Origin: Clostridia bacterium
GTDB lineage: Bacteria; Bacillota; Clostridia; Oscillospirales; CAG-272
DNA length: 42,482 nt
Assembly: GCA_017411785.1 (NCBI GenBank)
Contig: JAFQPL010000010.1
Span: 1-42,482, forward strand
Direction of reading: 5' to 3'
The translations under genes were made by a program, and so were the position numbers. Below the pieces are notes generated by a model. The model ran no database searches, had not been told where the DNA came from, and saw only the letters and a list, made by a program, of their open reading frames with translations. This document shows positions 1 through 42,482 of the stretch, piece by piece. How positions within the stretch are numbered: position 1 is the first letter of the stretch; the number at the start of each line of letters is the position of its first letter.

Positions 1-1
1 A

Positions 2-172
2 GCTCAATATGCGCGGCAGGGCGATACGGTTCTTCTCGCGGGTAAGGGACATGAAGCCTACGAGATAGACAGTACAGGAAGGCATCCGTTTGACGAGCGT
101 GAAATAATAAAGCATGCTCTCAGGCGTCGTGATGAGATCAGCGGTAGGAAAGGGAAGAAAAATGAAGGTTAA
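2..172 (+). CDS. murE: Mur ligase C-terminal fragment, most likely MurE; the 5' end lies outside the window
   Basis: Frame 2 reads AQYARQGDTVLLAGKGHEAYEIDSTGRHPFDEREIIKHAL... and ends at TAA 170-172. The AGKGHE...F.D.E block is the conserved C-terminal end of Mur ligases. The position directly upstream of murF-mraY fits a dcw cluster. The ORF track misses it because it is open at the window edge. Confidence 0.6.
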   Translation, partial: AQYARQGDTVLLAGKGHEAYEIDSTGRHPFDEREIIKHALRRRDEISGRKGKKNEG

Positions 173-1610
173 CGTAGGTTGTGATGCTTTAACAATGTCA
201 GAGCTTGCAAAGATGTGCGGCGGAATGCTTTGTCTTGCGGGCGGACAGAATAACAGAGATATTCCGTTCAATACGGTATGCACCGATTCGCGTGAGACCG
301 AAAAGGGCTCGCTTTTCGTGGCACTTGACGGTGAACGAGTTGACGGACATGATTATATAGGCGCAGCGCTTTCTCACGGAAGTGAATGTATACTTTGCGA
401 GCGTATTCCCGATGCTCTTACCGATAAAAGATACGCGGCTTTGGTTGTTGATGATACGCTTCAGGCGGTAGGTGAGCTTGCAAAGGCGTATGACCGCAGA
501 ATAAATAACAAAAAGGTTGCCATAACGGGAAGCGTTGGAAAGACTACTACCAAGGAATTCGTTGCGGCAGTGCTTTCCGAAAATCTTCGTTTACATAAGA
601 CCGAGGGAAATTATAACAGTACGCTCGGTATGCCTCTTTCTCTTCTTGCGATGAAAAATGATACTCAGGTATCGGTTCTCGAGATGGGAATGAGCAATCT
701 CGGAGAGATAGAATATCTTTCCAGAATTGCAGAGCCTGATATAGCTATAATAACTAATATCGGCTCGTCGCATATGGAGTATCTCGGCAGCCGCGAGAAT
801 ATATGCAGAGCTAAGCTTGAGATAGTCAAGGGACTTAAGAGCGACGGAATATTGCTTCTGAACGGTGACGAAAAGCTTTTGCGCAATCGTGAGGAGCTTG
901 ACGGAAAAACTTATAAATATATAGGATTTTCCGCGGACTGCGATGTCAGAGCGGAGAATGTACATATCGGTATTGATAAAACTTATTTTGACGTTTGCTA
1001 TGACGGTAAAACAATAAAGAACGTTTCTATACCGATAATTGGCGAGCATTACGTTTATGCCGCGCTTTTCGCTTACGCTGTCGGAATAAATATGCAGCTT
1101 TCCGATGAGGTCATAGCGAGAGGTCTTAATAATTTCAGATCTATAGGTATGCGCCAGACGATATTTAATGTTGGAGATATTACGGTAATCCAGGATTGCT
1201 ATAACGCGAGCCCTGAATCGATGAAGGCGTCTATAGACGTTCTTCGTTCTGTGGCGGCGCGTAAGCAAGGCGGTAGGATGACCGCTCTTCTTGGCGATAT
1301 GTATGAGCTTGGAGTATGCTCGGATGCGGCACACGAGAGCGTAGGCATTGAATTCGCACGAAAGGGCGGAGCGGCTCTTTATACATACGGTAAGCTTGCC
1401 GATATGATAGCGAGAGGTGCCGTTCTCGGCGGAATGAGCAATGAGGATATTTTCAGAAATCTTGACGTGAAGCGTCCCGATATAAGCGGAGAGATGCTTC
1501 TTAAAACGCTTCGCGCGGGCGACACGCTTCTTGTAAAGGCAAGCCGCGCGGCGAAGGCTGAGAATGTTATAGAATATCTCAAGGAGAACGAAGCAAGACT
1601 TCGCCATTGA
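162..1610 (+). CDS. murF: UDP-N-acetylmuramoyl-tripeptide--D-alanyl-D-alanine ligase
   Basis: It is a Mur ligase with P-loop ITGSVGKTTTKE, a DCYNASPESM block and a LGDMYELG C-terminal domain. The track ORF starts at 114, but ATG 162 (MKVNVG) follows AGGAAAGGGAAG and overlaps the murE stop, which suggests translational coupling. The exact start is uncertain. Confidence 0.85.
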   Translation: MKVNVGCDALTMSELAKMCGGMLCLAGGQNNRDIPFNTVCTDSRETEKGSLFVALDGERVDGHDYIGAALSHGSECILCERIPDALTDKRYAALVVDDTLQAVGELAKAYDRRINNKKVAITGSVGKTTTKEFVAAVLSENLRLHKTEGNYNSTLGMPLSLLAMKNDTQVSVLEMGMSNLGEIEYLSRIAEPDIAIITNIGSSHMEYLGSRENICRAKLEIVKGLKSDGILLLNGDEKLLRNREELDGKTYKYIGFSADCDVRAENVHIGIDKTYFDVCYDGKTIKNVSIPIIGEHYVYAALFAYAVGINMQLSDEVIARGLNNFRSIGMRQTIFNVGDITVIQDCYNASPESMKASIDVLRSVAARKQGGRMTALLGDMYELGVCSDAAHESVGIEFARKGGAALYTYGKLADMIARGAVLGGMSNEDIFRNLDVKRPDISGEMLLKTLRAGDTLLVKASRAAKAENVIEYLKENEARLRH

Positions 1611-1633
1611 TTTTTGCAAAAGAAGGGTAAGTA

Positions 1634-2680
1634 ATGAATAGAACCTTGACAGAATTTTTAATAGTGGGAGTATCGTCGTTCGTGTTAACGGCGATACTTT
1701 CACATTTTATCATTCCGATACTGATAGCAAAAAAAGCGGGACAGCCGATAAGAGCGGAGGGCCCGAAGAGTCATTTTTCCAAGGCGGGAACGCCTACAAT
1801 GGGGGGCATAGCCTTTATTTTTGCTATTCTTCTCGCGGCCTTGGGAATGGTTATATATTATGCGGTGAGGGGAGAGCAAAACAGATTTATCCCCTTGGGT
1901 CTTACCCTTGCACTCGCCGTATTTAACGGCGCGATAGGCTTCTTCGACGATTACAGAAAGCTTTTAAAAAAGCAAAACGAGGGGCTTAAGGCGTGGCAAA
2001 AATTCGCACTTCAGGTGGTAGCCGCGATAGCTTACGTTGTGTTGCTTGTAAGGTTTGGCGGAATAGATACCGCGTTGCATATACCGTTTATAGATAAGAC
2101 CGTGGAGCTTGGAGTAGTCTACTATATTTTTGCGGTCATACTGATAGTCGGCGTGGTAAACAGTGTAAACCTTACCGACGGGCTTGACGGACTTGCATCG
2201 AGTGTTACTCTTACCGTAGGACTTTTCTTTGCGGTAGTTCTTTTTACCGTAAAAACTCCTATTATGGAAAGCGAGGGCGTAAAGGCATCGTTTTCCTTTG
2301 TAGCGTCCGCTCTTATCGGAGCTATGACAGCTTTCCTTATCTATAATCATCACCCCGCAAAGGTTTTTATGGGTGATACGGGATCGCTCTTCCTTGGAGG
2401 AATGGTCGTTGGCTCGGCGTTTATTATTGACGAGCCTATGATAATAGTAGTTGCGGGAGGCGTCTTTATCTTTGAAGCGCTCAGCGTAATGCTTCAGGTC
2501 GCGGTATTTAAGGTCACAAAAAAAATAACAAGAAAAAAAGAGGGCTTCAGGCTCTTTAAGTGTGCGCCCGCGCATCATCACTTTGAGGCGTGCGGTTGGT
2601 CAGAGGTAAAGGTCGTTTCGGTGTTTTCGGTAATAACATTTTTGCTCTGCGCGCTTGCTTGGGTAGGTCTTTACTTTTAA
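1634..2680 (+). CDS. mraY: phospho-N-acetylmuramoyl-pentapeptide transferase
   Basis: It is a polytopic membrane protein with MraY motifs (PTMGG, FFDDY.K, NLTDGLDGLA, FMGDTGSL, APAHHHFE). An RBS (AGAAGGG) lies upstream. Its position in the dcw cluster fits. Confidence 0.92.
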   Translation: MNRTLTEFLIVGVSSFVLTAILSHFIIPILIAKKAGQPIRAEGPKSHFSKAGTPTMGGIAFIFAILLAALGMVIYYAVRGEQNRFIPLGLTLALAVFNGAIGFFDDYRKLLKKQNEGLKAWQKFALQVVAAIAYVVLLVRFGGIDTALHIPFIDKTVELGVVYYIFAVILIVGVVNSVNLTDGLDGLASSVTLTVGLFFAVVLFTVKTPIMESEGVKASFSFVASALIGAMTAFLIYNHHPAKVFMGDTGSLFLGGMVVGSAFIIDEPMIIVVAGGVFIFEALSVMLQVAVFKVTKKITRKKEGFRLFKCAPAHHHFEACGWSEVKVVSVFSVITFLLCALAWVGLYF

Positions 2681-2719
2681 GCCGAAATAATTTTGATTTT
2701 AAATTAACGTTTTTGGGAG

Positions 2720-4054
2720 GTGTTGATTTTGGATAACGAAAAAGAAAATCAAGCTATGCCCGAAGACGATTTTGAAAAGTCCGAGGAGATCGGTAAAGCT
2801 GAAAAAAAGAAAAAAGAGTCAAAGGTTAAAATAAAGTCTCTCTCGGCTCGCAACGAGGAAAGGCGGGAATACAAGGACGCTATCTACTATGAAAAGATAA
2901 GCGAGACAAAGCCTGATATAACAAAGCCTCTTAAAAAGGGAAGCATAGATATGTGGTTCTTGCTTTGGGCGATGATATTGCTTTGCTTTGGAATAGTAAT
3001 GTGCTATAGCGCGGGCGTGGTAGATGCAACGGAAAGTTATGATTCATCAACGCACTATCTTGTGAGAAACGTTTTGTTCAGCCTGATTGCTATAATAGCG
3101 ACTGTACCTTTTGTAATATTTGCGCGCCCTTGGTTTTGGAGAGCCTTCAGTATAGTTGCCTACGGTGTTGCGGTGATACTGCTTATAGCGGTATTGCTTG
3201 TGGGACACGTTGGAGGAGGCGCGGAAAGATGGATAGCAATAGGACCGATAACGATTCAGCCCTCTGAGATCGCAAAGCTTGCCATAGTAATGATCCTTGC
3301 GCTATATCTCGAGAAGCATGAAAAGCAGGTGAATTCTCTTCAAAAATTCGGCGGGCATTTCAAGCACGGATTCCTTATACCGATGATCTTTATAGGCGTT
3401 CTTTGCGCACTTATAATAGGTCAGCCTCATATCTCGGGAGTAATGATAGTTGGAATTATCGGACTCGCGGTTATGTTTATGGGCGGAACACGGCTTCGCT
3501 GGATATTTATGCTCCTCGGTTTTATAGGAGTTGCTCTTATAATTCTTGTAACGGTCTTCTCGAGCTATGCTCAGGCGAGATTGGATATATGGTTACATAT
3601 CGATGAAATGGAAGAGCTCGGCGATGCGTGGCAGACGCTTCAGGGACTTAATGCTATCGGTTCCGGCGGATTTTTCGGTCTGGGCCTCGGCGCGAGCCGT
3701 CAAAAATATGGCTACGTTCCCGAGCCGCAGAACGATTTTATTTTTACTATAATCTGCGAGGAGCTTGGCTTTGTCGGAGCATTTGGATTAGTCTTCCTTT
3801 TTGCGCTTCTCATTTGGAGAGGAATAAAGATAGGACAAAACGCTCCCGATAAATTCTCGGCGCTTGTAGTATGGGGTCTTACCTTTAAAATTGCGCTTCA
3901 GGTGGCAATGAATATTGCCGTTGTAACTAATATGATGCCTAATACGGGAATTTCGCTTCCGTTCTTTTCGGCGGGAGGCTCTGCGCTTATGCTGCAGATA
4001 TTTGAAATAGGCATAATTCTTTCTATATCGCGATTTTCAACCCAGAAAAAATAA
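2720..4054 (+). CDS. ftsW: SEDS-family peptidoglycan glycosyltransferase (FtsW/SpoVE/RodA type) with a charged N-terminal extension of about 75 aa
   Basis: SEDS hallmarks are present: QPSEIAKL, NAIGSGGFFGLGLG, P...DFIF, GISLPFFSAGGSA. The GTG at 2720 overlaps the GGAGG RBS, so TTG 2729 or ATG 2756 may be the true start. Confidence 0.85.
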   Translation: MLILDNEKENQAMPEDDFEKSEEIGKAEKKKKESKVKIKSLSARNEERREYKDAIYYEKISETKPDITKPLKKGSIDMWFLLWAMILLCFGIVMCYSAGVVDATESYDSSTHYLVRNVLFSLIAIIATVPFVIFARPWFWRAFSIVAYGVAVILLIAVLLVGHVGGGAERWIAIGPITIQPSEIAKLAIVMILALYLEKHEKQVNSLQKFGGHFKHGFLIPMIFIGVLCALIIGQPHISGVMIVGIIGLAVMFMGGTRLRWIFMLLGFIGVALIILVTVFSSYAQARLDIWLHIDEMEELGDAWQTLQGLNAIGSGGFFGLGLGASRQKYGYVPEPQNDFIFTIICEELGFVGAFGLVFLFALLIWRGIKIGQNAPDKFSALVVWGLTFKIALQVAMNIAVVTNMMPNTGISLPFFSAGGSALMLQIFEIGIILSISRFSTQKK

Positions 4055-4075
4055 TAATACTTATAGGTGGATTTA

Positions 4076-5206
4076 ATGAGAGTTTTGTTTAGCGGAGGAG
4101 CATCGGGAGGACACGTAAATCCCGCGCTCGCTATAGCGGATATAATAAAAGCAAATTATCCCGATTCCGAGATTGCCTTTGTCGGTACGCCTTACGGCAT
4201 TGAAAATTCAATAGTTCCGCAGGCGGGATATAAGCTTTATAAGATAAAAATAGAGGGTGTAAACGGAAAGAAGGGGCTTGGAAAGCTAAAGGCATATGCC
4301 CGAGCATTTACCGCTCAATTTTCGGCGAAAAAGGTTATAAAGGAGTTTAAGCCCGATATAGTGATCGGAACGGGCGGATACGCCTGCTGGCCTGCGCTGA
4401 AAGCCGCGGTCGAGGCGAGAATTCCCACTATGCTTCATGAATCTAACTCAATGCCGGGAATGGCAGTAAGAAGACTTCAAAATGACGTTGATGTTATAAT
4501 GACTAATTTTGACAGCACAAAGGATAACCTTGATCCTACGGCTAATGTTGTAAAGGTAGGAAATCCTGTACGAAGCCAAGGCTTGTCGCTCACAAGAGCG
4601 TCAGCGCGCGAAAAGCTTGGTATAGACGCTGAAAAATTTGTTGTGCTTTCTTTTGGCGGAAGTCTTGGGGCTGAATGCCTTAACGATGTTGCTGTCGAAT
4701 ATATGAAGAATTTTGCACTCGCGCATGAAAATGTGATTGCTTATCACGTGGGCGGAAAAAATTATTACGAGGACGCAAAGCGTAAGCTTGAGGATAATAA
4801 GCTTCTTGAGAATAATAAAAATGTACTTATAAGCTTTACAAACGAGTTGCTTGTTTATATGGCGGCGGCAGACGTTGTTATATGCAGAGCGGGAGCGATG
4901 ACTCTCACAGAGGTGGCAAGAATGGGTAAGGCGGCCGTTATTATTCCTTCGGTCAACGTTACCGACGGACACCAATATAAAAACGCAAAGTCGCTTGCTG
5001 ACGGCGGTGCGGCTATTATGGTAGAGGAATCCGAACTAAAGAACGGGGCTAAAGTAAGTGAGCTTCTTGAACGATTTTATAATGACGTTGATTTTCGCAT
5101 GGAAATGTCCGCGAGGATAAAGGATTTTGCGGACGAGGATGTTGAAAAGAAGATATTGCAAAATATAAGGACGTTGCTTGACAGTTATAAGAAAATAGTA
5201 AAATAA
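4076..5206 (+). CDS. murG: undecaprenyldiphospho-muramoylpentapeptide beta-N-acetylglucosaminyltransferase
   Basis: The N-terminal GGASGGHVNPALAIA glycine loop, GTGGY, and the C-terminal RAGAMTLTE and Q..NA motifs match MurG (GT28). ATG 4076 is preferred over the track GTG at 4067. Confidence 0.9.
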   Translation: MRVLFSGGASGGHVNPALAIADIIKANYPDSEIAFVGTPYGIENSIVPQAGYKLYKIKIEGVNGKKGLGKLKAYARAFTAQFSAKKVIKEFKPDIVIGTGGYACWPALKAAVEARIPTMLHESNSMPGMAVRRLQNDVDVIMTNFDSTKDNLDPTANVVKVGNPVRSQGLSLTRASAREKLGIDAEKFVVLSFGGSLGAECLNDVAVEYMKNFALAHENVIAYHVGGKNYYEDAKRKLEDNKLLENNKNVLISFTNELLVYMAAADVVICRAGAMTLTEVARMGKAAVIIPSVNVTDGHQYKNAKSLADGGAAIMVEESELKNGAKVSELLERFYNDVDFRMEMSARIKDFADEDVEKKILQNIRTLLDSYKKIVK

Positions 5207-5232
5207 ATCTGTAATTTAACGGAGAAAAGACG

Positions 5233-6099
5233 ATGAAAAAAGCCGGGAGCAAGAAAAACAACGAAAGAGTCAGAAGAGTGCTTTTAAGTAAGCAGTTTTG
5301 CATAAGCGTTCTCGTTGTAATGAGCCTTCTGGCTTTTATTTGCCTTGTTAAGCTTGTACTGGGATTTATGCCTGTAAGTAATTTTACATACAAGGGAGAA
5401 ACGCATTATGATATAAGCGAGCTTATAAATGCGTCGGGAATTCGCAGCGGCGACCGCTTATACAAGATAGACGAAAAGGCGGCAGTGGCAAGGATGGTAA
5501 GAGAATGTCCGTATCTTAAGACCGTGAAAATAGAAAAGAAATTTCCTAATACGGTATGCTTTGCCGTTGAAGAGCAGGAGCCCGGATGGTATATGCAGAT
5601 AGGAAATGATTTTTACGGACTTGATTTTGACCTCAAGGTGTTGCTTGAGACTTATCTTGAGCAGGATTTTATTGACAGAGGTCTAACAAAGCTTGTACTT
5701 CCCGAAATCGAGTCTGTGGTAGTCGGAGAGCTTCCCGAATTCGCGAGTGACGATGAGCAGCTCATAAAGGAAAGCTTGAAGATAGTTGATGCCTTCAGAA
5801 CTCACGATATAAAGAAAAGGCTCACGGGGCTTGATATCTCAAACAGATTTGAAATAAAGCTGGAGATAGATAACAGCTATGAGGTCTACTTTGGAGATAT
5901 GGTGAGCTTTGATATGAAAATGAAGTTCCTTGCGGCAGTATTGGAAAAAGCGGAGACGGACGGAGCCTCGGGAGGACGCATAACCTGGGGGGACGATAAC
6001 TTCGTTTTGAAAAAGGAGTATTCTCAAAAGGACGAGGACGAGGACGGCACAAAGACTCCCGAAAAGCCGAAGGAAGACCTTTTTGAAGGGGAAGATTAA
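5233..6099 (+). CDS. ftsQ: cell division protein FtsQ/DivIB (POTRA domain) with an acidic C-terminal tail
   Basis: It has a single N-terminal TM helix followed by a POTRA-like block (LKTVKIEKKFPNTVCFAVEEQEP). Its position between murG and ftsZ fits. Confidence 0.7.
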   Translation: MKKAGSKKNNERVRRVLLSKQFCISVLVVMSLLAFICLVKLVLGFMPVSNFTYKGETHYDISELINASGIRSGDRLYKIDEKAAVARMVRECPYLKTVKIEKKFPNTVCFAVEEQEPGWYMQIGNDFYGLDFDLKVLLETYLEQDFIDRGLTKLVLPEIESVVVGELPEFASDDEQLIKESLKIVDAFRTHDIKKRLTGLDISNRFEIKLEIDNSYEVYFGDMVSFDMKMKFLAAVLEKAETDGASGGRITWGDDNFVLKKEYSQKDEDEDGTKTPEKPKEDLFEGED

Positions 6100-6158
6100 C
6101 TTAACTGTTGTTTTTGTAAAATATTTTGTTAAAATATCGTAAAATTTTCAAAAACCTA

Positions 6159-6187
6159 TTGCAAAAAAACGTTTTTTATATTATTAT
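6159..6187 (+). promoter_or_regulatory. sigma-A-type promoter of ftsZ copy 1 (TTGCAA-17-TATTAT)
   Basis: TTGCAA lies at 6159-6164 and TATTAT at 6182-6187. The block CTATTGCAAAAAA...TATATTATTAT recurs upstream of ftsZ copy 2. Confidence 0.55.
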
Positions 6188-6238
6188 AATATATAGTATT
6201 ATTATCTTACACGTATATTTTTCAGGAGGAAGTTTGAA

Positions 6239-7279
6239 ATGGGTTTTGAGTATTACGATAACTGCGAAAGCGGAGTTTGCATAAAGGTCGTCGGTGTAGG
6301 CGGAGGCGGAAACAACGCGGTAAACCGTATGGTCAGCGACGGCGTAAAGGGCGTAGAATTTATTGCGGTAAACACGGACCGTCAAGCTCTTAAAAGCTCA
6401 CTTGCCGGCCGTAAGGTCGTTATAGGCGAGAAGATAACCAAGGGCTTTGGCGCGGGCGCTAAGCCTGAAATCGGAGCGCTCTCGGCAGAGGAGTCTATAG
6501 ACGAGATAAAGGCAGCTCTCAGCGGTGCGGATATGGTATTTGTAACTGCGGGAATGGGAGGCGGAACCGGAACGGGCGCGGCTCCTGTTGTAGCAAAGGT
6601 TGCGCATGATATGGATATACTTACCGTGGGTATAGTAACCAAGCCCTTTGAGTTTGAAGGTAAGAGAAGAATGGCTCAGGCGGAGCAGGGTATCGAGGAG
6701 TTTGCAAAGTACGTTGATTCCTTGGTCGTTATTCCCAACGAGCGTCTTAAATATATTTCCGAAAACAGAATAACCCTCTTTAATGCTTTCTCCGAGGCAG
6801 ACGGAATTCTCCGCAAGGGTGTTCAGTCTATATCCGAGCTTATTAATGTGTCTGCGTTTATTAATCTTGACTTTGCAGACGTTACCTCGGTAATGAATAA
6901 TTCAGGACTTGCGCATATGGGTATCGGAAGCGGTACAGGTAAGGACAAAGCAGAGATGGCTGCCAAGGCGGCAATCTCGAGTCCGTTGCTTGAGACCTCT
7001 ATAAACGGAGCTATGGGTGTTATAATCAGCATTTCCGCATCTCCCGATATTGGACTTGAGGACGTTGATATAGCAGCGGGAATGGTAAGAGCGGAGTGTA
7101 ACGAGGACGCGAATATAATCTTCGGTGTCGGTTTTGATGAAAATCTCTCCGATGAGATGAGAATAACAGTAGTTGCGACCGGCTTTACAAAGGACGGAGA
7201 CAAGGATTCGGCTAAGTCTGCGAAGGATGACGCTAAAAAGGCTGCAAGCCCCGAGGATTTTCTTGACGGATTGTTTTAA
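6239..7279 (+). CDS. ftsZ: cell division GTPase FtsZ (paralog 1)
   Basis: Motifs present: [13 protein letters not shown], the tubulin signature GGGTGTG, the T7 loop NLDFADV, and the C-terminal peptide PEDFLDGLF. The RBS is AGGAGGAAG. Confidence 0.93.
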
Positions 7280-7296
7280 TTGAACAGTTAATAAAT

Positions 7297-7338
7297 ATAG
7301 CGGTTTCTGCGTGCAGACCGCTATATTTATTTTTTTTG
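7297..7338 (+). terminator. intrinsic terminator after ftsZ copy 1
   Basis: The hairpin ATAGCGGT..CTG/CAGACCGCTAT is followed by ATTTATTTTTTTTG. Confidence 0.7.
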
Positions 7339-7368
7339 TAAAAAAGGGGAGAATTTTTAGTAAAACTA

Positions 7369-7397
7369 TTGCAAAAAATCAAAAAATATATTATTAT
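7369..7397 (+). promoter_or_regulatory. sigma-A-type promoter of ftsZ copy 2 (TTGCAA-17-TATTAT)
   Basis: TTGCAA lies at 7369-7374 and TATTAT at 7392-7397. The block is near-identical to the one at 6156-6187. Confidence 0.55.
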
Positions 7398-7436
7398 ATA
7401 AGTAATAGAAAAATTACGGTAAAGGAGCTTCAAAAA

Positions 7437-8450
7437 ATGAGTTACGAAAATGAATATGGCGTAAAAATAAAGGTCGTAGGAGTCGGCGGCGGCGGAAATA
7501 ATGCGGTCAACCGTATGATAGCTTCCGATGTAAAGGGCGTTGAGTTTATCGCAATAAATACCGATAAGCAGGCTCTTAAAAAGTCTCTTGCAACTACTCA
7601 GCTGGCAATTGGAGAAAAGATTACTAACGGATTTGGCGCAGGCTCAAATCCCGAGATAGGAAAGAGAGCTGCCGATGAGGCTTACGCTGAGATAAAGAAG
7701 CTTCTTACAGGCGCCGATATGGTGTTTATAACCGCGGGAATGGGCGGCGGAACAGGAACGGGTGCTACTCCCTTTGTTGCAAAGGCTGCAAAGGAGCTTG
7801 ATATACTTACGGTTGCGGTTGTGACCACTCCTTTTGCATTTGAGGGTAAAAAGAGAATGCTTCAGGCAGAGGTAGGTATAGCAGAGCTTGGTGAGTACGT
7901 TGATTCCTTGGTAGTTATTCCTAATGAGAGACTCAAGCTTGTTGCAGATTCAAGAATTTCTCTTGCAACGGCATTCTCAGAGGCAGACGACGTTCTTCGC
8001 AGAGGTGTTCAGTCTATATCCGATCTTATCAATAACCTTGGATTTATCAATATCGACTTTGCTGACGTAACCTCGATCCTTGAGCATTCAGGCGTTGCTT
8101 ATATGGGAATGGGTAAGGCAAGCGGTAAGGATAAGGCGCAGATCGCTTCCAATATGGCGATCTCCAGTCCTCTCATAGAGACCTCTATCAAGGGCGCAAA
8201 GGGCGTTATTATCAGTATCGCCGCATCCGCAGAGGTAGGACTTGAGGACGTTGATTTTGCCGCAAACGCAATAAGAAACGAGTGCAACGAGGATGCAAAT
8301 ATTATCTTCGGCGTTGCATTTGATCCTTCACTTGAGGATGAGATGAGAATTACTATTATCGCGGCAGGCTTTAACTCTAACGACGATAAGAAAGAAGAAA
8401 AGAAGGAAGCCGCTCCCGCAAGTGACGATTTCTTCGCAGGTCTGTTTTAA
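7437..8450 (+). CDS. ftsZ: cell division GTPase FtsZ (paralog 2)
   Basis: The start [27 protein letters not shown] follows the RBS AAAGGAG. It has GGGTGTG, NIDFADV and the C-terminal peptide SDDFFAGLF. The track ORF start at 7311 runs through the promoter and terminator and is rejected. Confidence 0.92.
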
Positions 8451-8470
8451 TTTTAAGTCTTAAAACAAAT

Positions 8471-8498
8471 AAAAAAGAGCCGTTGGCTCTTTTTTATT
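8471..8498 (+). terminator. intrinsic terminator after ftsZ copy 2
   Basis: The hairpin AAGAGCC-GTT-GGCTCTT is followed by TTTTATTT. Confidence 0.8.
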
Positions 8499-8581
8499 TA
8501 AGGTATTTACAAAATTTGCGCAGAATGATATAATATTTATGCTGTGTAATGCTTTCAGAAATCTGTCTGACGGAGGATAAA

Positions 8582-9694
8582 ATGAAGAGATTTTTAGCAC
8601 TTATTTTGTCGCTTTTATTTGTTCTTGGCGCGCTTCTTGCCTGCGGAAAGAAGAAATCTGCCGATACTGATGCTTATAAACAAAACGCGGAAGGCGAAAA
8701 TACACTCGATGATGAGCTTACTGAGCTTGGGGAAAATGTTGTATATGACAATAAGGATGATGAGCCTCAACCTCACGTTCCCAAGGCGGAAAGCACGGCG
8801 GGGCTCGCCTTTGAACCGACTGCTGACGGAAGGGAATATGTGCTTACGGGTAAGGGAACCTGCTCGGCTGTTAATATAGTTATAGACGGATATAATGATT
8901 TGCCCGTAACGGCTATTGCGCCGTCTGCCTTTACGGATTTCACCTCGTTGATAGGCGTATCGTTGGGCGGAGGTATAAAAAGCATAGGTCCCGATGCATT
9001 TTCGGGATGTACGAGTCTTGCTAATATAATTTTTCCCGCAAGTCTTACGAATATAGGTGAGGGAGCATTCCGCGGTTGTAGCGCGCTTGCTAATGTAACC
9101 TTCAGCGAAGGTATTGAGCGAATAGGCGCTTGGGCTTTTTCAAATTGTACCTCTCTTACGAGAATATCCTTGCCTGAGGGCTTAAAGGATATTGGCGGTT
9201 CGGCGTTTTATTCCTGCGAGAAGCTTATGAGCATAACGCTTCCCGATACGGTAACGAAAATAGGTAATTCGGCCTTTTATAATACCGAGTATTACAATGA
9301 CGCAAAGAACTGGTCAAAGGAGGTTCTCCTCATAGGAGATTGCTTGATAGATGTTAAGAAAAGCGTAGAGGGACAGTATTATGTGCTTCCGCAGGCGAGA
9401 GTCATTGCAGACGGAGCGTTTTATGCCTGCAAGGGTATTACAACGCTATCTCTGCCGATGGATCTTACCCACATAGGCGATTACGCCTTTTATTCCTGCT
9501 CCGCATTGGAGAGCGTGGAAATTTACGACACGGTGATATCGATTGGCGCGTCAGCCTTTGCCGATTGCTCGGCTATTAAAGAGGTAAATATTGTCAAGAC
9601 CGGAGAATGGGTTGGTGATGAAAACGCCGAAAATAAAGGAAATCTTCCGATGTCGAACGATGAAATTTTAAAAGCCATAAAGCCGCAGGCTTAA
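8582..9694 (+). CDS. BspA-type leucine-rich-repeat surface lipoprotein
   Basis: The signal peptide MKRFLALILSLLFVLGALLACGKK has the lipobox LLAC. It is followed by repeated ~23-aa units (I.I..SV..IG..AF..C.SL). ATG 8582 follows GGAGGA. Confidence 0.8.
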   Translation: MKRFLALILSLLFVLGALLACGKKKSADTDAYKQNAEGENTLDDELTELGENVVYDNKDDEPQPHVPKAESTAGLAFEPTADGREYVLTGKGTCSAVNIVIDGYNDLPVTAIAPSAFTDFTSLIGVSLGGGIKSIGPDAFSGCTSLANIIFPASLTNIGEGAFRGCSALANVTFSEGIERIGAWAFSNCTSLTRISLPEGLKDIGGSAFYSCEKLMSITLPDTVTKIGNSAFYNTEYYNDAKNWSKEVLLIGDCLIDVKKSVEGQYYVLPQARVIADGAFYACKGITTLSLPMDLTHIGDYAFYSCSALESVEIYDTVISIGASAFADCSAIKEVNIVKTGEWVGDENAENKGNLPMSNDEILKAIKPQA

Positions 9695-9712
9695 ATTTAA
9701 TAAACGGTGTAT

Positions 9713-9760
9713 AAAAAGCAGGCTGTCTCAAACGTGAGTTGAGACAGCCTGCTTTTTATA
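9713..9760. terminator. bidirectional intrinsic terminator between convergent genes
   Basis: AAAAAGCAGGCTGTCTCAA-loop-TTGAGACAGCCTGCTTTTT has an A-run on the 5' side and a T-run on the 3' side. Confidence 0.85.
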
Positions 9761-9824
9761 ATAAGAAAATTCCACGAATCGACAAGCTTGCTTTTAACGG
9801 ATTTGTTTTTCGCGGGGTGAATGT

Positions 9825-11168
9825 TTAAAGCTTAATTACGTCAATTTCCTCTATTCCGTAATAAAGAAGAAGCTCTGCCGCCTCTGCGGTAATCAGCTCT
9901 CCGCTTACTATCGGTGGAATCGCAGGCGGGCAGGACACGCTCGGAGCGGCGCATATGCGCCCCACGGCTTTTTTTACGTTGATCCTTTCGCTTTGCGAAA
10001 AGATCGCTTCCCGCAGTGAAAGCGCTTGCTTGCAGGGAAGAATTCGCGGAGGACAGGCAACACTTGCGTTTCGCGCAGGGATGCTTGCAAAGGTTGATTT
10101 TATCCTTTCAAAATCGACATCCGCGGTTTCTGTGGATATCATAAGAACGAGCGCGTCAAGGTCTGCGTACTCGGGCTCCACGCTATGCTCTCTCAAGCGG
10201 GACGCAAGCTCGATGCCCGAATAGGAGCAGGAGTCTCTCGTTATTACGATTTTAAGGCTCTCATCTCCCGCAGAATCAAAGCCCAAAGCCGCAAGCTCGT
10301 TTTTTAGCGCATCTACCTTTTTTTCGACGGCGGCAAGCTTTTCGCTAAAGCCGTTAGCGAGATACGCGTTAGTCAGGTCAAGCGATTGAAGCGTGAGATA
10401 CGACGGACTTGTTGAGGCAAAGAGGGAAAGCATATTTCTGGTGTCATCCTTGTCAAAGGGGGTAAAGCTCTTTGAAATATGCAGATACGCGCCGCCCGTG
10501 AGCGTGGGAAGCGTTTTGTGCGCCGAATCGCAACACATATCTGCCCCGAGAGCGATTGGATGCCGTGAGGGTCGCTCAAAGGCCAAATACGCGCCGTGTG
10601 CGTTATCTACGAGCAGATATATGCCGAACTCCTTGCAGACCTCGGAAAGCCCCTTTATATCAAGAATTTCGCCGAGATATGTCGGAGAGGTGACGTAAAG
10701 GGCGCAGGGAAGCTCGCTCATTGAGGAGAGCTTGCGTTTAAGCTCGGAGGGATTAAGACTGCAATCGCAAAGATGCAGAGGCTTGTCGGGATATATCCAG
10801 TCTACCTCAAAATCAAGCAGCGCGCAGGCGTAAATAAACGCCTTGTGTATATTGCGCGCGGCAAGGATTTTTGACTTCTTTTTTGAATTGCGCTTGACCA
10901 GAGCAAGCATAGCCTTTATTGCGAGAGTTGAGCCCTCGGTAGAGTAAAAGGTGTGCGCAGTGCCGAATAGCTTTGCCGCGTTCCTCTCACTTTCATCAAT
11001 TATTCCGTTTGCCGAGTACAGCACATCGGCTCCGTTTATTTCGGTTATATCAAATGCTTCGCAGCCTAAAAGCGAATTGCCCTTGTGTGCGGGCATATGT
11101 AAACGGGATATATTATCGGCTGCATAGTGCTTTACAAAGTCGGCGATAGGTGTTGTTATTTTACTCAT
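9825..11168 (-). CDS. PLP-dependent Orn/Lys/Arg decarboxylase-family protein
   Basis: The N-terminus (LHMPAHKGN...DITE..G.D.L......I.ESE..AA.LFG...TF..T.GST) and a later SAHKTLP lysine motif are typical of the major domain of this decarboxylase family. The start ATG overlaps the maturase stop in ATGAGTAA, an 8-nt overlap. Confidence 0.75.
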   Translation of the reverse strand: MSKITTPIADFVKHYAADNISRLHMPAHKGNSLLGCEAFDITEINGADVLYSANGIIDESERNAAKLFGTAHTFYSTEGSTLAIKAMLALVKRNSKKKSKILAARNIHKAFIYACALLDFEVDWIYPDKPLHLCDCSLNPSELKRKLSSMSELPCALYVTSPTYLGEILDIKGLSEVCKEFGIYLLVDNAHGAYLAFERPSRHPIALGADMCCDSAHKTLPTLTGGAYLHISKSFTPFDKDDTRNMLSLFASTSPSYLTLQSLDLTNAYLANGFSEKLAAVEKKVDALKNELAALGFDSAGDESLKIVITRDSCSYSGIELASRLREHSVEPEYADLDALVLMISTETADVDFERIKSTFASIPARNASVACPPRILPCKQALSLREAIFSQSERINVKKAVGRICAAPSVSCPPAIPPIVSGELITAEAAELLLYYGIEEIDVIKL

Positions 11169-12549
11169 CTGCTTCTGCTACCTGCAGCATAACGGCACAT
11201 TCAATGCGCTTTTTGAAAAGCTCGCATCCGTACTCATAGACACCGTTTATACTGCCTGTTGCGTGATATGCATTCGCGGCGCATCCGCCCGAGCAGTAAA
11301 GCCTTGCCCAGCAGTCTGCGCATTCGGGACGCGCGTAAGCGTTACACGAACGGAATTCATCCTGAATTGCGGTGTTTGTAATGCCGTCATAGATATTTCC
11401 AAGACTGTATTTTGGGTCTCCCACAAACTGATGACAGGGGAAAAGCTCACCCCAAGGAGTTACAGCCATATATTCGGTACCCGAACCGCAGCCCGTTATT
11501 CGCTTGTAGATACAGGGACCGTTCTTGAGGTCAAGCATATAGTGATAGAAGGTAAAGGGGCGGCCTTCCTTTTTGCGCTTGATCATTTCCTTTGCAAGAA
11601 TTTCGTATTGCTCGAATATTTTTGGCATATCTTCTTTTGTAAGAGCGCAAGGGTCGGTTGGCGCGCAAACTACGGGCTCCATACTCAGCTCGGTAAATCC
11701 GAGGTCTGCCATATGCAATATGTCGTTGGTAAAATCGACGTTGTTGTGAGTAAAGGTTCCGCGAACGTAATAATCCTTTCCGCCGCGGGCTTCAACGAGC
11801 CGTCTGAATTTGGGAACTATCCTTTCGTAGCTTCCGTTACCTGCGTAATCCTTGCGGAAAAGGTCATGAACCTCACGTCTGCCGTCAAGGCTGAGTACGA
11901 CGTTGCTCATTTCCTTGTTGAGAAAATCTATAACCTCGTCATCTATAAGCAGACCGTTGGTCGTAAGGGTAAATCTGAAATTTTTATTGTGTTCCTTTTC
12001 TATACTGCGCGCATAGGCAACAAGCTGCTTTACCACGTCCCAGTTCATAAGAGGCTCGCCGCCGAAGAAGTCCACCTCAAGATTTCTGCGAGTTCCCGAA
12101 TTTTCAATAAGAAAATCAAAGGCGCGTTTTCCTACCTCAAAGCTCATGACCGCGCGGTCGCCTTGATATTTTCCTTGGCTTGCAAAGCAATAGGAGCAGT
12201 TAAGATTGCAGGTGTGCGCTACGTGTAAGCAAAGCGCCTTTATTACCTTGCTGTTGTTTTTATAATTGCAGGCAAGCGCTTCGTATTCATCCTTTGAATA
12301 AAGCTTTCCCGCATCCTCAAGTGAGCGTACGTCGTCTATACAAGCGAGGATCTCATCCTTGGTAACGCTTGCATCGTCGGCGTATTTTTCAAGCATAGCC
12401 GAAACTATCTGCTCGGGGGAGCTTGTTTTGTACATTTCGATTATATCGTAAGCGACCTCGTCAACTGCGTGGACAGAGCCGCTTGCAGTGTCGAGAACTA
12501 TATTGTAGCCGTTAAGCTTGTACTGATGTACCATATTTATATACCTCAA
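11161..12549 (-). CDS. scfB: radical SAM/SPASM thioether-forming maturase for the SCIFF peptide
   Basis: It has the CNLNCSYC radical SAM cluster motif, a C-terminal Cys-rich SPASM region (CGSG...C...C..C....C.GGC), and sits immediately downstream of a SCIFF precursor. Confidence 0.88.
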   Translation of the reverse strand: MRYINMVHQYKLNGYNIVLDTASGSVHAVDEVAYDIIEMYKTSSPEQIVSAMLEKYADDASVTKDEILACIDDVRSLEDAGKLYSKDEYEALACNYKNNSKVIKALCLHVAHTCNLNCSYCFASQGKYQGDRAVMSFEVGKRAFDFLIENSGTRRNLEVDFFGGEPLMNWDVVKQLVAYARSIEKEHNKNFRFTLTTNGLLIDDEVIDFLNKEMSNVVLSLDGRREVHDLFRKDYAGNGSYERIVPKFRRLVEARGGKDYYVRGTFTHNNVDFTNDILHMADLGFTELSMEPVVCAPTDPCALTKEDMPKIFEQYEILAKEMIKRKKEGRPFTFYHYMLDLKNGPCIYKRITGCGSGTEYMAVTPWGELFPCHQFVGDPKYSLGNIYDGITNTAIQDEFRSCNAYARPECADCWARLYCSGGCAANAYHATGSINGVYEYGCELFKKRIECAVMLQVAEADE

Positions 12550-12573
12550 AATAAAAAATTAAACGCAAAGTTA

Positions 12574-12600
12574 AAACGCTGCCTTTTTAAGACAGCGTTT
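12574..12600 (-). terminator. hairpin between the SCIFF precursor and the maturase (candidate partial terminator or attenuator)
   Basis: On the minus strand, AACGCTG-loop-CAGCGTT is followed by TTTTAACTTTGCGTTTAATTTTTTATTTT. Confidence 0.5.
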
Positions 12601-12613
12601 CTATTTTCAGAAA

Positions 12614-12763
12614 TTACTTGTTATCTGAATTCTCGCATTTCTGGTTTGCAACGCCGCAAGACGTCTTGCAAGCGGACTGGCAAGAGGTTTGGCACTCACC
12701 GCAGCCGCCGTTCTGTACGGTTTTTGCAATATCTTTAGTTTCGATCGTCTTAATTCTGCTCAT
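12614..12763 (-). CDS. scfA: SCIFF (six-cysteines-in-forty-five) ranthipeptide precursor, 49 aa
   Basis: The peptide is MSRIKTIETKDIAKTVQNGGCGECQTSCQSACKTSCGVANQKCENSDNK. This is the characteristic SCIFF sequence with GG followed by six Cys. The RBS GGAGGT lies 7 nt upstream of ATG 12763. The longer track ORF (to 12880) is rejected. Confidence 0.92.
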   Translation of the reverse strand: MSRIKTIETKDIAKTVQNGGCGECQTSCQSACKTSCGVANQKCENSDNK

Positions 12764-12796
12764 TTTAAAGACCTCCGCATAAAATTTTACAAATAA

Positions 12797-12825
12797 ATTA
12801 TAGCATAGAGCATATCTTTTGTCAA
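12797..12825 (-). promoter_or_regulatory. consensus sigma-A promoter for scfA (TTGACA-17-TATAAT with TGn)
   Basis: On the minus strand, TTGACA lies at 12825-12820 and TATAAT at 12802-12797, preceded by TGC. Confidence 0.7.
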
Positions 12826-12854
12826 TAGAAAAAGTAAAAGAAGGGCTAAAAACT

Positions 12855-13625
12855 TCAATTTTCCTCGCAGTCATCCGCATAGGCTTTCAGGCCCTGCATT
12901 TTGCTTATTTCCTTAAAACCGTCTATGCCTCCTCGCTGTATCGCGCCGAAAATTCTGTAGCGAAGCCCCTTGTTCTCCTTTTCGAGTGTGGCAAGAAGCT
13001 TTTTCATTTCCTCACGCTCGGTGTTGCCATCCGCGGGGCAGGGTGATTTTACAACAGGGAGGTTCGCTTTGGAGGCGAAATATCTTATGTCCTTTTCGGG
13101 CATATAGAGCATGGGGCGTATCAGGGTTATTTCGGTGTTGGAAAGATAGGTCACAGGCTGAAAGCAACCGAGCCGCCCCTCGAAAAAAAGATTCAGCATA
13201 AAGGTTTCAACTACGTCATCGAAATGGTGTCCGAGCGCAACCTTGTTAAAACCAAGCTCACGGGCTGCTCCGTACAGCGCTCCGCGACGCATTTTTGCGC
13301 AGAGTGAGCAAGGATTTTTTTCCTTTCTTACGTCGAATATAACGGTTGAGATTTGTGTTGGTATTATGTGATAGGGAACGTCAAGCTCCGCGCAAAGCTT
13401 TTTGATAGAGGAAAAATCACTTCCTTCAAAGCCCATATCTACGGTTATTGCTGAAAGCTCAAATTTTTTCGGATAAAATCTTCGAAGCTCGGCAAGGGCG
13501 CAGAGAAGCGTGAGACTGTCCTTTCCCGCCGAAACGCCAACGGCAATTTTGTCGCCGTCATCGATCATCTGATAGTCGTCAACTCCGCGCCTCACGTAGC
13601 TTAAAATTCGCTTTATGTTTTCCAT
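12855..13625 (-). CDS. ttcA: PP-loop ATPase, TtcA-like tRNA 2-thiocytidine synthetase family
   Basis: It has the PP-loop VGVSAGKDS, CSLCAKMRRG and a C-terminal SPCPADG cysteine motif. ATG 13625 follows AAGAGG. Confidence 0.75.
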   Translation of the reverse strand: MENIKRILSYVRRGVDDYQMIDDGDKIAVGVSAGKDSLTLLCALAELRRFYPKKFELSAITVDMGFEGSDFSSIKKLCAELDVPYHIIPTQISTVIFDVRKEKNPCSLCAKMRRGALYGAARELGFNKVALGHHFDDVVETFMLNLFFEGRLGCFQPVTYLSNTEITLIRPMLYMPEKDIRYFASKANLPVVKSPCPADGNTEREEMKKLLATLEKENKGLRYRIFGAIQRGGIDGFKEISKMQGLKAYADDCEEN

Positions 13626-13637
13626 AGTTAACACCTC

Positions 13638-14393
13638 TTATTCAAAGGATAGCGTTTCGTATATGCGCTTTGCGCGCTCGCTCATAGCAGTGTGCGCGGT
13701 GTCCTCATAAAGTATAAGAGGCGCAGTTACGGTAGCGCCCGAGGAGCCGCCCTTGGTTGCCGAAACGAGAACTATTGAAGGCTCTGTGAGCGCATCGGCG
13801 TGTACGAAGGTTATTATCTTCGGCTCAAGTCGGTTGGAGCGCAGAGCGTAAAAAAGGTCGCATACACGGTCGGGACGCCAAACGACGTAGAATTTTCCGC
13901 CGTGCTTTAAAAGCCTAAAGCCTGCCTTGCAAAAGCTATTGATATCTCCGCAGACCTCGTGACGCGCGATATATTTGGATGTAGAGAGATTTCTTTTTCC
14001 CGAATCTGCTTTCATATACGGGGGGTTGCAGAATATAACGTCGGCTTCGCCGTTTATGTCGTCACAGGAAAGCTTTGCAACGTCTGTGTTCAATACCGAT
14101 ATTACGCTGTCAAGCTTATTAAGGCTTGCGTTCCTTTGTGTAAGCGCGGCAAATTCCTCCTGGATCTCTACTGCAATGATTTTTGAGAGCTTTTTCCGCT
14201 CAGCAAGTAAAAGTGATATTATTCCCGTACCCGAGCCAAGCTCTATACCTTTTTTGCTTGGCGCGCTTTTTATAAAAGACGCAAGAAGAAAGGCATCTGT
14301 GCCAAAGGTCAATCCGTCGGTCTTTTGAATAAGCTTAAGGTTTTCATTTACCTCGTCAAGTCTTTCATTTGAAAGGAGCTTAATGCTCTCCAT
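13638..14393 (-). CDS. SAM-dependent N6-adenine methyltransferase, tRNA1(Val) m6A37 (YfiC/TrmN6)-like
   Basis: It has the LGSGTG SAM motif and the FCNPPY catalytic motif. The N-terminus (L..ERLDE......LIQ......FG.DA.LL) is typical of this family. ATG 14393 follows AAGGAG. Confidence 0.7.
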   Translation of the reverse strand: MESIKLLSNERLDEVNENLKLIQKTDGLTFGTDAFLLASFIKSAPSKKGIELGSGTGIISLLLAERKKLSKIIAVEIQEEFAALTQRNASLNKLDSVISVLNTDVAKLSCDDINGEADVIFCNPPYMKADSGKRNLSTSKYIARHEVCGDINSFCKAGFRLLKHGGKFYVVWRPDRVCDLFYALRSNRLEPKIITFVHADALTEPSIVLVSATKGGSSGATVTAPLILYEDTAHTAMSERAKRIYETLSFE

Positions 14394-14404
14394 AAAAATC
14401 TCCT

Positions 14405-14448
14405 TAAATAAAAAATGAAAGGTTGCTGCCGTGTTCGGCAGCAACCTT
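14405..14448 (-). terminator. intrinsic terminator downstream of the ferredoxin gene
   Basis: A perfect 13-bp stem AAGGTTGCTGCCG-TGTT-CGGCAGCAACCTT (14419-14448) is followed on the minus strand by TCATTTTTTATTT. Confidence 0.85.
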
Positions 14449-14470
14449 GTCAAAATGCGTTGTCCGTAAA

Positions 14471-14641
14471 TCAGTCGGCAGTGGGAGCCTCAACAGGACA
14501 AGCCTCTGCGCAAGCGCCGCACTCGATGCACTCGTCTGCGTTTATCTCGTACTTGCCGTCGCCCTCGGTAATAGCGCTTACGGGGCAAGCATCTGCACAA
14601 GCGCCGCAAGCGATGCAAGCGTCTGTAATCTTGTATGCCAT
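14471..14641 (-). CDS. fdx: clostridial-type 2x[4Fe-4S] ferredoxin, 56 aa
   Basis: Manual reverse-complement translation gives MAYKITDACIACGACADACPVSAITEGDGKYEINADECIECGACAEACPVEAPTAD*. It contains two CxxCxxCxxxCP motifs, and a GGAGGT RBS lies upstream. The ORF is too short for the ORF track. The track ORFs at 14415-14762, 14423-14647 and 14490-14747 are shadows of it. Confidence 0.93.
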   Translation of the reverse strand: MAYKITDACIACGACADACPVSAITEGDGKYEINADECIECGACAEACPVEAPTAD

Positions 14642-14675
14642 AATTAATTACCTCCATAAATTTTACTGTACATAC

Positions 14676-14703
14676 ATTGTAGCACATAATTTCAGAATTG
14701 CAA
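14676..14703 (-). promoter_or_regulatory. sigma-A-type promoter for the ferredoxin gene (TTGCAA-16-TACAAT with TGn)
   Basis: On the minus strand, TTGCAA lies at 14703-14698 and TACAAT at 14681-14676, preceded by TGC. Confidence 0.5.
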
Positions 14704-14891
14704 GAGAAAAAGCAAAAAAAATATATAAAATTTTTAAAAAAATACATTTTTTATCTTTTTGAGGTGCTTTTTTTAAAAACAAAATAAAAGCTTCAAATTT
14801 TATAAAAAATTTTTGTTGCACCCTAATACGACAATTTTTACGTAAAGTATATGTTAAAATTTAACGGCGGAAACAAAAAGGAGGATAAAAA

Positions 14892-15236
14892 ATGCTTAAG
14901 AAAAATTGTACATTAGAGCTTGACGGAAATCGTGAAGAGCTTACCGTTATTTTAAGGGGAGAGATCGACCATTACACTGCGGCATGGGTAAGAAGCGAAA
15001 TAGACGCAAGTATATCCGAGCTTCGTCCTAAGCGGACGGTCTTTGTTCTTTCGGAGATAGATTTTATGGATAGCTCGGGTATAGGTCTTATTATGGGCCG
15101 ATATGCGAAGATGCAGAATATAGGCGGCACGCTCGCGGTAAGAGATCCGAGCGATCGGGTCGAGAGAATATTCAAGCTTGCGGGACTTGAAAGGATAATA
15201 GAGCTTGAGAAGGGAGAAAAAAACAATGAGAACTAA
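14892..15236 (+). CDS. spoIIAA: anti-sigma-F factor antagonist (STAS domain)
   Basis: It is a STAS protein with the phosphorylatable DSSGIG motif, and it is the first gene of a three-gene sigF operon. The RBS is AAGGAGGA. Confidence 0.88.
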   Translation: MLKKNCTLELDGNREELTVILRGEIDHYTAAWVRSEIDASISELRPKRTVFVLSEIDFMDSSGIGLIMGRYAKMQNIGGTLAVRDPSDRVERIFKLAGLERIIELEKGEKNNEN

Positions 15237-15699
15237 TCTTGAAAAAGAAAAAAACAGATTTTCCGGAGCGGTTATAAATGAAATGCGTATAAAGCTTCCG
15301 TCTCTTTCGGTGAATGAGTCTGTGGCAAGATCGGTAGTAGCTGCGTTTTGCGCTCAGCTCGATCCCTCTGCCTGTGAGGTGGCGGATATAAAATGCGCCG
15401 TAAGCGAGGCGGTAACCAATTGTATAGTACACGCGTACAAGGATTCCGTGGGGATAATCTACATAACGGTGAAGCTTTGCGAGGGCAGAACGGTAAGAGT
15501 TGAGATACGTGACAGAGGCAGAGGAATAGAGAACGTAAGACTTGCGCGGCAGCCCCTGTATACGACCGATGCCGAAAATGAGCGAAGCGGAATGGGCTTT
15601 ACCGTAATGGAAAGCTTTTGTGATAGAGTGAGGGTGAATTCGCAATGCAAAAAGGGAACTACGGTAACGCTGTACAAGCTGTTGAAGAATCGGGAATAG
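15226..15699 (+). CDS. spoIIAB: anti-sigma-F factor (serine protein kinase)
   Basis: It has HATPase-type motifs (EAVTNCIVHAY, DRGRGI, SGMGF). It overlaps the spoIIAA stop. ATG 15226 is preferred to TTG 15205. Confidence 0.88.
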   Translation: MRTNLEKEKNRFSGAVINEMRIKLPSLSVNESVARSVVAAFCAQLDPSACEVADIKCAVSEAVTNCIVHAYKDSVGIIYITVKLCEGRTVRVEIRDRGRGIENVRLARQPLYTTDAENERSGMGFTVMESFCDRVRVNSQCKKGTTVTLYKLLKNRE

Positions 15700-16457
15700 A
15701 GCAAGAGTTCAAAAACGGGAGAGGTTATTCTAAAAATATAGATCTCGTCAGAATAGCGCAAGGGGAGGATGAGGAGCTTTCCATGCGAGCTACAGAGGAG
15801 CTTGTTATCCTTAACCGAGGTCTTGTGAGAAGCGTTGCCATACGCTTTCGAGATAGAGGGGTGGAGATTGAGGATCTGATACAAATAGGTACGATAGGGC
15901 TTATAAAGGCTATCAGAAGCTTTGATGTAGGACGGGGTACTCTTTTTTCGACCTACGCCGTTCCCATGATATTCGGAGAGATACGCAGAGCGCTTCGCGA
16001 TGAGGGCATGATAAAGGTTGGAAGGTATTATAAATCACTCGGTGTTCAGCTTGCGAGAGCAAAAAACGAGCTTGTAATGCAATACGGAGATGGCGTTCAT
16101 ATTTCGATGATCGCCGAGGCGGTAGGAGTCAGCGTCGAGGAGGCGGCTGTTGCGCTTGATGCTATGTCTGCTCCGATGTCGCTTTCCGATTTCGTTTACG
16201 GTGATGAGGACGGCACGGTTCTTGAGGATACTATTGCCGACAAGGACAGTCTTGAATATAACAAAAAATTCTTTGAAAGAATGGCTCTGAGAGAGGCGAT
16301 CGATAAAATGAACGAGCTATGGCAAAAGATACTCGTTTTGCGGTTTTTCAGAAATAAAACTCAACAGCAGGTAGCCGATATTCTTGGACTGTCGCAGGTC
16401 AAGGTATCAAGGGAAGAAAAGAAAATAGTTGAATTTTTGAGAAATGAAATGAGATGA
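15645..16457 (+). CDS. sigF: sporulation sigma factor SigF
   Basis: It has sigma-70 region 2 (DLIQIGTIGLIKAIRSFD, STYAVPMIFGEIRR) and the region 4 HTH (QQQVADILGLSQVKVSREEKK). The only in-frame canonical start upstream of region 1.2 is ATG 15645, which overlaps spoIIAB by 55 nt. Confidence 0.85.
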   Translation: MQKGNYGNAVQAVEESGIEQEFKNGRGYSKNIDLVRIAQGEDEELSMRATEELVILNRGLVRSVAIRFRDRGVEIEDLIQIGTIGLIKAIRSFDVGRGTLFSTYAVPMIFGEIRRALRDEGMIKVGRYYKSLGVQLARAKNELVMQYGDGVHISMIAEAVGVSVEEAAVALDAMSAPMSLSDFVYGDEDGTVLEDTIADKDSLEYNKKFFERMALREAIDKMNELWQKILVLRFFRNKTQQQVADILGLSQVKVSREEKKIVEFLRNEMR

Positions 16458-16499
16458 AGCAAAAAATGCGAAAAAAGAATAAAAATTTGTAAATTATAC

Positions 16500-16528
16500 T
16501 TGATATTCGGGGATTTTTGTGGTATATT
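16500..16528 (+). promoter_or_regulatory. sigma-A-type promoter for pgk-tpiA (TTGATA-17-TATATT with TGn)
   Basis: TTGATA lies at 16500-16505 and TGG-TATATT ends at 16528. Confidence 0.55.
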
Positions 16529-16585
16529 ATAAGTTGGTTAATAAAATAACAAAAAATAACAAAAAACTGAAAGGTGGCAATGAAA

Positions 16586-17881
16586 ATGACTTATAACAAG
16601 AAATCTGTTGAAGATATCGACGTTGCGGGCAAGCGAGTTCTGGTCCGCTGCGACTTTAACGTACCGCTTAAGGATGGAGTTATTACATCCGATAAGAGAA
16701 TCGTTGAGGCGCTTCCTACTATCAAGTATCTCCTTTCCAAGGGCGCAAAGGTAATTCTTTGCTCTCATATGGGCAAGCCCCATGCAATATTTACAGAGGG
16801 CTTTTCTCTTACCAAGAAGGAAAAGCAGAAGGTTGAGGCTCTTCCCGCAGAGGAGCAGGCTGCCGCAAAGGCCGATCTTTTGGCTAAGGCTCTCGACGAT
16901 AAGAAAAAGTTCACGTTAAAGCCTGTTGCTGACAGACTTAACGAGCTTCTCGGCGGCAAGGTAGCTTTTGCCGAGGATATTATCGGTGAGGACGCAAAGG
17001 CTAAGGCTGCAGCTCTCAAGGAGGGCGAGGCTCTTCTCATAGAAAACGTTCGTTTTGACGCAAGAGAAACAAAGAACGGCGCAGATTTCGCTAAGGAGCT
17101 TGCTTCCTTTGCAGAGGTTTACGTAAACGATGCGTTCGGCTCTGCTCACAGAGCGCACGCTTCTACCGCGGGTGTTGCAGATTATCTTCCTGCAGTTTGC
17201 GGATATCTTATTCAGAAAGAGATCGGCGTTATGGGGAAGGCTTTGGCAGATCCCGCGCGTCCCTTCGTTGCAATTCTCGGAGGAGCAAAGGTTTCCGATA
17301 AGATAGGCGTTATCAACAATCTCATCGAGAAGGTTGATACTCTTATTATCGGCGGAGGTATGGCTTATACCTTCTTTAAGGCTCAGGGATATGATATCGG
17401 TACTTCGCTTTGCGAGGATGATAAGCTTGACCTTGCAAACGAGATGGTTGCAAAGGCACAGGCTAAGGGCGTAAGCTTTATGCTTCCCGTTGATAACGTA
17501 GTTGCTACCGAGTATGATGAGAATGCTGAAAATAAGGTGGTTGATTCCGATAAGATCCCTGCAGGCTGGATGGGACTTGATATCGGTCCTAAGACTCGCG
17601 CTAACTTTGCAAACGCAATCAAGGGCGCAGGCACTGTTGTATGGAACGGACCGATGGGCGTTTCCGAGTGGAAGAACTTTGCTGCAGGTACTGAGGCAGT
17701 AGCCGCAGCAGTTGCGGAGAGCGGAGCTATTTCTATAATCGGCGGCGGAGATTCTGCCGCAGCAGTTGAAAAGCTTGGCTTTGCAGATAAGATGACTCAT
17801 ATCTCCACAGGCGGCGGAGCATCGCTTGAGTTCCTCGAGGGCAAGGACCTTCCCGGTATATCCTGCTTGCTTGATAAGTAA
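16586..17881 (+). CDS. pgk: phosphoglycerate kinase carrying an insertion of about 35 aa in the N-domain
   Basis: Motifs present: [56 protein letters not shown] 16586 has the best spacing from the AAAGGTGG RBS. The track start at 16574 and ATG 16580 are alternatives. Confidence 0.9.
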
Positions 17882-17962
17882 TAATTAAAATACTGCGCCG
17901 CCATATATTTTGACGGCGCAGAATTAGCGTTTAAATAAATAAAAAAGGACGGAAAAAAGAAA

Positions 17963-18730
17963 ATGAATCCCGCAAAAAGAAGAACGGTTATCGCAGGTAA
18001 CTGGAAAATGAATATGACTCCCAAGAGCGCGGCTGCTCTTATTGAGGAGATGAAGGCAGCGGTTGCAGGCAAGGACGCTTGTGACGTTGTTCTTTGCGTT
18101 CCCGCAATTGATATTCCCGCAGCAGTTGAGGCTGCAAAGGGCTCTAACATAAAGATCGGTGCAGAAAACGTACACTTTAAGGCTTCAGGCGCATTTACAG
18201 GTGAAATTTCGGCTGAAATGCTTTGCGAGGCAGGTGTTGAGTATGTTGTTATCGGCCACAGTGAAAGACGTCAGTACTTTGGCGAGACCGATCAGACCGT
18301 AAACCTTCGTACGCTCGCGGCTCTTAACGCAGGTCTTAAGGCTATAGTTTGCGTAGGCGAAACACTTGAGCAGAGAGAGCTTGGCTACACCGAAACTCTT
18401 CTTAAGTTCCAGACAAAGATGGCTCTTACCAACGTAAGCGCAGAGCAGCTTAAGAATGTTATCGTAGCATACGAGCCTGTTTGGGCTATCGGTACGGGTG
18501 TAACCGCAACTGCGGATCAGGCTGACGAGGGCAACGGATACGTTCGCGCGGCTATCGCCGAGGTTTACGGCGCTGACGTAGCAGAGACCGTTACGGTTCA
18601 GTACGGCGGTTCTATGAATGACGGAAACGCAGCAGAGCTTCTTTCCAAGGAAAATGTTGACGGCGGTCTTATCGGCGGTGCTTCCTTGGTTGCAAAGAAG
18701 TTTGCGGCTATCGTTGACGCGGCACAGTAA
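17963..18730 (+). CDS. tpiA: triose-phosphate isomerase
   Basis: Motifs present: AGNWKMN, IGHSERR, AYEPVWAIGTG, YGGS. Confidence 0.93.
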   Translation: MNPAKRRTVIAGNWKMNMTPKSAAALIEEMKAAVAGKDACDVVLCVPAIDIPAAVEAAKGSNIKIGAENVHFKASGAFTGEISAEMLCEAGVEYVVIGHSERRQYFGETDQTVNLRTLAALNAGLKAIVCVGETLEQRELGYTETLLKFQTKMALTNVSAEQLKNVIVAYEPVWAIGTGVTATADQADEGNGYVRAAIAEVYGADVAETVTVQYGGSMNDGNAAELLSKENVDGGLIGGASLVAKKFAAIVDAAQ

Positions 18731-18747
18731 TAAAATTTGTTTTTGAA

Positions 18748-18789
18748 AAGGGTTGTCTCGATTTTATGGTTGAGACAGCTCTTTTTTTG
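18748..18789 (+). terminator. intrinsic terminator after tpiA
   Basis: GGTTGTCTC-loop-GAGACAGCT is followed by CTTTTTTT. Confidence 0.75.
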
Positions 18790-18798
18790 CTTAAATTC

Positions 18799-18827
18799 TT
18801 GCGTAATAAAAAGAAATGTGGTATAAT
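18799..18827 (+). promoter_or_regulatory. sigma-A-type promoter for rbfA (TTGCGT-17-TATAAT with TGn)
   Basis: TTGCGT lies at 18799-18804 and TGG-TATAAT ends at 18827. Confidence 0.55.
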
Positions 18828-18859
18828 AATTAAGATAAAATATGTGAGAGGTTTGATAA

Positions 18860-19228
18860 ATGGCAAAATACAGACGCGACAGAATAAACGACGAGGTAAA
18901 GAAGGAGCTTTCTATGATACTCCGCGAGGTAAAGGACCCTCGTCTTGCAAACGCATTTATAAGCATTACCGCTGTTGACGTAACGGGCGACCTTAAGTTC
19001 GCAAAGGTTTATTATTCAGCAATGCAGGGAGATAAAAAAGAGGTTGCCGTGGGGTTGCGGTCTTGCGCGGGCTTTATTCGCAGAGAGATTGCGCAAAGAC
19101 TTAATCTTCGTATGACTCCCGAATTTACATTTATTGAGGACCATTCAATAGAGCATGGAGCGCATATTTCAAAGCTTCTTAACAGTATAGAAATTACGCC
19201 CGAGGAAGAAGAAACCGAGGAGGATTGA
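18860..19228 (+). CDS. rbfA: ribosome-binding factor A
   Basis: The sequence RINDEVKKELS.IL..VKDPRL.....IT.V.V..DL..AKVY...... is typical of RbfA. Confidence 0.88.
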   Translation: MAKYRRDRINDEVKKELSMILREVKDPRLANAFISITAVDVTGDLKFAKVYYSAMQGDKKEVAVGLRSCAGFIRREIAQRLNLRMTPEFTFIEDHSIEHGAHISKLLNSIEITPEEEETEED

Positions 19229-19232
19229 CAAA

Positions 19233-20234
19233 ATGGAGAGCTTTAAGAGACTTTCACTTGATGAGCTTTGCTTTTCTATTTGCGAAAGTAAAAGAACGCT
19301 GATAATTTTCCACATTCGCTCCGATGCCGATGCGGTAGGCTCGGCATTTGCGCTGCGGGATATCTTCAGAGTGCTTGGAATACCCGCGTATTGCGCTTGC
19401 GCCGATGAGCTTCCCGAGAGATTGCAGTTTCTTACCGACGGAGTGCAGGGAAGCGTGCTTCTTGAGGAGGATATGAGGCTTGATTGCGAGCGTATAATAA
19501 GCGTTGACTCGGCTAATCCCGTTCAGCTTGGCGCTCTTTTCAACAGACTGCACAAGGACATCGATTTGATGATAGACCATCATTCGAGCGGTACTCCGTA
19601 TGCCGATAATTATATAGACCCTAATGCGTCATCGACGGGCGAGATAATCTATCGTGTCGCCAATCGACTTATTGAGCTTGGCGCGCTTGACTCGATTCCG
19701 CCGAGAGTGATAAGCTGTGTTTTTGCGGCGGTAAGCTCGGATACGGGTGGATTTCGCTTTTCAAACGCAACCCCCGATACCTACCGTCTTGCTGCAGAGC
19801 TTATTGAGCTTGGCGCAGATCATGCCGAGATAAGCCGTCAGCTTTTTGACTGTAAATCCTATACGCAGATACAGGTGGAGGGAGAGGGTGCAAGGCGACT
19901 CAAGACTATCGCCGACGGCAGAGTTGCGTGGATATCCTTCCCATACTCCTTGCAGCAGGAGCTTGGCGCGCAGAGCGAGCATTTAGGAACTCTTATAGAT
20001 ATAGCCCGTTCTCTTGAGGGCGTTGAGATAGCTCTTGCAATAAGAGAAAACGCCGACCGCGCAACTTATAGAGTTTCAATGCGCTCGGCTACCGATTTTG
20101 ACGTTTCATACGTTTGCGCCCGCTTTGGAGGCGGAGGACATAAAAGCGCGTCGGGATGCACCGTTACCGCGTCAAACATTCAGGAGGCGGAGCAGAAGGT
20201 GCTTGCGGAGATAGTAAAAAGATTTGATAAATAA
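19233..20234 (+). CDS. DHH/DHHA1 phosphoesterase, NrnA-like oligoribonuclease/pAp phosphatase
   Basis: It has the motifs H.R.DADA.GS, D...., DHH (MIDHHSS) and the DHHA1 motif GGGGHKSASG. It sits directly downstream of rbfA, as in many Firmicutes. Confidence 0.8.
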   Translation: MESFKRLSLDELCFSICESKRTLIIFHIRSDADAVGSAFALRDIFRVLGIPAYCACADELPERLQFLTDGVQGSVLLEEDMRLDCERIISVDSANPVQLGALFNRLHKDIDLMIDHHSSGTPYADNYIDPNASSTGEIIYRVANRLIELGALDSIPPRVISCVFAAVSSDTGGFRFSNATPDTYRLAAELIELGADHAEISRQLFDCKSYTQIQVEGEGARRLKTIADGRVAWISFPYSLQQELGAQSEHLGTLIDIARSLEGVEIALAIRENADRATYRVSMRSATDFDVSYVCARFGGGGHKSASGCTVTASNIQEAEQKVLAEIVKRFDK

Positions 20235-20278
20235 AAAAGGGCTGTATTTGACTTCTTGCTTAAATCTGCCTATACCAT

Positions 20279-20317
20279 AAAAAACAGACACAGTAAAGCT
20301 TTACTGTGTCTGTTTTT
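20279..20317. terminator. bidirectional intrinsic terminator
   Basis: AAAAACAGACACAGTAA-AGC-TTTACTGTGTCTGTTTTT lies between convergent genes. Confidence 0.85.
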
Positions 20318-20319
20318 TA

Positions 20320-20901
20320 TTATTCCGCAAAGGTTATAGATTTTATAACAACGTTTTGCAAGGGCTTGTCCGCAGAGTTTGTTTCAACCGAAGCAATGGC
20401 GTCAACTACGTCCATACCGTCCTTTACCATTCCAAATGCCGCGTATTTTCCATTAAGATGAGCAGCCTTTTGATGGCAGATAAAGAACTGCGAGGATGCT
20501 GAATTCTTGTCATTTGAGCGAGCCATTGAGATAACTCCGCGGTCGTGCTTTAAGGAATTTCTGACTCCGTTTTCCGAGAATTCGCCCTTTATGTTTATTT
20601 CGTTTCCGTTTGCGTCGGTATTTCCGCCTGTGCCGTCACCGTTGGGGCAACCGCCCTGGATCATAAAACCTTCGATAACGCGGTGGAAGATAAGACCGTC
20701 GTAGAAGCCGTCGTTTACGAGGCTTTTAAAATTTTTTACGGTTATCGGAGCGATGTCGGGATAAAGCTCAACGGTTATTTTACCGTAATTTTCGACGTCG
20801 ATAACGACGGTGTTTGGCTTTGAATCGATTTCGTCCTTGCATGAGAAAAGGCAAGGCATAATAAAAGCAGTTACTAACAAAAGACAAATAATTTTTTTCA
20901 C
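20320..20901 (-). CDS. cyclophilin-type peptidyl-prolyl cis-trans isomerase, lipoprotein
   Basis: The signal peptide has the lipobox LFSC. Cyclophilin motifs are present: FHRVI.GFMIQGG, SMAR....NSASSQFFI. Confidence 0.88.
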   Translation of the reverse strand: MKKIICLLLVTAFIMPCLFSCKDEIDSKPNTVVIDVENYGKITVELYPDIAPITVKNFKSLVNDGFYDGLIFHRVIEGFMIQGGCPNGDGTGGNTDANGNEINIKGEFSENGVRNSLKHDRGVISMARSNDKNSASSQFFICHQKAAHLNGKYAAFGMVKDGMDVVDAIASVETNSADKPLQNVVIKSITFAE

Positions 20902-20972
20902 GGTGTACTCCTTTATATATTTATAGCAACATTATATCACAAAAGCAAGAAAAATGAAATACAAAAAGTAAT

Positions 20973-22070
20973 TTATTTGTTAAAAGTATTTATCCATTCA
21001 TTGCGCGCAAGCTCATATGTAAAAATTTGCGCGGCACGAGTTGGGTCGGAAAGCTCATCTGCATAAATGGATTTACCGTTTATCTGCCAGCCGTAAGGGT
21101 TTTCAAGCCTCAGCTTCTTTAGTGAATCGCAACCGACAAAGGTCTCCTCCCAAATGAATTTAACCGTATCGGGAATAGAGATGCTTTCGAGTGCGGAGCA
21201 ATACTTAAAGGCTTGCAGACCTATAGATGATAGATGCTTTGGCAGGGTAATATCTGTAAGCTTATCGCAGGAGAAAAAGGCTCGCCCGCCTATTACCTCG
21301 AGGCTTTGCGGCAAGTCTAAGCTTGAAATTGCCGAGCATTCGTAAAAGGCTTCGTTTCCGATAATACGCAGAGAGCCTTGATCTGAAAAGCTTACGGCAG
21401 AAAGTGAGGCGCATCCTCGGAAAGCGCCGCGTTCAATGCTTTTTAGCAGGCATCTGTCCGCAAATATAAGACTTTTAAGATGCTTGCAGGAGCTAAAGCT
21501 CCATTCTCCGAGATAAACTACGCTTGTGGGGATTTCAACCGAATTGAGAGAGGCGCCCGAAAAGGCGTAATCACCAATCGATCTAAGCGCTTGCGGAAGA
21601 TCGGCTTGTAGGATGCCACAGTCTGAAAAGGCGTATCTGCCGATAGAGATAAGACCTTTGGGTAATTCTATGTGCTCGAGGCTTTTGCATCCTATAAAAG
21701 TGTAATTGCTTATTTTGCTTAATTTGCGCGGAAGCGTTACCGATGAAAGAGCGGTACAAAAGCCGAATGCCCGTTTGCCTATTGAATTAACGGTATCGGG
21801 GATTGAAATTGATTTTAGGCTTGAGCAACGGTAAAACGCCTTTTCACCTATCTCAAGAAGATCTTCAGGAAGCTTTACCGAGATTATTTTATCGTGCTTG
21901 CAAAATGCAAAAGGCGCGATTTTTTTTACAGGAAATCCTTCATAGGAGTCTGCGATTACAATGTTGGATAAATCCTCATCACAACCCGTGATAGTGGCTA
22001 TACCGTTTTCTATAGTGTAGAAAATTCCCGCCGAGGAGCCCGAGCGTTGTATAGAATTGATTTCTTTCAT
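20973..22070 (-). CDS. BspA-type leucine-rich-repeat protein with no recognisable signal peptide
   Basis: It contains about 12 tandem ~23-aa LRR_5-like units (L..I.IP..V..IG..AF..C..L). The RBS is AAGGAGGAG. Confidence 0.8.
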   Translation of the reverse strand: MKEINSIQRSGSSAGIFYTIENGIATITGCDEDLSNIVIADSYEGFPVKKIAPFAFCKHDKIISVKLPEDLLEIGEKAFYRCSSLKSISIPDTVNSIGKRAFGFCTALSSVTLPRKLSKISNYTFIGCKSLEHIELPKGLISIGRYAFSDCGILQADLPQALRSIGDYAFSGASLNSVEIPTSVVYLGEWSFSSCKHLKSLIFADRCLLKSIERGAFRGCASLSAVSFSDQGSLRIIGNEAFYECSAISSLDLPQSLEVIGGRAFFSCDKLTDITLPKHLSSIGLQAFKYCSALESISIPDTVKFIWEETFVGCDSLKKLRLENPYGWQINGKSIYADELSDPTRAAQIFTYELARNEWINTFNK

Positions 22071-22091
22071 AGCTACTCCTCCTTTTTTGCT

Positions 22092-22120
22092 ATTATAGCA
22101 TAAAACCCTTTGTTTTTCAA
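22092..22120 (-). promoter_or_regulatory. near-consensus sigma-A promoter reading into the LRR gene (TTGAAA-17-TATAAT with TGn)
   Basis: On the minus strand, TTGAAA lies at 22120-22115 and TATAAT at 22097-22092, preceded by TGC. It directly abuts the repeat array. Confidence 0.65.
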
Positions 22121-22300
22121 GTGAAATATTCGGCGTTGCCGAATGTGAAATAATTCACTTTGTGAATTGTGAAATATTGCTACCTTTGGTCGCAATGTGA
22201 AATGAAATTCGCCACTTCACATTTGCGAAGCAAATATTTCACAGCGGAGCTATTTCACTTGGCGGAGCCATATTTCACTTGCCGAAGGCGAATTTCGTTG
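22121..22300. repeat. GTGAAAT/ATTTCAC motif plus mini-hairpin array (copy 1 of a two-copy element)
   Basis: GTGAAAT occurs at 22121, 22145, 22169 and 22197. The complement ATTTCAC occurs at 22236, 22252 and 22272. Spacers are short self-complementary segments (CGGCGTTGCCG, ATTTGCGAAGCAAAT, TGGCGGAGCCA, GCCGAAGGC). The array is homologous to 30545-30757 in inverted orientation. Confidence 0.85.
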
Positions 22301-22342
22301 AAAAAAGCACACATTTGTCTGCTGACAAATGTGTGCTTTTTT
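22301..22342 (-). terminator. intrinsic terminator flush with the tRNA-Gln 3' end (part of the repeated element)
   Basis: The sequence is AAAAAAGCACACATTTGTC-TGCT-GACAAATGTGTGCTTTTTT. It is almost identical to the hairpin at 30500-30544. Confidence 0.85.
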
Positions 22343-22343
22343 C

Positions 22344-22417
22344 TGGCTGGGGTGGAAAGAATCGAACTTTCCCGGCGAGAGTCAAAGTCTCGTGTCCTAC
22401 CACTAGACTACACCCCA
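22344..22417 (-). tRNA. tRNA-Gln (anticodon UUG)
   Basis: The reverse complement TGGGGTGTAGTCTAGTGGTAGGACACGAGACTTTGACTCTCGCCGGGAAAGTTCGATTCTTTCCACCCCAGCCA folds as a cloverleaf. The acceptor stem is TGGGGTG/CACCCCA, the anticodon stem CGAGA/TCTCG, the anticodon loop CTTTGAC and the T-arm GAAAG-TTCGATT-CTTTC. CCA is encoded. Confidence 0.9.
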
Positions 22418-22432
22418 ATTGGCACGATAGAT

Positions 22433-22461
22433 ATTATAGCATAAACTCTGCCGTGTGTCAA
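22433..22461 (-). promoter_or_regulatory. consensus sigma-A promoter for tRNA-Gln (TTGACA-17-TATAAT with TGn)
   Basis: On the minus strand, TTGACA lies at 22461-22456 and TATAAT at 22438-22433, about 15 nt upstream of the tRNA 5' end. Confidence 0.7.
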
Positions 22462-22487
22462 GACTTTTTTGTTAATATTTTGCTTAA

Positions 22488-22524
22488 TAAAGTATACCGC
22501 GAAATGATTTTCGCGGTATACTTT
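22488..22524 (-). terminator. 16-bp hairpin downstream of the MBL-fold gene
   Basis: The hairpin is AAAGTATACCGCGAAA-TGAT-TTTCGCGGTATACTTT. The U-tract on the minus strand is weak. Confidence 0.6.
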
Positions 22525-22532
22525 ATTTGTGA

Positions 22533-23735
22533 TTAATTATTTATTTGCTCAAGAAAATCGTTTTTATTGTGCTTTAATTTATAGGGGAATTCGATAACCG
22601 TATCCTCGGTATTTCCCGAGAGATATACATCCTCCGCAATTCCCAAGGCGGTCTGTACTACGCTATCATTGAACCATTTTTTTACATTCGGGAGATTTGA
22701 GGGCCAGAGAAGCACGGGAGCGTTTATATATCGGTAAAGCTGAGAATAGCTTGCCCACATTCCGTGGTGAGCTATCTGTACAAAATCAGATTTGAGTGCG
22801 TCGCCGTGAAGCTCCATCATTCTGGCACCCGAGGTGTGTGTGGTGTCGGCAAGGAGCATAACGGTATTTCCTTTTGCGTGAAGTCTTAAAACAAGAGAGC
22901 TTGAGTTGTTGAAATTTAATTGCTCGGGGTAGTAATCCTCAACCGAGTAAACTATCTCGACAGCCTCGGAGCCGTAATGATATACCTGACCCGAGTGAGC
23001 CTTGATGATTTTTGTGTAGGGCTTTACGTTCTTTAGAGCCGCGCGGATCATCTGCGCGTCGTCTGACTTTTTCCAGCTGTCCTCGGTTAAATTCTCATAT
23101 TGATCGTTAGTTGTGTAATTGAGAATAAAGGCTTCGATCTTGACCTTGTCAAGATGATGCTCGATAAATTTCCAAGCTGCTCCGTGATGGTCTATATGCG
23201 CGTGCGAGAGATACCAACCCGCGATTACTATATTATCCTTATCGGGAGATGCGTTTTTCATAGCCTCAAGAAGTCCCTCGTGATTTTCCACGTTCGGCAT
23301 ACCACCGTCAAGAACAACAAGACGTCCGTCGGAAAGAGTAAATATTACCGCGAGACCTATGTCGGTATCGGGCTTTTGAGAAACGAAGGTAAGCTTGGGT
23401 TGACAAATATTTTTTGCTATCGCGTCCTGCTTCCTTACGGGAAGATCTGCAACATCGCCCATAGTAATCTTTACGGTGTTGTTTGAGGGAGCGTAATGCG
23501 TGTGAACAAAAACATCGGACTTGGTAAAGGTGGTGTAGATGTTTCCGTTGAGTATACGCGTTACATAAACCGAATAGCCATCTTCCTTAAGCGCTTTGCA
23601 AAAGCTCTCGTATTCATATTTATTTGTGCTTTGAATTAAAAGCATATCAATTCCGTCGGCAGTATCTATAATGCTCGAAATGCCGCCTTGATATTTCGGA
23701 AGCGTAGTATCTGTTATTCTGTATTCCTTTTCCAT
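22533..23735 (-). CDS. metallo-beta-lactamase-fold hydrolase with an extra ~110-aa N-terminal domain; function unknown
   Basis: It has the HxHxDH motif (SHAHIDHHG) and the later LLADT and IAHHG metal ligands. No signal peptide is present. The RBS is AAGAGGTG. Confidence 0.7.
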   Translation of the reverse strand: MEKEYRITDTTLPKYQGGISSIIDTADGIDMLLIQSTNKYEYESFCKALKEDGYSVYVTRILNGNIYTTFTKSDVFVHTHYAPSNNTVKITMGDVADLPVRKQDAIAKNICQPKLTFVSQKPDTDIGLAVIFTLSDGRLVVLDGGMPNVENHEGLLEAMKNASPDKDNIVIAGWYLSHAHIDHHGAAWKFIEHHLDKVKIEAFILNYTTNDQYENLTEDSWKKSDDAQMIRAALKNVKPYTKIIKAHSGQVYHYGSEAVEIVYSVEDYYPEQLNFNNSSSLVLRLHAKGNTVMLLADTTHTSGARMMELHGDALKSDFVQIAHHGMWASYSQLYRYINAPVLLWPSNLPNVKKWFNDSVVQTALGIAEDVYLSGNTEDTVIEFPYKLKHNKNDFLEQINN

Positions 23736-23833
23736 ATTGCACCTCTTTTTTCAGCAGTTTTAGGTATCTATATTATATCACGCGTCTCTTGTCTTTGTCA
23801 ATACGACGTGTATTTAATTATTTGCTTTTTTAC

Positions 23834-23862
23834 TTGAATTTGAAATAAAAATATGTTATAAT
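23834..23862 (+). promoter_or_regulatory. sigma-A-type promoter for the membrane-protein/P-II-like operon (TTGAAT-17-TATAAT with TGn)
   Basis: TTGAAT lies at 23834-23839 and TGT-TATAAT ends at 23862. Confidence 0.6.
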
Positions 23863-23897
23863 AAACTAAATGATCTTTGGTGTAAGGAGGGGTGTGC

Positions 23898-25436
23898 TTG
23901 AAGCTTTTTCGAAATACTATTCTTGCCGAAAAAATCAAAGAATCGCTTTCGTCTGTTTTACCGGTGGCGGCAATCGTATTCTTGCTTTTAATAACTATTG
24001 CGCCTGTCAGCGCGCCTATTCTTATATCCTTTATAATAGGCACTCTTTTGCTGGTGATAGGAATGGGTCTTTTCACGCTCGGAGCGCAGATGTCGATGAT
24101 GCCGATGGGTCAGTACGTTGGCTCTAAAATGACAAAAACAAAAAAGCTTTGGCTTGTATTGCTCGTTTCCTTTTTTGTCGGAGTTATGATAACGATATCC
24201 GAGCCCGACCTCACAGTGCTTTCAGAGCAGATATCCTCAATATCACCCTTTGCGCTGATCTTTTCAGTTGCTCTCGGTGTGGGGATCATGCTTGTTGTTG
24301 CAATGCTTCGTGTTGTGTTAAAAATAAAGCTTAAATATCTTTTGCTTTTCTTTTACGGAATAGTTTTTATTCTTGCTTTTTTTGTTCCGAGCAGCTTTTT
24401 AGCGCTCTCCTTTGATTCGGGCGGGGTTACAACGGGACCTATGACTGTACCGTTTATTATGGCTCTCGGAGTAGGTGTAACTGCTATAAGAGCCGATAAG
24501 GACGCGGACAACGACAGCTTTGGATTGGTTTCGCTTTGTTCTGTAGGTCCTATTATTGCGGTGATGCTCCTTGGAATAGTAAATAACGTTACCGAAATAG
24601 AGCCAACCGTTTACCCGACTCTTGTTTATACAGAATCCGACGATCTTTTTTGGATGTTTATAGGGCAGATACCGAAATATGCGGGAGAGGTCTTGATGGC
24701 TATAGGCCCTATAGTTGTGTTTTTCCTTGTATTCCGCGCGGCTACGGGAGGCATAGGCACGGGCGGACTCGGAAAGATAATCGTCGGAATAATTTATACC
24801 TTTGTGGGACTCACTATGTTTTTGACAGGCGTAAACGTGGGCTTTTTGCCGCTCGGACATGAGCTTGGCGAAATACTTGCCGCGTCTTCCTTGAAATGGC
24901 TTATAATTCCCGTAGGAATGATAATCGGTTATTTTATAGTTACCGCAGAGCCTGCTGTTCAAGTTTTAAAAAAGCAGGTAGAGGAGGAGACCGAGGGTGC
25001 AATTCCTGCTCGCGCGCTTTCTCTTACGCTTTCGGTCGGTGTTGCTATATCTATAGGTATAGCTATGCTCAGAGTGCTTACGGGAGTATCGATAATGTAT
25101 TTTATAGTTCCCGGATACCTTATAGCTATAGTGCTGTCCTTTGTAGTTCCCGATGTTTTTACATCGATCGCATTTGACTCGGGAGGTGTTGCATCAGGAC
25201 CTATGACGGCAACCTTCTTATTGCCGTTTGCAATGGGCGCTTGCGCTTCGGTTGGGGGAAATGTTGCAACCGATGCATTTGGAGTTGTTGCAATGGTTGC
25301 TATGACGCCTCTTATTGCTATACAGGTGCTTGGACTTATTTATAAGATCAAGCAGAGCAAGGGCATCAAGCTGGCAGATAGCAAGAACGCTTCCGCTGAA
25401 CCTGTAATAACCGATGAGGATATAATTGAGTTTTGA
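23898..25436 (+). CDS. polytopic membrane protein built from two homologous halves (DUF1538-like; family name recalled from memory)
   Basis: It has about 12 or more hydrophobic helices. The motif FDSGGVTTGPMTVPF (about 24409-24455) recurs as FDSGGVASGPMTATF (about 25171-25215). TTG 23898 is well spaced from the AAGGAGG RBS, whereas the track GTG at 23892 is too close to it. Confidence 0.75.
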   Translation: MKLFRNTILAEKIKESLSSVLPVAAIVFLLLITIAPVSAPILISFIIGTLLLVIGMGLFTLGAQMSMMPMGQYVGSKMTKTKKLWLVLLVSFFVGVMITISEPDLTVLSEQISSISPFALIFSVALGVGIMLVVAMLRVVLKIKLKYLLLFFYGIVFILAFFVPSSFLALSFDSGGVTTGPMTVPFIMALGVGVTAIRADKDADNDSFGLVSLCSVGPIIAVMLLGIVNNVTEIEPTVYPTLVYTESDDLFWMFIGQIPKYAGEVLMAIGPIVVFFLVFRAATGGIGTGGLGKIIVGIIYTFVGLTMFLTGVNVGFLPLGHELGEILAASSLKWLIIPVGMIIGYFIVTAEPAVQVLKKQVEEETEGAIPARALSLTLSVGVAISIGIAMLRVLTGVSIMYFIVPGYLIAIVLSFVVPDVFTSIAFDSGGVASGPMTATFLLPFAMGACASVGGNVATDAFGVVAMVAMTPLIAIQVLGLIYKIKQSKGIKLADSKNASAEPVITDEDIIEF

Positions 25437-25454
25437 GAGAGGGGGTAACCTAAG

Positions 25455-26165
25455 ATGCATAAGCTTTATCTGCTTTTAAATATCGTGAAGAGGTCGGATC
25501 TTAAGGAATATCGCGGTTTTTTTGAGAAAAACGGCGTTTCGGTTATCTATGATACTCTCGCAAACGGAACAGCGCATGAAAAAACGCTTTCATTGCTTGG
25601 AATCGAGCGCAATGAAAAAGCAATTCTGATATCGCTTATTACCTATCCGTCGTTAAAGAAAATTCTACGCAGACTTGAGGTAGAGATGCAGATAGATCTT
25701 CCCGATAGAGGAATAGCTGTTGCGGTTCCGCTTTCAAGTATAGGCGGAACGAAGTCGCTTGAGTATTTTAAGGAAGGTCAGGATATTCCGAAAGAGCTTG
25801 AAAATAACGTTAATGGGAAAGGAGAAACCGATAATATGCAAACCGTTCAGGAGCTTATTCTTGCAATATATGAAAAAGGATATACCGATCTTGTGATGGA
25901 TGCGGCGCGCGAGGCAGGCGCGCGAGGCGGAACTACTATTCGCGCAAAGGGAACAAGCGCGGGCGCGCAAAAATTTTTTGGAATAACGCTTGCCGATGAA
26001 AAGGAAATATTGCTTATTGTAACCTCCACGTCACAGAAAAATAATATAATGAAAGCTATTATGCAGAAGGCGGGAATGGACAGTAAGGCACATTCTATCG
26101 TGTTTTCACTTCCCGTTACCGACACGGCAGGCTTTCGTTTTACCGATGAAGTAGAAAAGGATTAA
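25455..26165 (+). CDS. tandem P-II-like (GlnB-superfamily fold) signal-transduction protein
   Basis: Two ~100-aa halves each show a beta-alpha-beta-beta-alpha-beta pattern. The second half (ELILAIYEKGYTDLVMDAAREAGARGGTTIRAKGTS...EKEILLIVT...IMKAI) resembles P-II proteins. It starts 19 nt after the membrane-protein gene. Confidence 0.65.
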   Translation: MHKLYLLLNIVKRSDLKEYRGFFEKNGVSVIYDTLANGTAHEKTLSLLGIERNEKAILISLITYPSLKKILRRLEVEMQIDLPDRGIAVAVPLSSIGGTKSLEYFKEGQDIPKELENNVNGKGETDNMQTVQELILAIYEKGYTDLVMDAAREAGARGGTTIRAKGTSAGAQKFFGITLADEKEILLIVTSTSQKNNIMKAIMQKAGMDSKAHSIVFSLPVTDTAGFRFTDEVEKD

Positions 26166-26171
26166 AGAGCG

Positions 26172-27008
26172 ATGGCGGTATTTAAAAGCTTTGATAAAAA
26201 AAGAATAGCCTTTGTAGGAAACAGCTTTACCTTTTACGGTAAATGTGTAAACGTTAACGCTTTTGACGGACTTGACGACGGTTATTTTTATCAGCTTGCC
26301 AGGAGTCTTGGCGATGATGTAACCGTAACTAATTTTACTTGGGGCGGTGCAAGCTTTTGGCATAAGGGAAGCGGATTTGCTCAAAGGATGCTGTATGAGA
26401 AGATGAAGGAGCTTCATCCTGCCTATTATAATAATCCCGAGGGGCTTCCTGTTGAGGATTTTTACCGTCAGGATGCGGTAGTGCTTCAACAGTCGGGAGA
26501 CAGGATAAAGGAGACCTATGAGGACGCAAGGCTTATAATGAGCCTTTTTGCTCCCGAAACCGTTTTTGGCTTTTATATTACTACCTATGATGCTTTTCAT
26601 GATTTTGAGCCAAGCTTTGAGGCGGCAGAGCGTATAAGAGACGGAGGCGGAGTTTATATTCCGCTCGGGCATATGGTAAACGATATAATCAAGGGTAACG
26701 CTATGGTTAAGGATTCGAAATTTGAATATAATAAGAATTCTTTTATAGTATGTAAGGAGGGCGACGGATTTCATCCTAATACGCTTACGGGATACCTTAC
26801 CGCGCTTACGGTATATTACGCGTTTACCGAAAGAGATATAACCGATGCGGCATACGATTTTGCCTGTGGCCTTGATAAAGAAAAGCATTATACCTTGGGA
26901 GAGACCAATCACGGTGAGATACTTTGCTCCGATAAGGAGCTGCGGTCGCTTAAGGAGCAGGTAATGCTGTATTGTAGGAGATATAATGCAAAACAAGATG
27001 AGCGGTAA
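26172..27008 (+). CDS. SGNH/GDSL-like hydrolase-fold protein (DUF4886-like); function unknown
   Basis: It has block I IAFVGNSFT, a GG block, and block V DGFHPN (DxxH). It starts 7 nt after the P-II-like gene. The antisense ORF 26106-26996 is rejected. Confidence 0.55.
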   Translation: MAVFKSFDKKRIAFVGNSFTFYGKCVNVNAFDGLDDGYFYQLARSLGDDVTVTNFTWGGASFWHKGSGFAQRMLYEKMKELHPAYYNNPEGLPVEDFYRQDAVVLQQSGDRIKETYEDARLIMSLFAPETVFGFYITTYDAFHDFEPSFEAAERIRDGGGVYIPLGHMVNDIIKGNAMVKDSKFEYNKNSFIVCKEGDGFHPNTLTGYLTALTVYYAFTERDITDAAYDFACGLDKEKHYTLGETNHGEILCSDKELRSLKEQVMLYCRRYNAKQDER

Positions 27009-28131
27009 TTCGTTGGGCGTATATTTACATATTCCGTTTTGTATAAAAAAATGTAACTACTGCGATTTTTGCTCGCTTGCAAATTCTGGTACCGAGCTTA
27101 TGCGTGAATATTCGCGTGAGCTTGCAAGACGCATACGCGAGTTTTCCGCGGTTTACGGAAAGCAGGCGGTGGATACCGTGTATTTTGGCGGCGGAACGCC
27201 AACGCTTTTGCCGTATAGCTGCTTTGAGGAGATATTTTTTGCCTTGAAGGATAGCTTTTTTATTGCGGATGATTCCGAAATCACCGTTGAAGGTAATCCT
27301 GCGAGCATTGATGCTAAGGGGCTTGCGGAGCTTCGTTCTCTCGGGGCAAACCGTTTAAGCATAGGCTTGCAAAGCGCAAATGACAACGAGCTTGATATGC
27401 TCGGAAGAGTACATAGCTTTTATGATTTTTGCAGCACTTACGAGGATGCAAGGCGGGTAGGCTTTGATAATATAAGCGTAGATCTTATGTACGGCTTGCC
27501 GTCGCAAACAAAGGATAAGCTTGAATATTCTCTTGAAAAGTTAATTGAGCTTTCTCCCGAGCATGTTTCGGTATATGGCTTAAAGATAGAGGAGGGAACT
27601 CATTTTTACAGGGAGCGTGATTTCCTTGATCTACCCGACGACGATACCTGCGCTGAATTTTATGAGCTTTGCTGCGAAAGACTTTTCGGATCGGGATACA
27701 GACGTTATGAGATAAGCAATTTTTCTCTTGAGGGCAGAGAGTCAAGGCATAATCTTAAATATTGGCGTCTTGATGATTACATTGGGTTTGGTGTGGCTGC
27801 GTATTCTTGCTTTCAGGGCGAAAGATTCGGAAACTCACGAAATATAAAGGGCTTTCTTGAGGGACGAGATATTTGTGAGTACAGACAGAAGATTTCCGAT
27901 AACGACAGGGTGTCTGAGTACGTTATGCTTGGACTTCGGTTGGAAAAGGGAATTGCTCTTGAGGATTATTATAGGATTTCAGGACAGGATTTTTTTGAAG
28001 CCTATCCTGCTGTTAAGGATTTTATAAGTAAAGGATTTATGACATTTGAGGAAGGACGTGTAGCTTTTTCAACTAAAGGCTTTCTTGTGAGTAACATTAT
28101 TCTTTCTGAAATTCTGTTCTTTGAGGATTAA
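26986..28131 (+). CDS. hemW: radical SAM heme chaperone HemW (coproporphyrinogen III oxidase-like)
   Basis: Motifs present: YLHIPFC..KC.YCDF, GGGTP, and a C-terminal HemN_C-like domain. It overlaps the upstream gene by 23 nt. ATG 26998 is an alternative start. Confidence 0.85.
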   Translation: MQNKMSGNSLGVYLHIPFCIKKCNYCDFCSLANSGTELMREYSRELARRIREFSAVYGKQAVDTVYFGGGTPTLLPYSCFEEIFFALKDSFFIADDSEITVEGNPASIDAKGLAELRSLGANRLSIGLQSANDNELDMLGRVHSFYDFCSTYEDARRVGFDNISVDLMYGLPSQTKDKLEYSLEKLIELSPEHVSVYGLKIEEGTHFYRERDFLDLPDDDTCAEFYELCCERLFGSGYRRYEISNFSLEGRESRHNLKYWRLDDYIGFGVAAYSCFQGERFGNSRNIKGFLEGRDICEYRQKISDNDRVSEYVMLGLRLEKGIALEDYYRISGQDFFEAYPAVKDFISKGFMTFEEGRVAFSTKGFLVSNIILSEILFFED

Positions 28132-28146
28132 GCTTGCGAAAGACTC

Positions 28147-28175
28147 TTGACATTTTGTTATAAATGCTGTAAAAT
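28147..28175 (+). promoter_or_regulatory. sigma-A-type promoter (TTGACA-17-TAAAAT)
   Basis: TTGACA lies at 28147-28152 and TAAAAT at 28170-28175. Confidence 0.6.
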
Positions 28176-28208
28176 AAATATAGAAAAACGTTTAAGGAGA
28201 TAACAAAC

Positions 28209-28526
28209 ATGGATAATGAAAAAATGAATGATTTTGATGCGGTAGATCCCGATAATATTATAACTCTTACAGATGAAAACGGTGTAGAGGTCGAGTTCGA
28301 GATAATCGCGGATTATGAGAAGGACGGAAATAAGTATTTTGCTATGTTTCCTCCCGAGGATGAGGCTGATGAAAACAGTGATATCGTAGAGTACGTGATC
28401 CTTAAGCTCGTTACCGATGAGGAGAGCGGAGAGGAGTTCTTCGTAAGCATTGACGATGACGATGAGCTTGACGATATCGCGGATTACTTTGATGATCTTT
28501 TTTCCTCTGAGATAGATTACGATTAA
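28209..28526 (+). CDS. small acidic DUF1292-like protein
   Basis: The sequence I.L.DENG.E.EFE......DG.KY..... with a highly acidic C-terminus is typical of the DUF1292 family found in Firmicutes. Confidence 0.7.
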   Translation: MDNEKMNDFDAVDPDNIITLTDENGVEVEFEIIADYEKDGNKYFAMFPPEDEADENSDIVEYVILKLVTDEESGEEFFVSIDDDDELDDIADYFDDLFSSEIDYD

Positions 28527-28581
28527 AAATCATTTTTTGGAATAAAAGTAATAAAAGCTGATTAAAATATAAATACCTGCT

Positions 28582-28790
28582 TAGCTCGTGATAGTTGTTC
28601 ACAGGAGCTACACTACGTTAAAGGAGTCCGAAAACAGAGTTCGACCGTGGTTTGCAGACCTCCCCCTATCAGTCTGATTGACTTGTCTCACACTTTTAGG
28701 GGACGTTGGGAGCAGTAAAGCGAGAGATAGGACACCGCCTTGGCTTTCAGGGTCTCTCTATATGACTACACGGCTCGGCGGGGTAACTAA
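28582..28790 (+). ncRNA. candidate structured non-coding RNA of unassigned family
   Basis: This non-coding stretch has several helices. Hairpin TAGCTC/GAGCTA lies at 28582-28610, GTC(C)GAA/TTCGAC at 28626-28645, CCCCTA/TAGGGG at 28663-28702 and GAGAGA/TCTCTC at 28722-28758. A long-range pairing CGTG(A)TAGT/ACTACACG joins 28587-28595 with 28765-28772. A strong terminator follows immediately. The 5' boundary is uncertain. Confidence 0.45.
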
Positions 28791-28829
28791 GGGGCTTTTG
28801 CTTTGAAATAAAGCAAGTCCCTTTTTTAT
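28791..28829 (+). terminator. intrinsic terminator ending the ncRNA candidate
   Basis: GGGGC(TT)TTGCTTT-GAAAT-AAAGCAAGTCCC is followed by TTTTTTATT. Confidence 0.8.
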
Positions 28830-28851
28830 TGCTAAAAAAAGAAAAAAGGTA

Positions 28852-28880
28852 TTGACAAAGAGCGGTATTTGTGATATAAT
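28852..28880 (+). promoter_or_regulatory. consensus sigma-A promoter for rpsF-ssb-rpsR (TTGACA-17-TATAAT with TGn)
   Basis: TTGACA lies at 28852-28857 and TGA-TATAAT ends at 28880. Confidence 0.75.
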
Positions 28881-28884
28881 TCAA

Positions 28885-28975
28885 TCTTGGTACGGATGTC
28901 CTTGGGACGTTCGTCTCCTTACCGTGTGTAAATTTTTGATTTGATGCATACGGTCACAAGTCCATAGGGAGGTGT
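28885..28975 (+). promoter_or_regulatory. 5' leader of rpsF, a possible S6:S18-binding autoregulatory leader
   Basis: It is a ~95-nt structured leader (GGTACGGATGTCCTTGGGACGTTCGTCTCCTTACC hairpin) between the promoter and the RBS GGGAGGTG. S6:S18-responsive leaders are known upstream of rpsF in Firmicutes. Family membership was not verified. Confidence 0.4.
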
Positions 28976-28980
28976 AAAAA

Positions 28981-29403
28981 ATGGAAAAGGTAATCAATTC
29001 TTACGAAAGCCTGTTCATCGTAAACGTTACGAAGGGTGACGAAGTTGTTGAAGCAACGGTGAACAAGTTTGTGTCTTTGATTGAGGCAAATGCCGAGATC
29101 GTAGACGTAGCAAAGTGGGGTAAGCGCCGTCTTGCTTATGCAATCGACGATATGCCCGAGGGATATTACGTAGTCGTTACTTATAAGACTAGCGGAGAAT
29201 TTCCCAGTGAGTTTGAGCGTCTTTGCAACATCGACGAAACTGTTATGCGTTCTATGACGTTGAAGCTTGAGTACGATGCTGCAGCAAAGAAGGCTGCAAA
29301 GGCTGCTACAAAGGCTGCTGATGAGACTGTTGCCGAGGAAGCTCCTGCTGTTGAAGAAGCAGTTGAGGAAGCACCCGCAGCAGAAGCAACCGATGCGGAA
29401 TAA
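28981..29403 (+). CDS. rpsF: 30S ribosomal protein S6 with a ~45-aa Ala/Glu/Lys-rich C-terminal tail
   Basis: The sequence YE..FIV...........V.KF...I......I..V..WGKR.LAY.I resembles S6, and the gene is first in the rpsF-ssb-rpsR order. Confidence 0.92.
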   Translation: MEKVINSYESLFIVNVTKGDEVVEATVNKFVSLIEANAEIVDVAKWGKRRLAYAIDDMPEGYYVVVTYKTSGEFPSEFERLCNIDETVMRSMTLKLEYDAAAKKAAKAATKAADETVAEEAPAVEEAVEEAPAAEATDAE

Positions 29404-29423
29404 TTAAGGTAGGAGAGTAAAAA

Positions 29424-29876
29424 ATGTCTTGTCTTAACTTAAACAAGGTTGTTCTTGCAGGAAGATTGACCAACGATCCTGAGCTTAAGCAGACTGCAAC
29501 AGGTGTTTCTGTAATGAGCTTTACTATTGCAGTAAACCGCAGATATGCTTCAAAGAACGATCAGGGAGAGAGTCAGAATCAAGCAGATTTTATATCTGTT
29601 GTGGCATGGAGAAACACCGCGGAGTTTATAGCTAAGTATTTTAGAAAAGGCTCGGCGATCTGTATTACAGGAAGTATTCAGACTAGAAATTGGCAAGATC
29701 AACAGGGACAAAGAAGATATACTACGGAGGTAGTAGCGGATGAAGCAATGTTTGTTGACTCTCGCAGCGAGAGTACATCGACCGATGCTTATGCGCCAAC
29801 TCCATCGTATGCTTCTCCCAACGCAGTAGCTCCTAATTTTGAGGAGCACAATACAGACGACGATCTTCCTTTCTGA
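29424..29876 (+). CDS. ssb: single-stranded DNA-binding protein
   Basis: It has an OB-fold N-terminus (LNKVVLAGRLTNDPELKQT..G..V..FTIAVNR) and the acidic C-terminal tip DDDLPF. Confidence 0.92.
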   Translation: MSCLNLNKVVLAGRLTNDPELKQTATGVSVMSFTIAVNRRYASKNDQGESQNQADFISVVAWRNTAEFIAKYFRKGSAICITGSIQTRNWQDQQGQRRYTTEVVADEAMFVDSRSESTSTDAYAPTPSYASPNAVAPNFEEHNTDDDLPF

Positions 29877-29929
29877 TTACAGAAGAGAGATAGTCAGACT
29901 CAAATTAATAAAAACAGGAGGTTTCCGTT

Positions 29930-30190
29930 ATGGATAGCAATAAGACCGAAAACGTAGTTCGCGCACCCCGTCCAATGATGCGCAGAAGAAAGAAGGTTTG
30001 CATATTCTGTGCAGATAAGGTTGACTTTATCGATTATAAGGATTGTGCAAAGCTTGGAAAATTCATAAGTGAGAGCGGCAAGATTCTTCCCAGAAGAATT
30101 TCCGGAACTTGTGCAAAGCATCAGAGAGAGCTTAATACGGCAATTAAGAGAGCAAGACAGGTAGCGCTTCTTCCTTACGTAAAGGATTAA
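29930..30190 (+). CDS. rpsR: 30S ribosomal protein S18
   Basis: The sequence RRRKKVC.FC......IDYKD...[34 protein letters not shown] resembles S18. Confidence 0.93.
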
Positions 30191-30201
30191 TTTTAACAGA
30201 T

Positions 30202-30256
30202 CAGGAAAGGCCTAATAAAAAAGGGCCTTTCCTGAAAAAAGATTTTTATTTTTTTG
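30202..30256 (+). terminator. hairpin plus distal T-run after rpsR
   Basis: CAGGAAAGGCC-loop-GGCCTTTCCTG (30202-30234) is followed by AAAAAAGATTTTTATTTTTTT. Confidence 0.55.
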
Positions 30257-30265
30257 CAAAAAGTA

Positions 30266-30294
30266 TTGACAAAAAAATATTAGTATGATATAAT
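30266..30294 (+). promoter_or_regulatory. consensus sigma-A promoter for the tRNA-Thr/tRNA-Tyr operon (TTGACA-17-TATAAT with TGn)
   Basis: TTGACA lies at 30266-30271 and TGA-TATAAT ends at 30294, about 14 nt upstream of the tRNA-Thr 5' end. Confidence 0.75.
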
Positions 30295-30308
30295 ATCAAC
30301 GTTGCAAT

Positions 30309-30383
30309 GCTGGTGTGGCTCAATGGCAGAGCAGCTGATTTGTAATCAGCAGGTTGTTGGTTCGACTCCGATCACCAGCTCCA
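30309..30383 (+). tRNA. tRNA-Thr (anticodon UGU)
   Basis: GCTGGTGTGGCTCAATGGCAGAGCAGCTGATTTGTAATCAGCAGGTTGTTGGTTCGACTCCGATCACCAGCTCCA folds as a cloverleaf. The acceptor stem is GCTGGTG/CACCAGC, the anticodon stem GCTGA/TCAGC, the anticodon loop TTTGTAA and the T-loop TTCGACT. CCA is encoded. Confidence 0.9.
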
Positions 30384-30414
30384 AAGAGGCTTCACCAAGT
30401 GGAGCCTAAAATAT

Positions 30415-30499
30415 GGGGGATTTCCCGAGCGGCCAAAGGGGGCAGACTGTAAATCTGTTGTCACTGACTTCGGTGGTCCGAATCCACCATCCCCCACCA
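30415..30499 (+). tRNA. tRNA-Tyr (anticodon GUA), class II with a long variable arm
   Basis: The sequence is GGGGGATTTCCCGAGCGGCCAAAGGGGGCAGACTGTAAATCTGTTGTCACTGACTTCGGTGGTCCGAATCCACCATCCCCCACCA. The acceptor stem is GGGGGAT/ATCCCCC, the anticodon loop CTGTAAA, the variable stem GTC/GAC and the T-arm GGTGG-TCCGAAT-CCACC. The T-loop has C at position 55. Confidence 0.85.
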
Positions 30500-30544
30500 G
30501 AAAAAAGCACACATTTGTCTACTAAGACAATGTGTGCTTTTTTC
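30500..30544 (+). terminator. intrinsic terminator flush with the tRNA-Tyr 3' end (part of the repeated element)
   Basis: The sequence is GAAAAAAGCACACATTTGTC-TACTAA-GACAATGTGTGCTTTTTT. It is near-identical to 22301-22342 on the opposite strand. Confidence 0.85.
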
Positions 30545-30757
30545 AACGAAATTTGCCCTGCGGGCAAGTGAAATAGCTGTGCTGTGAAATATTTGCTTCG
30601 CAAATGTGAAATATTCGCTGACGCGAATGTGGGCAAATTTCATTTCACATCGAACAGAGCCGTAGGCGACGTGAGATATTTCACAATGCGCAATAGCACA
30701 TTATTTCACGTTTTGCGCAAGCAAAACATTTCACTGCAACCGCAGGCGATGCATCAT
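30545..30757. repeat. GTGAAAT/ATTTCAC motif plus mini-hairpin array (copy 2)
   Basis: GTGAAAT occurs at 30568, 30584 and 30606. ATTTCAC occurs at 30642, 30678, 30703 and 30728. Spacers form short hairpins (TTGCCCTGCGGGCAA, ATTTGCTTCGCAAAT, ATTCGCTGACGCGAAT, TTTTGCGCAAGCAAAA). Confidence 0.85.
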
Positions 30758-30786
30758 TTGACAAACAAGCGATTTCGTGATATAAT
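30758..30786 (+). promoter_or_regulatory. consensus sigma-A promoter reading into the small lipoprotein gene (TTGACA-17-TATAAT with TGn)
   Basis: TTGACA lies at 30758-30763 and TGA-TATAAT ends at 30786. It directly abuts the repeat array. Confidence 0.7.
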
Positions 30787-30810
30787 AACGGAAAATGAGG
30801 AGCTGCGATT

Positions 30811-31266
30811 ATGAAAAAAATGTTATTTATTTTGTTTGCAACTGTCCTGTTGTTAAGTATGACAGCTTGTAACGGTTATAATGGAATTATGCGAGAACAT
30901 CTTAGCGATGAAGATAATTATCAAGATATCGAGGCAACATTTTGCTCATATAAAGAAGCCGACGGCCGAATTTATCTGTATGTTTCCGTTGAGGACAAAT
31001 CAGCTTTTGATTCTTCCGAAGCGAACAGTGAAGAAATCAGATTGGAATTAGTGGGTGATAATTGCAATGTTCTTAGCGAAGTCCTTGCAAAAGAAGAGAT
31101 ATGCGAGGGCGATAGAATTACTGTAAAATGCTCGACGTGGATCTATATGGATTCAACGTTTTACTATGTCGCCGAAATAAAAAATCAAGATAAAATATTT
31201 TTATCGTTTGATGATGGCTTAAAAAACATCATAAAGTATGTTAACGATAATAAAGCTTTACTTTGA
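30811..31266 (+). CDS. small lipoprotein of unknown function (151 aa)
   Basis: The signal peptide MKKMLFILFATVLLLSMTAC carries a lipobox. The RBS is GAGGAG. I recognised no conserved catalytic motif. Confidence 0.65.
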   Translation: MKKMLFILFATVLLLSMTACNGYNGIMREHLSDEDNYQDIEATFCSYKEADGRIYLYVSVEDKSAFDSSEANSEEIRLELVGDNCNVLSEVLAKEEICEGDRITVKCSTWIYMDSTFYYVAEIKNQDKIFLSFDDGLKNIIKYVNDNKALL

Positions 31267-31346
31267 ATTGTCCTTGTAATCTGTATTACGCACCTTTTTT
31301 TCGTTTTTACCTACACCTGCGCACCGTTTGCGCGTTTCTTCGCAAC

Positions 31347-31385
31347 AAAAAACGCACTTTTGTCTTTCGACAAAGGTGCGTTTTT
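31347..31385. terminator. bidirectional intrinsic terminator between convergent genes
   Basis: The sequence is AAAAAACGCAC(T)TTTGTC-TTTC-GACAAA(G)GTGCGTTTTT. Confidence 0.8.
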
Positions 31386-31400
31386 GTTGTTATAGCTTTT

Positions 31401-34172
31401 TTATGCTGCTTGATATGTAAGCGTTACGTTTCCTGCGGGGGCGGTAAAGGTAATAAGTCCGCCGATTGCGGTTTCTGTTCCGATTACGTTTCCGTTAACC
31501 GAAACTGTCCATTTGCCCGCGCCGGATAAGCCATCAACGTAATAGCTCATAGAGGCTTCACCTTCGGTTGTGAAGGATATAGTTCCGTTGATATATTTCG
31601 TGGAATCAATTATGTTTCTCTTTACAAATATTGCCGCGATACTGTTATTGAATACGCATCCCTCAAGGTCGTCGGCATTTGATGTTGTAAAGTTGCCTGT
31701 TGAAATATTCGTTATCGGCTTGGTTTCGTAATAAGTTGTGTTTCCTTTGTCGGTAACGTAAAGTGAGTTGAGCAGGGAGGAGGTCTTGGTGCTATCCATC
31801 GTTATTTCAACACGTCCCCACGAGCCAACGTCGTAGTTATTCGTGGTTGCGTTCTGTACTCCGTTTATTGAGTAATTTTTAGAGCTTGCCGCAACGTATT
31901 TTCCGTCAGGACCGTAAACTCTTCCGCCGATCTTTTCTATCGTTGCGTTGTTGCTCAGGCAGGTGAGAACAAGCTTTCCGTTACCGTTTTCGGTGGATAC
32001 TGTTTTACCGCTTATTGTTGGCGCATCGGATGAGGGGATCTGAAGTAGGAATTTCTTTCCGTAAGTCGAACTGTCAGATGTGATTCTGTCGTATATAAAC
32101 ATTACCATGGGCACATCCTCGTTACCCGTGTAGACCGTTAACATTCTTCTGCCGACGAAATCAACTGTGCTTTCGTGGTATGCGTTGGTTATATTTCCGC
32201 TTATATAAGCGTAAAGAGGTTGAGTTTTTGCCGAGTCGGAATAGCCGTGTCTGTTGCCTATGACTTTACCCGTCAGGTAATCAGTGCCTTTCAACTCGGT
32301 AAGATTTGATGCTTCCGATGGCCATAGCTGACCTCCCGAGTACCACTTTTTAGCTACCTCGGTGGTTGCTTCGGGCTTGTTGGGATTGTATATGAGCAAG
32401 CCATTGTGCGAAACTGTCGCCTGATGGTAGTAACGTGTATGCTCCGAGCCGTATCCGTTATAAACTCCGCCGTCCGCGGTAAGCATACCTTTGTAGTATA
32501 TCATAAAGGTACCTGCGTCGCAATGCTCGTGATTTGCAGTGGTACGCTCCTTTATTCGCATAAATGCGCTTGCTGAATTTGCGTCGTTCCAAGCCTCGTG
32601 CGTAATATACTGACCTACAGGCGAGCCGTTATATTGAATAAGCTCCATACCTTCGTATTTGTTTTCTGCGGGGGTTATATCCGAAAGCCCTGTGAGAGCT
32701 AAATACATAGCTGATGTCAGCTCTATAGTATCGGATTTGAATGCCTGCGTGGGCAGCATCGACTTTGCCTGAGCAAGCATGGGCTTATCCGCGAAGAGAT
32801 ATGCCGATATATAAGCCAATGCTCTGAATTCGTAGTTGTTTTGAAGCGAGCCTGAGCCGTCGCCGTCGGAATATATTTTTCCGGGAGCACACTCATAGCC
32901 AAGGAAGCTTCTTATTGTTTTGTTGATGTTCTCATAAGGCTGAGAGCCTGTAGCGGTTTTCAGCATCCACGCGGAATACATATCGGAAATATGTCTTCCT
33001 GAAACATAAACGCCTGTTCCTTGCTGAGAAATCCCCGATTTGAAATAATAATTTCTGACGGGAACGTACTCCGAGTAAACAAGCTTTGCAATATAATTCC
33101 ACCATGAATTATTGTCACCGTAGAACGCTATTGCTGCCGAGAGATAGTCACGTAGCACCTGACGCTCTGAGGCGTGTCCCGAAACCGCGCCTATTTTCGT
33201 GGGAGGGAAGCCGACCGACATTTTCCACTTGTAGTGTGTAGTAGTTGTGTACGACGGATCTCCGCAGTTACCCTTGGCGGTTCTGTTTTCAACTCCCGCC
33301 ATAAGCTGCTGCTTGTCAACGTCGGTGAGAAGGTCGTAGCACCAGTCGTAAACGAGCGCCGCGGTAAACATTGTGTTTCCGTATTCTCGTTCTTGGTTAG
33401 AGGTAATATATTGGATATCAAGTGTTCTTAAAAATTGCTTCATATAATGTATAGCCTGATATCCGTAAAGCTTGTGGCCTTCAACGAGATATCCGAGAGC
33501 TTTTACCTGAATCAATTCAAGAACGCTTTTATCATAATTGTGAATACCTTTTCTTCCGTCAAAATCCGTTTGCACTGCGCTGAGCTGACCGTTTCTTGCG
33601 TGTTGAGTATCAAGAAGCTCGTAGAAGCGCGCTACAGTAGGATCGGTTTTGTTATCCTTCATGTATTTTTTTACGGTAGGAATTGTTTGAGACGTCAAGA
33701 GCAGCCTTGGATGTGCCTGAGTTATAGTGGGGATCTCTGCTGTCCACGCGGCATCAGGTGTTCCTATGCTCGCGCTTGCTGAACCGAGATCGTAGCCTGC
33801 CTTTTTAGAAGCGATCTCATTGCGTAAAGCCTCATATTTAGGCATGAGCTCTGCAAGAAGGGCATCGTTTTCAGCTTTCTTTTTTTCAGCTTCGGCTTTT
33901 TCCTCCTCTGTTAACTCCTCGGAGGGATTTTCTTCGTCATTGTTTTCATCTGTGTTTTCGTTTTCGTTGCCGCCAAGACTGCTGTTTTCGCTGCTGTCCT
34001 CGCTGTTGTTTTCGCTTTCGGTGCTTTCATCAATATCATTTTCCGAGTTCTCGGTGTCTGTGTTTGCGTTTGAAGCTGAATTGTTTATATTTGGTGAGCT
34101 GCAAGATAAAAACGTGCTTGATATCATAATAAGGGTTAATATTATTGCTGAAATTTTAATAAACATTTTCAT
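31401..34172 (-). CDS. heparinase II/III-like (polysaccharide lyase-fold) lipoprotein with a long acidic low-complexity linker
   Basis: The signal peptide has the lipobox FLSC. A ~85-aa N/E/S/D-rich linker follows. The central region resembles the alginate-lyase/heparinase II-III architecture, including HEHCDAGTFMIYYKG (compare the H.H.D.GSF block of the heparinase II/III C-domain). The C-terminus is beta-rich. Confidence 0.65.
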   Translation of the reverse strand: MKMFIKISAIILTLIMISSTFLSCSSPNINNSASNANTDTENSENDIDESTESENNSEDSSENSSLGGNENENTDENNDEENPSEELTEEEKAEAEKKKAENDALLAELMPKYEALRNEIASKKAGYDLGSASASIGTPDAAWTAEIPTITQAHPRLLLTSQTIPTVKKYMKDNKTDPTVARFYELLDTQHARNGQLSAVQTDFDGRKGIHNYDKSVLELIQVKALGYLVEGHKLYGYQAIHYMKQFLRTLDIQYITSNQEREYGNTMFTAALVYDWCYDLLTDVDKQQLMAGVENRTAKGNCGDPSYTTTTHYKWKMSVGFPPTKIGAVSGHASERQVLRDYLSAAIAFYGDNNSWWNYIAKLVYSEYVPVRNYYFKSGISQQGTGVYVSGRHISDMYSAWMLKTATGSQPYENINKTIRSFLGYECAPGKIYSDGDGSGSLQNNYEFRALAYISAYLFADKPMLAQAKSMLPTQAFKSDTIELTSAMYLALTGLSDITPAENKYEGMELIQYNGSPVGQYITHEAWNDANSASAFMRIKERTTANHEHCDAGTFMIYYKGMLTADGGVYNGYGSEHTRYYHQATVSHNGLLIYNPNKPEATTEVAKKWYSGGQLWPSEASNLTELKGTDYLTGKVIGNRHGYSDSAKTQPLYAYISGNITNAYHESTVDFVGRRMLTVYTGNEDVPMVMFIYDRITSDSSTYGKKFLLQIPSSDAPTISGKTVSTENGNGKLVLTCLSNNATIEKIGGRVYGPDGKYVAASSKNYSINGVQNATTNNYDVGSWGRVEITMDSTKTSSLLNSLYVTDKGNTTYYETKPITNISTGNFTTSNADDLEGCVFNNSIAAIFVKRNIIDSTKYINGTISFTTEGEASMSYYVDGLSGAGKWTVSVNGNVIGTETAIGGLITFTAPAGNVTLTYQAA

Positions 34173-34253
34173 AGGCGCTTTTAATCTTTTTTCCTTTCGT
34201 ATATTTTACAAAGGGGAAATACTAAACTTTTTGTACTTTAGGATACCAAAATG

Positions 34254-35195
34254 TCATTTTTTCATAGTTATCGCAAGCTTTGCTTTTTCTGCTATACTTT
34301 CGGCAGTAAGTCCGTAAAGCTCAAGAAGGGGAGGAACCTTGCCTGAACGTCCAAAGACATCATTTGTTCCTACTCTAAGCACGGGAACGGGGCAGGACTC
34401 GCAAACCGTTTCCGCAACTGCGCTGCCGAGACCGCCGATTATGTTGTGCTCCTCGGCAACGACCAAAGCACCGGTCTCACTTGCTGCCTTGAGAATTATA
34501 TCCTTGTCGAGAGGCTTGATTGTGTGAATGTTTATAACTCTTACGCTTATACCCTCGTCAGAAAGCATTTTTGCGGCGGTGTTCGCCATATCTACCATAA
34601 GACCCGTTGCGATTATTGTTACATCAGAGCCTTCTTTGAGGCAAATACCCTTGCCAAGCTTAAATTCATAGGTTGCGGGATCGTTGTAAACAGGGACTGC
34701 AAGACGTCCCAAGCGTATGTACATAGGTCCCTCATAGTCAAGAGCCGCCTTGATTGCCGCTCTTGCTTCCACCGCATCAGCGGGATTCACTATTGTCATA
34801 TTTGGAATCGAACGCATAAGCGCGATATCCTCAAGACACTGGTGAGTCGCGCCATCCTCTCCAACAGAAATACCCGCGTGCGTTGCGCAGATCTTTACGT
34901 TAAGTGAGGGATATGCTATCGAGTTCCTTATCTGCTCAAAGGCTCTGCCTGCGGCAAACATTGCAAAGGACGAGGCAAAAACGGTTTTGCCTGTTGAAGC
35001 GATCCCCGCTGCTACACTCATCATATTTCCCTCGGCGATTCCGCAATTGAAAAAACGCTCAGGGTATTTTTTCTTAAATATTCCGGTTTTTGTCGCAGCC
35101 GCAAGGTCGGCATCGAGAACGACAAAATCATAGTCATCGGCAAATTCTACAAGGGCGTTTCCGTAGCCCTCTCTCGTTGCTATCTTTTCTGCCAT
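34254..35195 (-). CDS. transketolase, C-terminal (pyrimidine-binding) subunit
   Basis: The sequence TREGYG.AL.......V.LDADL..AT.T.....YPERF...GIAE.NM...AAG.A matches the pyrimidine-binding domain. It is paired with the N-terminal subunit gene upstream. Confidence 0.9.
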   Translation of the reverse strand: MAEKIATREGYGNALVEFADDYDFVVLDADLAAATKTGIFKKKYPERFFNCGIAEGNMMSVAAGIASTGKTVFASSFAMFAAGRAFEQIRNSIAYPSLNVKICATHAGISVGEDGATHQCLEDIALMRSIPNMTIVNPADAVEARAAIKAALDYEGPMYIRLGRLAVPVYNDPATYEFKLGKGICLKEGSDVTIIATGLMVDMANTAAKMLSDEGISVRVINIHTIKPLDKDIILKAASETGALVVAEEHNIIGGLGSAVAETVCESCPVPVLRVGTNDVFGRSGKVPPLLELYGLTAESIAEKAKLAITMKK

Positions 35196-35207
35196 TTTTC
35201 TACCTCC

Positions 35208-36035
35208 TTACATGCTTGCCTTGATTTCGGCGATTGCCTTTTCGTACTGCTCGTCGTTTGGCGCGCTTCCGTGCCAACCAACTTGGTTTTCCATAAAGGA
35301 AACTCCTTTACCTTTAACGGTTTTTGCGATTATAGCTGTGGGTCTGCCTTTAAAGCTGCGAGCTGATTTGAATGCTTTTTCGATCTGTTCAAAATTGTGT
35401 CCGTCTATAGATATAACGTTGAAGCCAAAGGCTTCAAGCTTAGTATCGTATGGGGTGGGGTTCATGACCTCTGCTACGGGGCCGTCTATCTGCAAGCCGT
35501 TCCAGTCTATAACAAGGCAAAGATTGTCAAGCTTGTAGTGAGAAGCGAACATACAAGCCTCCCAGATCTGACCTTCCTGGCTCTCGCCGTCTCCTACGAT
35601 AGAATAAACACGGTAATCCTTTTTATTGAGCTTTCCCGCAAGAGCCATTCCGCAAGCTGCGGAAAAGCCGAGACCTAAGGAGCCTGTAGACATATCGATT
35701 CCCGGAGTACCCTTCATATCGGGGTGCCCTTGCAGAAATGAATTTATATTTCTGAGGTTTTTCAGCTCGTCAGGACTGAAAAATCCTTTGTAGGCTAAAG
35801 CTCCGTAAAGTGCGGGGGCAGTATGTCCTTTTGAGAGAACAAATCTGTCGCGATCGTCCCATTTGGGATTTTTGGGGTCCACGTTTAATTCCTCAAAGTA
35901 TAGATATGTAACGATGTCTGCTATTGAGAGAGAGCCGCCCGGATGACCCGATGCTGCCGCGTGAGTGCCCTCAAGAATTCCAAGACGTATCTTGGCGGCT
36001 ATCTGCTTTAGTTCGTTGATTCTTGAATGTTCCAT
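35208..36035 (-). CDS. transketolase, N-terminal (TPP-binding) subunit
   Basis: Motifs present: SGHPGGSLS, DRFVLSKGH, GSLGLG, VGDGE.QEG..WEA. Confidence 0.9.
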   Translation of the reverse strand: MEHSRINELKQIAAKIRLGILEGTHAAASGHPGGSLSIADIVTYLYFEELNVDPKNPKWDDRDRFVLSKGHTAPALYGALAYKGFFSPDELKNLRNINSFLQGHPDMKGTPGIDMSTGSLGLGFSAACGMALAGKLNKKDYRVYSIVGDGESQEGQIWEACMFASHYKLDNLCLVIDWNGLQIDGPVAEVMNPTPYDTKLEAFGFNVISIDGHNFEQIEKAFKSARSFKGRPTAIIAKTVKGKGVSFMENQVGWHGSAPNDEQYEKAIAEIKASM

Positions 36036-36070
36036 GTTTTTTACCTTTCGTATTTAAGCGTGTTTGTAAT

Positions 36071-37069
36071 TTAAATTTTTACGAAGCCAAGCTTCTTTTG
36101 AACCTTGCCCAAGGTCCTGCGCGCGTAGTAGGATGCTTCCTCTGCGCCTTTTTTCATTTGTGCTTCAAGAAATGCCTTGTCTGCGGCAAGCTCCTTGAAT
36201 TTTGCTTGAACGGGAGCAAGCGCGTCTGCGCAGACCTCGCCAACGGCAAGCTTGAATTCGCCGTAGCCCTTACCCTCGAACTCGCGTTCGATCTCGTCGG
36301 TTTCCTTGCCTGTAAAGCAGGAGTATATAGTAATGAGATTATTTATGCCATCCTTGCCGTCGGCAAAGCGAACGCAGGTATCAGAGTCTGTAACCGCTCT
36401 CTTGAATTTTCTTATTATGGTATCCTTGTCGTCGAGTATATAAACTACGGCGTTTGGGTTTTCATCGGATTTTGACATTTTTTTCGTTGGCTCTGCAAGC
36501 GACATTATCTTCTTTCCTGATTTTGAGATTATTGGCTCGGGAACTGTGAAGGTGTCAGGGTAGAGCTGATTAAATCTCAATGCGATGTCACGGCAAAGCT
36601 CAACGTGCTGCTTTTGATCTATTCCCACGGGGACTACGTCGGTCTGATACAAGAGAATGTCCGCTGCCATAAGGGTAGGGTAGGTAAAGAGTCCCGCATT
36701 TACGTTATCGGCGTGCTTTGAGCTTTTGTCCTTGAACTGAGTCATTCTCGAAAGCTCTCCAAACATAGTAAAGCAATTAAGGATCCAGGCAAGCTCGGCA
36801 TGCTCGTGAACGTGTGACTGAACGTAAAGAGTGTTTTTGTCGGGGTCAAGCCCGCACGCCATATAAAGAGCGAGCGTTTCATAGGTGCGTCTGCGAAGCT
36901 CGGCTGGGATTTGACGAACCGTTATTGCGTGCTCATCGACTACACAGTAGAAGCATTTATATTTCTCCGAGTAGGTGGAAAAATTACGGATAGCCCCGAG
37001 ATAATTTCCAATTGTCAGATTTCCGCTCGGCTGAACGCCCGAGTAGGAGATTTTTTGATCCTGAAACAT
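36071..37069 (-). CDS. trpS: tryptophan--tRNA ligase
   Basis: It is a class I aaRS with SGVQPSG.LTIGNY (HIGH-equivalent region) and KMSKS. The size of 332 aa is typical of TrpRS. Confidence 0.9.
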   Translation of the reverse strand: MFQDQKISYSGVQPSGNLTIGNYLGAIRNFSTYSEKYKCFYCVVDEHAITVRQIPAELRRRTYETLALYMACGLDPDKNTLYVQSHVHEHAELAWILNCFTMFGELSRMTQFKDKSSKHADNVNAGLFTYPTLMAADILLYQTDVVPVGIDQKQHVELCRDIALRFNQLYPDTFTVPEPIISKSGKKIMSLAEPTKKMSKSDENPNAVVYILDDKDTIIRKFKRAVTDSDTCVRFADGKDGINNLITIYSCFTGKETDEIEREFEGKGYGEFKLAVGEVCADALAPVQAKFKELAADKAFLEAQMKKGAEEASYYARRTLGKVQKKLGFVKI

Positions 37070-37102
37070 TTATGTATCCTCCAAAAGAAAGCAAAAATAA
37101 TA

Positions 37103-38296
37103 TTAAAGCGAGGTAAAGACTTCTCCGAGACGCTTAACACCCTCTATTATTTGTTCGTCGGACGGGGTTGAATAGTTAAGACGGAAGGACGGGGAGGGAG
37201 CTTCGGTATCGCAGTTAAAGGCAGTGCCGGGAACAACGGCAACCTTCTTTTCTATAGCCTTCTTAACAACGAAGGATGCGTCGGTGCAATCCTTTACCGT
37301 TCCCCAAATAAACAGACCGCCTTCGGGACGGGTAAATGTCACCTTGTCTGCGGGAATGTATTTATCAATGCATTCGAGCATAAGATTGCACTTGTGGCGG
37401 TAAAGCTCGTTTATCTTTGCAATGTGAGCGTCGAGATCGCAGGTCGTCATATATTTGTGGCAAAGCATCTGGAAAAAGAGATTTGTGTGAACGTCCTCAG
37501 CTTGCTTTGCAACTACCATTTTTGAAGCGACCTCGGAGGGTGCGATAACAAATCCTATACGCATTCCCGCAGAGAGTATCTTGGAGAGGGAGGAGCAGTA
37601 TATAACAAGACCGTCGGAATCAAGGCTCTTCATCGTGGGTATATCTTCACCCGCAAATCTGAGCTCTCCGTAGGGATTGTCCTCAATTATCATAATTTCA
37701 TATTTTTTCGCGAGCGCGAGGACGGCTTTACGCTTTTCAAGGCTCATACAGGTTCCCGAGGGATTCTGGAAGGTTGGAATGAGGTAGAGAAGCTTTGCGT
37801 TTTTTACGGTCTTGAGTGTTTCCTCAAGCTTTTCAAGTGAAATTCCGTCCTCCTCCATTTCAACGCCTATAGTTCTCGCTCCGTTTGAGCGGAATGAGTT
37901 GAGCGCGCCGATAAAGCTCGGATTTTCACAGATGACCGCATCTCCCTCGTTGCAAAATGCTTTGCAGGCAGGCTCTATACCTTGCTGACCGCCCGTTACG
38001 ACGAGAGTTGTGTCGCAATCGCGAACCATACCTTCGCCAAAGCGGGATTTTTGTCTTGCGGCGATAGCCTCGCGCAAGGGCATATATCCCTCTGTTATTC
38101 CGTACTGAAGCGCAAATGACGCCTCGTTTTCAAATATTTCCGCCGAAAGACGCGCAAGGTCATCAACCGGGAATGAGTCGGGGGAGGGATTACCTGCCGC
38201 AAACGATATTATAGTTGGGTCTGAAAGACTCTTGAAAATTTCACGTATAGCCGAAGGCTTGAGCTCGGCAAGCTTTTTAGAAAACTTGTATTCCAT
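37103..38296 (-). CDS. PLP-dependent aminotransferase, class I/II fold (2-aminoadipate/aromatic aminotransferase-like)
   Basis: Motifs present: I.FA.G.P....FP, NPSGT, the SLSK PLP-lysine motif and R.N.S at the C-terminus. Confidence 0.8.
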   Translation of the reverse strand: MEYKFSKKLAELKPSAIREIFKSLSDPTIISFAAGNPSPDSFPVDDLARLSAEIFENEASFALQYGITEGYMPLREAIAARQKSRFGEGMVRDCDTTLVVTGGQQGIEPACKAFCNEGDAVICENPSFIGALNSFRSNGARTIGVEMEEDGISLEKLEETLKTVKNAKLLYLIPTFQNPSGTCMSLEKRKAVLALAKKYEIMIIEDNPYGELRFAGEDIPTMKSLDSDGLVIYCSSLSKILSAGMRIGFVIAPSEVASKMVVAKQAEDVHTNLFFQMLCHKYMTTCDLDAHIAKINELYRHKCNLMLECIDKYIPADKVTFTRPEGGLFIWGTVKDCTDASFVVKKAIEKKVAVVPGTAFNCDTEAPSPSFRLNYSTPSDEQIIEGVKRLGEVFTSL

Positions 38297-38350
38297 AGGG
38301 ACACTCCTGCAAAAAATATATTACTATTATATAATATCACATAATATTAA

Positions 38351-38388
38351 AAAAGTCAATTGACTTTTAAATTAAAATGTGATATATT
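38351..38388. promoter_or_regulatory. divergent promoter region centred on a perfect 18-bp palindrome
   Basis: AAAAGTCAATTGACTTTT (38351-38368) provides TTGACT -35 hexamers on both strands. On the plus strand, TTGACT(38360-38365)-17-TATATT(38383-38388) has TGn. On the minus strand, TTGACT lies about 18 nt from TATTAT. Confidence 0.55.
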
Positions 38389-38435
38389 ATAAATAAACAG
38401 GGTCATAATTTTTTGATACGGGAAAGAGAGAAAAA

Positions 38436-39068
38436 ATGATAAAAATTGAACGATGCTCGGTAATGAATTTTGAAAACGCAATAAGAGGCGCGAGAAATCC
38501 TCTTAACAGCTGGGACAGAATGGATAGCTACTACGATGAGAACGGAAATTATGTTCTTGGAGAGAACGATTTGAGTCTTGCTAAGAGGCTATCTCACGCG
38601 GGAAGCGACCACAGAAAGTTTCTGCGCCAGATATTTGTATCGGTCGATATAACAGCTCCTTTGTATTGGTGGAAGGAGTTTGATACTTATAAGGTCGGAA
38701 CGGTTGCAAATTCTTGCTCTACAATGCATAAAATTCACGCAAAGGCCTTTGAGCGCGAGGACTTTTCCTGCGACAGACTTGATGAGGGCGGTCTTGCGGC
38801 ACTTGACGCGCTTGTTGAGTATCTCGAGGCGGAAAGAGTCAAGTTCTGCGAGGATAAGACCAATAAGCAGGCGTGGCACAATATGATACAGTTATTGCCG
38901 TCAAGCTATAATCAGATGAGAACGGTGACGCTTAATTATGAGAATTTGATAAATATTTATTATGCAAGAAAAACGCATAAACTTGCAGAATGGCATACTC
39001 TTTGCGATTGGATAATGTCATTGCCTTATGCCGAGGATATTATTGCGGTAAAGGGCGAGCAAAATTAA
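38436..39068 (+). CDS. ThyX-fold (Thy1-like) protein lacking the RHR...S..R ThyX motif; function unknown
   Basis: Alignment by eye to ThyX spans the whole length (…DITAPLYWWKEFDTYKVG..NSCSTMH and LLP..Y......T.N...L.N....R..H...EW). The catalytic or ligand-binding arginines are replaced. Confidence 0.55.
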   Translation: MIKIERCSVMNFENAIRGARNPLNSWDRMDSYYDENGNYVLGENDLSLAKRLSHAGSDHRKFLRQIFVSVDITAPLYWWKEFDTYKVGTVANSCSTMHKIHAKAFEREDFSCDRLDEGGLAALDALVEYLEAERVKFCEDKTNKQAWHNMIQLLPSSYNQMRTVTLNYENLINIYYARKTHKLAEWHTLCDWIMSLPYAEDIIAVKGEQN

Positions 39069-39092
39069 TAAAAGAGGATAATAATATTGTGT

Positions 39093-39131
39093 AAAAAAGC
39101 AGTTTGCAGGTCTTTTGCGGCTGCTTTTTGT
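39093..39131 (+). terminator. probable intrinsic terminator
   Basis: AAAAAGCAG-loop-CTGCTTTTT is followed by GTATTTT. Confidence 0.55.
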
Positions 39132-39180
39132 ATTTTGCGGAGAAAGTTAAATAAAATATGTATATTTTTTGCAAAAGCTA

Positions 39181-39208
39181 TTGACATTTTTGCGGAAAAA
39201 AGTATAAT
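39181..39208 (+). promoter_or_regulatory. sigma-A-type promoter for serC-serA (TTGACA-16-TATAAT)
   Basis: TTGACA lies at 39181-39186 and TATAAT at 39203-39208. Confidence 0.65.
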
Positions 39209-39274
39209 AAAAGTATGTTTTATTTTTGTCAAACATTTAAATTTTAAACTATTTATTTACGGAGGTTTTAAACT

Positions 39275-40366
39275 ATGAACAGAGTTTACAATTTTTCGGC
39301 GGGCCCGTCAATGCTTCCCATAGATGTCCTTAACAAAGCAGCGGCTGAGCTCGTTTGTTACGGAGAATCCGGAATGTCGGTAATGGAGATGTCCCACCGT
39401 TCTCCGGACTATGAGGCTATTATAAACGACGCAGAGGCTATGCTTCGTCAGCTTATGAATATCCCCGATAATTATAAGGTTCTTTTCCTTCAGGGCGGAG
39501 CTTCAACGCAGTTTGCCGCAGTTCCTCTTAACCTTATAAAGAGAACAGGAAAGGCTGATTACGCGGTGTCGGGTCAGTTCTCAGGTAAGGCGTTTAAGGA
39601 GGCTCAGAAGCTTGGCTACGATGTTAAGTGCATAGCTACTACCAAGGATGATAATTTTGATCACGTTCCTGTTATCACTAAGGATATGATAAGAGAGGAT
39701 GCAGCATATCTTCATATTTGCTTCAATAATACTATTTACGGAACAAAGTATCCCTACATTCCCGAGACCGGCGATATTCCGTTGGTTGCCGACCTTTCAT
39801 CCTGCATAATCTCCGAGCCTGTTGACGTAAGCAAGTTCGGCGTTATCTACGCAGGCGCGCAGAAGAATATGGCGCCCGCAGGACTTACGCTTGTTATAGT
39901 TCGCGAGGATCTTCTTGATTACGCTGAGGAGAAGATGCCTACTATGCTTGAGTGGAAAACTATGGCAGAGAACGGCTCTATGTATAACACGCCTCCTTGC
40001 TACACTATCTATATGGCAAAGCTCGTTTATGAGTGGATCCTCTCGATCGGCGGTCTTGATGCGATGAAGAAGATGAACGAGACCAAGGCGGCTATTCTTT
40101 ACGATTACCTTGATTCTCAGGACTATTACGTAGCTCCCGTTAAAAAGGAAAGCCGTTCTATGATGAACGTAACCTTTGTTACGGGTGATGCCGACCTTGA
40201 TAAGAAGTTTGCAAGCGAAGCCGCAAAGGCAGGTCTTAAGAACCTTAAGGGTCACCGTTCGGTTGGCGGAATGAGAGCATCTATCTATAATGCAATGCCT
40301 AAAGAGGGTGTTGAAGCGCTTGTTGCGTTTATGAAGAAATTTGCCGAGGAAAATCCCAAGGCTTAA
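39275..40366 (+). CDS. serC: phosphoserine aminotransferase
   Basis: Motifs present: YNFSAGPS.LP, S.MEMSHRS, FLQGGAS.QF, GAQKN..PAG and GGMRAS.YNA. Confidence 0.92.
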   Translation: MNRVYNFSAGPSMLPIDVLNKAAAELVCYGESGMSVMEMSHRSPDYEAIINDAEAMLRQLMNIPDNYKVLFLQGGASTQFAAVPLNLIKRTGKADYAVSGQFSGKAFKEAQKLGYDVKCIATTKDDNFDHVPVITKDMIREDAAYLHICFNNTIYGTKYPYIPETGDIPLVADLSSCIISEPVDVSKFGVIYAGAQKNMAPAGLTLVIVREDLLDYAEEKMPTMLEWKTMAENGSMYNTPPCYTIYMAKLVYEWILSIGGLDAMKKMNETKAAILYDYLDSQDYYVAPVKKESRSMMNVTFVTGDADLDKKFASEAAKAGLKNLKGHRSVGGMRASIYNAMPKEGVEALVAFMKKFAEENPKA

Positions 40367-40395
40367 TTATTACTTTGAATTTGAAAGAGGTTTTT

Positions 40396-41544
40396 ATGAA
40401 AAACGTACTTTGTCTTAATAAGATTGCCGCAATAGGCACTGATCTTCTTGATAAAAACGTATATAACGTAGGTACGGAGGTCGCAAACCCCGATGCTATA
40501 ATGGTTCGCTCTGCGGCTATGCATGAAATGGAATTCGGAGCAGAGCTTAAGGCTATCGCAAGAGCAGGAGCGGGCGTTAATAACATTCCCGTTGACCGTT
40601 GCGCAAAGGAGGGAATAGTTGTATTCAATACTCCGGGTGCAAACGCAAACGGCGTTAAGGAGCTTTCTGTCTGCGCTCTTATGCTTGCTTCGCGTGATAT
40701 AGCGGGAGCTATGAAATGGGCAGAAACTCTTGCAGGCACAGAGGGAGTTGCTAAGGCAGTTGAAGCAGGAAAGTCCAAGTTTGCAGGCGTTGAGGTTAAG
40801 GGCAAGACCCTTGGAATCATCGGACTTGGCGCAATCGGAGCGCTTGTAGCAAACGCGGGTATAGCTCTTGGAATGAAGGTCATCGGATGCGATCCCTTTA
40901 TGAGTGTTGACGCGGCTTGGAAGCTTGATCCCGCGGTGGAGAAGGCTACAACCTTTGCCGAGGTTTTTGAAAAGGCTGATTATATTTCTCTTCATGTTCC
41001 CGCAACGAAGGATACAAAGGGAATGATCAACGCAGAAACTATTGCAACGATGAAGAACGGTGTAAGAGTTATAAACCTTGCGCGTGCCGATCTTGTTAAT
41101 AATGCCGATATCAAGGCGGCAATTGCCGACGGTAAGGTCGCAAAATACGTAACTGATTTCCCGACCGAAGAAACCGTTGGAGTGGAGGGAATAGTTGCTA
41201 TTCCTCACCTTGGAGCATCTACCGCAGAGTCCGAGGATAACTGCGCAGTTATGGCGGCACTTCAGCTTGACGATTTCCTTCGTAACGGAAATATCAAGAA
41301 TAGCGTAAACTTTGCTAACGTATCTATGGCTCGCAGCGGAGACGCAAGAATTTGCGTGCTTTCCGCGGCAACCGATACGCTCGTTGCGGATATCACTGCG
41401 GCGGCAGGGGTTGCTATCGTAGGTATCGCAAGTAAGGCAAGAGGCGAGAACGCATACACTATTATCGACGTAAACGGCGACGCAAGTGCGGCTGTAGCTA
41501 ATATAGCGGCTCTTGACTCTGTTTACAGAGCTTATGCGATATAA
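40396..41544 (+). CDS. serA: D-3-phosphoglycerate dehydrogenase with a C-terminal ACT-like domain
   Basis: It has 2-hydroxyacid dehydrogenase motifs (GIIGLGAIG, LARADLV, PHLGAST) and follows serC. ATG 40396 after AAAGAGG is preferred to the track TTG at 40375. Confidence 0.88.
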   Translation: MKNVLCLNKIAAIGTDLLDKNVYNVGTEVANPDAIMVRSAAMHEMEFGAELKAIARAGAGVNNIPVDRCAKEGIVVFNTPGANANGVKELSVCALMLASRDIAGAMKWAETLAGTEGVAKAVEAGKSKFAGVEVKGKTLGIIGLGAIGALVANAGIALGMKVIGCDPFMSVDAAWKLDPAVEKATTFAEVFEKADYISLHVPATKDTKGMINAETIATMKNGVRVINLARADLVNNADIKAAIADGKVAKYVTDFPTEETVGVEGIVAIPHLGASTAESEDNCAVMAALQLDDFLRNGNIKNSVNFANVSMARSGDARICVLSAATDTLVADITAAAGVAIVGIASKARGENAYTIIDVNGDASAAVANIAALDSVYRAYAI

Positions 41545-41567
41545 ATTAAATTGAATTGGATAATATT

Positions 41568-41610
41568 GAGGGGGAAGAAACTTTCTTGAAAGAAAGCTTT
41601 CTTCCCCCTC
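41568..41610 (+). terminator. 19-bp hairpin after serA, without a canonical U-tract
   Basis: The hairpin is GAGGGGGAAGAAACTTTCT-TGAA-AGAAAG(C)TTTCTTCCCCCTC. It is followed by AACCCCTATCTTC. Confidence 0.5.
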
Positions 41611-41802
41611 AACCCCTATCTTCAAAGAACTTTACTCTTGGTGTTGTATCAAAACGATATTTCGGTCTACGTTTTGTATGTATGAAATTAAAGTCCAAGC
41701 AATTGCTTTTTCTTTGCGTCGAATTCTTCTTGATGTAAATAGGTGCCAAAAATTTTTTATATTTGATTTTGATAAAATAATATCTTTTTTTATCAAATTT
41801 TA

Positions 41803-41831
41803 TTGACAAAGCAGGGCGTTTGTGTTATAAT
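41803..41831 (+). promoter_or_regulatory. consensus sigma-A promoter for gdhA (TTGACA-17-TATAAT with TGn)
   Basis: TTGACA lies at 41803-41808 and TGT-TATAAT ends at 41831. Confidence 0.7.
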
Positions 41832-41887
41832 AGACTCGATATTTGAAATTTTAGAATTGCAAACTTGCAAATTTAAAACAAAAATAA

Positions 41888-42482
<595 letters not shown>

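Follow-up and report, generated by a model that had tools for sequence, protein, structure and literature searches.

An old tandem ftsZ duplication, promoter included, in uncultured animal-gut Clostridia and its possible meaning for the Z ring

The window analysed here, a stretch of 42,482 nucleotides taken whole, contains two ftsZ genes in tandem where the dcw cluster ends, each with a putative promoter and a predicted terminator of its own. The relevant features are as follows.

5233-6099, plus strand: ftsQ/divIB-like gene (Pfam POTRA_1, E=7.8e-8), the dcw gene immediately preceding the ftsZ pair
6124-6188, plus strand: putative ftsZ-A promoter, with an A/T-rich upstream block, -35 TTGCAA at 6159-6164, a 17-nt spacer and -10 TATTAT at 6182-6187
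6239-7279, plus strand: ftsZ-A, 346 aa, the slower-evolving, ancestral-like paralogue; C-terminus PEDFLDGLF
7290-7338, plus strand: predicted intrinsic terminator of ftsZ-A, a 15-17 bp stem at 7290-7331 and then a T-run
7334-7398, plus strand: putative ftsZ-B promoter, a copy of that of ftsZ-A, with -35 TTGCAA at 7369-7374, a 17-nt spacer and -10 TATTAT at 7392-7397
7437-8450, plus strand: ftsZ-B, 337 aa, the derived paralogue; C-terminus SDDFFAGLF
8467-8499, plus strand: predicted intrinsic terminator of ftsZ-B, probably bidirectional, AAAAAAGAGCC-GTT-GGCTCTTTTTT, an inverted repeat with a T-run
14892-16457: spoIIAA/spoIIAB/sigF-like operon, 6.4 kb downstream of the ftsZ pair

Against the TIGR00065 FtsZ equivalog model, ftsZ-A scores 407.5 bits and ftsZ-B 400.1 bits, both above the curated cut-off of 295.2 bits, and each product contains the Pfam domains Tubulin (PF00091; E = 7e-51 and 3e-50, respectively) and FtsZ_C (PF12327; E = 1.2e-30 and 6e-30). 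The T1 loop GGGGNN and the GGGTGTG signature can be read in both translations, the motifs PFxFEG and IPNERL are present in both as well, and the T7 synergy loop NxDxxD, which carries the catalytic aspartates, appears as NLDFADV in FtsZ-A and NIDFADV in FtsZ-B, aligned with N205-D210 of M. tuberculosis FtsZ. Because similarity to solved FtsZ structures reaches E ~1e-100, the FtsZ fold of both proteins is certain. An earlier note on this DNA had described two complete FtsZs with signature, T7 loop, linker and C-terminal peptide, and the equivalog model, domains and motifs all agree with it. Judged by them, both copies are intact, keep every GTP-binding and catalytic motif and are true FtsZ paralogues. 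A longer reading frame starting from GTG at 7311 was considered for ftsZ-B and rejected, since the orthologues begin at M(S/N/D)(Y/F)ENE like the 337-aa protein.

Pairwise alignment gave 65% protein identity over 323 aa (BLASTP), or 67% over gap-free core columns, in line with the two-thirds to 70% that had been estimated for the core. Synonymous positions differ throughout the DNA, as had also been noticed, and are near saturation (pS 0.66); the longest exact word common to the two genes is 20 nt. A rough codon-adaptation index is higher for both than for other dcw genes, a hint as to their expression.

Related loci share the gene order mraY-ftsW-murG-ftsQ-ftsZ, and canonical ftsZ occupies the same place, at the dcw cluster end after ftsQ. 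The absence of ftsA between the ftsQ-type gene and ftsZ-A, to which the earlier note drew attention, is real but not special: the ftsQ-ftsZ interval lacks ftsA in every related locus examined, including those of single-copy Ruminococcus and Acutalibacteraceae. A Pfam scan of about 38 ORFs found neither ftsA nor sepF in the window, and no membrane-anchor gene adjoins ftsZ.

Upstream of each gene lies one copy of a 65-nt direct repeat (6124-6188 and 7334-7398, 71% identity) that holds the putative promoters. Within it lie the only two matches in the window to CTATTGCAAAAAA-N8-TATATTATTAT (6156-6187 and 7366-7397), against none expected from 100 shuffles, and a consensus scan predicts transcription starts near 6194 for ftsZ-A and near 7404 for ftsZ-B. 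Across related loci the motif takes the form TATTGCAAAA-N11-ATATATTATYAT, a putative ftsZ-specific promoter of the sigma-70 type: 40 of its 42 occurrences in 865 kb sit 30-110 nt upstream of an ftsZ. Among the ftsZ genes so preceded are the lone copies of sister lineages and, in the few species where ftsZ-B has moved elsewhere, outside the dcw cluster (L008, L009, L011), the relocated ftsZ-B, which has retained the motif. Evidently, the duplicated unit took in an ancestral promoter of this ftsZ-specific type, which upholds the proposal that the duplication had covered the promoter. Promoter differences relevant to regulation may exist beyond the reach of a sequence scan.

The separate intrinsic terminators ascribed to the two copies are likewise supported, each by a hairpin with a T-run, with folding energies of -22.2 kcal/mol (z = -6.1) for ftsZ-A and -16.9 kcal/mol (z = -4.1) for ftsZ-B. 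A hairpin occupies the ftsZ-A terminator position in 11 related loci, though its sequence differs among them. In three species (L015, L016 and L020), a spacer of 32-73 nt with neither terminator nor promoter separates the copies; because both elements have been lost, the two genes are predicted to be co-transcribed there. The predicted layout is two monocistronic units in most species and one bicistronic operon in these three.

Tandem A-then-B order is found in 13 other species-representative genomes. The succession ftsQ-ftsZA-ftsZB was present in all six independent ENA contigs among those listed, and the exact FtsZ-B protein occurs in 78 collection blocks. Orthologues in the 13 genomes are 71-91% identical for ftsZ-A, and those of ftsZ-B 68-92%. 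In a phylogeny built by neighbour-joining on corrected p-distances, rather than by maximum likelihood, FtsZ-A and FtsZ-B together form a clade with bootstrap 96 and FtsZ-B a clade with bootstrap 100, monophyly of the A clade being weakly supported (35-66). The two clades show mirrored branching, A-A and B-B distances between genomes correlate with r = 0.88, and FtsZ-A and FtsZ-B never group by genome. Orthologue dN/dS is low for both copies (0.04-0.12 for ftsZ-A, 0.04-0.08 for ftsZ-B), which speaks for strong purifying selection on each and for co-retention across the clade. In one A-type genome (L018) no ftsZ-B lies within 6 kb; B is thus sometimes lost or relocated. Recent gene conversion between the copies was considered and rejected on account of the 20-nt longest identical word and of within-genome A-B dS values of 0.9-1.6. 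All this points firmly to one old tandem ftsZ duplication in the ancestor of a clade of uncultured animal-gut Clostridia. The earlier view of an old, maintained duplication, as opposed to an artefact, is thereby borne out by independent assemblies, 13 other species, dN/dS of 0.04-0.12 and sister clades.

Following duplication, the two copies did not evolve alike. The stem branch measures 0.068 for B versus 0.018 for A, and unique changes are more numerous in FtsZ-B than in FtsZ-A in 13 of 13 genomes. Ten differences between A and B are fixed, eight of them derived in B, and three fixed FtsZ-B substitutions fall within or next to the T3, T5 and T7 loops. Four fixed-difference sites divide 240 metagenomic cluster representatives into 120 and 120. 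Conservative exchanges (L to I, T to A, K to T) make up the diagnostic set, and some of the FtsZ-B diagnostic residues are also found in ordinary single FtsZs of Actinobacteria. By these measures, ftsZ-B is the derived copy and has passed through a faster phase after duplication.

After very short linkers of about 15-20 residues, both proteins finish with the acidic-hydrophobic peptide DDΦFxxΦF-COOH. The basic variable tail, previously noted as missing from PEDFLDGLF and SDDFFAGLF, is indeed absent, and the DDΦFxxΦF pattern is clade-wide. Single-copy relatives have a long linker and a basic tail, with ends such as ...IMSMLRRGRRRDDYRGRR or ...FYDIMSIFNK; both copies have evidently given these up in favour of a short linker and the acidic-hydrophobic ending. 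Across the clade, the A-type tail is LDLDDΦΦGxΦF or DDFLDGLF, the B-type tail DDFF(A/D)G(M/L)F. The A and B consensus differ in most lineages, but in that of the window they are nearly alike (EDFLDGLF and DDFFAGLF). Canonical FtsZs (B. subtilis, S. aureus, M. tuberculosis; PDB 2vam, 3vo8, 1rlu) resemble the pair in GTPase domain, T7 loop and FtsZ_C, and also have a disordered linker and a short conserved C-terminal peptide; they differ in being single, whereas the pair has very short linkers and no basic variable tail.

The reading we prefer, with a probability of roughly 0.6, is that a single promoter-including tandem duplication gave rise to two isoforms that are co-expressed and share one Z ring. 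FtsZ-A and FtsZ-B would be made simultaneously and would both enter the ring, in filaments or bundles of mixed composition, and FtsZ-B may tune assembly dynamics; both tails would recruit the same partner, a putative membrane anchor, or very similar ones. Co-assembly into a heteropolymer is plausible, a reading drawn from two things, the shared promoters and the intact interfaces. A stricter version is tentative and, on balance, doubtful: the ring would be obligately built of both isoforms, which would co-polymerise, with the T3, T5 and T7 residues of FtsZ-B setting turnover and DDΦFxxΦF-COOH binding an anchor that is not of the FtsA/ZipA/basic-tail type. Were it true, such a ring would be a bacterial counterpart of the dual-FtsZ rings of plastids and archaea.

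Division of labour between a vegetative and an asymmetric septum had been suggested earlier; one FtsZ would then serve vegetative mid-cell division and the other the asymmetric sporulation septum or engulfment. The sigF sporulation operon that inspired this idea is really present, in the form of the spoIIAA/spoIIAB/sigF-like genes downstream, and the fixed paralogue-specific residues of FtsZ-B, together with the tail consensus differing between A and B in most lineages, would fit it. However, both genes carry the same ancestral sigma-70-type promoter, one that sister lineages have before their only ftsZ, and are predicted to be co-transcribed in three species; these two observations together argue for co-expression and against a vegetative/sporulation split at the level of transcription. 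No Spo0A box (TGTCGAA / TTCGACA) was seen by eye in either ftsZ upstream region, and no sporulation-sigma motif sets the ftsZ-A promoter apart from that of ftsZ-B. Moreover, the tails in the lineage of the window are almost identical, and sporulation is probable for the single-copy sister lineages as well. We thus regard the split as unlikely.

Nor do we find it probable that the second copy merely adds to the FtsZ supply, the two proteins being interchangeable. Identical promoters, intact catalytic motifs and the similar tails of the window's lineage are what this explanation would lead one to expect. Dosage duplicates are, however, usually young or homogenised, while here synonymous sites are saturated, gene conversion is lacking and A and B do not group by genome; the paralogue-specific residues are fixed in all of the about 120 B-type cluster representatives, and evolution after duplication was asymmetric.

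Acquisition of ftsZ-B by horizontal transfer, for example from another Firmicute or on a mobile element that landed beside the resident gene, might explain the longer FtsZ-B branch and the position of ftsZ-B outside the dcw cluster in some genomes (L008, L011). It is nevertheless very improbable: in the tree A groups with B before any other FtsZ (bootstrap 96), the ftsZ-B promoter is of the lineage-specific type shared by ftsZ-A and the sister lineages, GC content and codon usage of ftsZ-B are native and no mobile-element genes flank it. Every source is a metagenome assembly, yet a false tandem merged from two strains or species in assembly or binning has a practically negligible chance of being correct, as the copies share just 65% identity, independent assemblies of different samples repeat the same junctions, 13 other species have the pair with co-diverging A and B, and the intergenic region has a conserved terminator and promoter.

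To our knowledge, dual-FtsZ systems have been well studied nowhere but in archaea, in plastids and in a small number of Gram-negative lineages, the latter often with a truncated extra copy. Plastid FtsZ1 has no C-terminal core motif, a difference from the present pair, in which both proteins keep the terminal peptide. The plastid families FtsZ1 and FtsZ2 (FtsZB/FtsZA) have long been co-retained and are thought to form one ring in which one isoform modulates dynamics (PMC12343686); the likeness to the Clostridia lies in two full-size paralogue families retained together, here under purifying selection. Archaeal FtsZ1 and FtsZ2 play different parts in assembling and constricting the ring, which SepF anchors (bioRxiv 10.1101/2020.06.04.133736, PMC8178401), and again there are two catalytically intact FtsZs per cell, although for the Clostridia this is read from sequence. 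The archaeal pair goes back to the ancestor of archaea, is unlinked and far more diverged, in contrast to a tandem pair with 65% identity and one promoter type. The Clostridia pair arose independently of both the plastid and the archaeal pairs, as FtsZ-A and FtsZ-B branch as sisters within Clostridia (bootstrap 96).

Truncation is reported to be frequent among ftsZ paralogues of bacteria (bioRxiv 10.1101/2025.09.29.679267). Alphaproteobacteria (Agrobacterium FtsZ1/FtsZ3, Hyphomicrobiales) similarly have lineage-specific ftsZ duplications kept by selection (bioRxiv 10.1101/2025.09.29.679267, 10.1101/412759), but their accessory paralogues are truncated and lack linker and C-terminal peptide, whereas FtsZ-A and FtsZ-B are full length and have the peptide. 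Two FtsZ copies have been reported for Atribacteria, Synergistetes, Bipolaricaulota, Armatimonadetes and Aquificae, a list without Firmicutes (PMC8178401); two ftsZ genes per genome are what these phyla have in common with the Clostridia pair. Among 937 Firmicutes proteomes surveyed, FtsZ came out as a monogenic family (PMC8136486), and in the literature open to searching we found no account of such a pair in Clostridia. Since ftsZ is regarded in Firmicutes as a universal division gene present once per genome, a clade-wide pair is unusual.

A full-length and presumably co-expressed pair in gut Clostridia that probably form spores offers a natural experiment on how FtsZ isoforms share functions. 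It bears on the need for the C-terminal variable tail and on Z-ring anchoring where ftsA is unlinked to ftsZ. The four diagnostic residues, together with the tail motif, provide a sequence marker for the clade, and a second ftsZ should not be counted as contamination or redundancy by annotation pipelines when the quality of metagenome-assembled genomes is checked.

A second tandem ftsZ pair was found in a neighbouring lineage (L024, L037). Descent from the same duplication was rejected for it: its copy 2 forms a separate cluster and has the ancestral state at each of the four strong diagnostic sites, so the duplication is independent. If the obligate two-isoform ring were real, this would suggest that selection has favoured dual FtsZ repeatedly in these gut Clostridia. 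A relaxed tblastn search of single-copy loci found no pseudogene remnants of a lost ftsZ; the sole short ftsZ fragment it returned is the first copy in L037, cut by the contig end.

On its + strand the window begins with the 3' portion of a dcw cluster (murF, mraY, ftsW, murG and an FtsQ-type POTRA gene), continuing into two ftsZ genes, whose products are called A and B here:

6239-7279, + strand, ftsZ-A, 346 aa, downstream of the FtsQ-type POTRA gene
7437-8450, + strand, ftsZ-B, 337 aa, downstream of ftsZ-A

Both are complete, as the earlier note had claimed. Each product contains Tubulin and FtsZ_C domains (Pfam), scores above the curated cut-off of 295 bits of TIGR00065, the FtsZ equivalog model (A 407 bits, B 400 bits), resembles experimentally solved structures of FtsZ (E about 1e-100) and retains intact T1 (GGGGNN), T4 (GGGTGTG), T5/H5 (PFxFEGxxR), T6 (IPNERL) and T7 (N-L/I-DFADV) motifs. 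A and B are 65% identical across 323 residues (BLASTP); synonymous differences reach a proportion of 0.66, which is near saturation, and no DNA word shared exactly by the two genes exceeds 20 nt. The codon-adaptation index (a rough one, with pgk, tpi, rpsF, ssb and tkt as reference set) is 0.67 for A, 0.73 for B and 0.54-0.65 for other dcw genes, a weak hint that neither would be a low-expression accessory gene.

The B protein has exact matches in 78 indexed blocks of the assembly collection, and the order ftsQ-ftsZA-ftsZB occurs in 6/6 independent ENA contigs among the matches listed. Scanning GTDB r232 at one genome per species yielded 80 loci; with the window included, 16 of 81 sources possess two ftsZ genes (tblastn), 14 of them as an A-then-B tandem. 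All genomes compared are MAGs, and their taxon names are those in record titles. In the protein database, A and B each have their own relatives at 75-95% identity, far above their identity to each other, and the same long contigs recur in both match lists. Independent contigs, 14 tandem sources and saturated synonymous sites thus bear out an old, maintained duplication, and it is close to certain that gene and promoter were duplicated together in the distant past.

The earlier note had called for a phylogeny and synteny survey and a dN/dS comparison; both were run. In a neighbour-joining (distance-based) tree of 95 FtsZ sequences (342 columns, 100 bootstraps), A-type and B-type sequences form one clade (support 96), B being monophyletic (support 100). 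The species branching order in the A half is mirrored in the B half, and A-A and B-B distances correlate (r = 0.88). A and B of the same genome never cluster, so there has been no concerted evolution. Orthologue dN/dS (Nei-Gojobori) is 0.04-0.08 for A as well as for B. The stem branch measures 0.068 for B versus 0.018 for A, and lineage-unique changes are more numerous in B than in A in 13/13 genomes; by these sequence measures, B evolved faster than A just after duplication. Within the clade, A and B now diverge equally slowly.

That each copy has its own promoter and terminator agrees with our analysis. The promoter-like site TTGCAA-17-TATTAT precedes both genes within a 65-nt direct repeat, the 32-nt pattern of the earlier note has exactly two matches in 42 kb (chance expectation none), and a strong hairpin with T-run lies 3' of A and of B (folding z-scores -6.1 and -4.1). 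The motif TATTG(C/A)AAAA-N9-13-ATAT(A/G)TTAT(C/T/G)AT, two mismatches allowed, gave 42 matches in 865 kb (window and loci), 40 of them on the coding strand at a distance of 30-110 nt before an ftsZ start. These sites precede both paralogues as well as the lone ftsZ of sister lineages (L018-L033, L080); the promoter is ancestral and was part of the duplicated unit, as had been proposed. Its conservation as non-coding sequence across species with saturated synonymous sites is good evidence for a working promoter. The motif is also kept by B copies outside the dcw cluster:

L008, 5974-7026, relocated B-type ftsZ, adjoined by GH3 genes
L011, 3527-4567, relocated B-type ftsZ, adjoined by a GAPDH gene
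L009, 408-1442, relocated B-type ftsZ outside the dcw cluster, promoter motif present

Tandem arrangement is therefore not obligatory. A terminator hairpin, varying in sequence, follows A in 11 related loci. In L015, L016 and L020 a mere 32-73 nt separate A from B, and no terminator or promoter lies between them, so that in these loci the two genes must share one transcript. Given this and the common ancestral promoter, A and B are probably expressed together. One species (L006) has an 873-bp insertion between the two genes (1491-2363), flanked by A's terminator on one side and B's promoter on the other.

The reported absence of ftsA between ftsQ and ftsZ is real and is not specific to the clade: ftsQ directly precedes ftsZ in every related locus, including Ruminococcus and Acutalibacteraceae (murG-murA-ftsQ-ftsZ). 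Neither ftsA nor sepF was found within the 42-kb window.

Only ten positions show fixed A/B differences, eight of them B-derived. Four (K135T, L210I inside the T7 loop, H226Y and T314A, A numbering) are about 100% ancestral in outgroups and divide 240 metagenomic cluster representatives cleanly 120/120. The nucleotide pocket of FtsZ, which lies where subunits meet longitudinally, is bordered by the T3, T5 and T7 loops. Aligned to M. tuberculosis FtsZ (numbering equal to that of B across residues 5-315), three diagnostic sites lie in or beside T3 (residue 70), T5 (131) and T7 (206), and the B loop substitutions may have functional consequences.

In single-copy relatives the linker is long and the tail canonical, with a basic end, e.g. 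...DFDEIMSMLRRGRRRDDYRGRR or ...DDTFYDIMSIFNK. In the duplicated clade (uncultured animal-gut Clostridia), both paralogues have a short linker and an acidic-hydrophobic terminal peptide, LDLDD(L/I/W)(L/F)G(D/G)(I/L/M)F in A-type and DDFF(A/D)G(M/L)F in B-type. The lack of a basic tail extends well beyond the window, the last eight positions containing no basic residue in 117/120 B-type and 104/120 A-type representatives. In the window lineage the tails are nearly alike (EDFLDGLF in A, DDFFAGLF in B), which suggests that they bind a common partner.

We favour, with a probability of roughly 0.45, a mechanism in which A and B would co-assemble in one Z ring, B tuning its dynamics. Specialisation of one copy for sporulation, an idea of the earlier note, is disfavoured at the transcriptional level, since a common promoter and the co-transcribed pairs argue for joint expression; we consider it unlikely, and plain dosage equally so. 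Horizontal acquisition of the second copy is very improbable, and an assembly artefact, contradicted by the independent ENA contigs and 14 tandem sources, is scarcely credible.

Duplications of ftsZ are documented in Alphaproteobacteria, extra copies often being truncated (bioRxiv 10.1101/2025.09.29.679267), and two copies are reported for Atribacteria, Synergistetes, Bipolaricaulota, Armatimonadetes and Aquificae (PMC8178401). Full-length co-functioning pairs are described in archaea (bioRxiv 10.1101/2020.06.04.133736, PMC8178401) and in plastids (PMC12343686). In a survey of 937 Firmicutes proteomes, FtsZ was classed among the monogenic, universal families (PMC8136486), and the full-text literature of the searchable library yielded no description of an FtsZ pair from Clostridia. 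The pair described here is an independent, clade-wide, full-length one in Firmicutes, with C-terminal peptide and same promoter in both copies.

A neighbouring uncultured Clostridia lineage shows an independent tandem duplication:

L024, 5929-7233 and 7308-8564, ftsZ copies
L037, 3-83 and 407-1543, ftsZ copies

The copy 2 sequences of both loci group in a separate clade (bootstrap 100), next to copy 1 and its single-copy relatives (bootstrap 99), and carry the ancestral residue at 4/4 strong A/B diagnostic sites. In L024, copy 2 ends in ...DDEVDIWKW and copy 1 retains a basic tail.

Other features of the window are:

8549-9694, + strand, BspA-type leucine-rich-repeat gene, lipoprotein-like N-terminus
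20973-22070, - strand, BspA-type leucine-rich-repeat gene, lipoprotein-like N-terminus
14415-14762 (+), 26172-27008 (+), 30811-31266 (+), 38436-39068 (+), 40363-41625 (-), 41873-42211 (-), ORFs without Pfam match
22119-22208 (+), 22231-22300 (-), 30544-30617 (+), Gut-1 RNA motif (RF01706)
22344-22417, tRNA-Gln, neighbour of Gut-1 matches
30309-30499, tRNA-Thr and tRNA-Tyr, neighbours of a Gut-1 match
12617-12763, - strand, SCIFF six-cysteine peptide gene (PF13165, E = 1.7e-22)
11161-12549, - strand, radical-SAM/SPASM maturase of the SCIFF peptide, adjoining its gene

Only in the window and the L001 lineage is the first BspA-type gene inserted between ftsZ-B and the decarboxylase gene convergent with it; a strong promoter-like site of its own lies at 8506-8534 (TTTACA-17-TATAAT, upstream TG). 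The six ORFs (112-420 aa), with no Pfam match at E <= 0.001, may be genes. All three Gut-1 matches exceed the gathering threshold and adjoin tRNA genes; we know of no function for this RNA. The SCIFF gene and its maturase are oriented convergently to the ftsZ genes, and related loci conserve this neighbourhood.

Follow-up and report, generated by a model that had tools for sequence, protein, structure and literature searches.

We found that a 250-nt non-coding stretch (positions 22,092 to 22,343; copy 1) in 42,482 nt of DNA from a Clostridia bacterium (the window, that is, the whole stretch that was analysed) genuinely belongs to Gut-1 (RF01706), an orphan Rfam family. It consists of two Gut-1-like half-elements placed face to face. 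Together with a terminator hairpin flush with a tRNA gene and an outward promoter, these half-elements form a module of ~250 bp that is conserved in many gut Clostridia. Comparison with relatives showed the module to be the non-coding companion of stand-alone four-helix-bundle (4HB) genes of the PF05635/TIGR02436 family. By the same comparison, copy 1 is a derived solo copy that has lost its 4HB gene and whose promoter now drives the gene of an LRR surface protein. Taken as a whole, our preferred reading is that copy 1 is the solo array of an S23p cassette, with heptamers that would be bound in trans and would tune downstream expression. We give this reading a probability of about 0.5.

Two copies of the module in the window

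Copy 1 starts one base past the encoded CCA of tRNA-Gln(TTG) (22344-22417, minus strand; called by ARAGORN, Rfam tRNA 62.3 bits). Its first part, T1, is a 19-bp hairpin with the loop AGCA and the shape of a bidirectional intrinsic terminator (22301-22342, minus strand). The stem is flanked by A6 and T6, and reads A6-GCACACATTTGTC / GACAAATGTGTGC-T6. That is, a GC-rich hairpin followed by a U-run lies directly 3' of the upstream gene, and the description of the first module as a terminator flush with the tRNA was accurate.

T1 is followed by the short arm (22231-22300, minus strand), which matches the Rfam Gut-1 model with 55.2 bits (gathering score 50). The short arm contains, in order, CAACGAAAT, an X-box hairpin and three units of GTGAAAT plus hairpin. 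The X-box, GAAATTCGCC (22287-22296, minus strand), is complementary to the 3' arm of the first hairpin and also to the centre of the element at 22204-22213. Motif orientation flips at this centre, which is made up of a degenerate heptamer (GTGAAGT) and an X' box, GGCGAATTTC (22204-22220, minus strand). The long arm (22119-22208, plus strand) is a second Gut-1-like unit on the opposite strand (52.3 bits) and contains four GTGAAAT heptamers with hairpins of 17-21 nt. Read on the plus strand, GTGAAAT begins at 22121, 22145, 22169 and 22197, and ATTTCAC at 22236, 22252 and 22272. The array is thus mirrored, four heptamers and then three, with small hairpins between the motifs, as the sequence-only reading had described it. 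A sigma-70-type promoter with a TG extension, TTGAAA-17-TATAAT, completes the element (22092-22120, minus strand; score 11/12). Its -35 box abuts the last heptamer, and the ATG of the LRR gene is at 22070. This BspA-type LRR_5 gene (20973-22070, minus strand; Pfam PF13306, 9e-88) is the present cargo of the promoter. The terminator, the heptamers, the strong outward promoter abutting the array and a further sub-site (below) were all found where the sequence-only reading had placed them.

Copy 2 lies at about 30500-30790 (plus strand), behind tRNA-Tyr (30415-30499, plus strand), which is itself preceded by tRNA-Thr (30309-30383). It is 79% identical to copy 1, and the differences are indels of whole units. 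Its T1 hairpin (30501-30543, plus strand) has the same stem sequence as that of copy 1, indicating that T1 belongs to the repeated unit. The short arm of copy 2 (30544-30617, plus strand) matches Gut-1 with 63.5 bits. The long arm, on the opposite strand (30637-30736, minus strand), is Gut-1-like with 44.9 bits, short of the gathering score of 50. This score is thus reached by three of the four halves, namely both in copy 1 and the first in copy 2, and the claim that the architecture fits none of the standard classes has to be withdrawn. The outward promoter of copy 2, TTGACA-17-TATAAT (30758-30786, plus strand; score 12/12), drives a lipoprotein-like ORF of 151 aa (30811-31266). Both copies point outward from an 8-kb block of housekeeping genes.

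The motif GTGAAATA occurs 12 times in the window (1.4 expected), a number reached in 0 of 100 shuffles, and 11 of the 12 occurrences are inside the two copies. The window contains no cas, integrase, transposase or reverse transcriptase gene, and no PF05635 ORF was found in its 42 kb. Synteny with the tRNA-Thr/Tyr locus (rpsF-ssb-rpsR) was absent from all relative loci retrieved.

Layout and base pairing in the Gut-1 family

Gut-1 was described in 2010 as a motif of GUGAAAU linkers between three short hairpins, and the supplement says only that it is found in human gut sequences (PMC2864571). We found no literature on Gut-1 beyond that paper. Searching related genomes gave at least 94 unique relatives (about 100) from gut Clostridia, with RF01706 scores of 54-88 bits, and 94 unique elements were parsed. 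The element is thus a modular, repeated non-coding one, as proposed: it has a second copy in the window, and many homologues were found elsewhere. Three hairpins, conserved GUGAAAU linkers and compensatory changes in the stems were all found.

The elements share one layout. A hairpin or terminator that immediately adjoins the CCA end of a tRNA or tmRNA gene is followed by a first array of about five GTGAAAT heptamers with short perfect hairpins between them, a centre complementary to the 5' end, and a second array of about five ATTTCAC heptamers with longer hairpins between them. A sigma-70 promoter often abuts the last heptamer. Typically, three or four forward and four reverse heptamers were counted per element, always convergent and never divergent (94 elements). 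The Rfam model covers one half of this layout. The elements described here have more: a second half mirrored on the opposite strand, a closing stem that co-varies, a hairpin at the front that is flush with a tRNA or tmRNA and, often, a promoter and a 4HB gene; the published account attaches neither function nor context.

Of 81 testable elements, 32 have a tRNA gene (14 isotypes) called immediately upstream in the same orientation, and none has one on the opposite strand. Many other elements keep just a 3' fragment of a tRNA or tmRNA; such partial 3' ends persist where mobile elements have integrated. A tmRNA is upstream at the P0116 loci. After the array, a near-consensus promoter was present in 17 of 91 elements. 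A tRNA in front and a promoter behind are thus a tendency but not a rule.

The hairpins between the heptamers are real. Pairing reached 90% in their stems (52% in shuffles), and the covariation score was 0.95 (0.21 in shuffles); none of 500 shuffles scored as high. X and X' were perfectly complementary over at least 10 nt in 81 of 94 relatives, in at least six co-varying classes of X, and the stem that they form encloses the short arm.

It is possible, though we consider it unlikely, that the element functions as a structured RNA, as it is filed in Rfam. It would be transcribed by read-through from the promoter of the tRNA or tmRNA, or as a 5' leader, and act as an sRNA or RNP partner; alternatively, the two complementary arrays would form a long stem that is cut by RNase III, as happens in 23S rRNA intervening sequences, so that the tRNA transcript is insulated from the downstream mRNA. 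Gut-1 was rated a certain RNA by Weinberg et al. on covariation grounds (PMC2864571). The folded strand is far more stable than shuffles (z = -10.7), its MFE structure pairs GUGAAAU with AUUUCAC, and in all lineages seen the left array is the reverse complement of the right one. Three loci (L098, L211 and L274) lack a promoter in the interval from the array to the start codon of the 4HB gene, so these arrays must be transcribed, and at some loci a forward terminator lies just past the long arm. In addition, RNase III excises the IVS stems of terminal inverted repeats, heptamers included (PMC4990558). In contrast, T1 looks efficient, and no promoter in front of or inside the array, or for a reverse transcript, was found in 91 elements. 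Helices of 7 bp that are broken by four-way junctions would also be poor substrates for RNase III.

The pattern of substitutions also bears on this alternative. T1 stems on the tRNA strand had 876 Watson-Crick pairs, eight G.U and one A.C (62 relatives). The array stems differed from T1 in having no excess of G.U (27 G.U, 23 A.C). Neither arm was biased, so an assignment of the strand from G.U and A.C counts did not give a direction. The loop sequences were mirrored between the arms: of 304 loops read on the ATTTCAC strand, 183 were G..A and five T..C; this bias is not easily explained by one transcript. A ladder in which each GUGAAAU pairs with an AUUUCAC, as predicted by RNAfold, was rejected: of about 50 variants in single heptamers, only 2-4 had a matching change in the opposite arm, and the ladder is incompatible with the X/X' stem, which does co-vary. 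Because single-motif variants are so rarely compensated, the heptamers appear to act as a recognised sequence and not as paired partners.

Association with four-helix-bundle genes

The main functional lead is a link that the sequence-only reading missed. At least 20 of 87 parsed elements (at least 23%) are followed by a PF05635 gene at a distance of 15-77 nt (mode near 52 nt), and further unparsed elements with a downstream 4HB gene exist. This family (PF05635/TIGR02436) comprises Avd-like proteins and S23p, the 23S rRNA intervening-sequence protein. Look-ups that started from the protein found inverted heptamer arrays at 7 of 7 4HB genes: 3 of 3 in the Clostridial clade, and 4 of 4 in the 2RLD clade, where inverted (AATTGAC)n arrays flank the ORF. 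The motif shifts with the clade of the protein (GTGAAAT, GTGATAT, GTGAAGT, GAAGTAA, GAGAAAAG and GGTTATAT), a covariation that could be partly due to shared host phylogeny. PADLOC gave no match for the 4HB protein.

One relative locus (L073) is syntenic with the window (PPIase 75% and DHH 69% identity). It shares the last hairpin with the window and has a homologous promoter, which drives a truncated 4HB remnant of 27 codons in the place that the LRR gene occupies in the window. We classed both window copies as solo derivatives and not as complete cassettes because there is no PF05635 ORF in the window.

The nearest known systems are the 23S rRNA intervening sequences (IVSs) with an S23p ORF in Coxiella and Leptospira (PMC4990558). 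The protein family, PF05635, is the same, and in both cases a heptamer and inverted repeats are next to the ORF. Both reside in or next to a stable-RNA gene, and both are regarded as selfish, with no function assigned. In Coxiella, the S23p ORF is preceded by tandem heptamers, and the S23p protein forms a homopentameric toroid (PMC4990558); PDB entries 2RLD and 2GSC have five chains each. Inverted arrays of a lineage-specific heptamer were likewise found here, next to tRNA-Gln and tRNA-Tyr in the window, next to tRNA and tmRNA genes in relatives, and inside operons in Bacteroides. However, an IVS is located within helix 45, with the ORF enclosed by its inverted repeats, whereas the Gut-1 elements have both arrays upstream of the ORF, heptamers spaced by hairpins and a tRNA or tmRNA 3' flank, and in the window the ORF is gone.

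A second comparison is with diversity-generating retroelements (DGRs), whose targets require a hairpin in the DNA that has a GRNA loop and a variable stem (PMC3240598). Avd-like 4HB proteins occur in both (PMC3240598, PMC10053308), and Avd resembles PF05635 (PMC10053308). As at Gut-1, the stem of the DGR hairpin or cruciform is free in sequence but must pair, and its loop has G...A at the ends. Unlike DGR targets, Gut-1 elements have many hairpins instead of one, loops that are mostly 3 nt, and no template repeat or variable repeat nearby; no reverse transcriptase gene was found in the window or behind the 4HB genes.

A selfish interspersed repeat, MITE- or REP/BIME-like, is an improbable alternative. 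It would be an internally deleted mobile 4HB cassette with no host function beyond the terminator and promoter that it carries. There are several copies per genome, near-identical within a genome and diverged between genomes (the window; L044, L089 and L245), and many copies are at contig ends. The promoter and RBS are conserved and the cargo genes behind them differ, the core of the short arm has a short direct repeat (X') on its flanks, and some copies away from tRNA genes retain the ...CCA(G) junction. IVS elements have also long been suspected to be mobile (PMC4990558). However, there was no transposase, integrase or reverse transcriptase in the window or beside relatives, and a clear target-site duplication or empty site was not found. 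With regard to a MITE, the arms are inverted at the level of the heptamers only, and no target-site duplication was seen at the boundaries of within-genome copies. Solo copies have kept their heptamers and perfect hairpins intact, an argument for ongoing selection, and an araD-4HB-araA insertion in Bacteroides is common to proteins that are only 73% identical, indicating vertical descent. In enterobacteria, the REP palindromes of a genome share a single conserved sequence with a GTAG head and are accompanied by a RAYT transposase. Gut-1 elements are likewise multi-copy extragenic palindromic units of alternating orientation at the 3' ends of transcription units, but the hairpin sequences vary within one element and the 7-nt linker alone is conserved; REP/BIME was rejected.

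A reading as arm-type binding sites, or att remnants, of a tyrosine integrase targeting the 3' ends of tRNA genes is largely excluded. Short motifs are repeated in both orientations beside tRNA 3' ends, and elements occur at prophage borders in IMG/VR contigs. At these borders, however, the array is on the host side of the partial tRNA (attR). There is no adjacent integrase, both window copies face away from the housekeeping block, and arm sites would leave the covariation of the hairpins unexplained. A phage origin was also rejected: about half of 25 matches to viral contigs were chance matches, and the rest are in host DNA next to partial tRNAs at prophage ends. An operator of the CRP/FNR or Rex type (TGTGA-N6-TCACA) is the least probable; the sub-site TGTGAAATAATTCACT exists at 22144-22159 as TGTGA-N6-TCACT, but it arises solely where a hairpin stem reads AATTCAC beside a heptamer, and most relatives have other stems. 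Its likeness to a CRP/FNR site is incidental and is not conserved in the family. A CRISPR array was rejected, with a repeat of 7 nt, self-complementary spacers and no cas gene.

Proposed mechanism and implications

We propose that copy 1 acts as a solo S23p-cassette array. The array is probably a lattice of putative binding sites for a pentameric 4HB protein. The roughly 5+5 heptamers would be the functional units, recognised in trans by an oligomeric 4HB protein (pentameric in solved relatives) that would be made at another locus; supply in trans is assumed, as the window has no 4HB gene. The variable hairpins would be spacers whose sole requirement is folding. By folding, they would juxtapose neighbouring heptamers in single-stranded nucleic acid, and the folded array could thereby mimic the contiguous tandem heptamers beside 4HB genes of other phyla. 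The complex would be placed downstream of a highly active stable-RNA gene and ahead of the next promoter, where it would most likely set the level of expression from that promoter or of tRNA read-through.

The array might act as RNA or as DNA. The difficulty with RNA is that the array has no promoter of its own and a strong terminator in front of it, and with double-stranded DNA, the perfect hairpins have no obvious reason. The Omega (RHH) repressor of pSM19035, a small oligomeric protein, binds heptad arrays cooperatively. Its heptads, contiguous in double-stranded DNA and with no hairpin spacers, are likewise 7-bp units in direct and inverted orientation just upstream of promoters; the fold of the protein differs from a 4HB. 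A binding-site array and a promoter-delivery module had both been suggested for copy 1, and both are close to what the comparative data suggest.

More broadly, and tentatively, at somewhat less than even odds, Gut-1 arrays, the heptamers of 23S IVSs and the (AATTGAC)n arrays of Bacteroides may be one recognition lattice of pentameric S23p/Avd-like proteins. Array and protein together would then be a very widespread, so far undescribed class of selfish cassette that colonises stable-RNA genes and operons, and surface-protein genes would have recruited solo arrays, including both window copies, as modules of terminator plus promoter. Since its description in 2010, Gut-1 has remained an orphan without an attached organism, context or function, and the many thousands of stand-alone PF05635 proteins (at least 8000 matches) likewise have no assigned function. 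The link between them gives both a testable hypothesis, a heptamer array with a pentameric four-helix bundle. It also touches two old puzzles: why some bacteria have intervening sequences in their 23S rRNA, and by what the DNA hairpin of DGR targets is recognised. In genome annotation, it accounts for a 250-bp block that recurs behind tRNA genes of gut Clostridia, breaks assemblies and supplies the promoter for BspA-type LRR and lipoprotein genes.

Gut-1 elements in the window

We found that the repeat element behind tRNA-Gln adds a new member to a family that is known but uncharacterised. When the window was scanned against Rfam, three matches exceeded the curated threshold of RF01706 (Gut-1 RNA): 22231-22300 (- strand, 55.2 bits), 22119-22208 (+ strand, 52.3 bits) and 30544-30617 (+ strand, 63.5 bits). 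A fourth, at 30637-30736 (- strand), scored 44.9 bits, below the threshold. The sequence-only reading had considered the element unclassifiable; these matches show otherwise, and the Gut-1 consensus (three short hairpins joined by GUGAAAU linkers) is the very array it described. Gut-1 was graded a certain RNA by Weinberg et al. 2010 and reported from human-gut metagenome sequences only, in no sequenced organism (PMC2864571); our literature search turned up nothing later on it. Every element is built from two Gut-1 units on opposite strands that face each other, an arrangement absent from the Rfam description.

Copy 1 (22092-22343) follows tRNA-Gln(TTG) (22344-22417, - strand). A 19-bp hairpin with A6/T6 flanks (T1; 22342-22301) starts one base past the tRNA CCA. 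GTGAAAT occurs at 22121, 22145, 22169 and 22197 (+ strand) and its complement at 22236, 22252 and 22272. The promoter, TTGAAA-17-TATAAT (22120 to 22092, - strand), matches consensus at 11/12 positions with a TG extension, and the ATG of a BspA-type LRR_5 gene lies ~20 nt past it. Terminator hairpin, motif positions, promoter and the small hairpins between motifs are thus all as first read from the sequence. Copy 2 (~30500-30790, + strand) comes after tRNA-Thr and tRNA-Tyr and terminates in a 12/12 promoter followed by a 151-aa lipoprotein-like ORF. Its T1 stem is identical to that of copy 1; the two are 79% identical overall and differ by whole motif-plus-hairpin units. Within the 42-kb window, GTGAAATA has 12 occurrences (1.4 expected; 0/100 shuffles reach 12), and 11 of the 12 are confined to two places.

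The window is otherwise ordinary chromosome (dcw cluster, pgk, tpi, rpsF-ssb-rpsR), and no PF05635 ORF was found within it. A second BspA-type LRR_5 gene (8549-9694) has no Gut-1 array ahead of it. Near-identical consensus promoters (AAAAGTATTGACAAA ... TGTGATATAAT) at 28844-28880, 30258-30294, 30758-30786 and 41795-41831 precede rpsF, the tRNA-Thr/Tyr pair, the copy-2 cargo gene and one further site. Perfect palindromes with 22-nt arms and A/T-run flanks, at 9710-9760 and 20277-20320 (the latter without loop spacing), resemble bidirectional terminators. In the dcw cluster, tandem FtsZ paralogues (6239-7279, 7311-8450) follow ftsQ, with duplicated coding blocks (6281-6580 / 7467-7766, 71% identity) and duplicated upstream regions (6124-6188 / 7334-7398). 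A 46-nt repeat (14493-14538 / 14580-14625, 83% identity) lies within the ORF at 14415-14762, a few kb from a radical SAM/PqqD gene (11161-12549); this could be a RiPP-like locus.

Anatomy and context across relatives

The search for homologues proposed in the sequence-only reading covered genome, viral and metagenome contigs, each in a single scan, and yielded at least 265 loci; our parser recovered 94 unique full elements among the loci listed. Their named sources are all gut Clostridia (Oscillospiraceae, Acutalibacteraceae, Christensenellaceae and unclassified Clostridia MAGs). With the upstream tRNA setting the direction of reading, the parts come in a constant order: T1; CA plus (C/G)(A/T)(C/G)GAAAT; a hairpin bearing the X box; 2-3 further units of GTGAAAT plus hairpin (9-13 nt); a degenerate GTGRR; the X' box plus ATTTC; and four ATTTCAC with three 17-18-nt hairpins between them. 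There are ~5 heptamers in each arm (the 5' short arm and the mirrored long arm), degenerate sites included, and the arms are always convergent and never divergent.

The array hairpins are real. Across 72 long-arm units, 90% of stem cells are paired, compared to 52% in shuffles, and 201 cells carry two-sided changes, compared to 61. The covariation score is 0.95 (0.21 in shuffles; 0/500 as high; slid controls at most 0.17). In addition, the 5' GAAAT-X and the central X'-ATTTC show perfect complementarity of 10 nt or more in 81/94 elements, with at least six co-varying classes of X, so this pairing can close the short arm, competing with that arm's first hairpin. In a second motif family (GTGATAT/ATATCAC), both arms switch together. 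T1 sequences are common to copies of one genome (the window and three other loci, L044, L089 and L245), not across genomes.

Two Clostridia MAG loci (L011:3272-3969, L002:4622-4740) have hairpin-spaced arrays with other linkers (ATGATGCA..., TGATGATATACA...) beside single ATTTCAC arms, so hairpin-spaced short-motif arrays seem to be a wider class. A viral contig (L140:1377-1560) has six GTGATAT followed by five ATATCAC with 5-9-nt spacers and no hairpins, probably an unrelated, iteron-like mirrored array of a phage.

The expectation that copies follow tRNA genes and precede promoters held in part. A same-strand tRNA gene was called directly upstream of 32 of 81 testable elements (15/26 on genome contigs), covering 14 isotypes and never on the opposite strand. 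A tmRNA precedes further elements, and partial tRNA/tmRNA 3' ends precede others at prophage or island integration sites. Such integration also accounts for the viral-contig matches, the array being on the host side. Near-consensus forward promoters cluster 20-40 nt past the last heptamer in 17/91 elements (24/92 by a second criterion), with the -35 box most commonly starting directly after it. In eight loci of one common gut lineage (L126, L128, L131, L134, L179, L200, L207, L218), the array is followed directly by a C-terminal fragment of an IS256-type transposase, and what remains upstream, beside a prophage, is a tRNA-Asn 3' end of only ~10 nt.

Association with four-helix-bundle genes

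Downstream sequence sufficed for 87 elements. In at least 20 of these, the first gene past the array encodes a protein of 113-128 aa in PF05635 (23S_rRNA_IVP) / TIGR02436 (four helix bundle protein; 4HB); many more such cases escaped the parser. The gene starts 15-77 nt (most commonly ~52 nt) past the last heptamer. Genes beyond it are unrelated housekeeping genes, and we found no reverse transcriptase or recombinase among these neighbours. Conversely, 3/3 4HB proteins found by homology alone are preceded by T1 and a Gut-1 pair, with a serine-recombinase gene, tRNA-Arg and tmRNA, respectively, upstream.

The repeated motif follows the clade of the 4HB protein. It is GTGAAAT with the MAESKL... 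clade, GTGATAT with two ...SILR.KSK.F... clades, GTGAAGT in L186 and tandem GAGAAAT in L028. Mirrored arrays are TTACTTC/GAAGTAA in L258, CTTTTCTC/GAGAAAAG in L116 and L260, and, with hairpins, ATATAACC/GGTTATAT in an Akkermansia MAG (L007:5750-6700). In both L116 and L260, the 3' arm of the preceding terminator recurs at the centre, between the two arrays. At four loci of the Bacteroides clade of PDB 2RLD (within L290-L304; e.g. L290:1434-1933), the 4HB ORF is inserted within operons (araD-araA, aminotransferase-DAHP synthase, hsdS-hsdR) and flanked by (AATTGAC)n upstream and (GTCAATT)n downstream, inverted tandem heptamers without hairpins. The hsdS-hsdR case comes from a MAG with the label Anaerolineae; its motif is identical to that in Bacteroides. 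2RLD matches the Clostridial 4HB protein (E = 1.5e-21), and both 2RLD and 2GSC have five chains.

The ingredients are like those of the Coxiella 23S rRNA intervening sequence, where a variable number of tandem heptamers (GACAGAT) precedes the ORF of S23p, a homopentameric toroid of the same family, and terminal inverted repeats form a stem cut by RNase III (PMC4990558).

Both window copies are solo derivatives that lack the 4HB gene. Locus L073 shares synteny with the window (PPIase 75%, DHH protein 69% identity) and has the same last hairpin (ATTCGGCAACGCCGAAT) and a homologous promoter, followed by MADSKLRNLSTDFAVKVIKMCDKTKGQ-stop, a 27-codon remnant of a 4HB gene, and then a different gene. 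In the window, the homologous promoter is fused to the LRR gene; L089, the closest relative of copy 1, likewise drives an LRR_5 gene. That such elements are selfish, MITE-like remnants with no host function seems improbable.

A putative binding-site array

Whole-element folding pairs GUGAAAU with AUUUCAC (z = -10.7). A single deviant heptamer is matched by its mirror partner in only 2-4 of ~50 cases, in any register. Stems co-vary and heptamers do not, the hallmark of sequence recognised by a factor acting in trans. The heptamers are kept as sequence, number ~5 per arm, differ from clade to clade of a pentameric protein and lie beside its gene in four phyla; on these grounds they are putative binding sites of that protein. 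We give a probability of about 0.5 to the reading in which the pentameric 4HB protein would bind the heptamers, the hairpins would be spacers that have to fold, which juxtaposes neighbouring heptamers, and the assembled complex would govern either the promoter next to it or read-through out of the stable-RNA gene. In the window, the protein would be supplied in trans. The identity part of this explanation is much firmer than the mechanism part. The earlier suggestion, an array of binding sites or a module that delivers promoters, was a fair guess.

It is possible, at perhaps half the weight, that the element acts as RNA alone or is processed like the intervening-sequence stem. On RNA versus DNA, the observations pull in both directions. 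Hairpins of 4-7 bp are meaningful only where the nucleic acid is single-stranded. Transcription is favoured by three 4HB-linked loci (L098, L211, L274) with no promoter between array and start codon, and by forward terminators directly behind the long arm at several loci. Against a single RNA, a check of both strands in 91 elements revealed no sigma-70-like promoter ahead of the array or within it. The arm stems also show no excess of G.U over A.C (short arm: 535 Watson-Crick, 5 G.U, 5 A.C; long arm: 1166, 22 and 18), unlike T1 (8 G.U vs 1 A.C on the tRNA strand). Finally, the loops, mostly 3 nt and closed by C-G, have a strongly one-sided bias that is nevertheless mirrored between arms: on the ATTTCAC strand, G..A loops account for 81/117 in the short arm and 102/187 in the long arm, and the reverse type (T..C) for 1 and 4. 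C(GNA)G is a class of very stable DNA mini-hairpin. Integrase arm sites are very improbable, and a CRP/Rex operator slightly more so, the earlier claim of a CRP site being incorrect.

As far as we could find, a link between Gut-1 and the S23p/Avd-like family has not been described before. This link makes both orphans experimentally tractable.

What the first reader, a model, noticed from the sequence alone, without database searches (positions are those of the whole stretch)
23834..26165. Internally duplicated membrane protein co-transcribed with a tandem P-II-like protein: candidate P-II-gated transporter of unknown substrate
The protein encoded at 23898-25436 is polytopic and consists of two homologous halves. 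Each half carries the strongly conserved motif FDSGGV(T/A)(T/S)GPMT(V/A)(P/T)F, at about 24409-24455 and 25171-25215. This looks like an inverted-repeat transporter architecture (DUF1538-like, from memory). Nineteen nt downstream, 25455-26165 encodes a 236-aa protein that reads as two fused P-II/GlnB-like ferredoxin-fold domains. The second is clear (ELILAIYEKGYTDLVMDAAREAGARGGTTIRAKG...EKEILLIVT...IMKAI) and the first is more diverged. Known P-II-like proteins gate adjacent transporters, as in AmtB-GlnK and SbtA-SbtB. A covalently duplicated P-II paired with a pseudo-dimeric membrane protein would be a distinct variant of that logic. To my knowledge this membrane family has no assigned substrate. 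The operon continues with a 7-nt gap into an SGNH-like hydrolase and then a 23-nt overlap into hemW. That is an unusual context for hemW.
Basis: partly seen in the sequence, partly recalled or inferred. Interest (0 to 1): 0.66.

Follow-up and report, generated by a model that had tools for sequence, protein, structure and literature searches.

The report
Membrane transporter with dedicated double P-II partner
This is a conserved two-gene unit, a DUF1538 (UmpAB-family) membrane transporter plus a double P-II-type signalling protein that almost certainly binds it, which looks like an undescribed third family of P-II-partnered transporters, common in gut Clostridia.

Summary
23898-25436 encodes a 512-aa protein with two DUF1538 domains (halves 30% identical, E=1e-32). 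25455-26165 encodes a 236-aa true tandem of two P-II-like domains (N-half vs C-half profiles: HHalign 98.9%, E=4e-17).

The pairing is close to universal: 145 of 146 evaluable DUF1538 loci have a P-II gene just downstream. Fused DUF1538 goes with a tandem P-II. Split A+B pairs mostly have one P-II. About 27 protein clusters are natural DUF1538-P-II fusions, which argues for physical contact. HemW and the 278-aa ORF are neighbours only in close relatives.

The window protein is only a distant relative (164/140 bits vs equivalog cut-offs 490/500). The DUF1538 model (pLDDT 80) has no structural neighbour in the PDB. The P-II domains lack the canonical GDGK ATP-binding loop, so the ligand is unknown.

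Best reading: a cation/proton-type transporter regulated by a bound P-II-like sensor, analogous to AmtB-GlnK and SbtA-SbtB. I found no paper describing this. It is a new variant of a known kind; interest 0.6.

The parts
23834..23862 (+). Promoter-like site, TTGAAT-17 nt-TATAAT with a TG extended -10
   Evidence: 10/12 matches, TG present. No Rfam riboswitch lies between it and the start codon.
23884..23890 (+). Shine-Dalgarno AAGGAGG, 7 nt before TTG 23898
   Evidence: Sequence printed. It supports the TTG 23898 start, which agrees with the 512-aa public gene calls.
23898..25436 (+). Fused two-domain DUF1538 (UmpAB-family) polytopic membrane protein, 512 aa
   Evidence: Pfam PF07556, 450 bits, 2 stretches. 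NCBIfam UmpA 164.5 and UmpB 140 bits, below the equivalog cut-offs of 490/500. AlphaFold2 pLDDT 80.4 and pTM 0.79, 7 helical units per repeat. No PDB structural neighbour.
23967..24581 (+). DUF1538 repeat 1 (A-type, resembles the first gene of split systems)
   Evidence: Pfam stretch at residues 26-230 of the 514-aa ORF. Alignment with the Methylocystis A/B genes.
24783..25355 (+). DUF1538 repeat 2 (B-type, with the EE..G.I insertion shared with the B genes of split systems)
   Evidence: BLASTP of half against half, E=1e-32. Alignment A6.
24411..24461 (+). Signature motif FDSGGVTTGPMTVPFIM at a helix break in the sixth helical unit of repeat 1
   Evidence: position. (break between H165-179 and H183-195). 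The motif core (FDSGGV, G-P-M-T) is invariant across both repeats in alignment A2.
25173..25223 (+). Signature motif FDSGGVASGPMTATFLL at the equivalent helix break of repeat 2
   Evidence: (H419-431 | H435-452).
25437..25454 (+). 18-nt intergenic spacer with the ribosome-binding site GAGAGGGGG for the P-II gene; no terminator
25455..26165 (+). Tandem P-II-like protein, 236 aa (two ferredoxin-like P-II domains joined by a variable acidic linker)
   Evidence: The family has 2264 clusters at 50% identity with E<=1e-3.
25455..25754 (+). N-terminal, diverged P-II-like domain (aa 1-100). It lacks the beta2 GGT motif.
   Evidence: HHalign against the C-half: 98.9%, E=4e-17. Weak PDB profile hit to the P-II chain of 9p1x, E=0.08. 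Secondary structure.
25560..25616 (+). T-loop-like insertion of the N-domain (aa 36-54, ANGTAHEKTLSLLGIERNE)
   Evidence: More conserved than every N-domain core element except beta4 (IC 2.34; beta4 2.55, other core elements 1.1-1.9; G38 98%, T39 93%, G49 90%, K55 90%). Low-confidence loop between beta2 and beta3 in the model.
25845..26144 (+). C-terminal P-II domain (aa 131-230), the more ancestral-looking one
   Evidence: Pfam PF00543, 30.9 bits vs GA 25. PDB profile hits to P-II proteins: 9p1x E=1e-5, then 2o66 and 2eg1. The single P-II genes of split systems score best with this half's profile.
25947..26000 (+). T-loop-like insertion of the C-domain (aa 165-182, KGTSAGAQKFFGITLADE)
   Evidence: IC 2.57; G166 91%, F174 96%, G176 90%, E182 95%.
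26172..27008 (+). 278-aa ORF of unknown function. Co-oriented neighbour, NOT part of the conserved module.
   Evidence: No Pfam or NCBIfam family. Only DUF4886 at E=0.018, below threshold. Present next to the pair only in close relatives L001/L002.
26986..28131 (+). hemW (radical SAM haem chaperone). Lineage-specific neighbour, NOT part of the conserved module; its exact start is uncertain.
   Evidence: TIGR00539, 292 bits. Absent next to the pair in the 80 loci L003-L082.

Best explanation
The conserved unit is a two-gene module.

Gene 1 encodes a secondary transporter of the DUF1538/UmpAB family. Two homologous seven-helix units (A-type and B-type), probably inserted antiparallel in the membrane, are fused into one chain. 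Each unit contributes a broken helix carrying FDSGGVxxGPMT, plus invariant membrane-embedded Glu (the EP motif), Arg and Asp.

Gene 2 encodes a cytoplasmic P-II-like protein made of two fused P-II domains. This protein binds the cytoplasmic face of the transporter. Through its two conserved T-loop-like insertions it switches transport on or off in response to a small-molecule signal. The C-domain keeps a P-II-like core (GGT in beta2). The N-domain has kept mainly its loop.

By homology with UmpAB, and from the recurrent CPA antiporter and P-type cation ATPase neighbours in split-type loci, the transported species is most likely monovalent cations exchanged for protons.

Shown: homology, architecture, near-universal adjacency and the existence of natural fusions.
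Inferred: physical binding (strongly), regulation via the T-loops, the cation/proton substrate, and the direction of regulation.

Confidence by step: about 0.85 for a dedicated physical partnership, about 0.45 for cation/H+ as substrate, about 0.4 for an inhibitory T-loop plug.
For: - Family assignment: PF07556 twice and PF00543; UmpA/UmpB NCBIfam similarity.
- Tandem P-II: HHalign N-half vs C-half E=4e-17. The AlphaFold2 model has two P-II-like units with loops between beta2 and beta3. Foldseek top hits are GlnK1, plant/algal PII and SbtB at probability 1.0.
- Adjacency in species genomes: in all 77 loci (several Clostridia families) with sequence downstream, a P-II-like gene follows the fused DUF1538 gene on the same strand: one tandem gene in 76, two ORFs in L048.
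- Adjacency overall: 145/146 evaluable loci once metagenomic and plasmid loci are added, including Alphaproteobacteria annotated by RefSeq as 'DUF1538 domain-containing protein' + 'P-II family nitrogen regulator'.
- No other neighbour is conserved among the fused-type Clostridia loci, so the pair is the unit.
- Natural fusions of the B-type DUF1538 to a P-II domain at its predicted cytoplasmic C-terminus: L093; about 27 clusters at 46-100% identity to the L093 protein, from four sources; confirmed in context in L167 and L168.
- Annotated genes overlap or nearly abut (L084, L085, L086), which suggests translational coupling.
- The T-loop-like insertions are among the most conserved segments, while the inter-domain linker is free to vary.
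- Substrate: UmpAB alone confers Na+(Li+,K+)/H+ antiport in E. coli KNabc (PMC5484666), so a P-II would be regulatory and not essential. CPA Na+/H+ exchangers flank the module in 5 split-type loci and P-type cation ATPases in 4.
Against:
- The window protein and all the P-II-linked split pairs tested are far below the UmpA/UmpB equivalog cut-offs. The family's only functional assignment rests on one heterologous study.
- I could not check whether Halomonas umpAB itself has a P-II neighbour.
- The Clostridia loci carry no cation-related context and no riboswitch.
- The canonical P-II effector site is not conserved. The GDGK B-loop aligns with A-H-S-I, R101 with Gly, R38/Q39 are absent, and the P-II signature patterns are absent in 115/115 representatives. 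So the ligand, and even whether one is bound, is unknown.
- The tandem P-II model has only moderate confidence (pLDDT 64.5).
- The oligomeric states are unknown. P-II proteins are trimers, whereas UmpAB was reported as a heterodimer.
- One fused DUF1538 locus has no P-II (L131) and one has a single domain (L110).
Confidence: 0.6

Rival explanations
1. The partnership is the same, but the P-II-like protein is an obligatory or activating cytoplasmic subunit (in the manner of RCK/KtrA-type gating rings on KtrB/TrkH) and not an inhibitory plug like GlnK or SbtB.
For: Near-obligate co-occurrence (145/146) and covalent fusion in a whole lineage fit a permanent subunit at least as well as a reversible inhibitor. 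The canonical nucleotide site that drives GlnK release is not conserved.
Against: The distant homologue UmpAB works in E. coli from a subclone holding only umpA and umpB (PMC5484666). Rare loci lack the P-II (L131).
Confidence: 0.25
2. The module is a P-II-regulated transporter for a different substrate (for example bicarbonate, ammonium, K+ uptake, or an organic ion), and the UmpAB antiport activity is not representative of this distant Clostridia branch.
For: The window protein scores only 164/140 bits against UmpA/UmpB models with cut-offs of 490/500. The known P-II-transporter pairs handle N and C nutrients. The fold has no solved relative to constrain the substrate. The Clostridia loci give no substrate context.
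Against: Invariant membrane-embedded Glu/Asp/Arg in each repeat, together with CPA antiporter and cation ATPase neighbours in split-type loci, fit cation/proton handling. There is no homology to Amt or SbtA.
Confidence: 0.35
3. The adjacency reflects co-expression only. The P-II-like protein would be a general metabolic regulator acting on other targets and would not touch the transporter.
For: Canonical P-II proteins have many targets. No interaction was tested here.
Against: The pair travels as a unit through unrelated genomic contexts in Bacillota, Pseudomonadota and Chloroflexota-type contigs, with no other conserved neighbour. Recurrent in-frame DUF1538-P-II fusions also argue against it. 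The P-II domains lack the canonical GlnB/GlnK signatures.
Confidence: 0.05

Closest known systems
UmpAB of Halomonas zhaodongensis, a two-component Na+(Li+,K+)/H+ antiporter (DUF1538; PMC5484666; NCBIfam NF041627/NF041628)
   Same: Same Pfam family (PF07556). Two homologous units of about seven transmembrane segments that must act together. The FDSGGV..GPMT motif is shared across the family.
   Different: UmpA and UmpB are separate genes, whereas here A- and B-type units are fused in one 512-aa chain. Similarity is far below the equivalog cut-offs (164/140 vs 490/500 bits). No P-II partner was described for UmpAB, and I could not check its genome. The host is a halophilic gammaproteobacterium, not an anaerobic Clostridia bacterium.
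AmtB-GlnK (ammonium channel plugged by a P-II protein)
   Same: A P-II-family gene co-transcribed with a membrane transporter. A T-loop between beta2 and beta3 is available for insertion into the cytoplasmic face.
   Different: The transporter is unrelated in sequence and predicted fold. The P-II here is a covalent tandem and lacks the GDGK B-loop, R38/Q39, R101 and the uridylylation-site signature. Substrate and ligand are unknown.
SbtA-SbtB (cyanobacterial Na+-dependent bicarbonate transporter and its P-II-like regulator)
   Same: A non-canonical P-II-like protein dedicated to one adjacent secondary transporter. SbtB is among the Foldseek hits (6mm2, 5o3q).
   Different: There is no homology between DUF1538 and SbtA (no PDB hit). 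SbtB is a single domain. Sequence-profile similarity to SbtB is marginal (E about 0.6).
NifI1/NifI2-type P-II proteins of methanogens (PDB 9p1x; bioRxiv 10.1101/2025.09.09.675011)
   Same: The best solved-structure sequence match for both halves (C-half E=1e-5, N-half E=0.08). From general knowledge, NifI1 and NifI2 are two different P-II paralogues that work as one hetero-oligomer, which is a precedent for two non-identical P-II domains acting together.
   Different: Their target is nitrogenase, not a transporter. They are separate polypeptides and respond to 2-oxoglutarate and ATP.
PstA/DarA, the c-di-AMP-binding P-II-like proteins of Bacillota
   Same: P-II-like fold in the same phylum. c-di-AMP signalling controls cation and osmolyte transporters there (general knowledge).
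   Different: No Pfam hit other than PF00543 at E<=0.01, so there is no sign of the c-di-AMP receptor family. PstA/DarA are single-domain and not transporter-linked.

Membership tests
DUF1538 / UmpAB transporter family (Pfam PF07556) | Profile match above Pfam's gathering score | tested here: met
   450 bits vs 22.6, two stretches.
DUF1538 / UmpAB transporter family (Pfam PF07556) | Two homologous units of about 7 transmembrane segments (paired genes or a fusion) with the FDSGGV..GPMT motif | tested here: met
   Halves 30% identical, E=1e-32. Seven helical units per repeat in the AlphaFold2 model. The motif core (FDSGGV, G-P-M-T) is invariant in both repeats. The A/B correspondence with split genes is shown.
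UmpA/UmpB equivalogs (NCBIfam NF041627/NF041628) | Score at or above the curated equivalog cut-off (490/500 bits) | tested here: not met
   164.5 and 140 bits. It is a family member, not an ortholog.
UmpA/UmpB equivalogs (NCBIfam NF041627/NF041628) | Na+(Li+,K+)/H+ antiport activity | not testable with these tools
   Needs vesicle or complementation assays as in PMC5484666.
P-II superfamily (Pfam PF00543) | Profile match above the gathering score | tested here: met
   C-half: 30.9 bits vs 25. N-half: only via homology to the C-half (HHalign E=4e-17) and a weak hit to 9p1x (E=0.08). In the Peptoclostridium tandem, both halves match Pfam directly (66 bits, 2 stretches).
P-II superfamily (Pfam PF00543) | Ferredoxin-like beta-alpha-beta-beta-alpha-beta fold with a T-loop between beta2 and beta3 | tested here: met
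   AlphaFold2 secondary structure for both domains (pLDDT 64.5, moderate). Foldseek matches to GlnK, PII and SbtB at probability 1.0, E about 1e-5, about one domain aligned.
   0 of 115 family representatives match either pattern.
Canonical GlnB/GlnK P-II proteins | ATP/ADP and 2-oxoglutarate contact residues (G27, T29, G35, G37, R38, Q39, K58, G87, G89, K90, R101, R103) | tested here: not met
   G27, T29 and G35 are conserved in the C-domain. R38 and Q39 are absent. G87/D88/G89/K90 align with A/H/S/I, and R101 aligns with Gly (98% conserved). The N-domain also lacks G27/T29.
Canonical GlnB/GlnK P-II proteins | Homotrimeric assembly | not testable with these tools
   Only single-chain prediction was available.
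P-II-gated transporter systems (AmtB-GlnK, SbtA-SbtB type) | Conserved co-directional adjacency of the P-II gene and the transporter gene | tested here: met
   145/146 evaluable loci across Bacillota, Pseudomonadota and metagenomic lineages.
P-II-gated transporter systems (AmtB-GlnK, SbtA-SbtB type) | The transporter belongs to the Amt or SbtA family | tested here: not met
   The only Pfam family is DUF1538. No PDB sequence or fold match.
P-II-gated transporter systems (AmtB-GlnK, SbtA-SbtB type) | Direct complex with T-loop insertion into the transporter, released by an effector | not testable with these tools
   Indirect support only: recurrent natural DUF1538-P-II fusions and conserved T-loops.
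c-di-AMP receptor PstA/DarA family | Profile match to the c-di-AMP receptor family | tested here: not met
   The Pfam scan at E<=0.01 returned only PF00543.

The most novel reading that the evidence does not exclude
DUF1538 proteins are a structurally new class of secondary transporter (no solved relative) that is, as a family-wide rule, governed by its own branch of the P-II superfamily. This would be a third P-II-transporter system beside AmtB-GlnK and SbtA-SbtB. In Clostridia the sensor has been duplicated in tandem. One P-II-like domain would sense a non-canonical ligand, because the adenylate/2-oxoglutarate site is lost; c-di-AMP or another signal is conceivable. The other domain would have specialised as a loop-bearing effector matched to the asymmetric, antiparallel A/B transporter. 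This would link ion or pH homeostasis of abundant gut anaerobes to metabolic signalling.
Probability: 0.4. Interest if true: 0.75.

Novelty: new variant of a known kind. Interest (0 to 1): 0.6.

Why it matters
P-II proteins are among the most widespread signal transducers. Direct control of transport by a bound P-II is documented for two families only, AmtB-GlnK and SbtA-SbtB (bioRxiv 10.1101/2023.08.10.552651).

Here a third transporter family, with no solved structure, turns out to be partnered with a P-II gene in essentially every locus examined. The partnership spans Bacillota, Pseudomonadota and Chloroflexota-type lineages, and some lineages fuse the two proteins.

The tandem P-II family alone comprises more than 2000 clusters at 50% identity and is common in human and animal gut Clostridia (Faecalibacterium, Lachnospiraceae, Oscillospiraceae).

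The finding has three uses:
- It gives a concrete, testable function ('regulatory subunit of the DUF1538 transporter') to thousands of genes now annotated only as 'P-II family nitrogen regulator'.
- It warns that this annotation is misleading, because the canonical nitrogen-signalling residues are missing.
- It suggests that the one biochemical study of the family (UmpAB) examined the transporter without its probable regulator.

Tried and rejected
1. SbtA-, AmtB- or NhaA-like fold for DUF1538. Rejected: a confident model (pLDDT 80) finds nothing in the PDB (best E=0.067, TM<=0.2), and sequence and profile searches of the PDB are empty.
2. A riboswitch upstream as a substrate clue. None found in the window or in 18 diverse loci.
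3. hemW and the 278-aa ORF as part of the system. Rejected: they sit next to the pair only in near relatives. The SGNH assignment is unsupported.
4. The long hits P0355 and P0385 as DUF1538-P-II fusions. Rejected: they carry three DUF1538 stretches and no P-II.
5. The split pairs next to a P-II as true UmpAB orthologs. Rejected: 78-138 bits against cut-offs of 490/500.
6. A strict rule 'fused transporter = tandem P-II, split = single P-II'. It is only a strong tendency.
7. Apparent exceptions. L147 is a truncated or chimeric contig. L110 truly has one P-II domain and L131 truly has none. The 'L001 split/none' row is a script artefact.
8. The residue table for GlnB positions above 55 is shifted by the alignment option used. 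I relied on the printed alignment and instead.
9. Literature searches for DUF1538, UmpAB, tandem/fused P-II and PII-like plus antiporter found no description of this pairing. The library covers only open-access papers, so absence is not proof.


Full report
OBSERVATION.

The two ORFs exist as described. The membrane protein most likely starts at TTG 23898. An AAGGAGG Shine-Dalgarno sequence ends 7 nt upstream of it (sequence), and the public gene calls for 96-99% identical proteins are 512 aa. Pfam assigns two DUF1538 (PF07556) stretches at 450 bits. The two halves align at 30% identity with E=1e-32. The FDSGGV(T/A)(T/S)GPMT motifs lie at 24411-24461 and 25173-25223.

Eighteen nucleotides downstream, behind a GAGAGGGGG ribosome-binding site, lies the 236-aa ORF. 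Pfam recognises P-II only in residues 134-228 (30.9 bits, gathering score 25). I built profiles from 114 divergent full-length relatives found by an exhaustive search. With them, the N-half and C-half align over 97 columns with HHalign probability 98.9% and E=4e-17. The protein is therefore a true tandem duplication.

An AlphaFold2 model (pLDDT 64.5) shows two beta-alpha-beta/loop/beta-alpha-beta units (4-92 and 132-220). Each has a low-confidence loop where P-II proteins carry the T-loop. Foldseek returns GlnK1, plant/algal PII and SbtB at probability 1.0. A promoter-like site with an extended -10 sits at 23834-23862. No riboswitch precedes the genes.

IS THE PAIRING CONSERVED?

I scanned one genome per species using an alignment of half-domains, so that only family-wide motifs were used. 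The scan found 594 relatives and returned the best 80 loci. They belong to Lachnospiraceae, Oscillospiraceae, Christensenellaceae, Faecalibacterium and other Clostridia, at 52-72% identity.

In all 77 loci with sequence downstream, a P-II-like gene follows the fused DUF1538 gene on the same strand. It is one tandem gene in 76 and two ORFs in L048. It is directly adjacent in all but L074, which has a gap of about 800 bp. The other three loci end inside the gene. None of the window's other neighbours (metallo-beta-lactamase-like gene, 278-aa ORF, HemW, DUF1292) is found there. Clustering of all flanking ORFs shows no recurrent neighbour. The conserved unit is therefore just the two genes. The hemW context is lineage-specific: it is seen only in L001 and L002, at 74% identity.

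More distant, annotated examples came from plasmid records:
- Methylocystis and Chelativorans (Alphaproteobacteria) carry two separate DUF1538 genes followed by a single-domain 'P-II family nitrogen regulator' of 112-122 aa.
- Peptoclostridium and Paraclostridium carry a fused DUF1538 gene followed by a 222-aa tandem P-II. In the Peptoclostridium protein (L085, the one scanned), both halves match Pfam directly.

A metagenome scan anchored on the split type added 80 loci. A domain-level tabulation of all evaluable loci (with exceptions resolved) gives:
- Fused DUF1538: about 114 with a tandem P-II in one ORF, 3 with two P-II ORFs, 1 with a single domain (L110), 1 truncated or chimeric contig (L147), 1 with none (L131).
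- Split A+B genes: 18 with a single P-II, about 8-9 with two P-II domains (as two genes or as a tandem).

A P-II partner is thus present in 145 of 146 evaluable loci. The fused/tandem association is strong (Fisher p=2e-14) but not absolute. It is also not corrected for shared ancestry.

ROSETTA-STONE FUSIONS.

In L093 the B-type DUF1538 gene runs in frame into a P-II domain (356 aa). My last homolog search showed that this is a lineage and not an error:
- About 27 clusters, mostly 349-373 aa, at 46-100% identity to the L093 protein; 25 carry both PF07556 and PF00543.
- They come from JGI, ENA, NCBI and Logan, and one is named as Dehalococcoidales.
- They sit on contigs of up to 943 kb.

Gene contexts in L167 and L168 show an A-type gene followed by the B-P-II fusion. 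The fusion point is the lysine-rich C-terminus that the topology analysis places in the cytoplasm. This is the strongest available evidence that the P-II protein contacts the transporter.

THE TRANSPORTER.

DUF1538 is not uncharacterised. UmpA and UmpB of Halomonas zhaodongensis, two paired DUF1538 proteins, confer Na+(Li+,K+)/H+ antiport on E. coli KNabc when co-expressed from a subclone containing only those two genes (PMC5484666). NCBI has curated equivalog models for them. The window protein matches these models at 164.5 and 140 bits, far below the cut-offs of 490 and 500. The P-II-linked split pairs also fall far below (78-138 bits). These are family members and not orthologs, so the substrate is transferred only as a hypothesis.

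The AlphaFold2 model of the 512-aa protein is good (pLDDT 80.4, pTM 0.79). It shows seven helical units per repeat, with the signature motif at a helix break. It has no significant structural neighbour in the PDB (best E=0.067, probability 0.33, TM<=0.2), and sequence and profile searches of the PDB are empty. The fold is therefore structurally uncharted, and it is not SbtA-, Amt- or NhaA-like by this test.

With an N-in, 7+7 topology, cytoplasmic loops carry 16.1 Lys+Arg on average against 2.0 outside. Equivalent loops of the two repeats show opposite bias. It remains a prediction, because a 6+hairpin parallel model is only moderately worse.

Glu (EP motif), Arg and the Asp of FDSGG are invariant in both repeats from Clostridia to Alphaproteobacteria. 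Among the roughly 32 split-type loci, a CPA-type Na+/H+ exchanger (some with RCK domains) is adjacent in 5 and a P-type cation ATPase in 4. Usp, ACT and CBS sensor proteins also occur. By rough reckoning this is well above chance, and it is consistent with a role in cation/pH homeostasis.

THE P-II PARTNER.

The best solved-structure match for both halves is the P-II chain of PDB 9p1x. This is a methanogen nitrogenase-PII supercomplex (bioRxiv 10.1101/2025.09.09.675011).

- The C-domain retains G27, T29 and G35 of the P-II nucleotide cleft (GGT is the most conserved element).
- The B-loop GDGK aligns with A-H-S-I, R101 aligns with a 98%-conserved Gly, and R38/Q39 are missing.
- The N-domain has lost the GGT motif as well. 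Its T-loop-like insertion (GTA..K.L..LG.E..EK) is more conserved than any of its core elements except beta4, while the inter-domain linker is unconstrained.

The single P-II genes of split systems resemble the C-domain. I infer that the C-domain is the ancestral-type sensing domain and that the N-domain is a derived domain kept for its loop.

MECHANISM (inferred).

The tandem P-II protein docks on the cytoplasmic face of the pseudo-heterodimeric transporter. Through its conserved loops it gates ion flux in response to a ligand that is probably not bound in the canonical MgATP/2-oxoglutarate mode.

Still open:
- Whether it inhibits transport (like GlnK and SbtB) or is an activating subunit.
- The substrate in Clostridia.
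- The oligomeric state.

NOVELTY.

RefSeq already names the two genes separately. Full-text searches found only the UmpAB paper for DUF1538. They found nothing on a DUF1538-P-II partnership, on a tandem P-II of this kind, or on the fusions. A 2023 preprint on P-II 'valve plugs' discusses only SbtA and AmtB. I therefore rate this a new variant of a known kind: P-II-partnered transporters, with a new transporter family, a tandem sensor and a non-canonical effector site.

It is well supported as a genomic association and untested biochemically. Interest is 0.6: the logic will not astonish specialists, but it is a widespread, cleanly testable system that re-annotates thousands of 'nitrogen regulator' genes.

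Noticed in passing
window 22119-22417 and 30309-30617: Three matches to the Rfam Gut-1 RNA family (RF01706; 52-63 bits, gathering score 50) lie directly beside tRNA genes, on both strands at the first site.
   Followed up: no
L093 3964-5034; L167 4001-5071; L168 2520-3623; proteins P0391-P0415, P0480, P0481: A lineage (one member named Dehalococcoidales) in which the B-type DUF1538 subunit is fused in frame to a P-II domain, preceded by a separate A-type gene.
   Followed up: yes
L093, L099, L103, L111, L167 (CPA exchanger); L090, L095, L112, L152 (P-type ATPase): Split-type DUF1538/P-II modules are repeatedly flanked by Na_H_Exchanger genes (some with TrkA_N/TrkA_C domains) or by P-type cation ATPase genes. 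Usp, ACT-pair and CBS genes also occur.
   Followed up: partly
L110 5416-5859 and L131 1532-2023: Two divergent fused DUF1538 genes are followed by a hydrogenase-maturation-protease-like ORF. L110 has only one P-II domain before it. L131 has none and is the only evaluable locus without a P-II partner.
   Followed up: partly
proteins P0355 (679 aa) and P0385 (692 aa): Close relatives of the window's membrane protein that carry three DUF1538 stretches instead of two. This could be a real triplication or merged gene calls.
   Followed up: no
proteins P0135, P0173, P0183: Tandem-P-II relatives that appear joined to unrelated domains: MazE/SpoVT-type N-terminus, Metallophos_2 and Peripla_BP_3. They may be gene-call merges of neighbouring genes.
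   Followed up: no
window 26986-28131 (hemW): The 23-nt overlap with the upstream ORF depends on using the longest ORF. The homologous gene in L001 is called 49 codons shorter than its longest ORF, so the true hemW start, and therefore the overlap, is uncertain.
   Followed up: no
window 20973-22070 (- strand): A 365-aa protein made of BspA-type leucine-rich repeats (PF13306, 291 bits) lies upstream of the tRNA/Gut-1 cluster.
   Followed up: no
L147 4071-5158: The P-II N-domain breaks off after about 60 residues into an electron-transfer-flavoprotein-alpha-like sequence. This is probably an assembly chimera or a rearrangement.
   Followed up: partly

Follow-up and report, generated by a model that had tools for sequence, protein, structure and literature searches.

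The segment at positions 30500-30786 is a complete copy of an intergenic module that is anchored to terminators and widespread among uncultured gut Clostridia. The window, which is the whole analyzed stretch of 42,482 nucleotides from a Clostridia bacterium (contig JAFQPL010000010.1), contains two intergenic copies of this module, namely copy 2 at 30500-30786 and its partner, copy 1, at 22071-22343. The order of elements is a tRNA terminator, four heptamers of the GTGAAAT type, a centre, four ATTTCAC heptamers, and a promoter. The module is already known as a motif, an identity that was missed in the preliminary description of this DNA: each half matches the Rfam family Gut-1 (RF01706) and the halves are convergent, the core of copy 2 (30544-30736) being a convergent pair of Gut-1 motifs. 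With the covariance model, three of the four half-arrays of the window exceed the curated gathering score of 50 bits (63.5 bits for 30544-30617, plus strand; 55.2 bits for 22231-22300, minus strand; 52.3 bits for 22119-22208, plus strand), and the fourth, at 30637-30736 on the minus strand, scores 44.9 bits (E = 7e-8), under the gathering score. GTGAAAT occurs 19 times in the window, of which 14 inside the two arrays, against a chance expectation of 6.6 +/- 2.5 for the whole window; 19 sites were reached in 0 of 100 shuffles.

Copy 2 is preceded by its upstream anchors, tRNA-Thr (30309-30383, plus strand) and tRNA-Tyr (30415-30499, plus strand), both identified with ARAGORN and the Rfam tRNA model, and a G follows the CCA of tRNA-Tyr. 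The terminator comes next on the same strand, as an A-tract, a hairpin, and a T-tract (30500-30543, to 30544), then CAACGAAAT. Its hairpin, G-AAAAAAGCACACATTTGTC...GACAATGTGTGCTTTTTT-C (30500-30544), resembles a bidirectional intrinsic terminator and belongs to the repeated module: it is 80-97% complementary to 22287-22367, and the equivalent position is filled in most of the census instances described below. The left half (30544-30636, plus strand), recognized by RF01706 and by a DNA fold with a closing helix, starts with g0, ACGAAAT (30546-52), and the hairpin H0 (TTGCCC/GGGCAA), continues with GTGAAAT at 30568, 30584, and 30606 with hairpins H1-H3 in between, and ends with a partial heptamer, GTG, and a copy of X', GGCAA. 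A long-range inverted repeat, GAAATTTGCCC (30548-58) and GGGCAAATTTC (30631-41), surrounds the left half and forms a helix that covaries. The switch ...GGCAAATTTCATTTCACAT is found in this copy. In the right half (30637-30736), which is a Gut-1 match on the minus strand, c0 (ATTTC) is followed by ATTTCAC at 30642, 30678, 30703, and 30728, and the intervening hairpins H4-H6 show compensatory changes. The sigma-70-type promoter TTGACA-17-TATAAT (30758-30786, plus strand; 12/12 match) lies ahead of an ORF (30811-31266, plus strand), an accessory gene at a variable right edge whose 151-aa product is probably a lipoprotein, with signal peptide and cysteine and without a family match. Every element named in the preliminary description, from the tRNA end and its G to the terminator, heptamers, switch, and promoter, lies where it had been located.

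Copy 1 follows tRNA-Gln, its upstream anchor (22344-22417, minus strand; ARAGORN, Rfam), with a terminator hairpin at 22300-22343 (minus strand) recognized from its sequence and its alignment to copy 2. The left half (22209-22300, minus strand; RF01706) is of the TTCGCC subtype and shows, just before the centre, the word TGGCGA, the reverse of the P1 parS B-box, TCGCCA. The right half (22119-22208, plus strand; RF01706, DNA fold) has four heptamers and three perfect hairpins of 7-9 bp. The promoter, TTGAAA-17-TATAAT (22092-22120, minus strand; 11/12), has a -35 hexamer that begins exactly at the end of the last heptamer, and drives a BspA-type LRR gene (LRR_5; 20973-22070, minus strand). The DNA folding z-scores are -3.8 to -4.9 for the left half of copy 2 and about -5 (-4.9 to -5.2) for the right half of copy 1. 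Both copies are solo arrays preceding accessory surface-protein genes, and they fall in distinct left-half subtypes, each common to several genomes. The relationship first proposed between them, inverted and with indels of whole units, is borne out by the alignment of copy 2 with the reverse complement of 22060-22355, which shows 79% column identity and shared blocks of up to 46 nt at 96% and 29 nt at 97%. The downstream genes are indeed unrelated, a BspA-type LRR protein and a protein without family match, and the spurious ORFs of both copies do have the peptide SHLRSKYFTA.LFHL in common.

We collected 141 instances among the matches listed, all from uncultured gut and rumen Clostridia, with a pattern that was seeded with one heptamer class and includes the centre. 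It replaced a generic pattern (three GTGAAAT with gaps) that was non-specific, the listed viral-contig matches of the latter being mostly chance or unrelated tandem repeats. The census genomes are all MAGs and related sequences are non-independent. At least 120 loci were found in species-representative genomes. The initial proposal that the element is not a by-product of a locus duplication is supported. The architecture is fixed, with the terminator, g0 and three GTGAAAT, the centre, and four ATTTCAC; four heptamers are present on the left in 110 and on the right in 120 of the 141 listed instances. Genomes ranging from AT-rich to GC-rich (L013, L148, L184) keep this 4+4 architecture and the subtype sequences, in which compensatory changes occur, a sign that a function is under purifying selection. 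Left and right halves covary in heptamer class. A position-specific pairing of left with right heptamers is at most suggested by correlated variants (ATGAAAT with ATTTCAT; 2x2 table 4/8/7/122), given inconsistent partners and non-independent lineages. Single genomes hold multiple near-identical copies, while copies differ between genomes (L145, L149, L238). Tandem copies are found in L136, L168, L187, and L238, and module-gene-module layouts at L145 and L149.

The preliminary description had anchored the element to tRNA 3' ends, and the tie to tRNA genes is strong. In 57 of the 125 listed instances, the array is preceded by a co-oriented tRNA (15 identities in all) whose end lies 31-59 nt upstream, an array follows 52 of 76 tRNA transcription-unit ends at the listed census loci, and a tRNA is present at 30 of 51 loci selected by protein rather than by array. 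These counts show that the module is preferentially sited after tRNA genes. The true anchor, however, is a terminator or other hairpin that may follow any gene, and roughly half of the listed copies lack an intact tRNA. Upstream of these copies, an Rfam search returned tRNA and Gut-1 only, and no other ncRNA. In one related class (L245), the polarity is reversed relative to its tRNA. A phage-borne element was considered and rejected, the 12 viral-contig matches lying mostly 0.6-5 kb from contig ends, beside tRNA remnants, as host flank at prophage junctions.

Recombination takes place between copies, and the right edge is a site of gene turnover. Among strains of the window's species, left halves are swapped between copies, giving chimeras, and the gene at the right edge is gained or lost; strain L261 has neither the 30758-30786 promoter nor the 151-aa gene. 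The LRR gene of copy 1 is present in every strain compared. The comparison between strains that had been suggested as a check for mobility showed arrays that are positionally stable at both window loci, with no empty site. The description of the element as evolving like a minisatellite is misleading because the unit number is tightly held at 4+4, and the differences come from exchange between copies. The array could also be ruled out as an integrase target, since the integrase of some strains recombines within the tRNA-Tyr gene and leaves the array intact.

The hairpins between the heptamers covary, and compensatory changes are found in 22 of 27 RNAalifold pairs, including the long-range helix. 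The latter is an inverted repeat of 11-13 bp that closes the left half; GAAAT+X and X'+ATTTC are complementary over at least 10 contiguous nt in 102 of 110 listed instances, with 14 X types. The wobble mismatches and the loops are strand-specific and mirror-symmetric in the two halves. Indeed, among hairpins with a single mismatch, A.C prevails over G.T in the left half (23 vs 8), whereas G.T prevails over A.C in the right half (25 vs 4). Read on the ATTTCAC strand, 85% of the hairpins are closed by a C-G pair, the triloops are GNA in 136 of 195 cases (70%) and TNC, i.e. GNA read on the other strand, in only 2, and the tetraloops are GNNA in 100 of 136 cases (74%; GNRA 51, GNYA 49). Triloops are the majority, with 59% of loops, and G.T/G.U represents only ~3% of stem pairs. 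These loop statistics were reproduced in an independent set.

The strand favored is the reverse of the one read by the Rfam model, and the loop statistics speak for DNA. On the ATTTCAC strand, loops of the c(GNA)g and c(GNNA)g type on short G-C-closed stems agree with the mini-hairpin DNA motifs GCGNAGC and GCGNNAGC (PMC13037366; PMC3201870). The DNA-level argument draws on loop thermodynamics taken from the literature, and an RNA read on the ATTTCAC strand would also tolerate G.U and could have GNRA-type loops. The same loops are found beside short conserved single-stranded words in mini-hairpin DNA signals, such as the G4-type and RSF1010 ssiA/ssiB priming sites and the phage N4 hairpin promoters (PMC13037366), and ssiA and ssiB, on opposite strands, have an inverted arrangement as well. 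Nevertheless, those signals belong to phages and plasmids, each consisting of a single hairpin served by a defined primase or RNA polymerase, whereas the arrays have four units per strand, lie in chromosomal tRNA flanks, and have no replication gene nearby.

When the three ORFs on each side of the 141 listed instances were clustered, PF05635, a family of four-helix-bundle proteins also defined as TIGR02436, was the only recurrent family. Its gene is located directly downstream, ~52 nt past the last heptamer, in at least 11 arrays, and is present at 19 of 120 listed array loci; only ~9-16% of arrays have the gene, and none occurs within the window. In the reverse test, a convergent 3+3 array was found in 60 of 65 regions upstream of TIGR02436/PF05635 genes, compared to 1 of 54 controls. 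This link spans the heptamer classes GTGAAAT, ATGAAAT, and GTGATAT, and also ATGAAGC. The array edge is itself associated with promoters: a strong promoter lies within 25 nt of the array in 21 of 132 listed arrays vs 5 of 130 controls, and in 13 of those 21 the last heptamer runs directly into the -35 hexamer (offset 0). The linkage could instead mean that the PF05635 gene is just the commonest cargo of the array-adjacent promoter.

The linked protein matches PDB entry 2RLD (E = 5e-36), which has five chains. The linked TIGR02436 proteins are near neutral (pI 6.3-8.7), which lends little support to nucleic-acid binding. The family is large and has solved structures, and the only role that we know of is that of Avd in DGRs. 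Avd proteins bind RNA in DGR systems. The S23p genes in 23S rRNA intervening sequences belong to the same family (PF05635/TIGR02436), and these copies also lie in hairpin-flanked insertions tied to a stable-RNA gene, but the gene described here is beside tRNA genes, not inside rRNA. A DGR context was rejected, as no reverse transcriptase, template repeat, or variable repeat was found near the arrays at the loci read. In particular, visual reading of the downstream ORFs at 10 of 38 loci showed unrelated housekeeping or accessory genes behind the Avd-like gene, and no reverse transcriptase. Defence-system annotation with PADLOC gave no match.

We tentatively favor a DNA-level hairpin array that would be a docking platform for the Avd-like TIGR02436/PF05635 protein, a reading which seems to us quite possible, if still short of probable. 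The element would then act as DNA and not as an RNA gene. On each strand, 3' of the centre, four ATTTCAC words lie between c(GNA)g or c(GNNA)g mini-hairpins that are presumably exceptionally stable, so that either strand, if unpaired, would show an ordered row of single-stranded heptamers spaced by hairpins. The passage of a replication fork might cause the unpairing, or a supercoil-driven cruciform extrusion beside a strong tRNA gene or promoter. The heptamer row may be the docking site of the small four-helix-bundle protein, whose solved relatives show five chains in each PDB entry. Where other genomes carry the protein gene directly behind the array, it is probably controlled by the promoter abutting the last heptamer, which suggests autoregulation or a 'master copy' arrangement. 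Counting against this reading are the small share of arrays with the gene, its absence from the window, the near-neutral pI of the proteins, and the reversed polarity of class L245. A more far-reaching proposal, which we consider rather doubtful, is that Gut-1 arrays, rather than being RNA genes, represent a previously undescribed class of ssDNA or cruciform element in the chromosome, with mirror-image heptamer rows shown between mini-hairpins after tRNA terminators. Pentamers of stand-alone Avd-like (TIGR02436) proteins would read these rows, the five subunits corresponding to the four complete heptamers and the partial one of each half, in a protein-plus-array system controlling or diversifying accessory genes inserted at the promoter edge. 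If true, the orphan 'four helix bundle protein' family would gain its first cognate nucleic-acid target.

The module might instead be a structured ncRNA, or a pair of them, as Rfam has it, in which the stems form in RNA and the heptamers are single-stranded, protein- or RNA-binding words; they could be a sponge for an RNA-binding protein, e.g. the Avd-like one. Transcription would come through tRNA-terminator read-through or from a distant promoter. We regard such an RNA as possible but not likely. The RNA binding of Avd fits this explanation, as do the Rfam scores over the gathering threshold, the strong covariation of the stems, a wobble bias such as selection on RNA would give, and the GNRA half of the tetraloops, and the bidirectional terminator on the left side could end a leftward transcript. 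However, the wobble bias and the loops favor the strand opposite to that of Rfam and are mirror-imaged, which means that a single transcript would have only one 'good' half. None of the 125 listed arrays has an internal sigma-70-like promoter (at least 10/12, either strand), and the array begins directly after an intrinsic terminator. The predominance of triloops and a GNYA frequency equal to that of GNRA are atypical for structured RNA and typical of DNA mini-hairpins (PMC13037366), and G.T/G.U pairs are scarce.

The published Gut-1 RNA motif, graded 'RNA: Y' by Weinberg et al. (2010; PMC2864571), has the same consensus, CAAUGAAAU, a hairpin, and three GUGAAAU with hairpins between, comes from the same gut environment, and has seed flanks that show a tRNA 3' end and terminator upstream and reversed heptamers downstream. 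It corresponds to one half on one strand, whereas the unit described here is a convergent pair closed by a long-range helix. Gut-1 has been in Rfam since 2010 as an orphan 'RNA' without organism, context, or function (PMC2864571), and we found nothing later on it within the searchable literature. Our census places it in a defined set of gut Clostridia, describes its complete anatomy, locates it in the genome behind tRNA terminators, puts its RNA nature in question, and links it statistically to the orphan TIGR02436/PF05635 family. Two entries of 'function unknown', Gut-1 and TIGR02436/PF05635, thereby become one testable hypothesis.

A selfish or neutral interspersed repeat of the REP/BIME (REPIN) or MITE style, in which a trans-acting enzyme or gene conversion copies or homogenizes ssDNA hairpins bearing a conserved 5' word, and these accumulate in the safe space after terminators without any host function, is in our judgement unlikely. 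As in the REPINs of Proteobacteria, the arrays are extragenic, come after genes or terminators, and combine a conserved 5' word with an imperfect palindrome in inverted pairs, the two word-plus-hairpin sets resembling REP doublets. The many solo and few gene-linked copies recall the RAYT:REPIN ratio, and the near-identity of copies within but not between genomes, the tandem copies, and the exchange of left halves would be expected of such repeats; REPs are recognized as ssDNA hairpins, as we propose for the arrays. Unlike REPINs, the arrays have hairpins that vary from unit to unit, a copy number that looks low, a fixed 4+4 organization, and a preference for tRNA genes. Their linked gene codes for a four-helix-bundle protein, and no recurrent transposase, Y1 (HUH) RAYT, or integrase was found among the three ORFs on each side of the 141 listed instances. 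With respect to MITEs, the within-genome pairs at L145 and L149 share the sequence from terminator to last heptamer, and inspection by eye of their boundaries revealed no flanking direct repeat or target-site duplication. The positional stability of both window loci and the compensatory conservation of the 4+4 subtypes across genomes of different base composition also argue against this explanation.

We find it improbable that the module is a double-stranded, centromere-like operator array, in which an HTH protein like ParB, Noc, or VirB would use the heptamers as half-sites and the palindromic spacers would be incidental or bind a second factor. The B-box-like word of copy 1, the covariation of heptamer class between halves, and the last heptamer abutting the -35 hexamer would be consistent with this. 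Moreover, GTGAAAT/ATTTCAC, present in both orientations around the centre as in P1 parS and VirB sites, conforms to the Box-A consensus of P1 ParB, (A/G)(A/T)G(G)AAAT (PMC6410309), but a match of 6-7 of 7 positions is weak evidence. The likeness is a resemblance only, as the spacing of 16-36 bp is filled by hairpins whose compensatory changes and strand-specific loops would be left unexplained, and no ParA/ParB gene was found among the window genes tested or recurrently near the listed arrays. An origin-proximal centromere was rejected for the lack of par genes among the window genes tested. An inverton, in which flipping of the left half between its inverted repeats (11-13 bp) would switch the surface-protein gene downstream, is very improbable and already weakly refuted. 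The GAAAT+X and X'+ATTTC repeats do bracket the left half, and the downstream genes do encode surface or accessory proteins, but no flipped left half occurs in any array-related locus listed, the repeat arms covary, unlike conserved recombinase sites, and the promoter is outside the bracketed segment. A CRISPR array was rejected, given the 7-nt repeats, the flip of orientation at the centre, and 'spacers' that are conserved palindromes. No recurrent tyrosine recombinase of the kind that would accompany integron attC sites was found beside the listed arrays, and the right-edge gene turnover and module-gene-module layouts are only reminiscent of integron cassettes. In practice, the arrays give rise to spurious ORFs, and in gut MAGs they flag tRNA sites next to prophages as well as hotspots where accessory genes turn over.

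Copy 2 of the repeat lies downstream of the tRNA-Thr (30309-30383) and tRNA-Tyr (30415-30499, with a G directly after it) genes and opens with a terminator made of an A-tract, a hairpin and a T-tract (30500-30543), followed by CAACGAAAT and the hairpin TTGCCC-TGC-GGGCAA. In its left half, GTGAAAT heptamers at 30568, 30584 and 30606 each precede a short perfect hairpin, and beyond the centre, GTG-GGCAA-ATTTC, the right half carries ATTTCAC heptamers at 30642, 30678, 30703 and 30728 with three further hairpins between them. A TTGACA-17-TATAAT promoter (30758-30786, 12/12 match) and a gene for a probable lipoprotein of 151 aa complete the order. Copy 1 lies behind the minus-strand tRNA-Gln gene (22344-22417) with the same layout in the reverse direction, and its TTGAAA-17-TATAAT promoter (22120-22092) precedes a BspA-type LRR gene. 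The two copies align with 79% column identity and unit-sized indels, and they contain 14 of the 19 GTGAAAT sites of the window, for which chance predicts 6.6 overall. The preliminary description of the repeat proved accurate in all details, including the spurious peptide shared by both copies.

We scored the half-arrays against the Rfam covariance model RF01706, "Gut-1 RNA" (gathering score 50). Matches were obtained at 30544-30617 (plus strand, 63.5 bits) and 30637-30736 (minus strand, 44.9 bits, under the gathering score) in copy 2, and at 22231-22300 (minus strand, 55.2 bits) and 22119-22208 (plus strand, 52.3 bits) in copy 1. Since every half-array matches the model, both modules are convergent pairs of Gut-1 motifs. 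A 2010 study described Gut-1 on the basis of 43 human-gut metagenome sequences, naming neither organism nor function, and gave it the rating 'RNA: yes, not cis-regulatory' (PMC2864571); we found no Gut-1 literature later than 2010. The original seed alignment is flanked by a tRNA 3' end and a terminator upstream and by reversed heptamers downstream, and some seeds carry the word GTGATAT/ATATCAC in place of GTGAAAT/ATTTCAC.

A pattern spanning the centre, GTGAAAT-N15-45-ATTTCATTTCAC-N8-38-ATTTCAC, which is seeded on one heptamer class, matched at least 120 loci in species-representative genomes, all those listed being MAGs of gut or rumen Clostridia (Oscillospiraceae, Acutalibacteraceae, Ruminococcus, Christensenellaceae and others). 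It also matched 12 loci on viral contigs, mostly close to contig ends, which are prophage/host junctions at tRNAs. Four left heptamers were found in 110 and four right heptamers in 120 of 141 instances, related sequences not being independent and the counts not being probabilities; the first left heptamer, g0, is most often ACGAAAT. This design is kept between AT-rich and GC-rich genomes despite wholly different hairpin sequences (e.g. loci L013, L148 and L184). Tandem modules or a module-gene(s)-module order occur in L136, L168, L187, L145, L149, and L238 (three consecutive modules at a period of about 240-275 bp). In L149, a 134-aa BspA-type LRR gene lies between two near-identical modules, and in L138, L149 and L197 the 3' end of an LRR gene is followed by 'CCAG', terminator and array. 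A right-flank extension of ~150 nt, TATAYRCATTTGTGTCT...AATGCAGTGCTTGTCAAGAAAA, a hairpin and TTTTCCTGTCGGTAGG, is kept across genomes (L157, L158, L187 about 5610-5870, L259/L260 about 4800-4950). Long one-direction tandem arrays of ATTTCAC without hairpins on two viral contigs (L012 1376-1961, L059 7207-7864), matched by a first, loose pattern, were rejected as unrelated simple repeats.

RNAalifold, applied to 28 non-redundant modules, predicted 27 pairs, 22 of them with compensatory double changes, forming three right-half hairpins and a long-range helix that joins GAAAT and arm X at the left boundary with the complementary arm X' and ATTTC at the centre. In 102 of the 110 canonical instances, across 14 types of X, the two arms of this helix are perfectly complementary over 10 nt or more, and the mean contiguous length is 10.9 nt, compared to 7.1 nt with shuffled partners. 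Because X' occurs twice, the helix competes with the local first hairpin; copy 2 folded as DNA takes the long-range form (z = -3.8 to -4.9). Single non-Watson-Crick pairs are mostly A.C in left-half hairpins (23 A.C, 8 G.T) and mostly G.T in right-half hairpins (4 A.C, 25 G.T), and the wobble-tolerant strand is in both halves the one reading ATTTCAC, opposite to the Rfam orientation and mirror-symmetric about the centre. Read on that strand, 331 distinct hairpins have a 5'-C...G-3' closing pair in 85% of cases, GNA in 136 of 195 triloops (TNC, its counterpart on the other strand, in just 2) and GNNA in 100 of 136 tetraloops (51 GNRA, 49 GNYA), a pattern repeated in an independent set. These loops match the 'mini-hairpin DNA' motifs GCGNAGC and GCGNNAGC. 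A review (PMC13037366) calls these motifs extraordinarily stable and places them in phage N4 hairpin promoters and in ssi priming signals of the G4 type and of RSF1010; PMC3201870 reports that the stability of d(GNA) loops varies with the closing pair.

Comparison of neighbouring genes revealed no gene family common to most arrays. One recurrent neighbour, present in 19 of 120 array loci and 0 times in the window, encodes a protein of ~115-119 aa assigned to PF05635 (23S_rRNA_IVP, E = 1.6e-27) and TIGR02436 ('four helix bundle protein', E = 4.7e-31). Published work connects this family with Avd, a DGR protein. The distance from the last heptamer to the gene start is ~52 nt in at least 11 arrays, and the -35 hexamer of the gene's promoter abuts that heptamer. 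In the reverse direction, we fetched 80 metagenome loci by protein similarity alone and scored 65 upstream regions, of which 60 contain a convergent array of at least 3+3 heptamers, compared to 1 of 54 controls; GTGAAAT, ATGAAAT and GTGATAT are among the heptamer classes represented, and GTGATAT already occurs in the original Gut-1 seeds. The gene nearly always comes with an array and most arrays are solo, a statistical linkage, not a proof, that fits a trans-acting factor with its sites and also a master element with its derivatives. In the 10 of 38 loci whose downstream ORFs were inspected by eye, the gene is followed by neither a reverse transcriptase nor any other constant partner. The proteins are near neutral (pI 6.3-8.7); their nearest solved structure is PDB 2RLD (E = 5e-36), whose entry, like that of 2GSC, contains five chains, and a half-array contains four full heptamers and one partial heptamer. 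Overall, a promoter of at least 10/12 lies no more than 25 nt from the last heptamer in 21 of 132 arrays versus 5 of 130 control windows, and in 13 of these 21 the -35 hexamer begins exactly where the heptamer ends (ATTTCAC|TTGAAA). The copy 1 promoter is of this abutting type, and that of copy 2 lies 23 nt farther.

Of the 125 instances whose flank is long enough, 57 have a tRNA in the same orientation that ends 31-59 nt before g0; it always stands on the GTGAAAT side, and 15 tRNA identities occur. In the same loci, a canonical array stands behind 52 of 76 tRNA transcription-unit ends. Among 51 distinct loci chosen through the protein rather than the array, 30 have a tRNA. Many other instances show a '...CCAG' tRNA remnant ahead of the terminator, and in others the array comes after a protein gene or after a conserved hairpin that lacks a U-tract. 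The preference for tRNAs in the preliminary description, which had anchored the module to tRNA 3' ends, is therefore borne out, whereas the exact anchor is the terminator, 'preferentially after tRNA genes'. The hairpin without a U-tract, GCGYAGTGCCCTTAAGGACACTRCGC, takes the terminator's place directly upstream of g0 in L140, L146, L158, L187, L188, L209 and L247. More tRNA-unit ends carry arrays of the same design with other words (ATGAAGC/GCTTCAT, ATGAAAT/ATTTCAT, AATGATG/CATCATT, and ATCATCA/TGATGAT, whose polarity is reversed; GTGATAT/ATATCAC also occurs), which suggests one superfamily comprising several 'specificities', at times two per genome. Such arrays follow tRNA genes in L211 (about 3900-4350, minus), L252 (140-560), L171 (about 1180-1600, minus), L210 (3785-4200), L245 (about 900-1318, minus) and L332-L348 (upstream of 2001), and several stand ahead of a TIGR02436 gene.

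Among contigs of the window's own species, recognised by an identical RpsR, the tRNA-Tyr locus occurs in four states. The first is the window arrangement. In L261, the terminator and right half are as in the window and the left half is of another subtype (AAATCCC); directly after ...TGCAACCGCAGGCGAT (L261 4900-5000, compared to window 30751-31330), ~70 nt of unrelated sequence replace the lipoprotein gene and its promoter, which are thus a presence/absence polymorphism. L259 and L260 have a third left half, with a 45-nt insertion, GGGGTTCCCCGAAGCGAGTGCGCGAGCTTTTGGGGTTCCC (about 4640-4700), between its last hairpin and the centre, and other downstream genes. In L121, L128, L263 and L265 an integrase-bearing element occupies tRNA-Tyr and the array is kept at the far junction. 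This element encodes a 300-aa tyrosine integrase (L121 1-1200, L128 1-1400, L129; L263/L265 about 4700-4800; equivalent to window 30415-30499); at one junction foreign DNA immediately follows an intact tRNA, and at the other the tRNA-Tyr 3' half (from the anticodon loop), terminator and array come after the integrase gene. At the tRNA-Gln locus, some strains have a chimeric left half, with distal units of copy 1 type and the proximal unit and centre of copy 2 type. The arrays therefore stay put, left halves swap between copies by recombination, and genes come and go at the right edge. Copies 1 and 2 represent two left-half subtypes, each common to other genomes (e.g. L159, L149), which explains the unit-wise indels better than slippage, contrary to the minisatellite-like evolution proposed earlier.

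From these sequence comparisons, we tentatively favour a reading, somewhat short of even odds, in which the array would act as unpaired DNA and serve as a docking platform for the Avd-like protein, with solo copies affecting, or just adjoining, nearby promoters. A genuine non-coding RNA, as the 2010 rating implies, appears rather improbable. RNA may be produced by read-through, but a dedicated RNA gene is hard to square with the combination of predominant triloops, tetraloops in which GNRA is not favoured, wobbles at only ~3% of stem pairs, a start directly behind an intrinsic terminator, and no internal sigma-70-like promoter on either strand in any of 125 arrays. A REP/BIME-like repeat without host function is slightly less probable still, a duplex operator or centromere-like array is quite unlikely, and an invertible switch is very improbable indeed.

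The window contains other repeats. Perfect palindromes with 22-nt arms between A and T tracts (9710-9760, 20277-20320, 31348-31385) are likely bidirectional terminators between convergent genes, and share their general type with the terminator opening each module. Tandem paralogous genes at 6239-7279 and 7311-8450 (~71% identity over 300 nt) have similar upstream regions (6124-6188 and 7334-7398), and a GC-rich stretch contains a 46-nt direct repeat (14493-14538 and 14580-14625) with 83% identity and a spacing of 87 nt.
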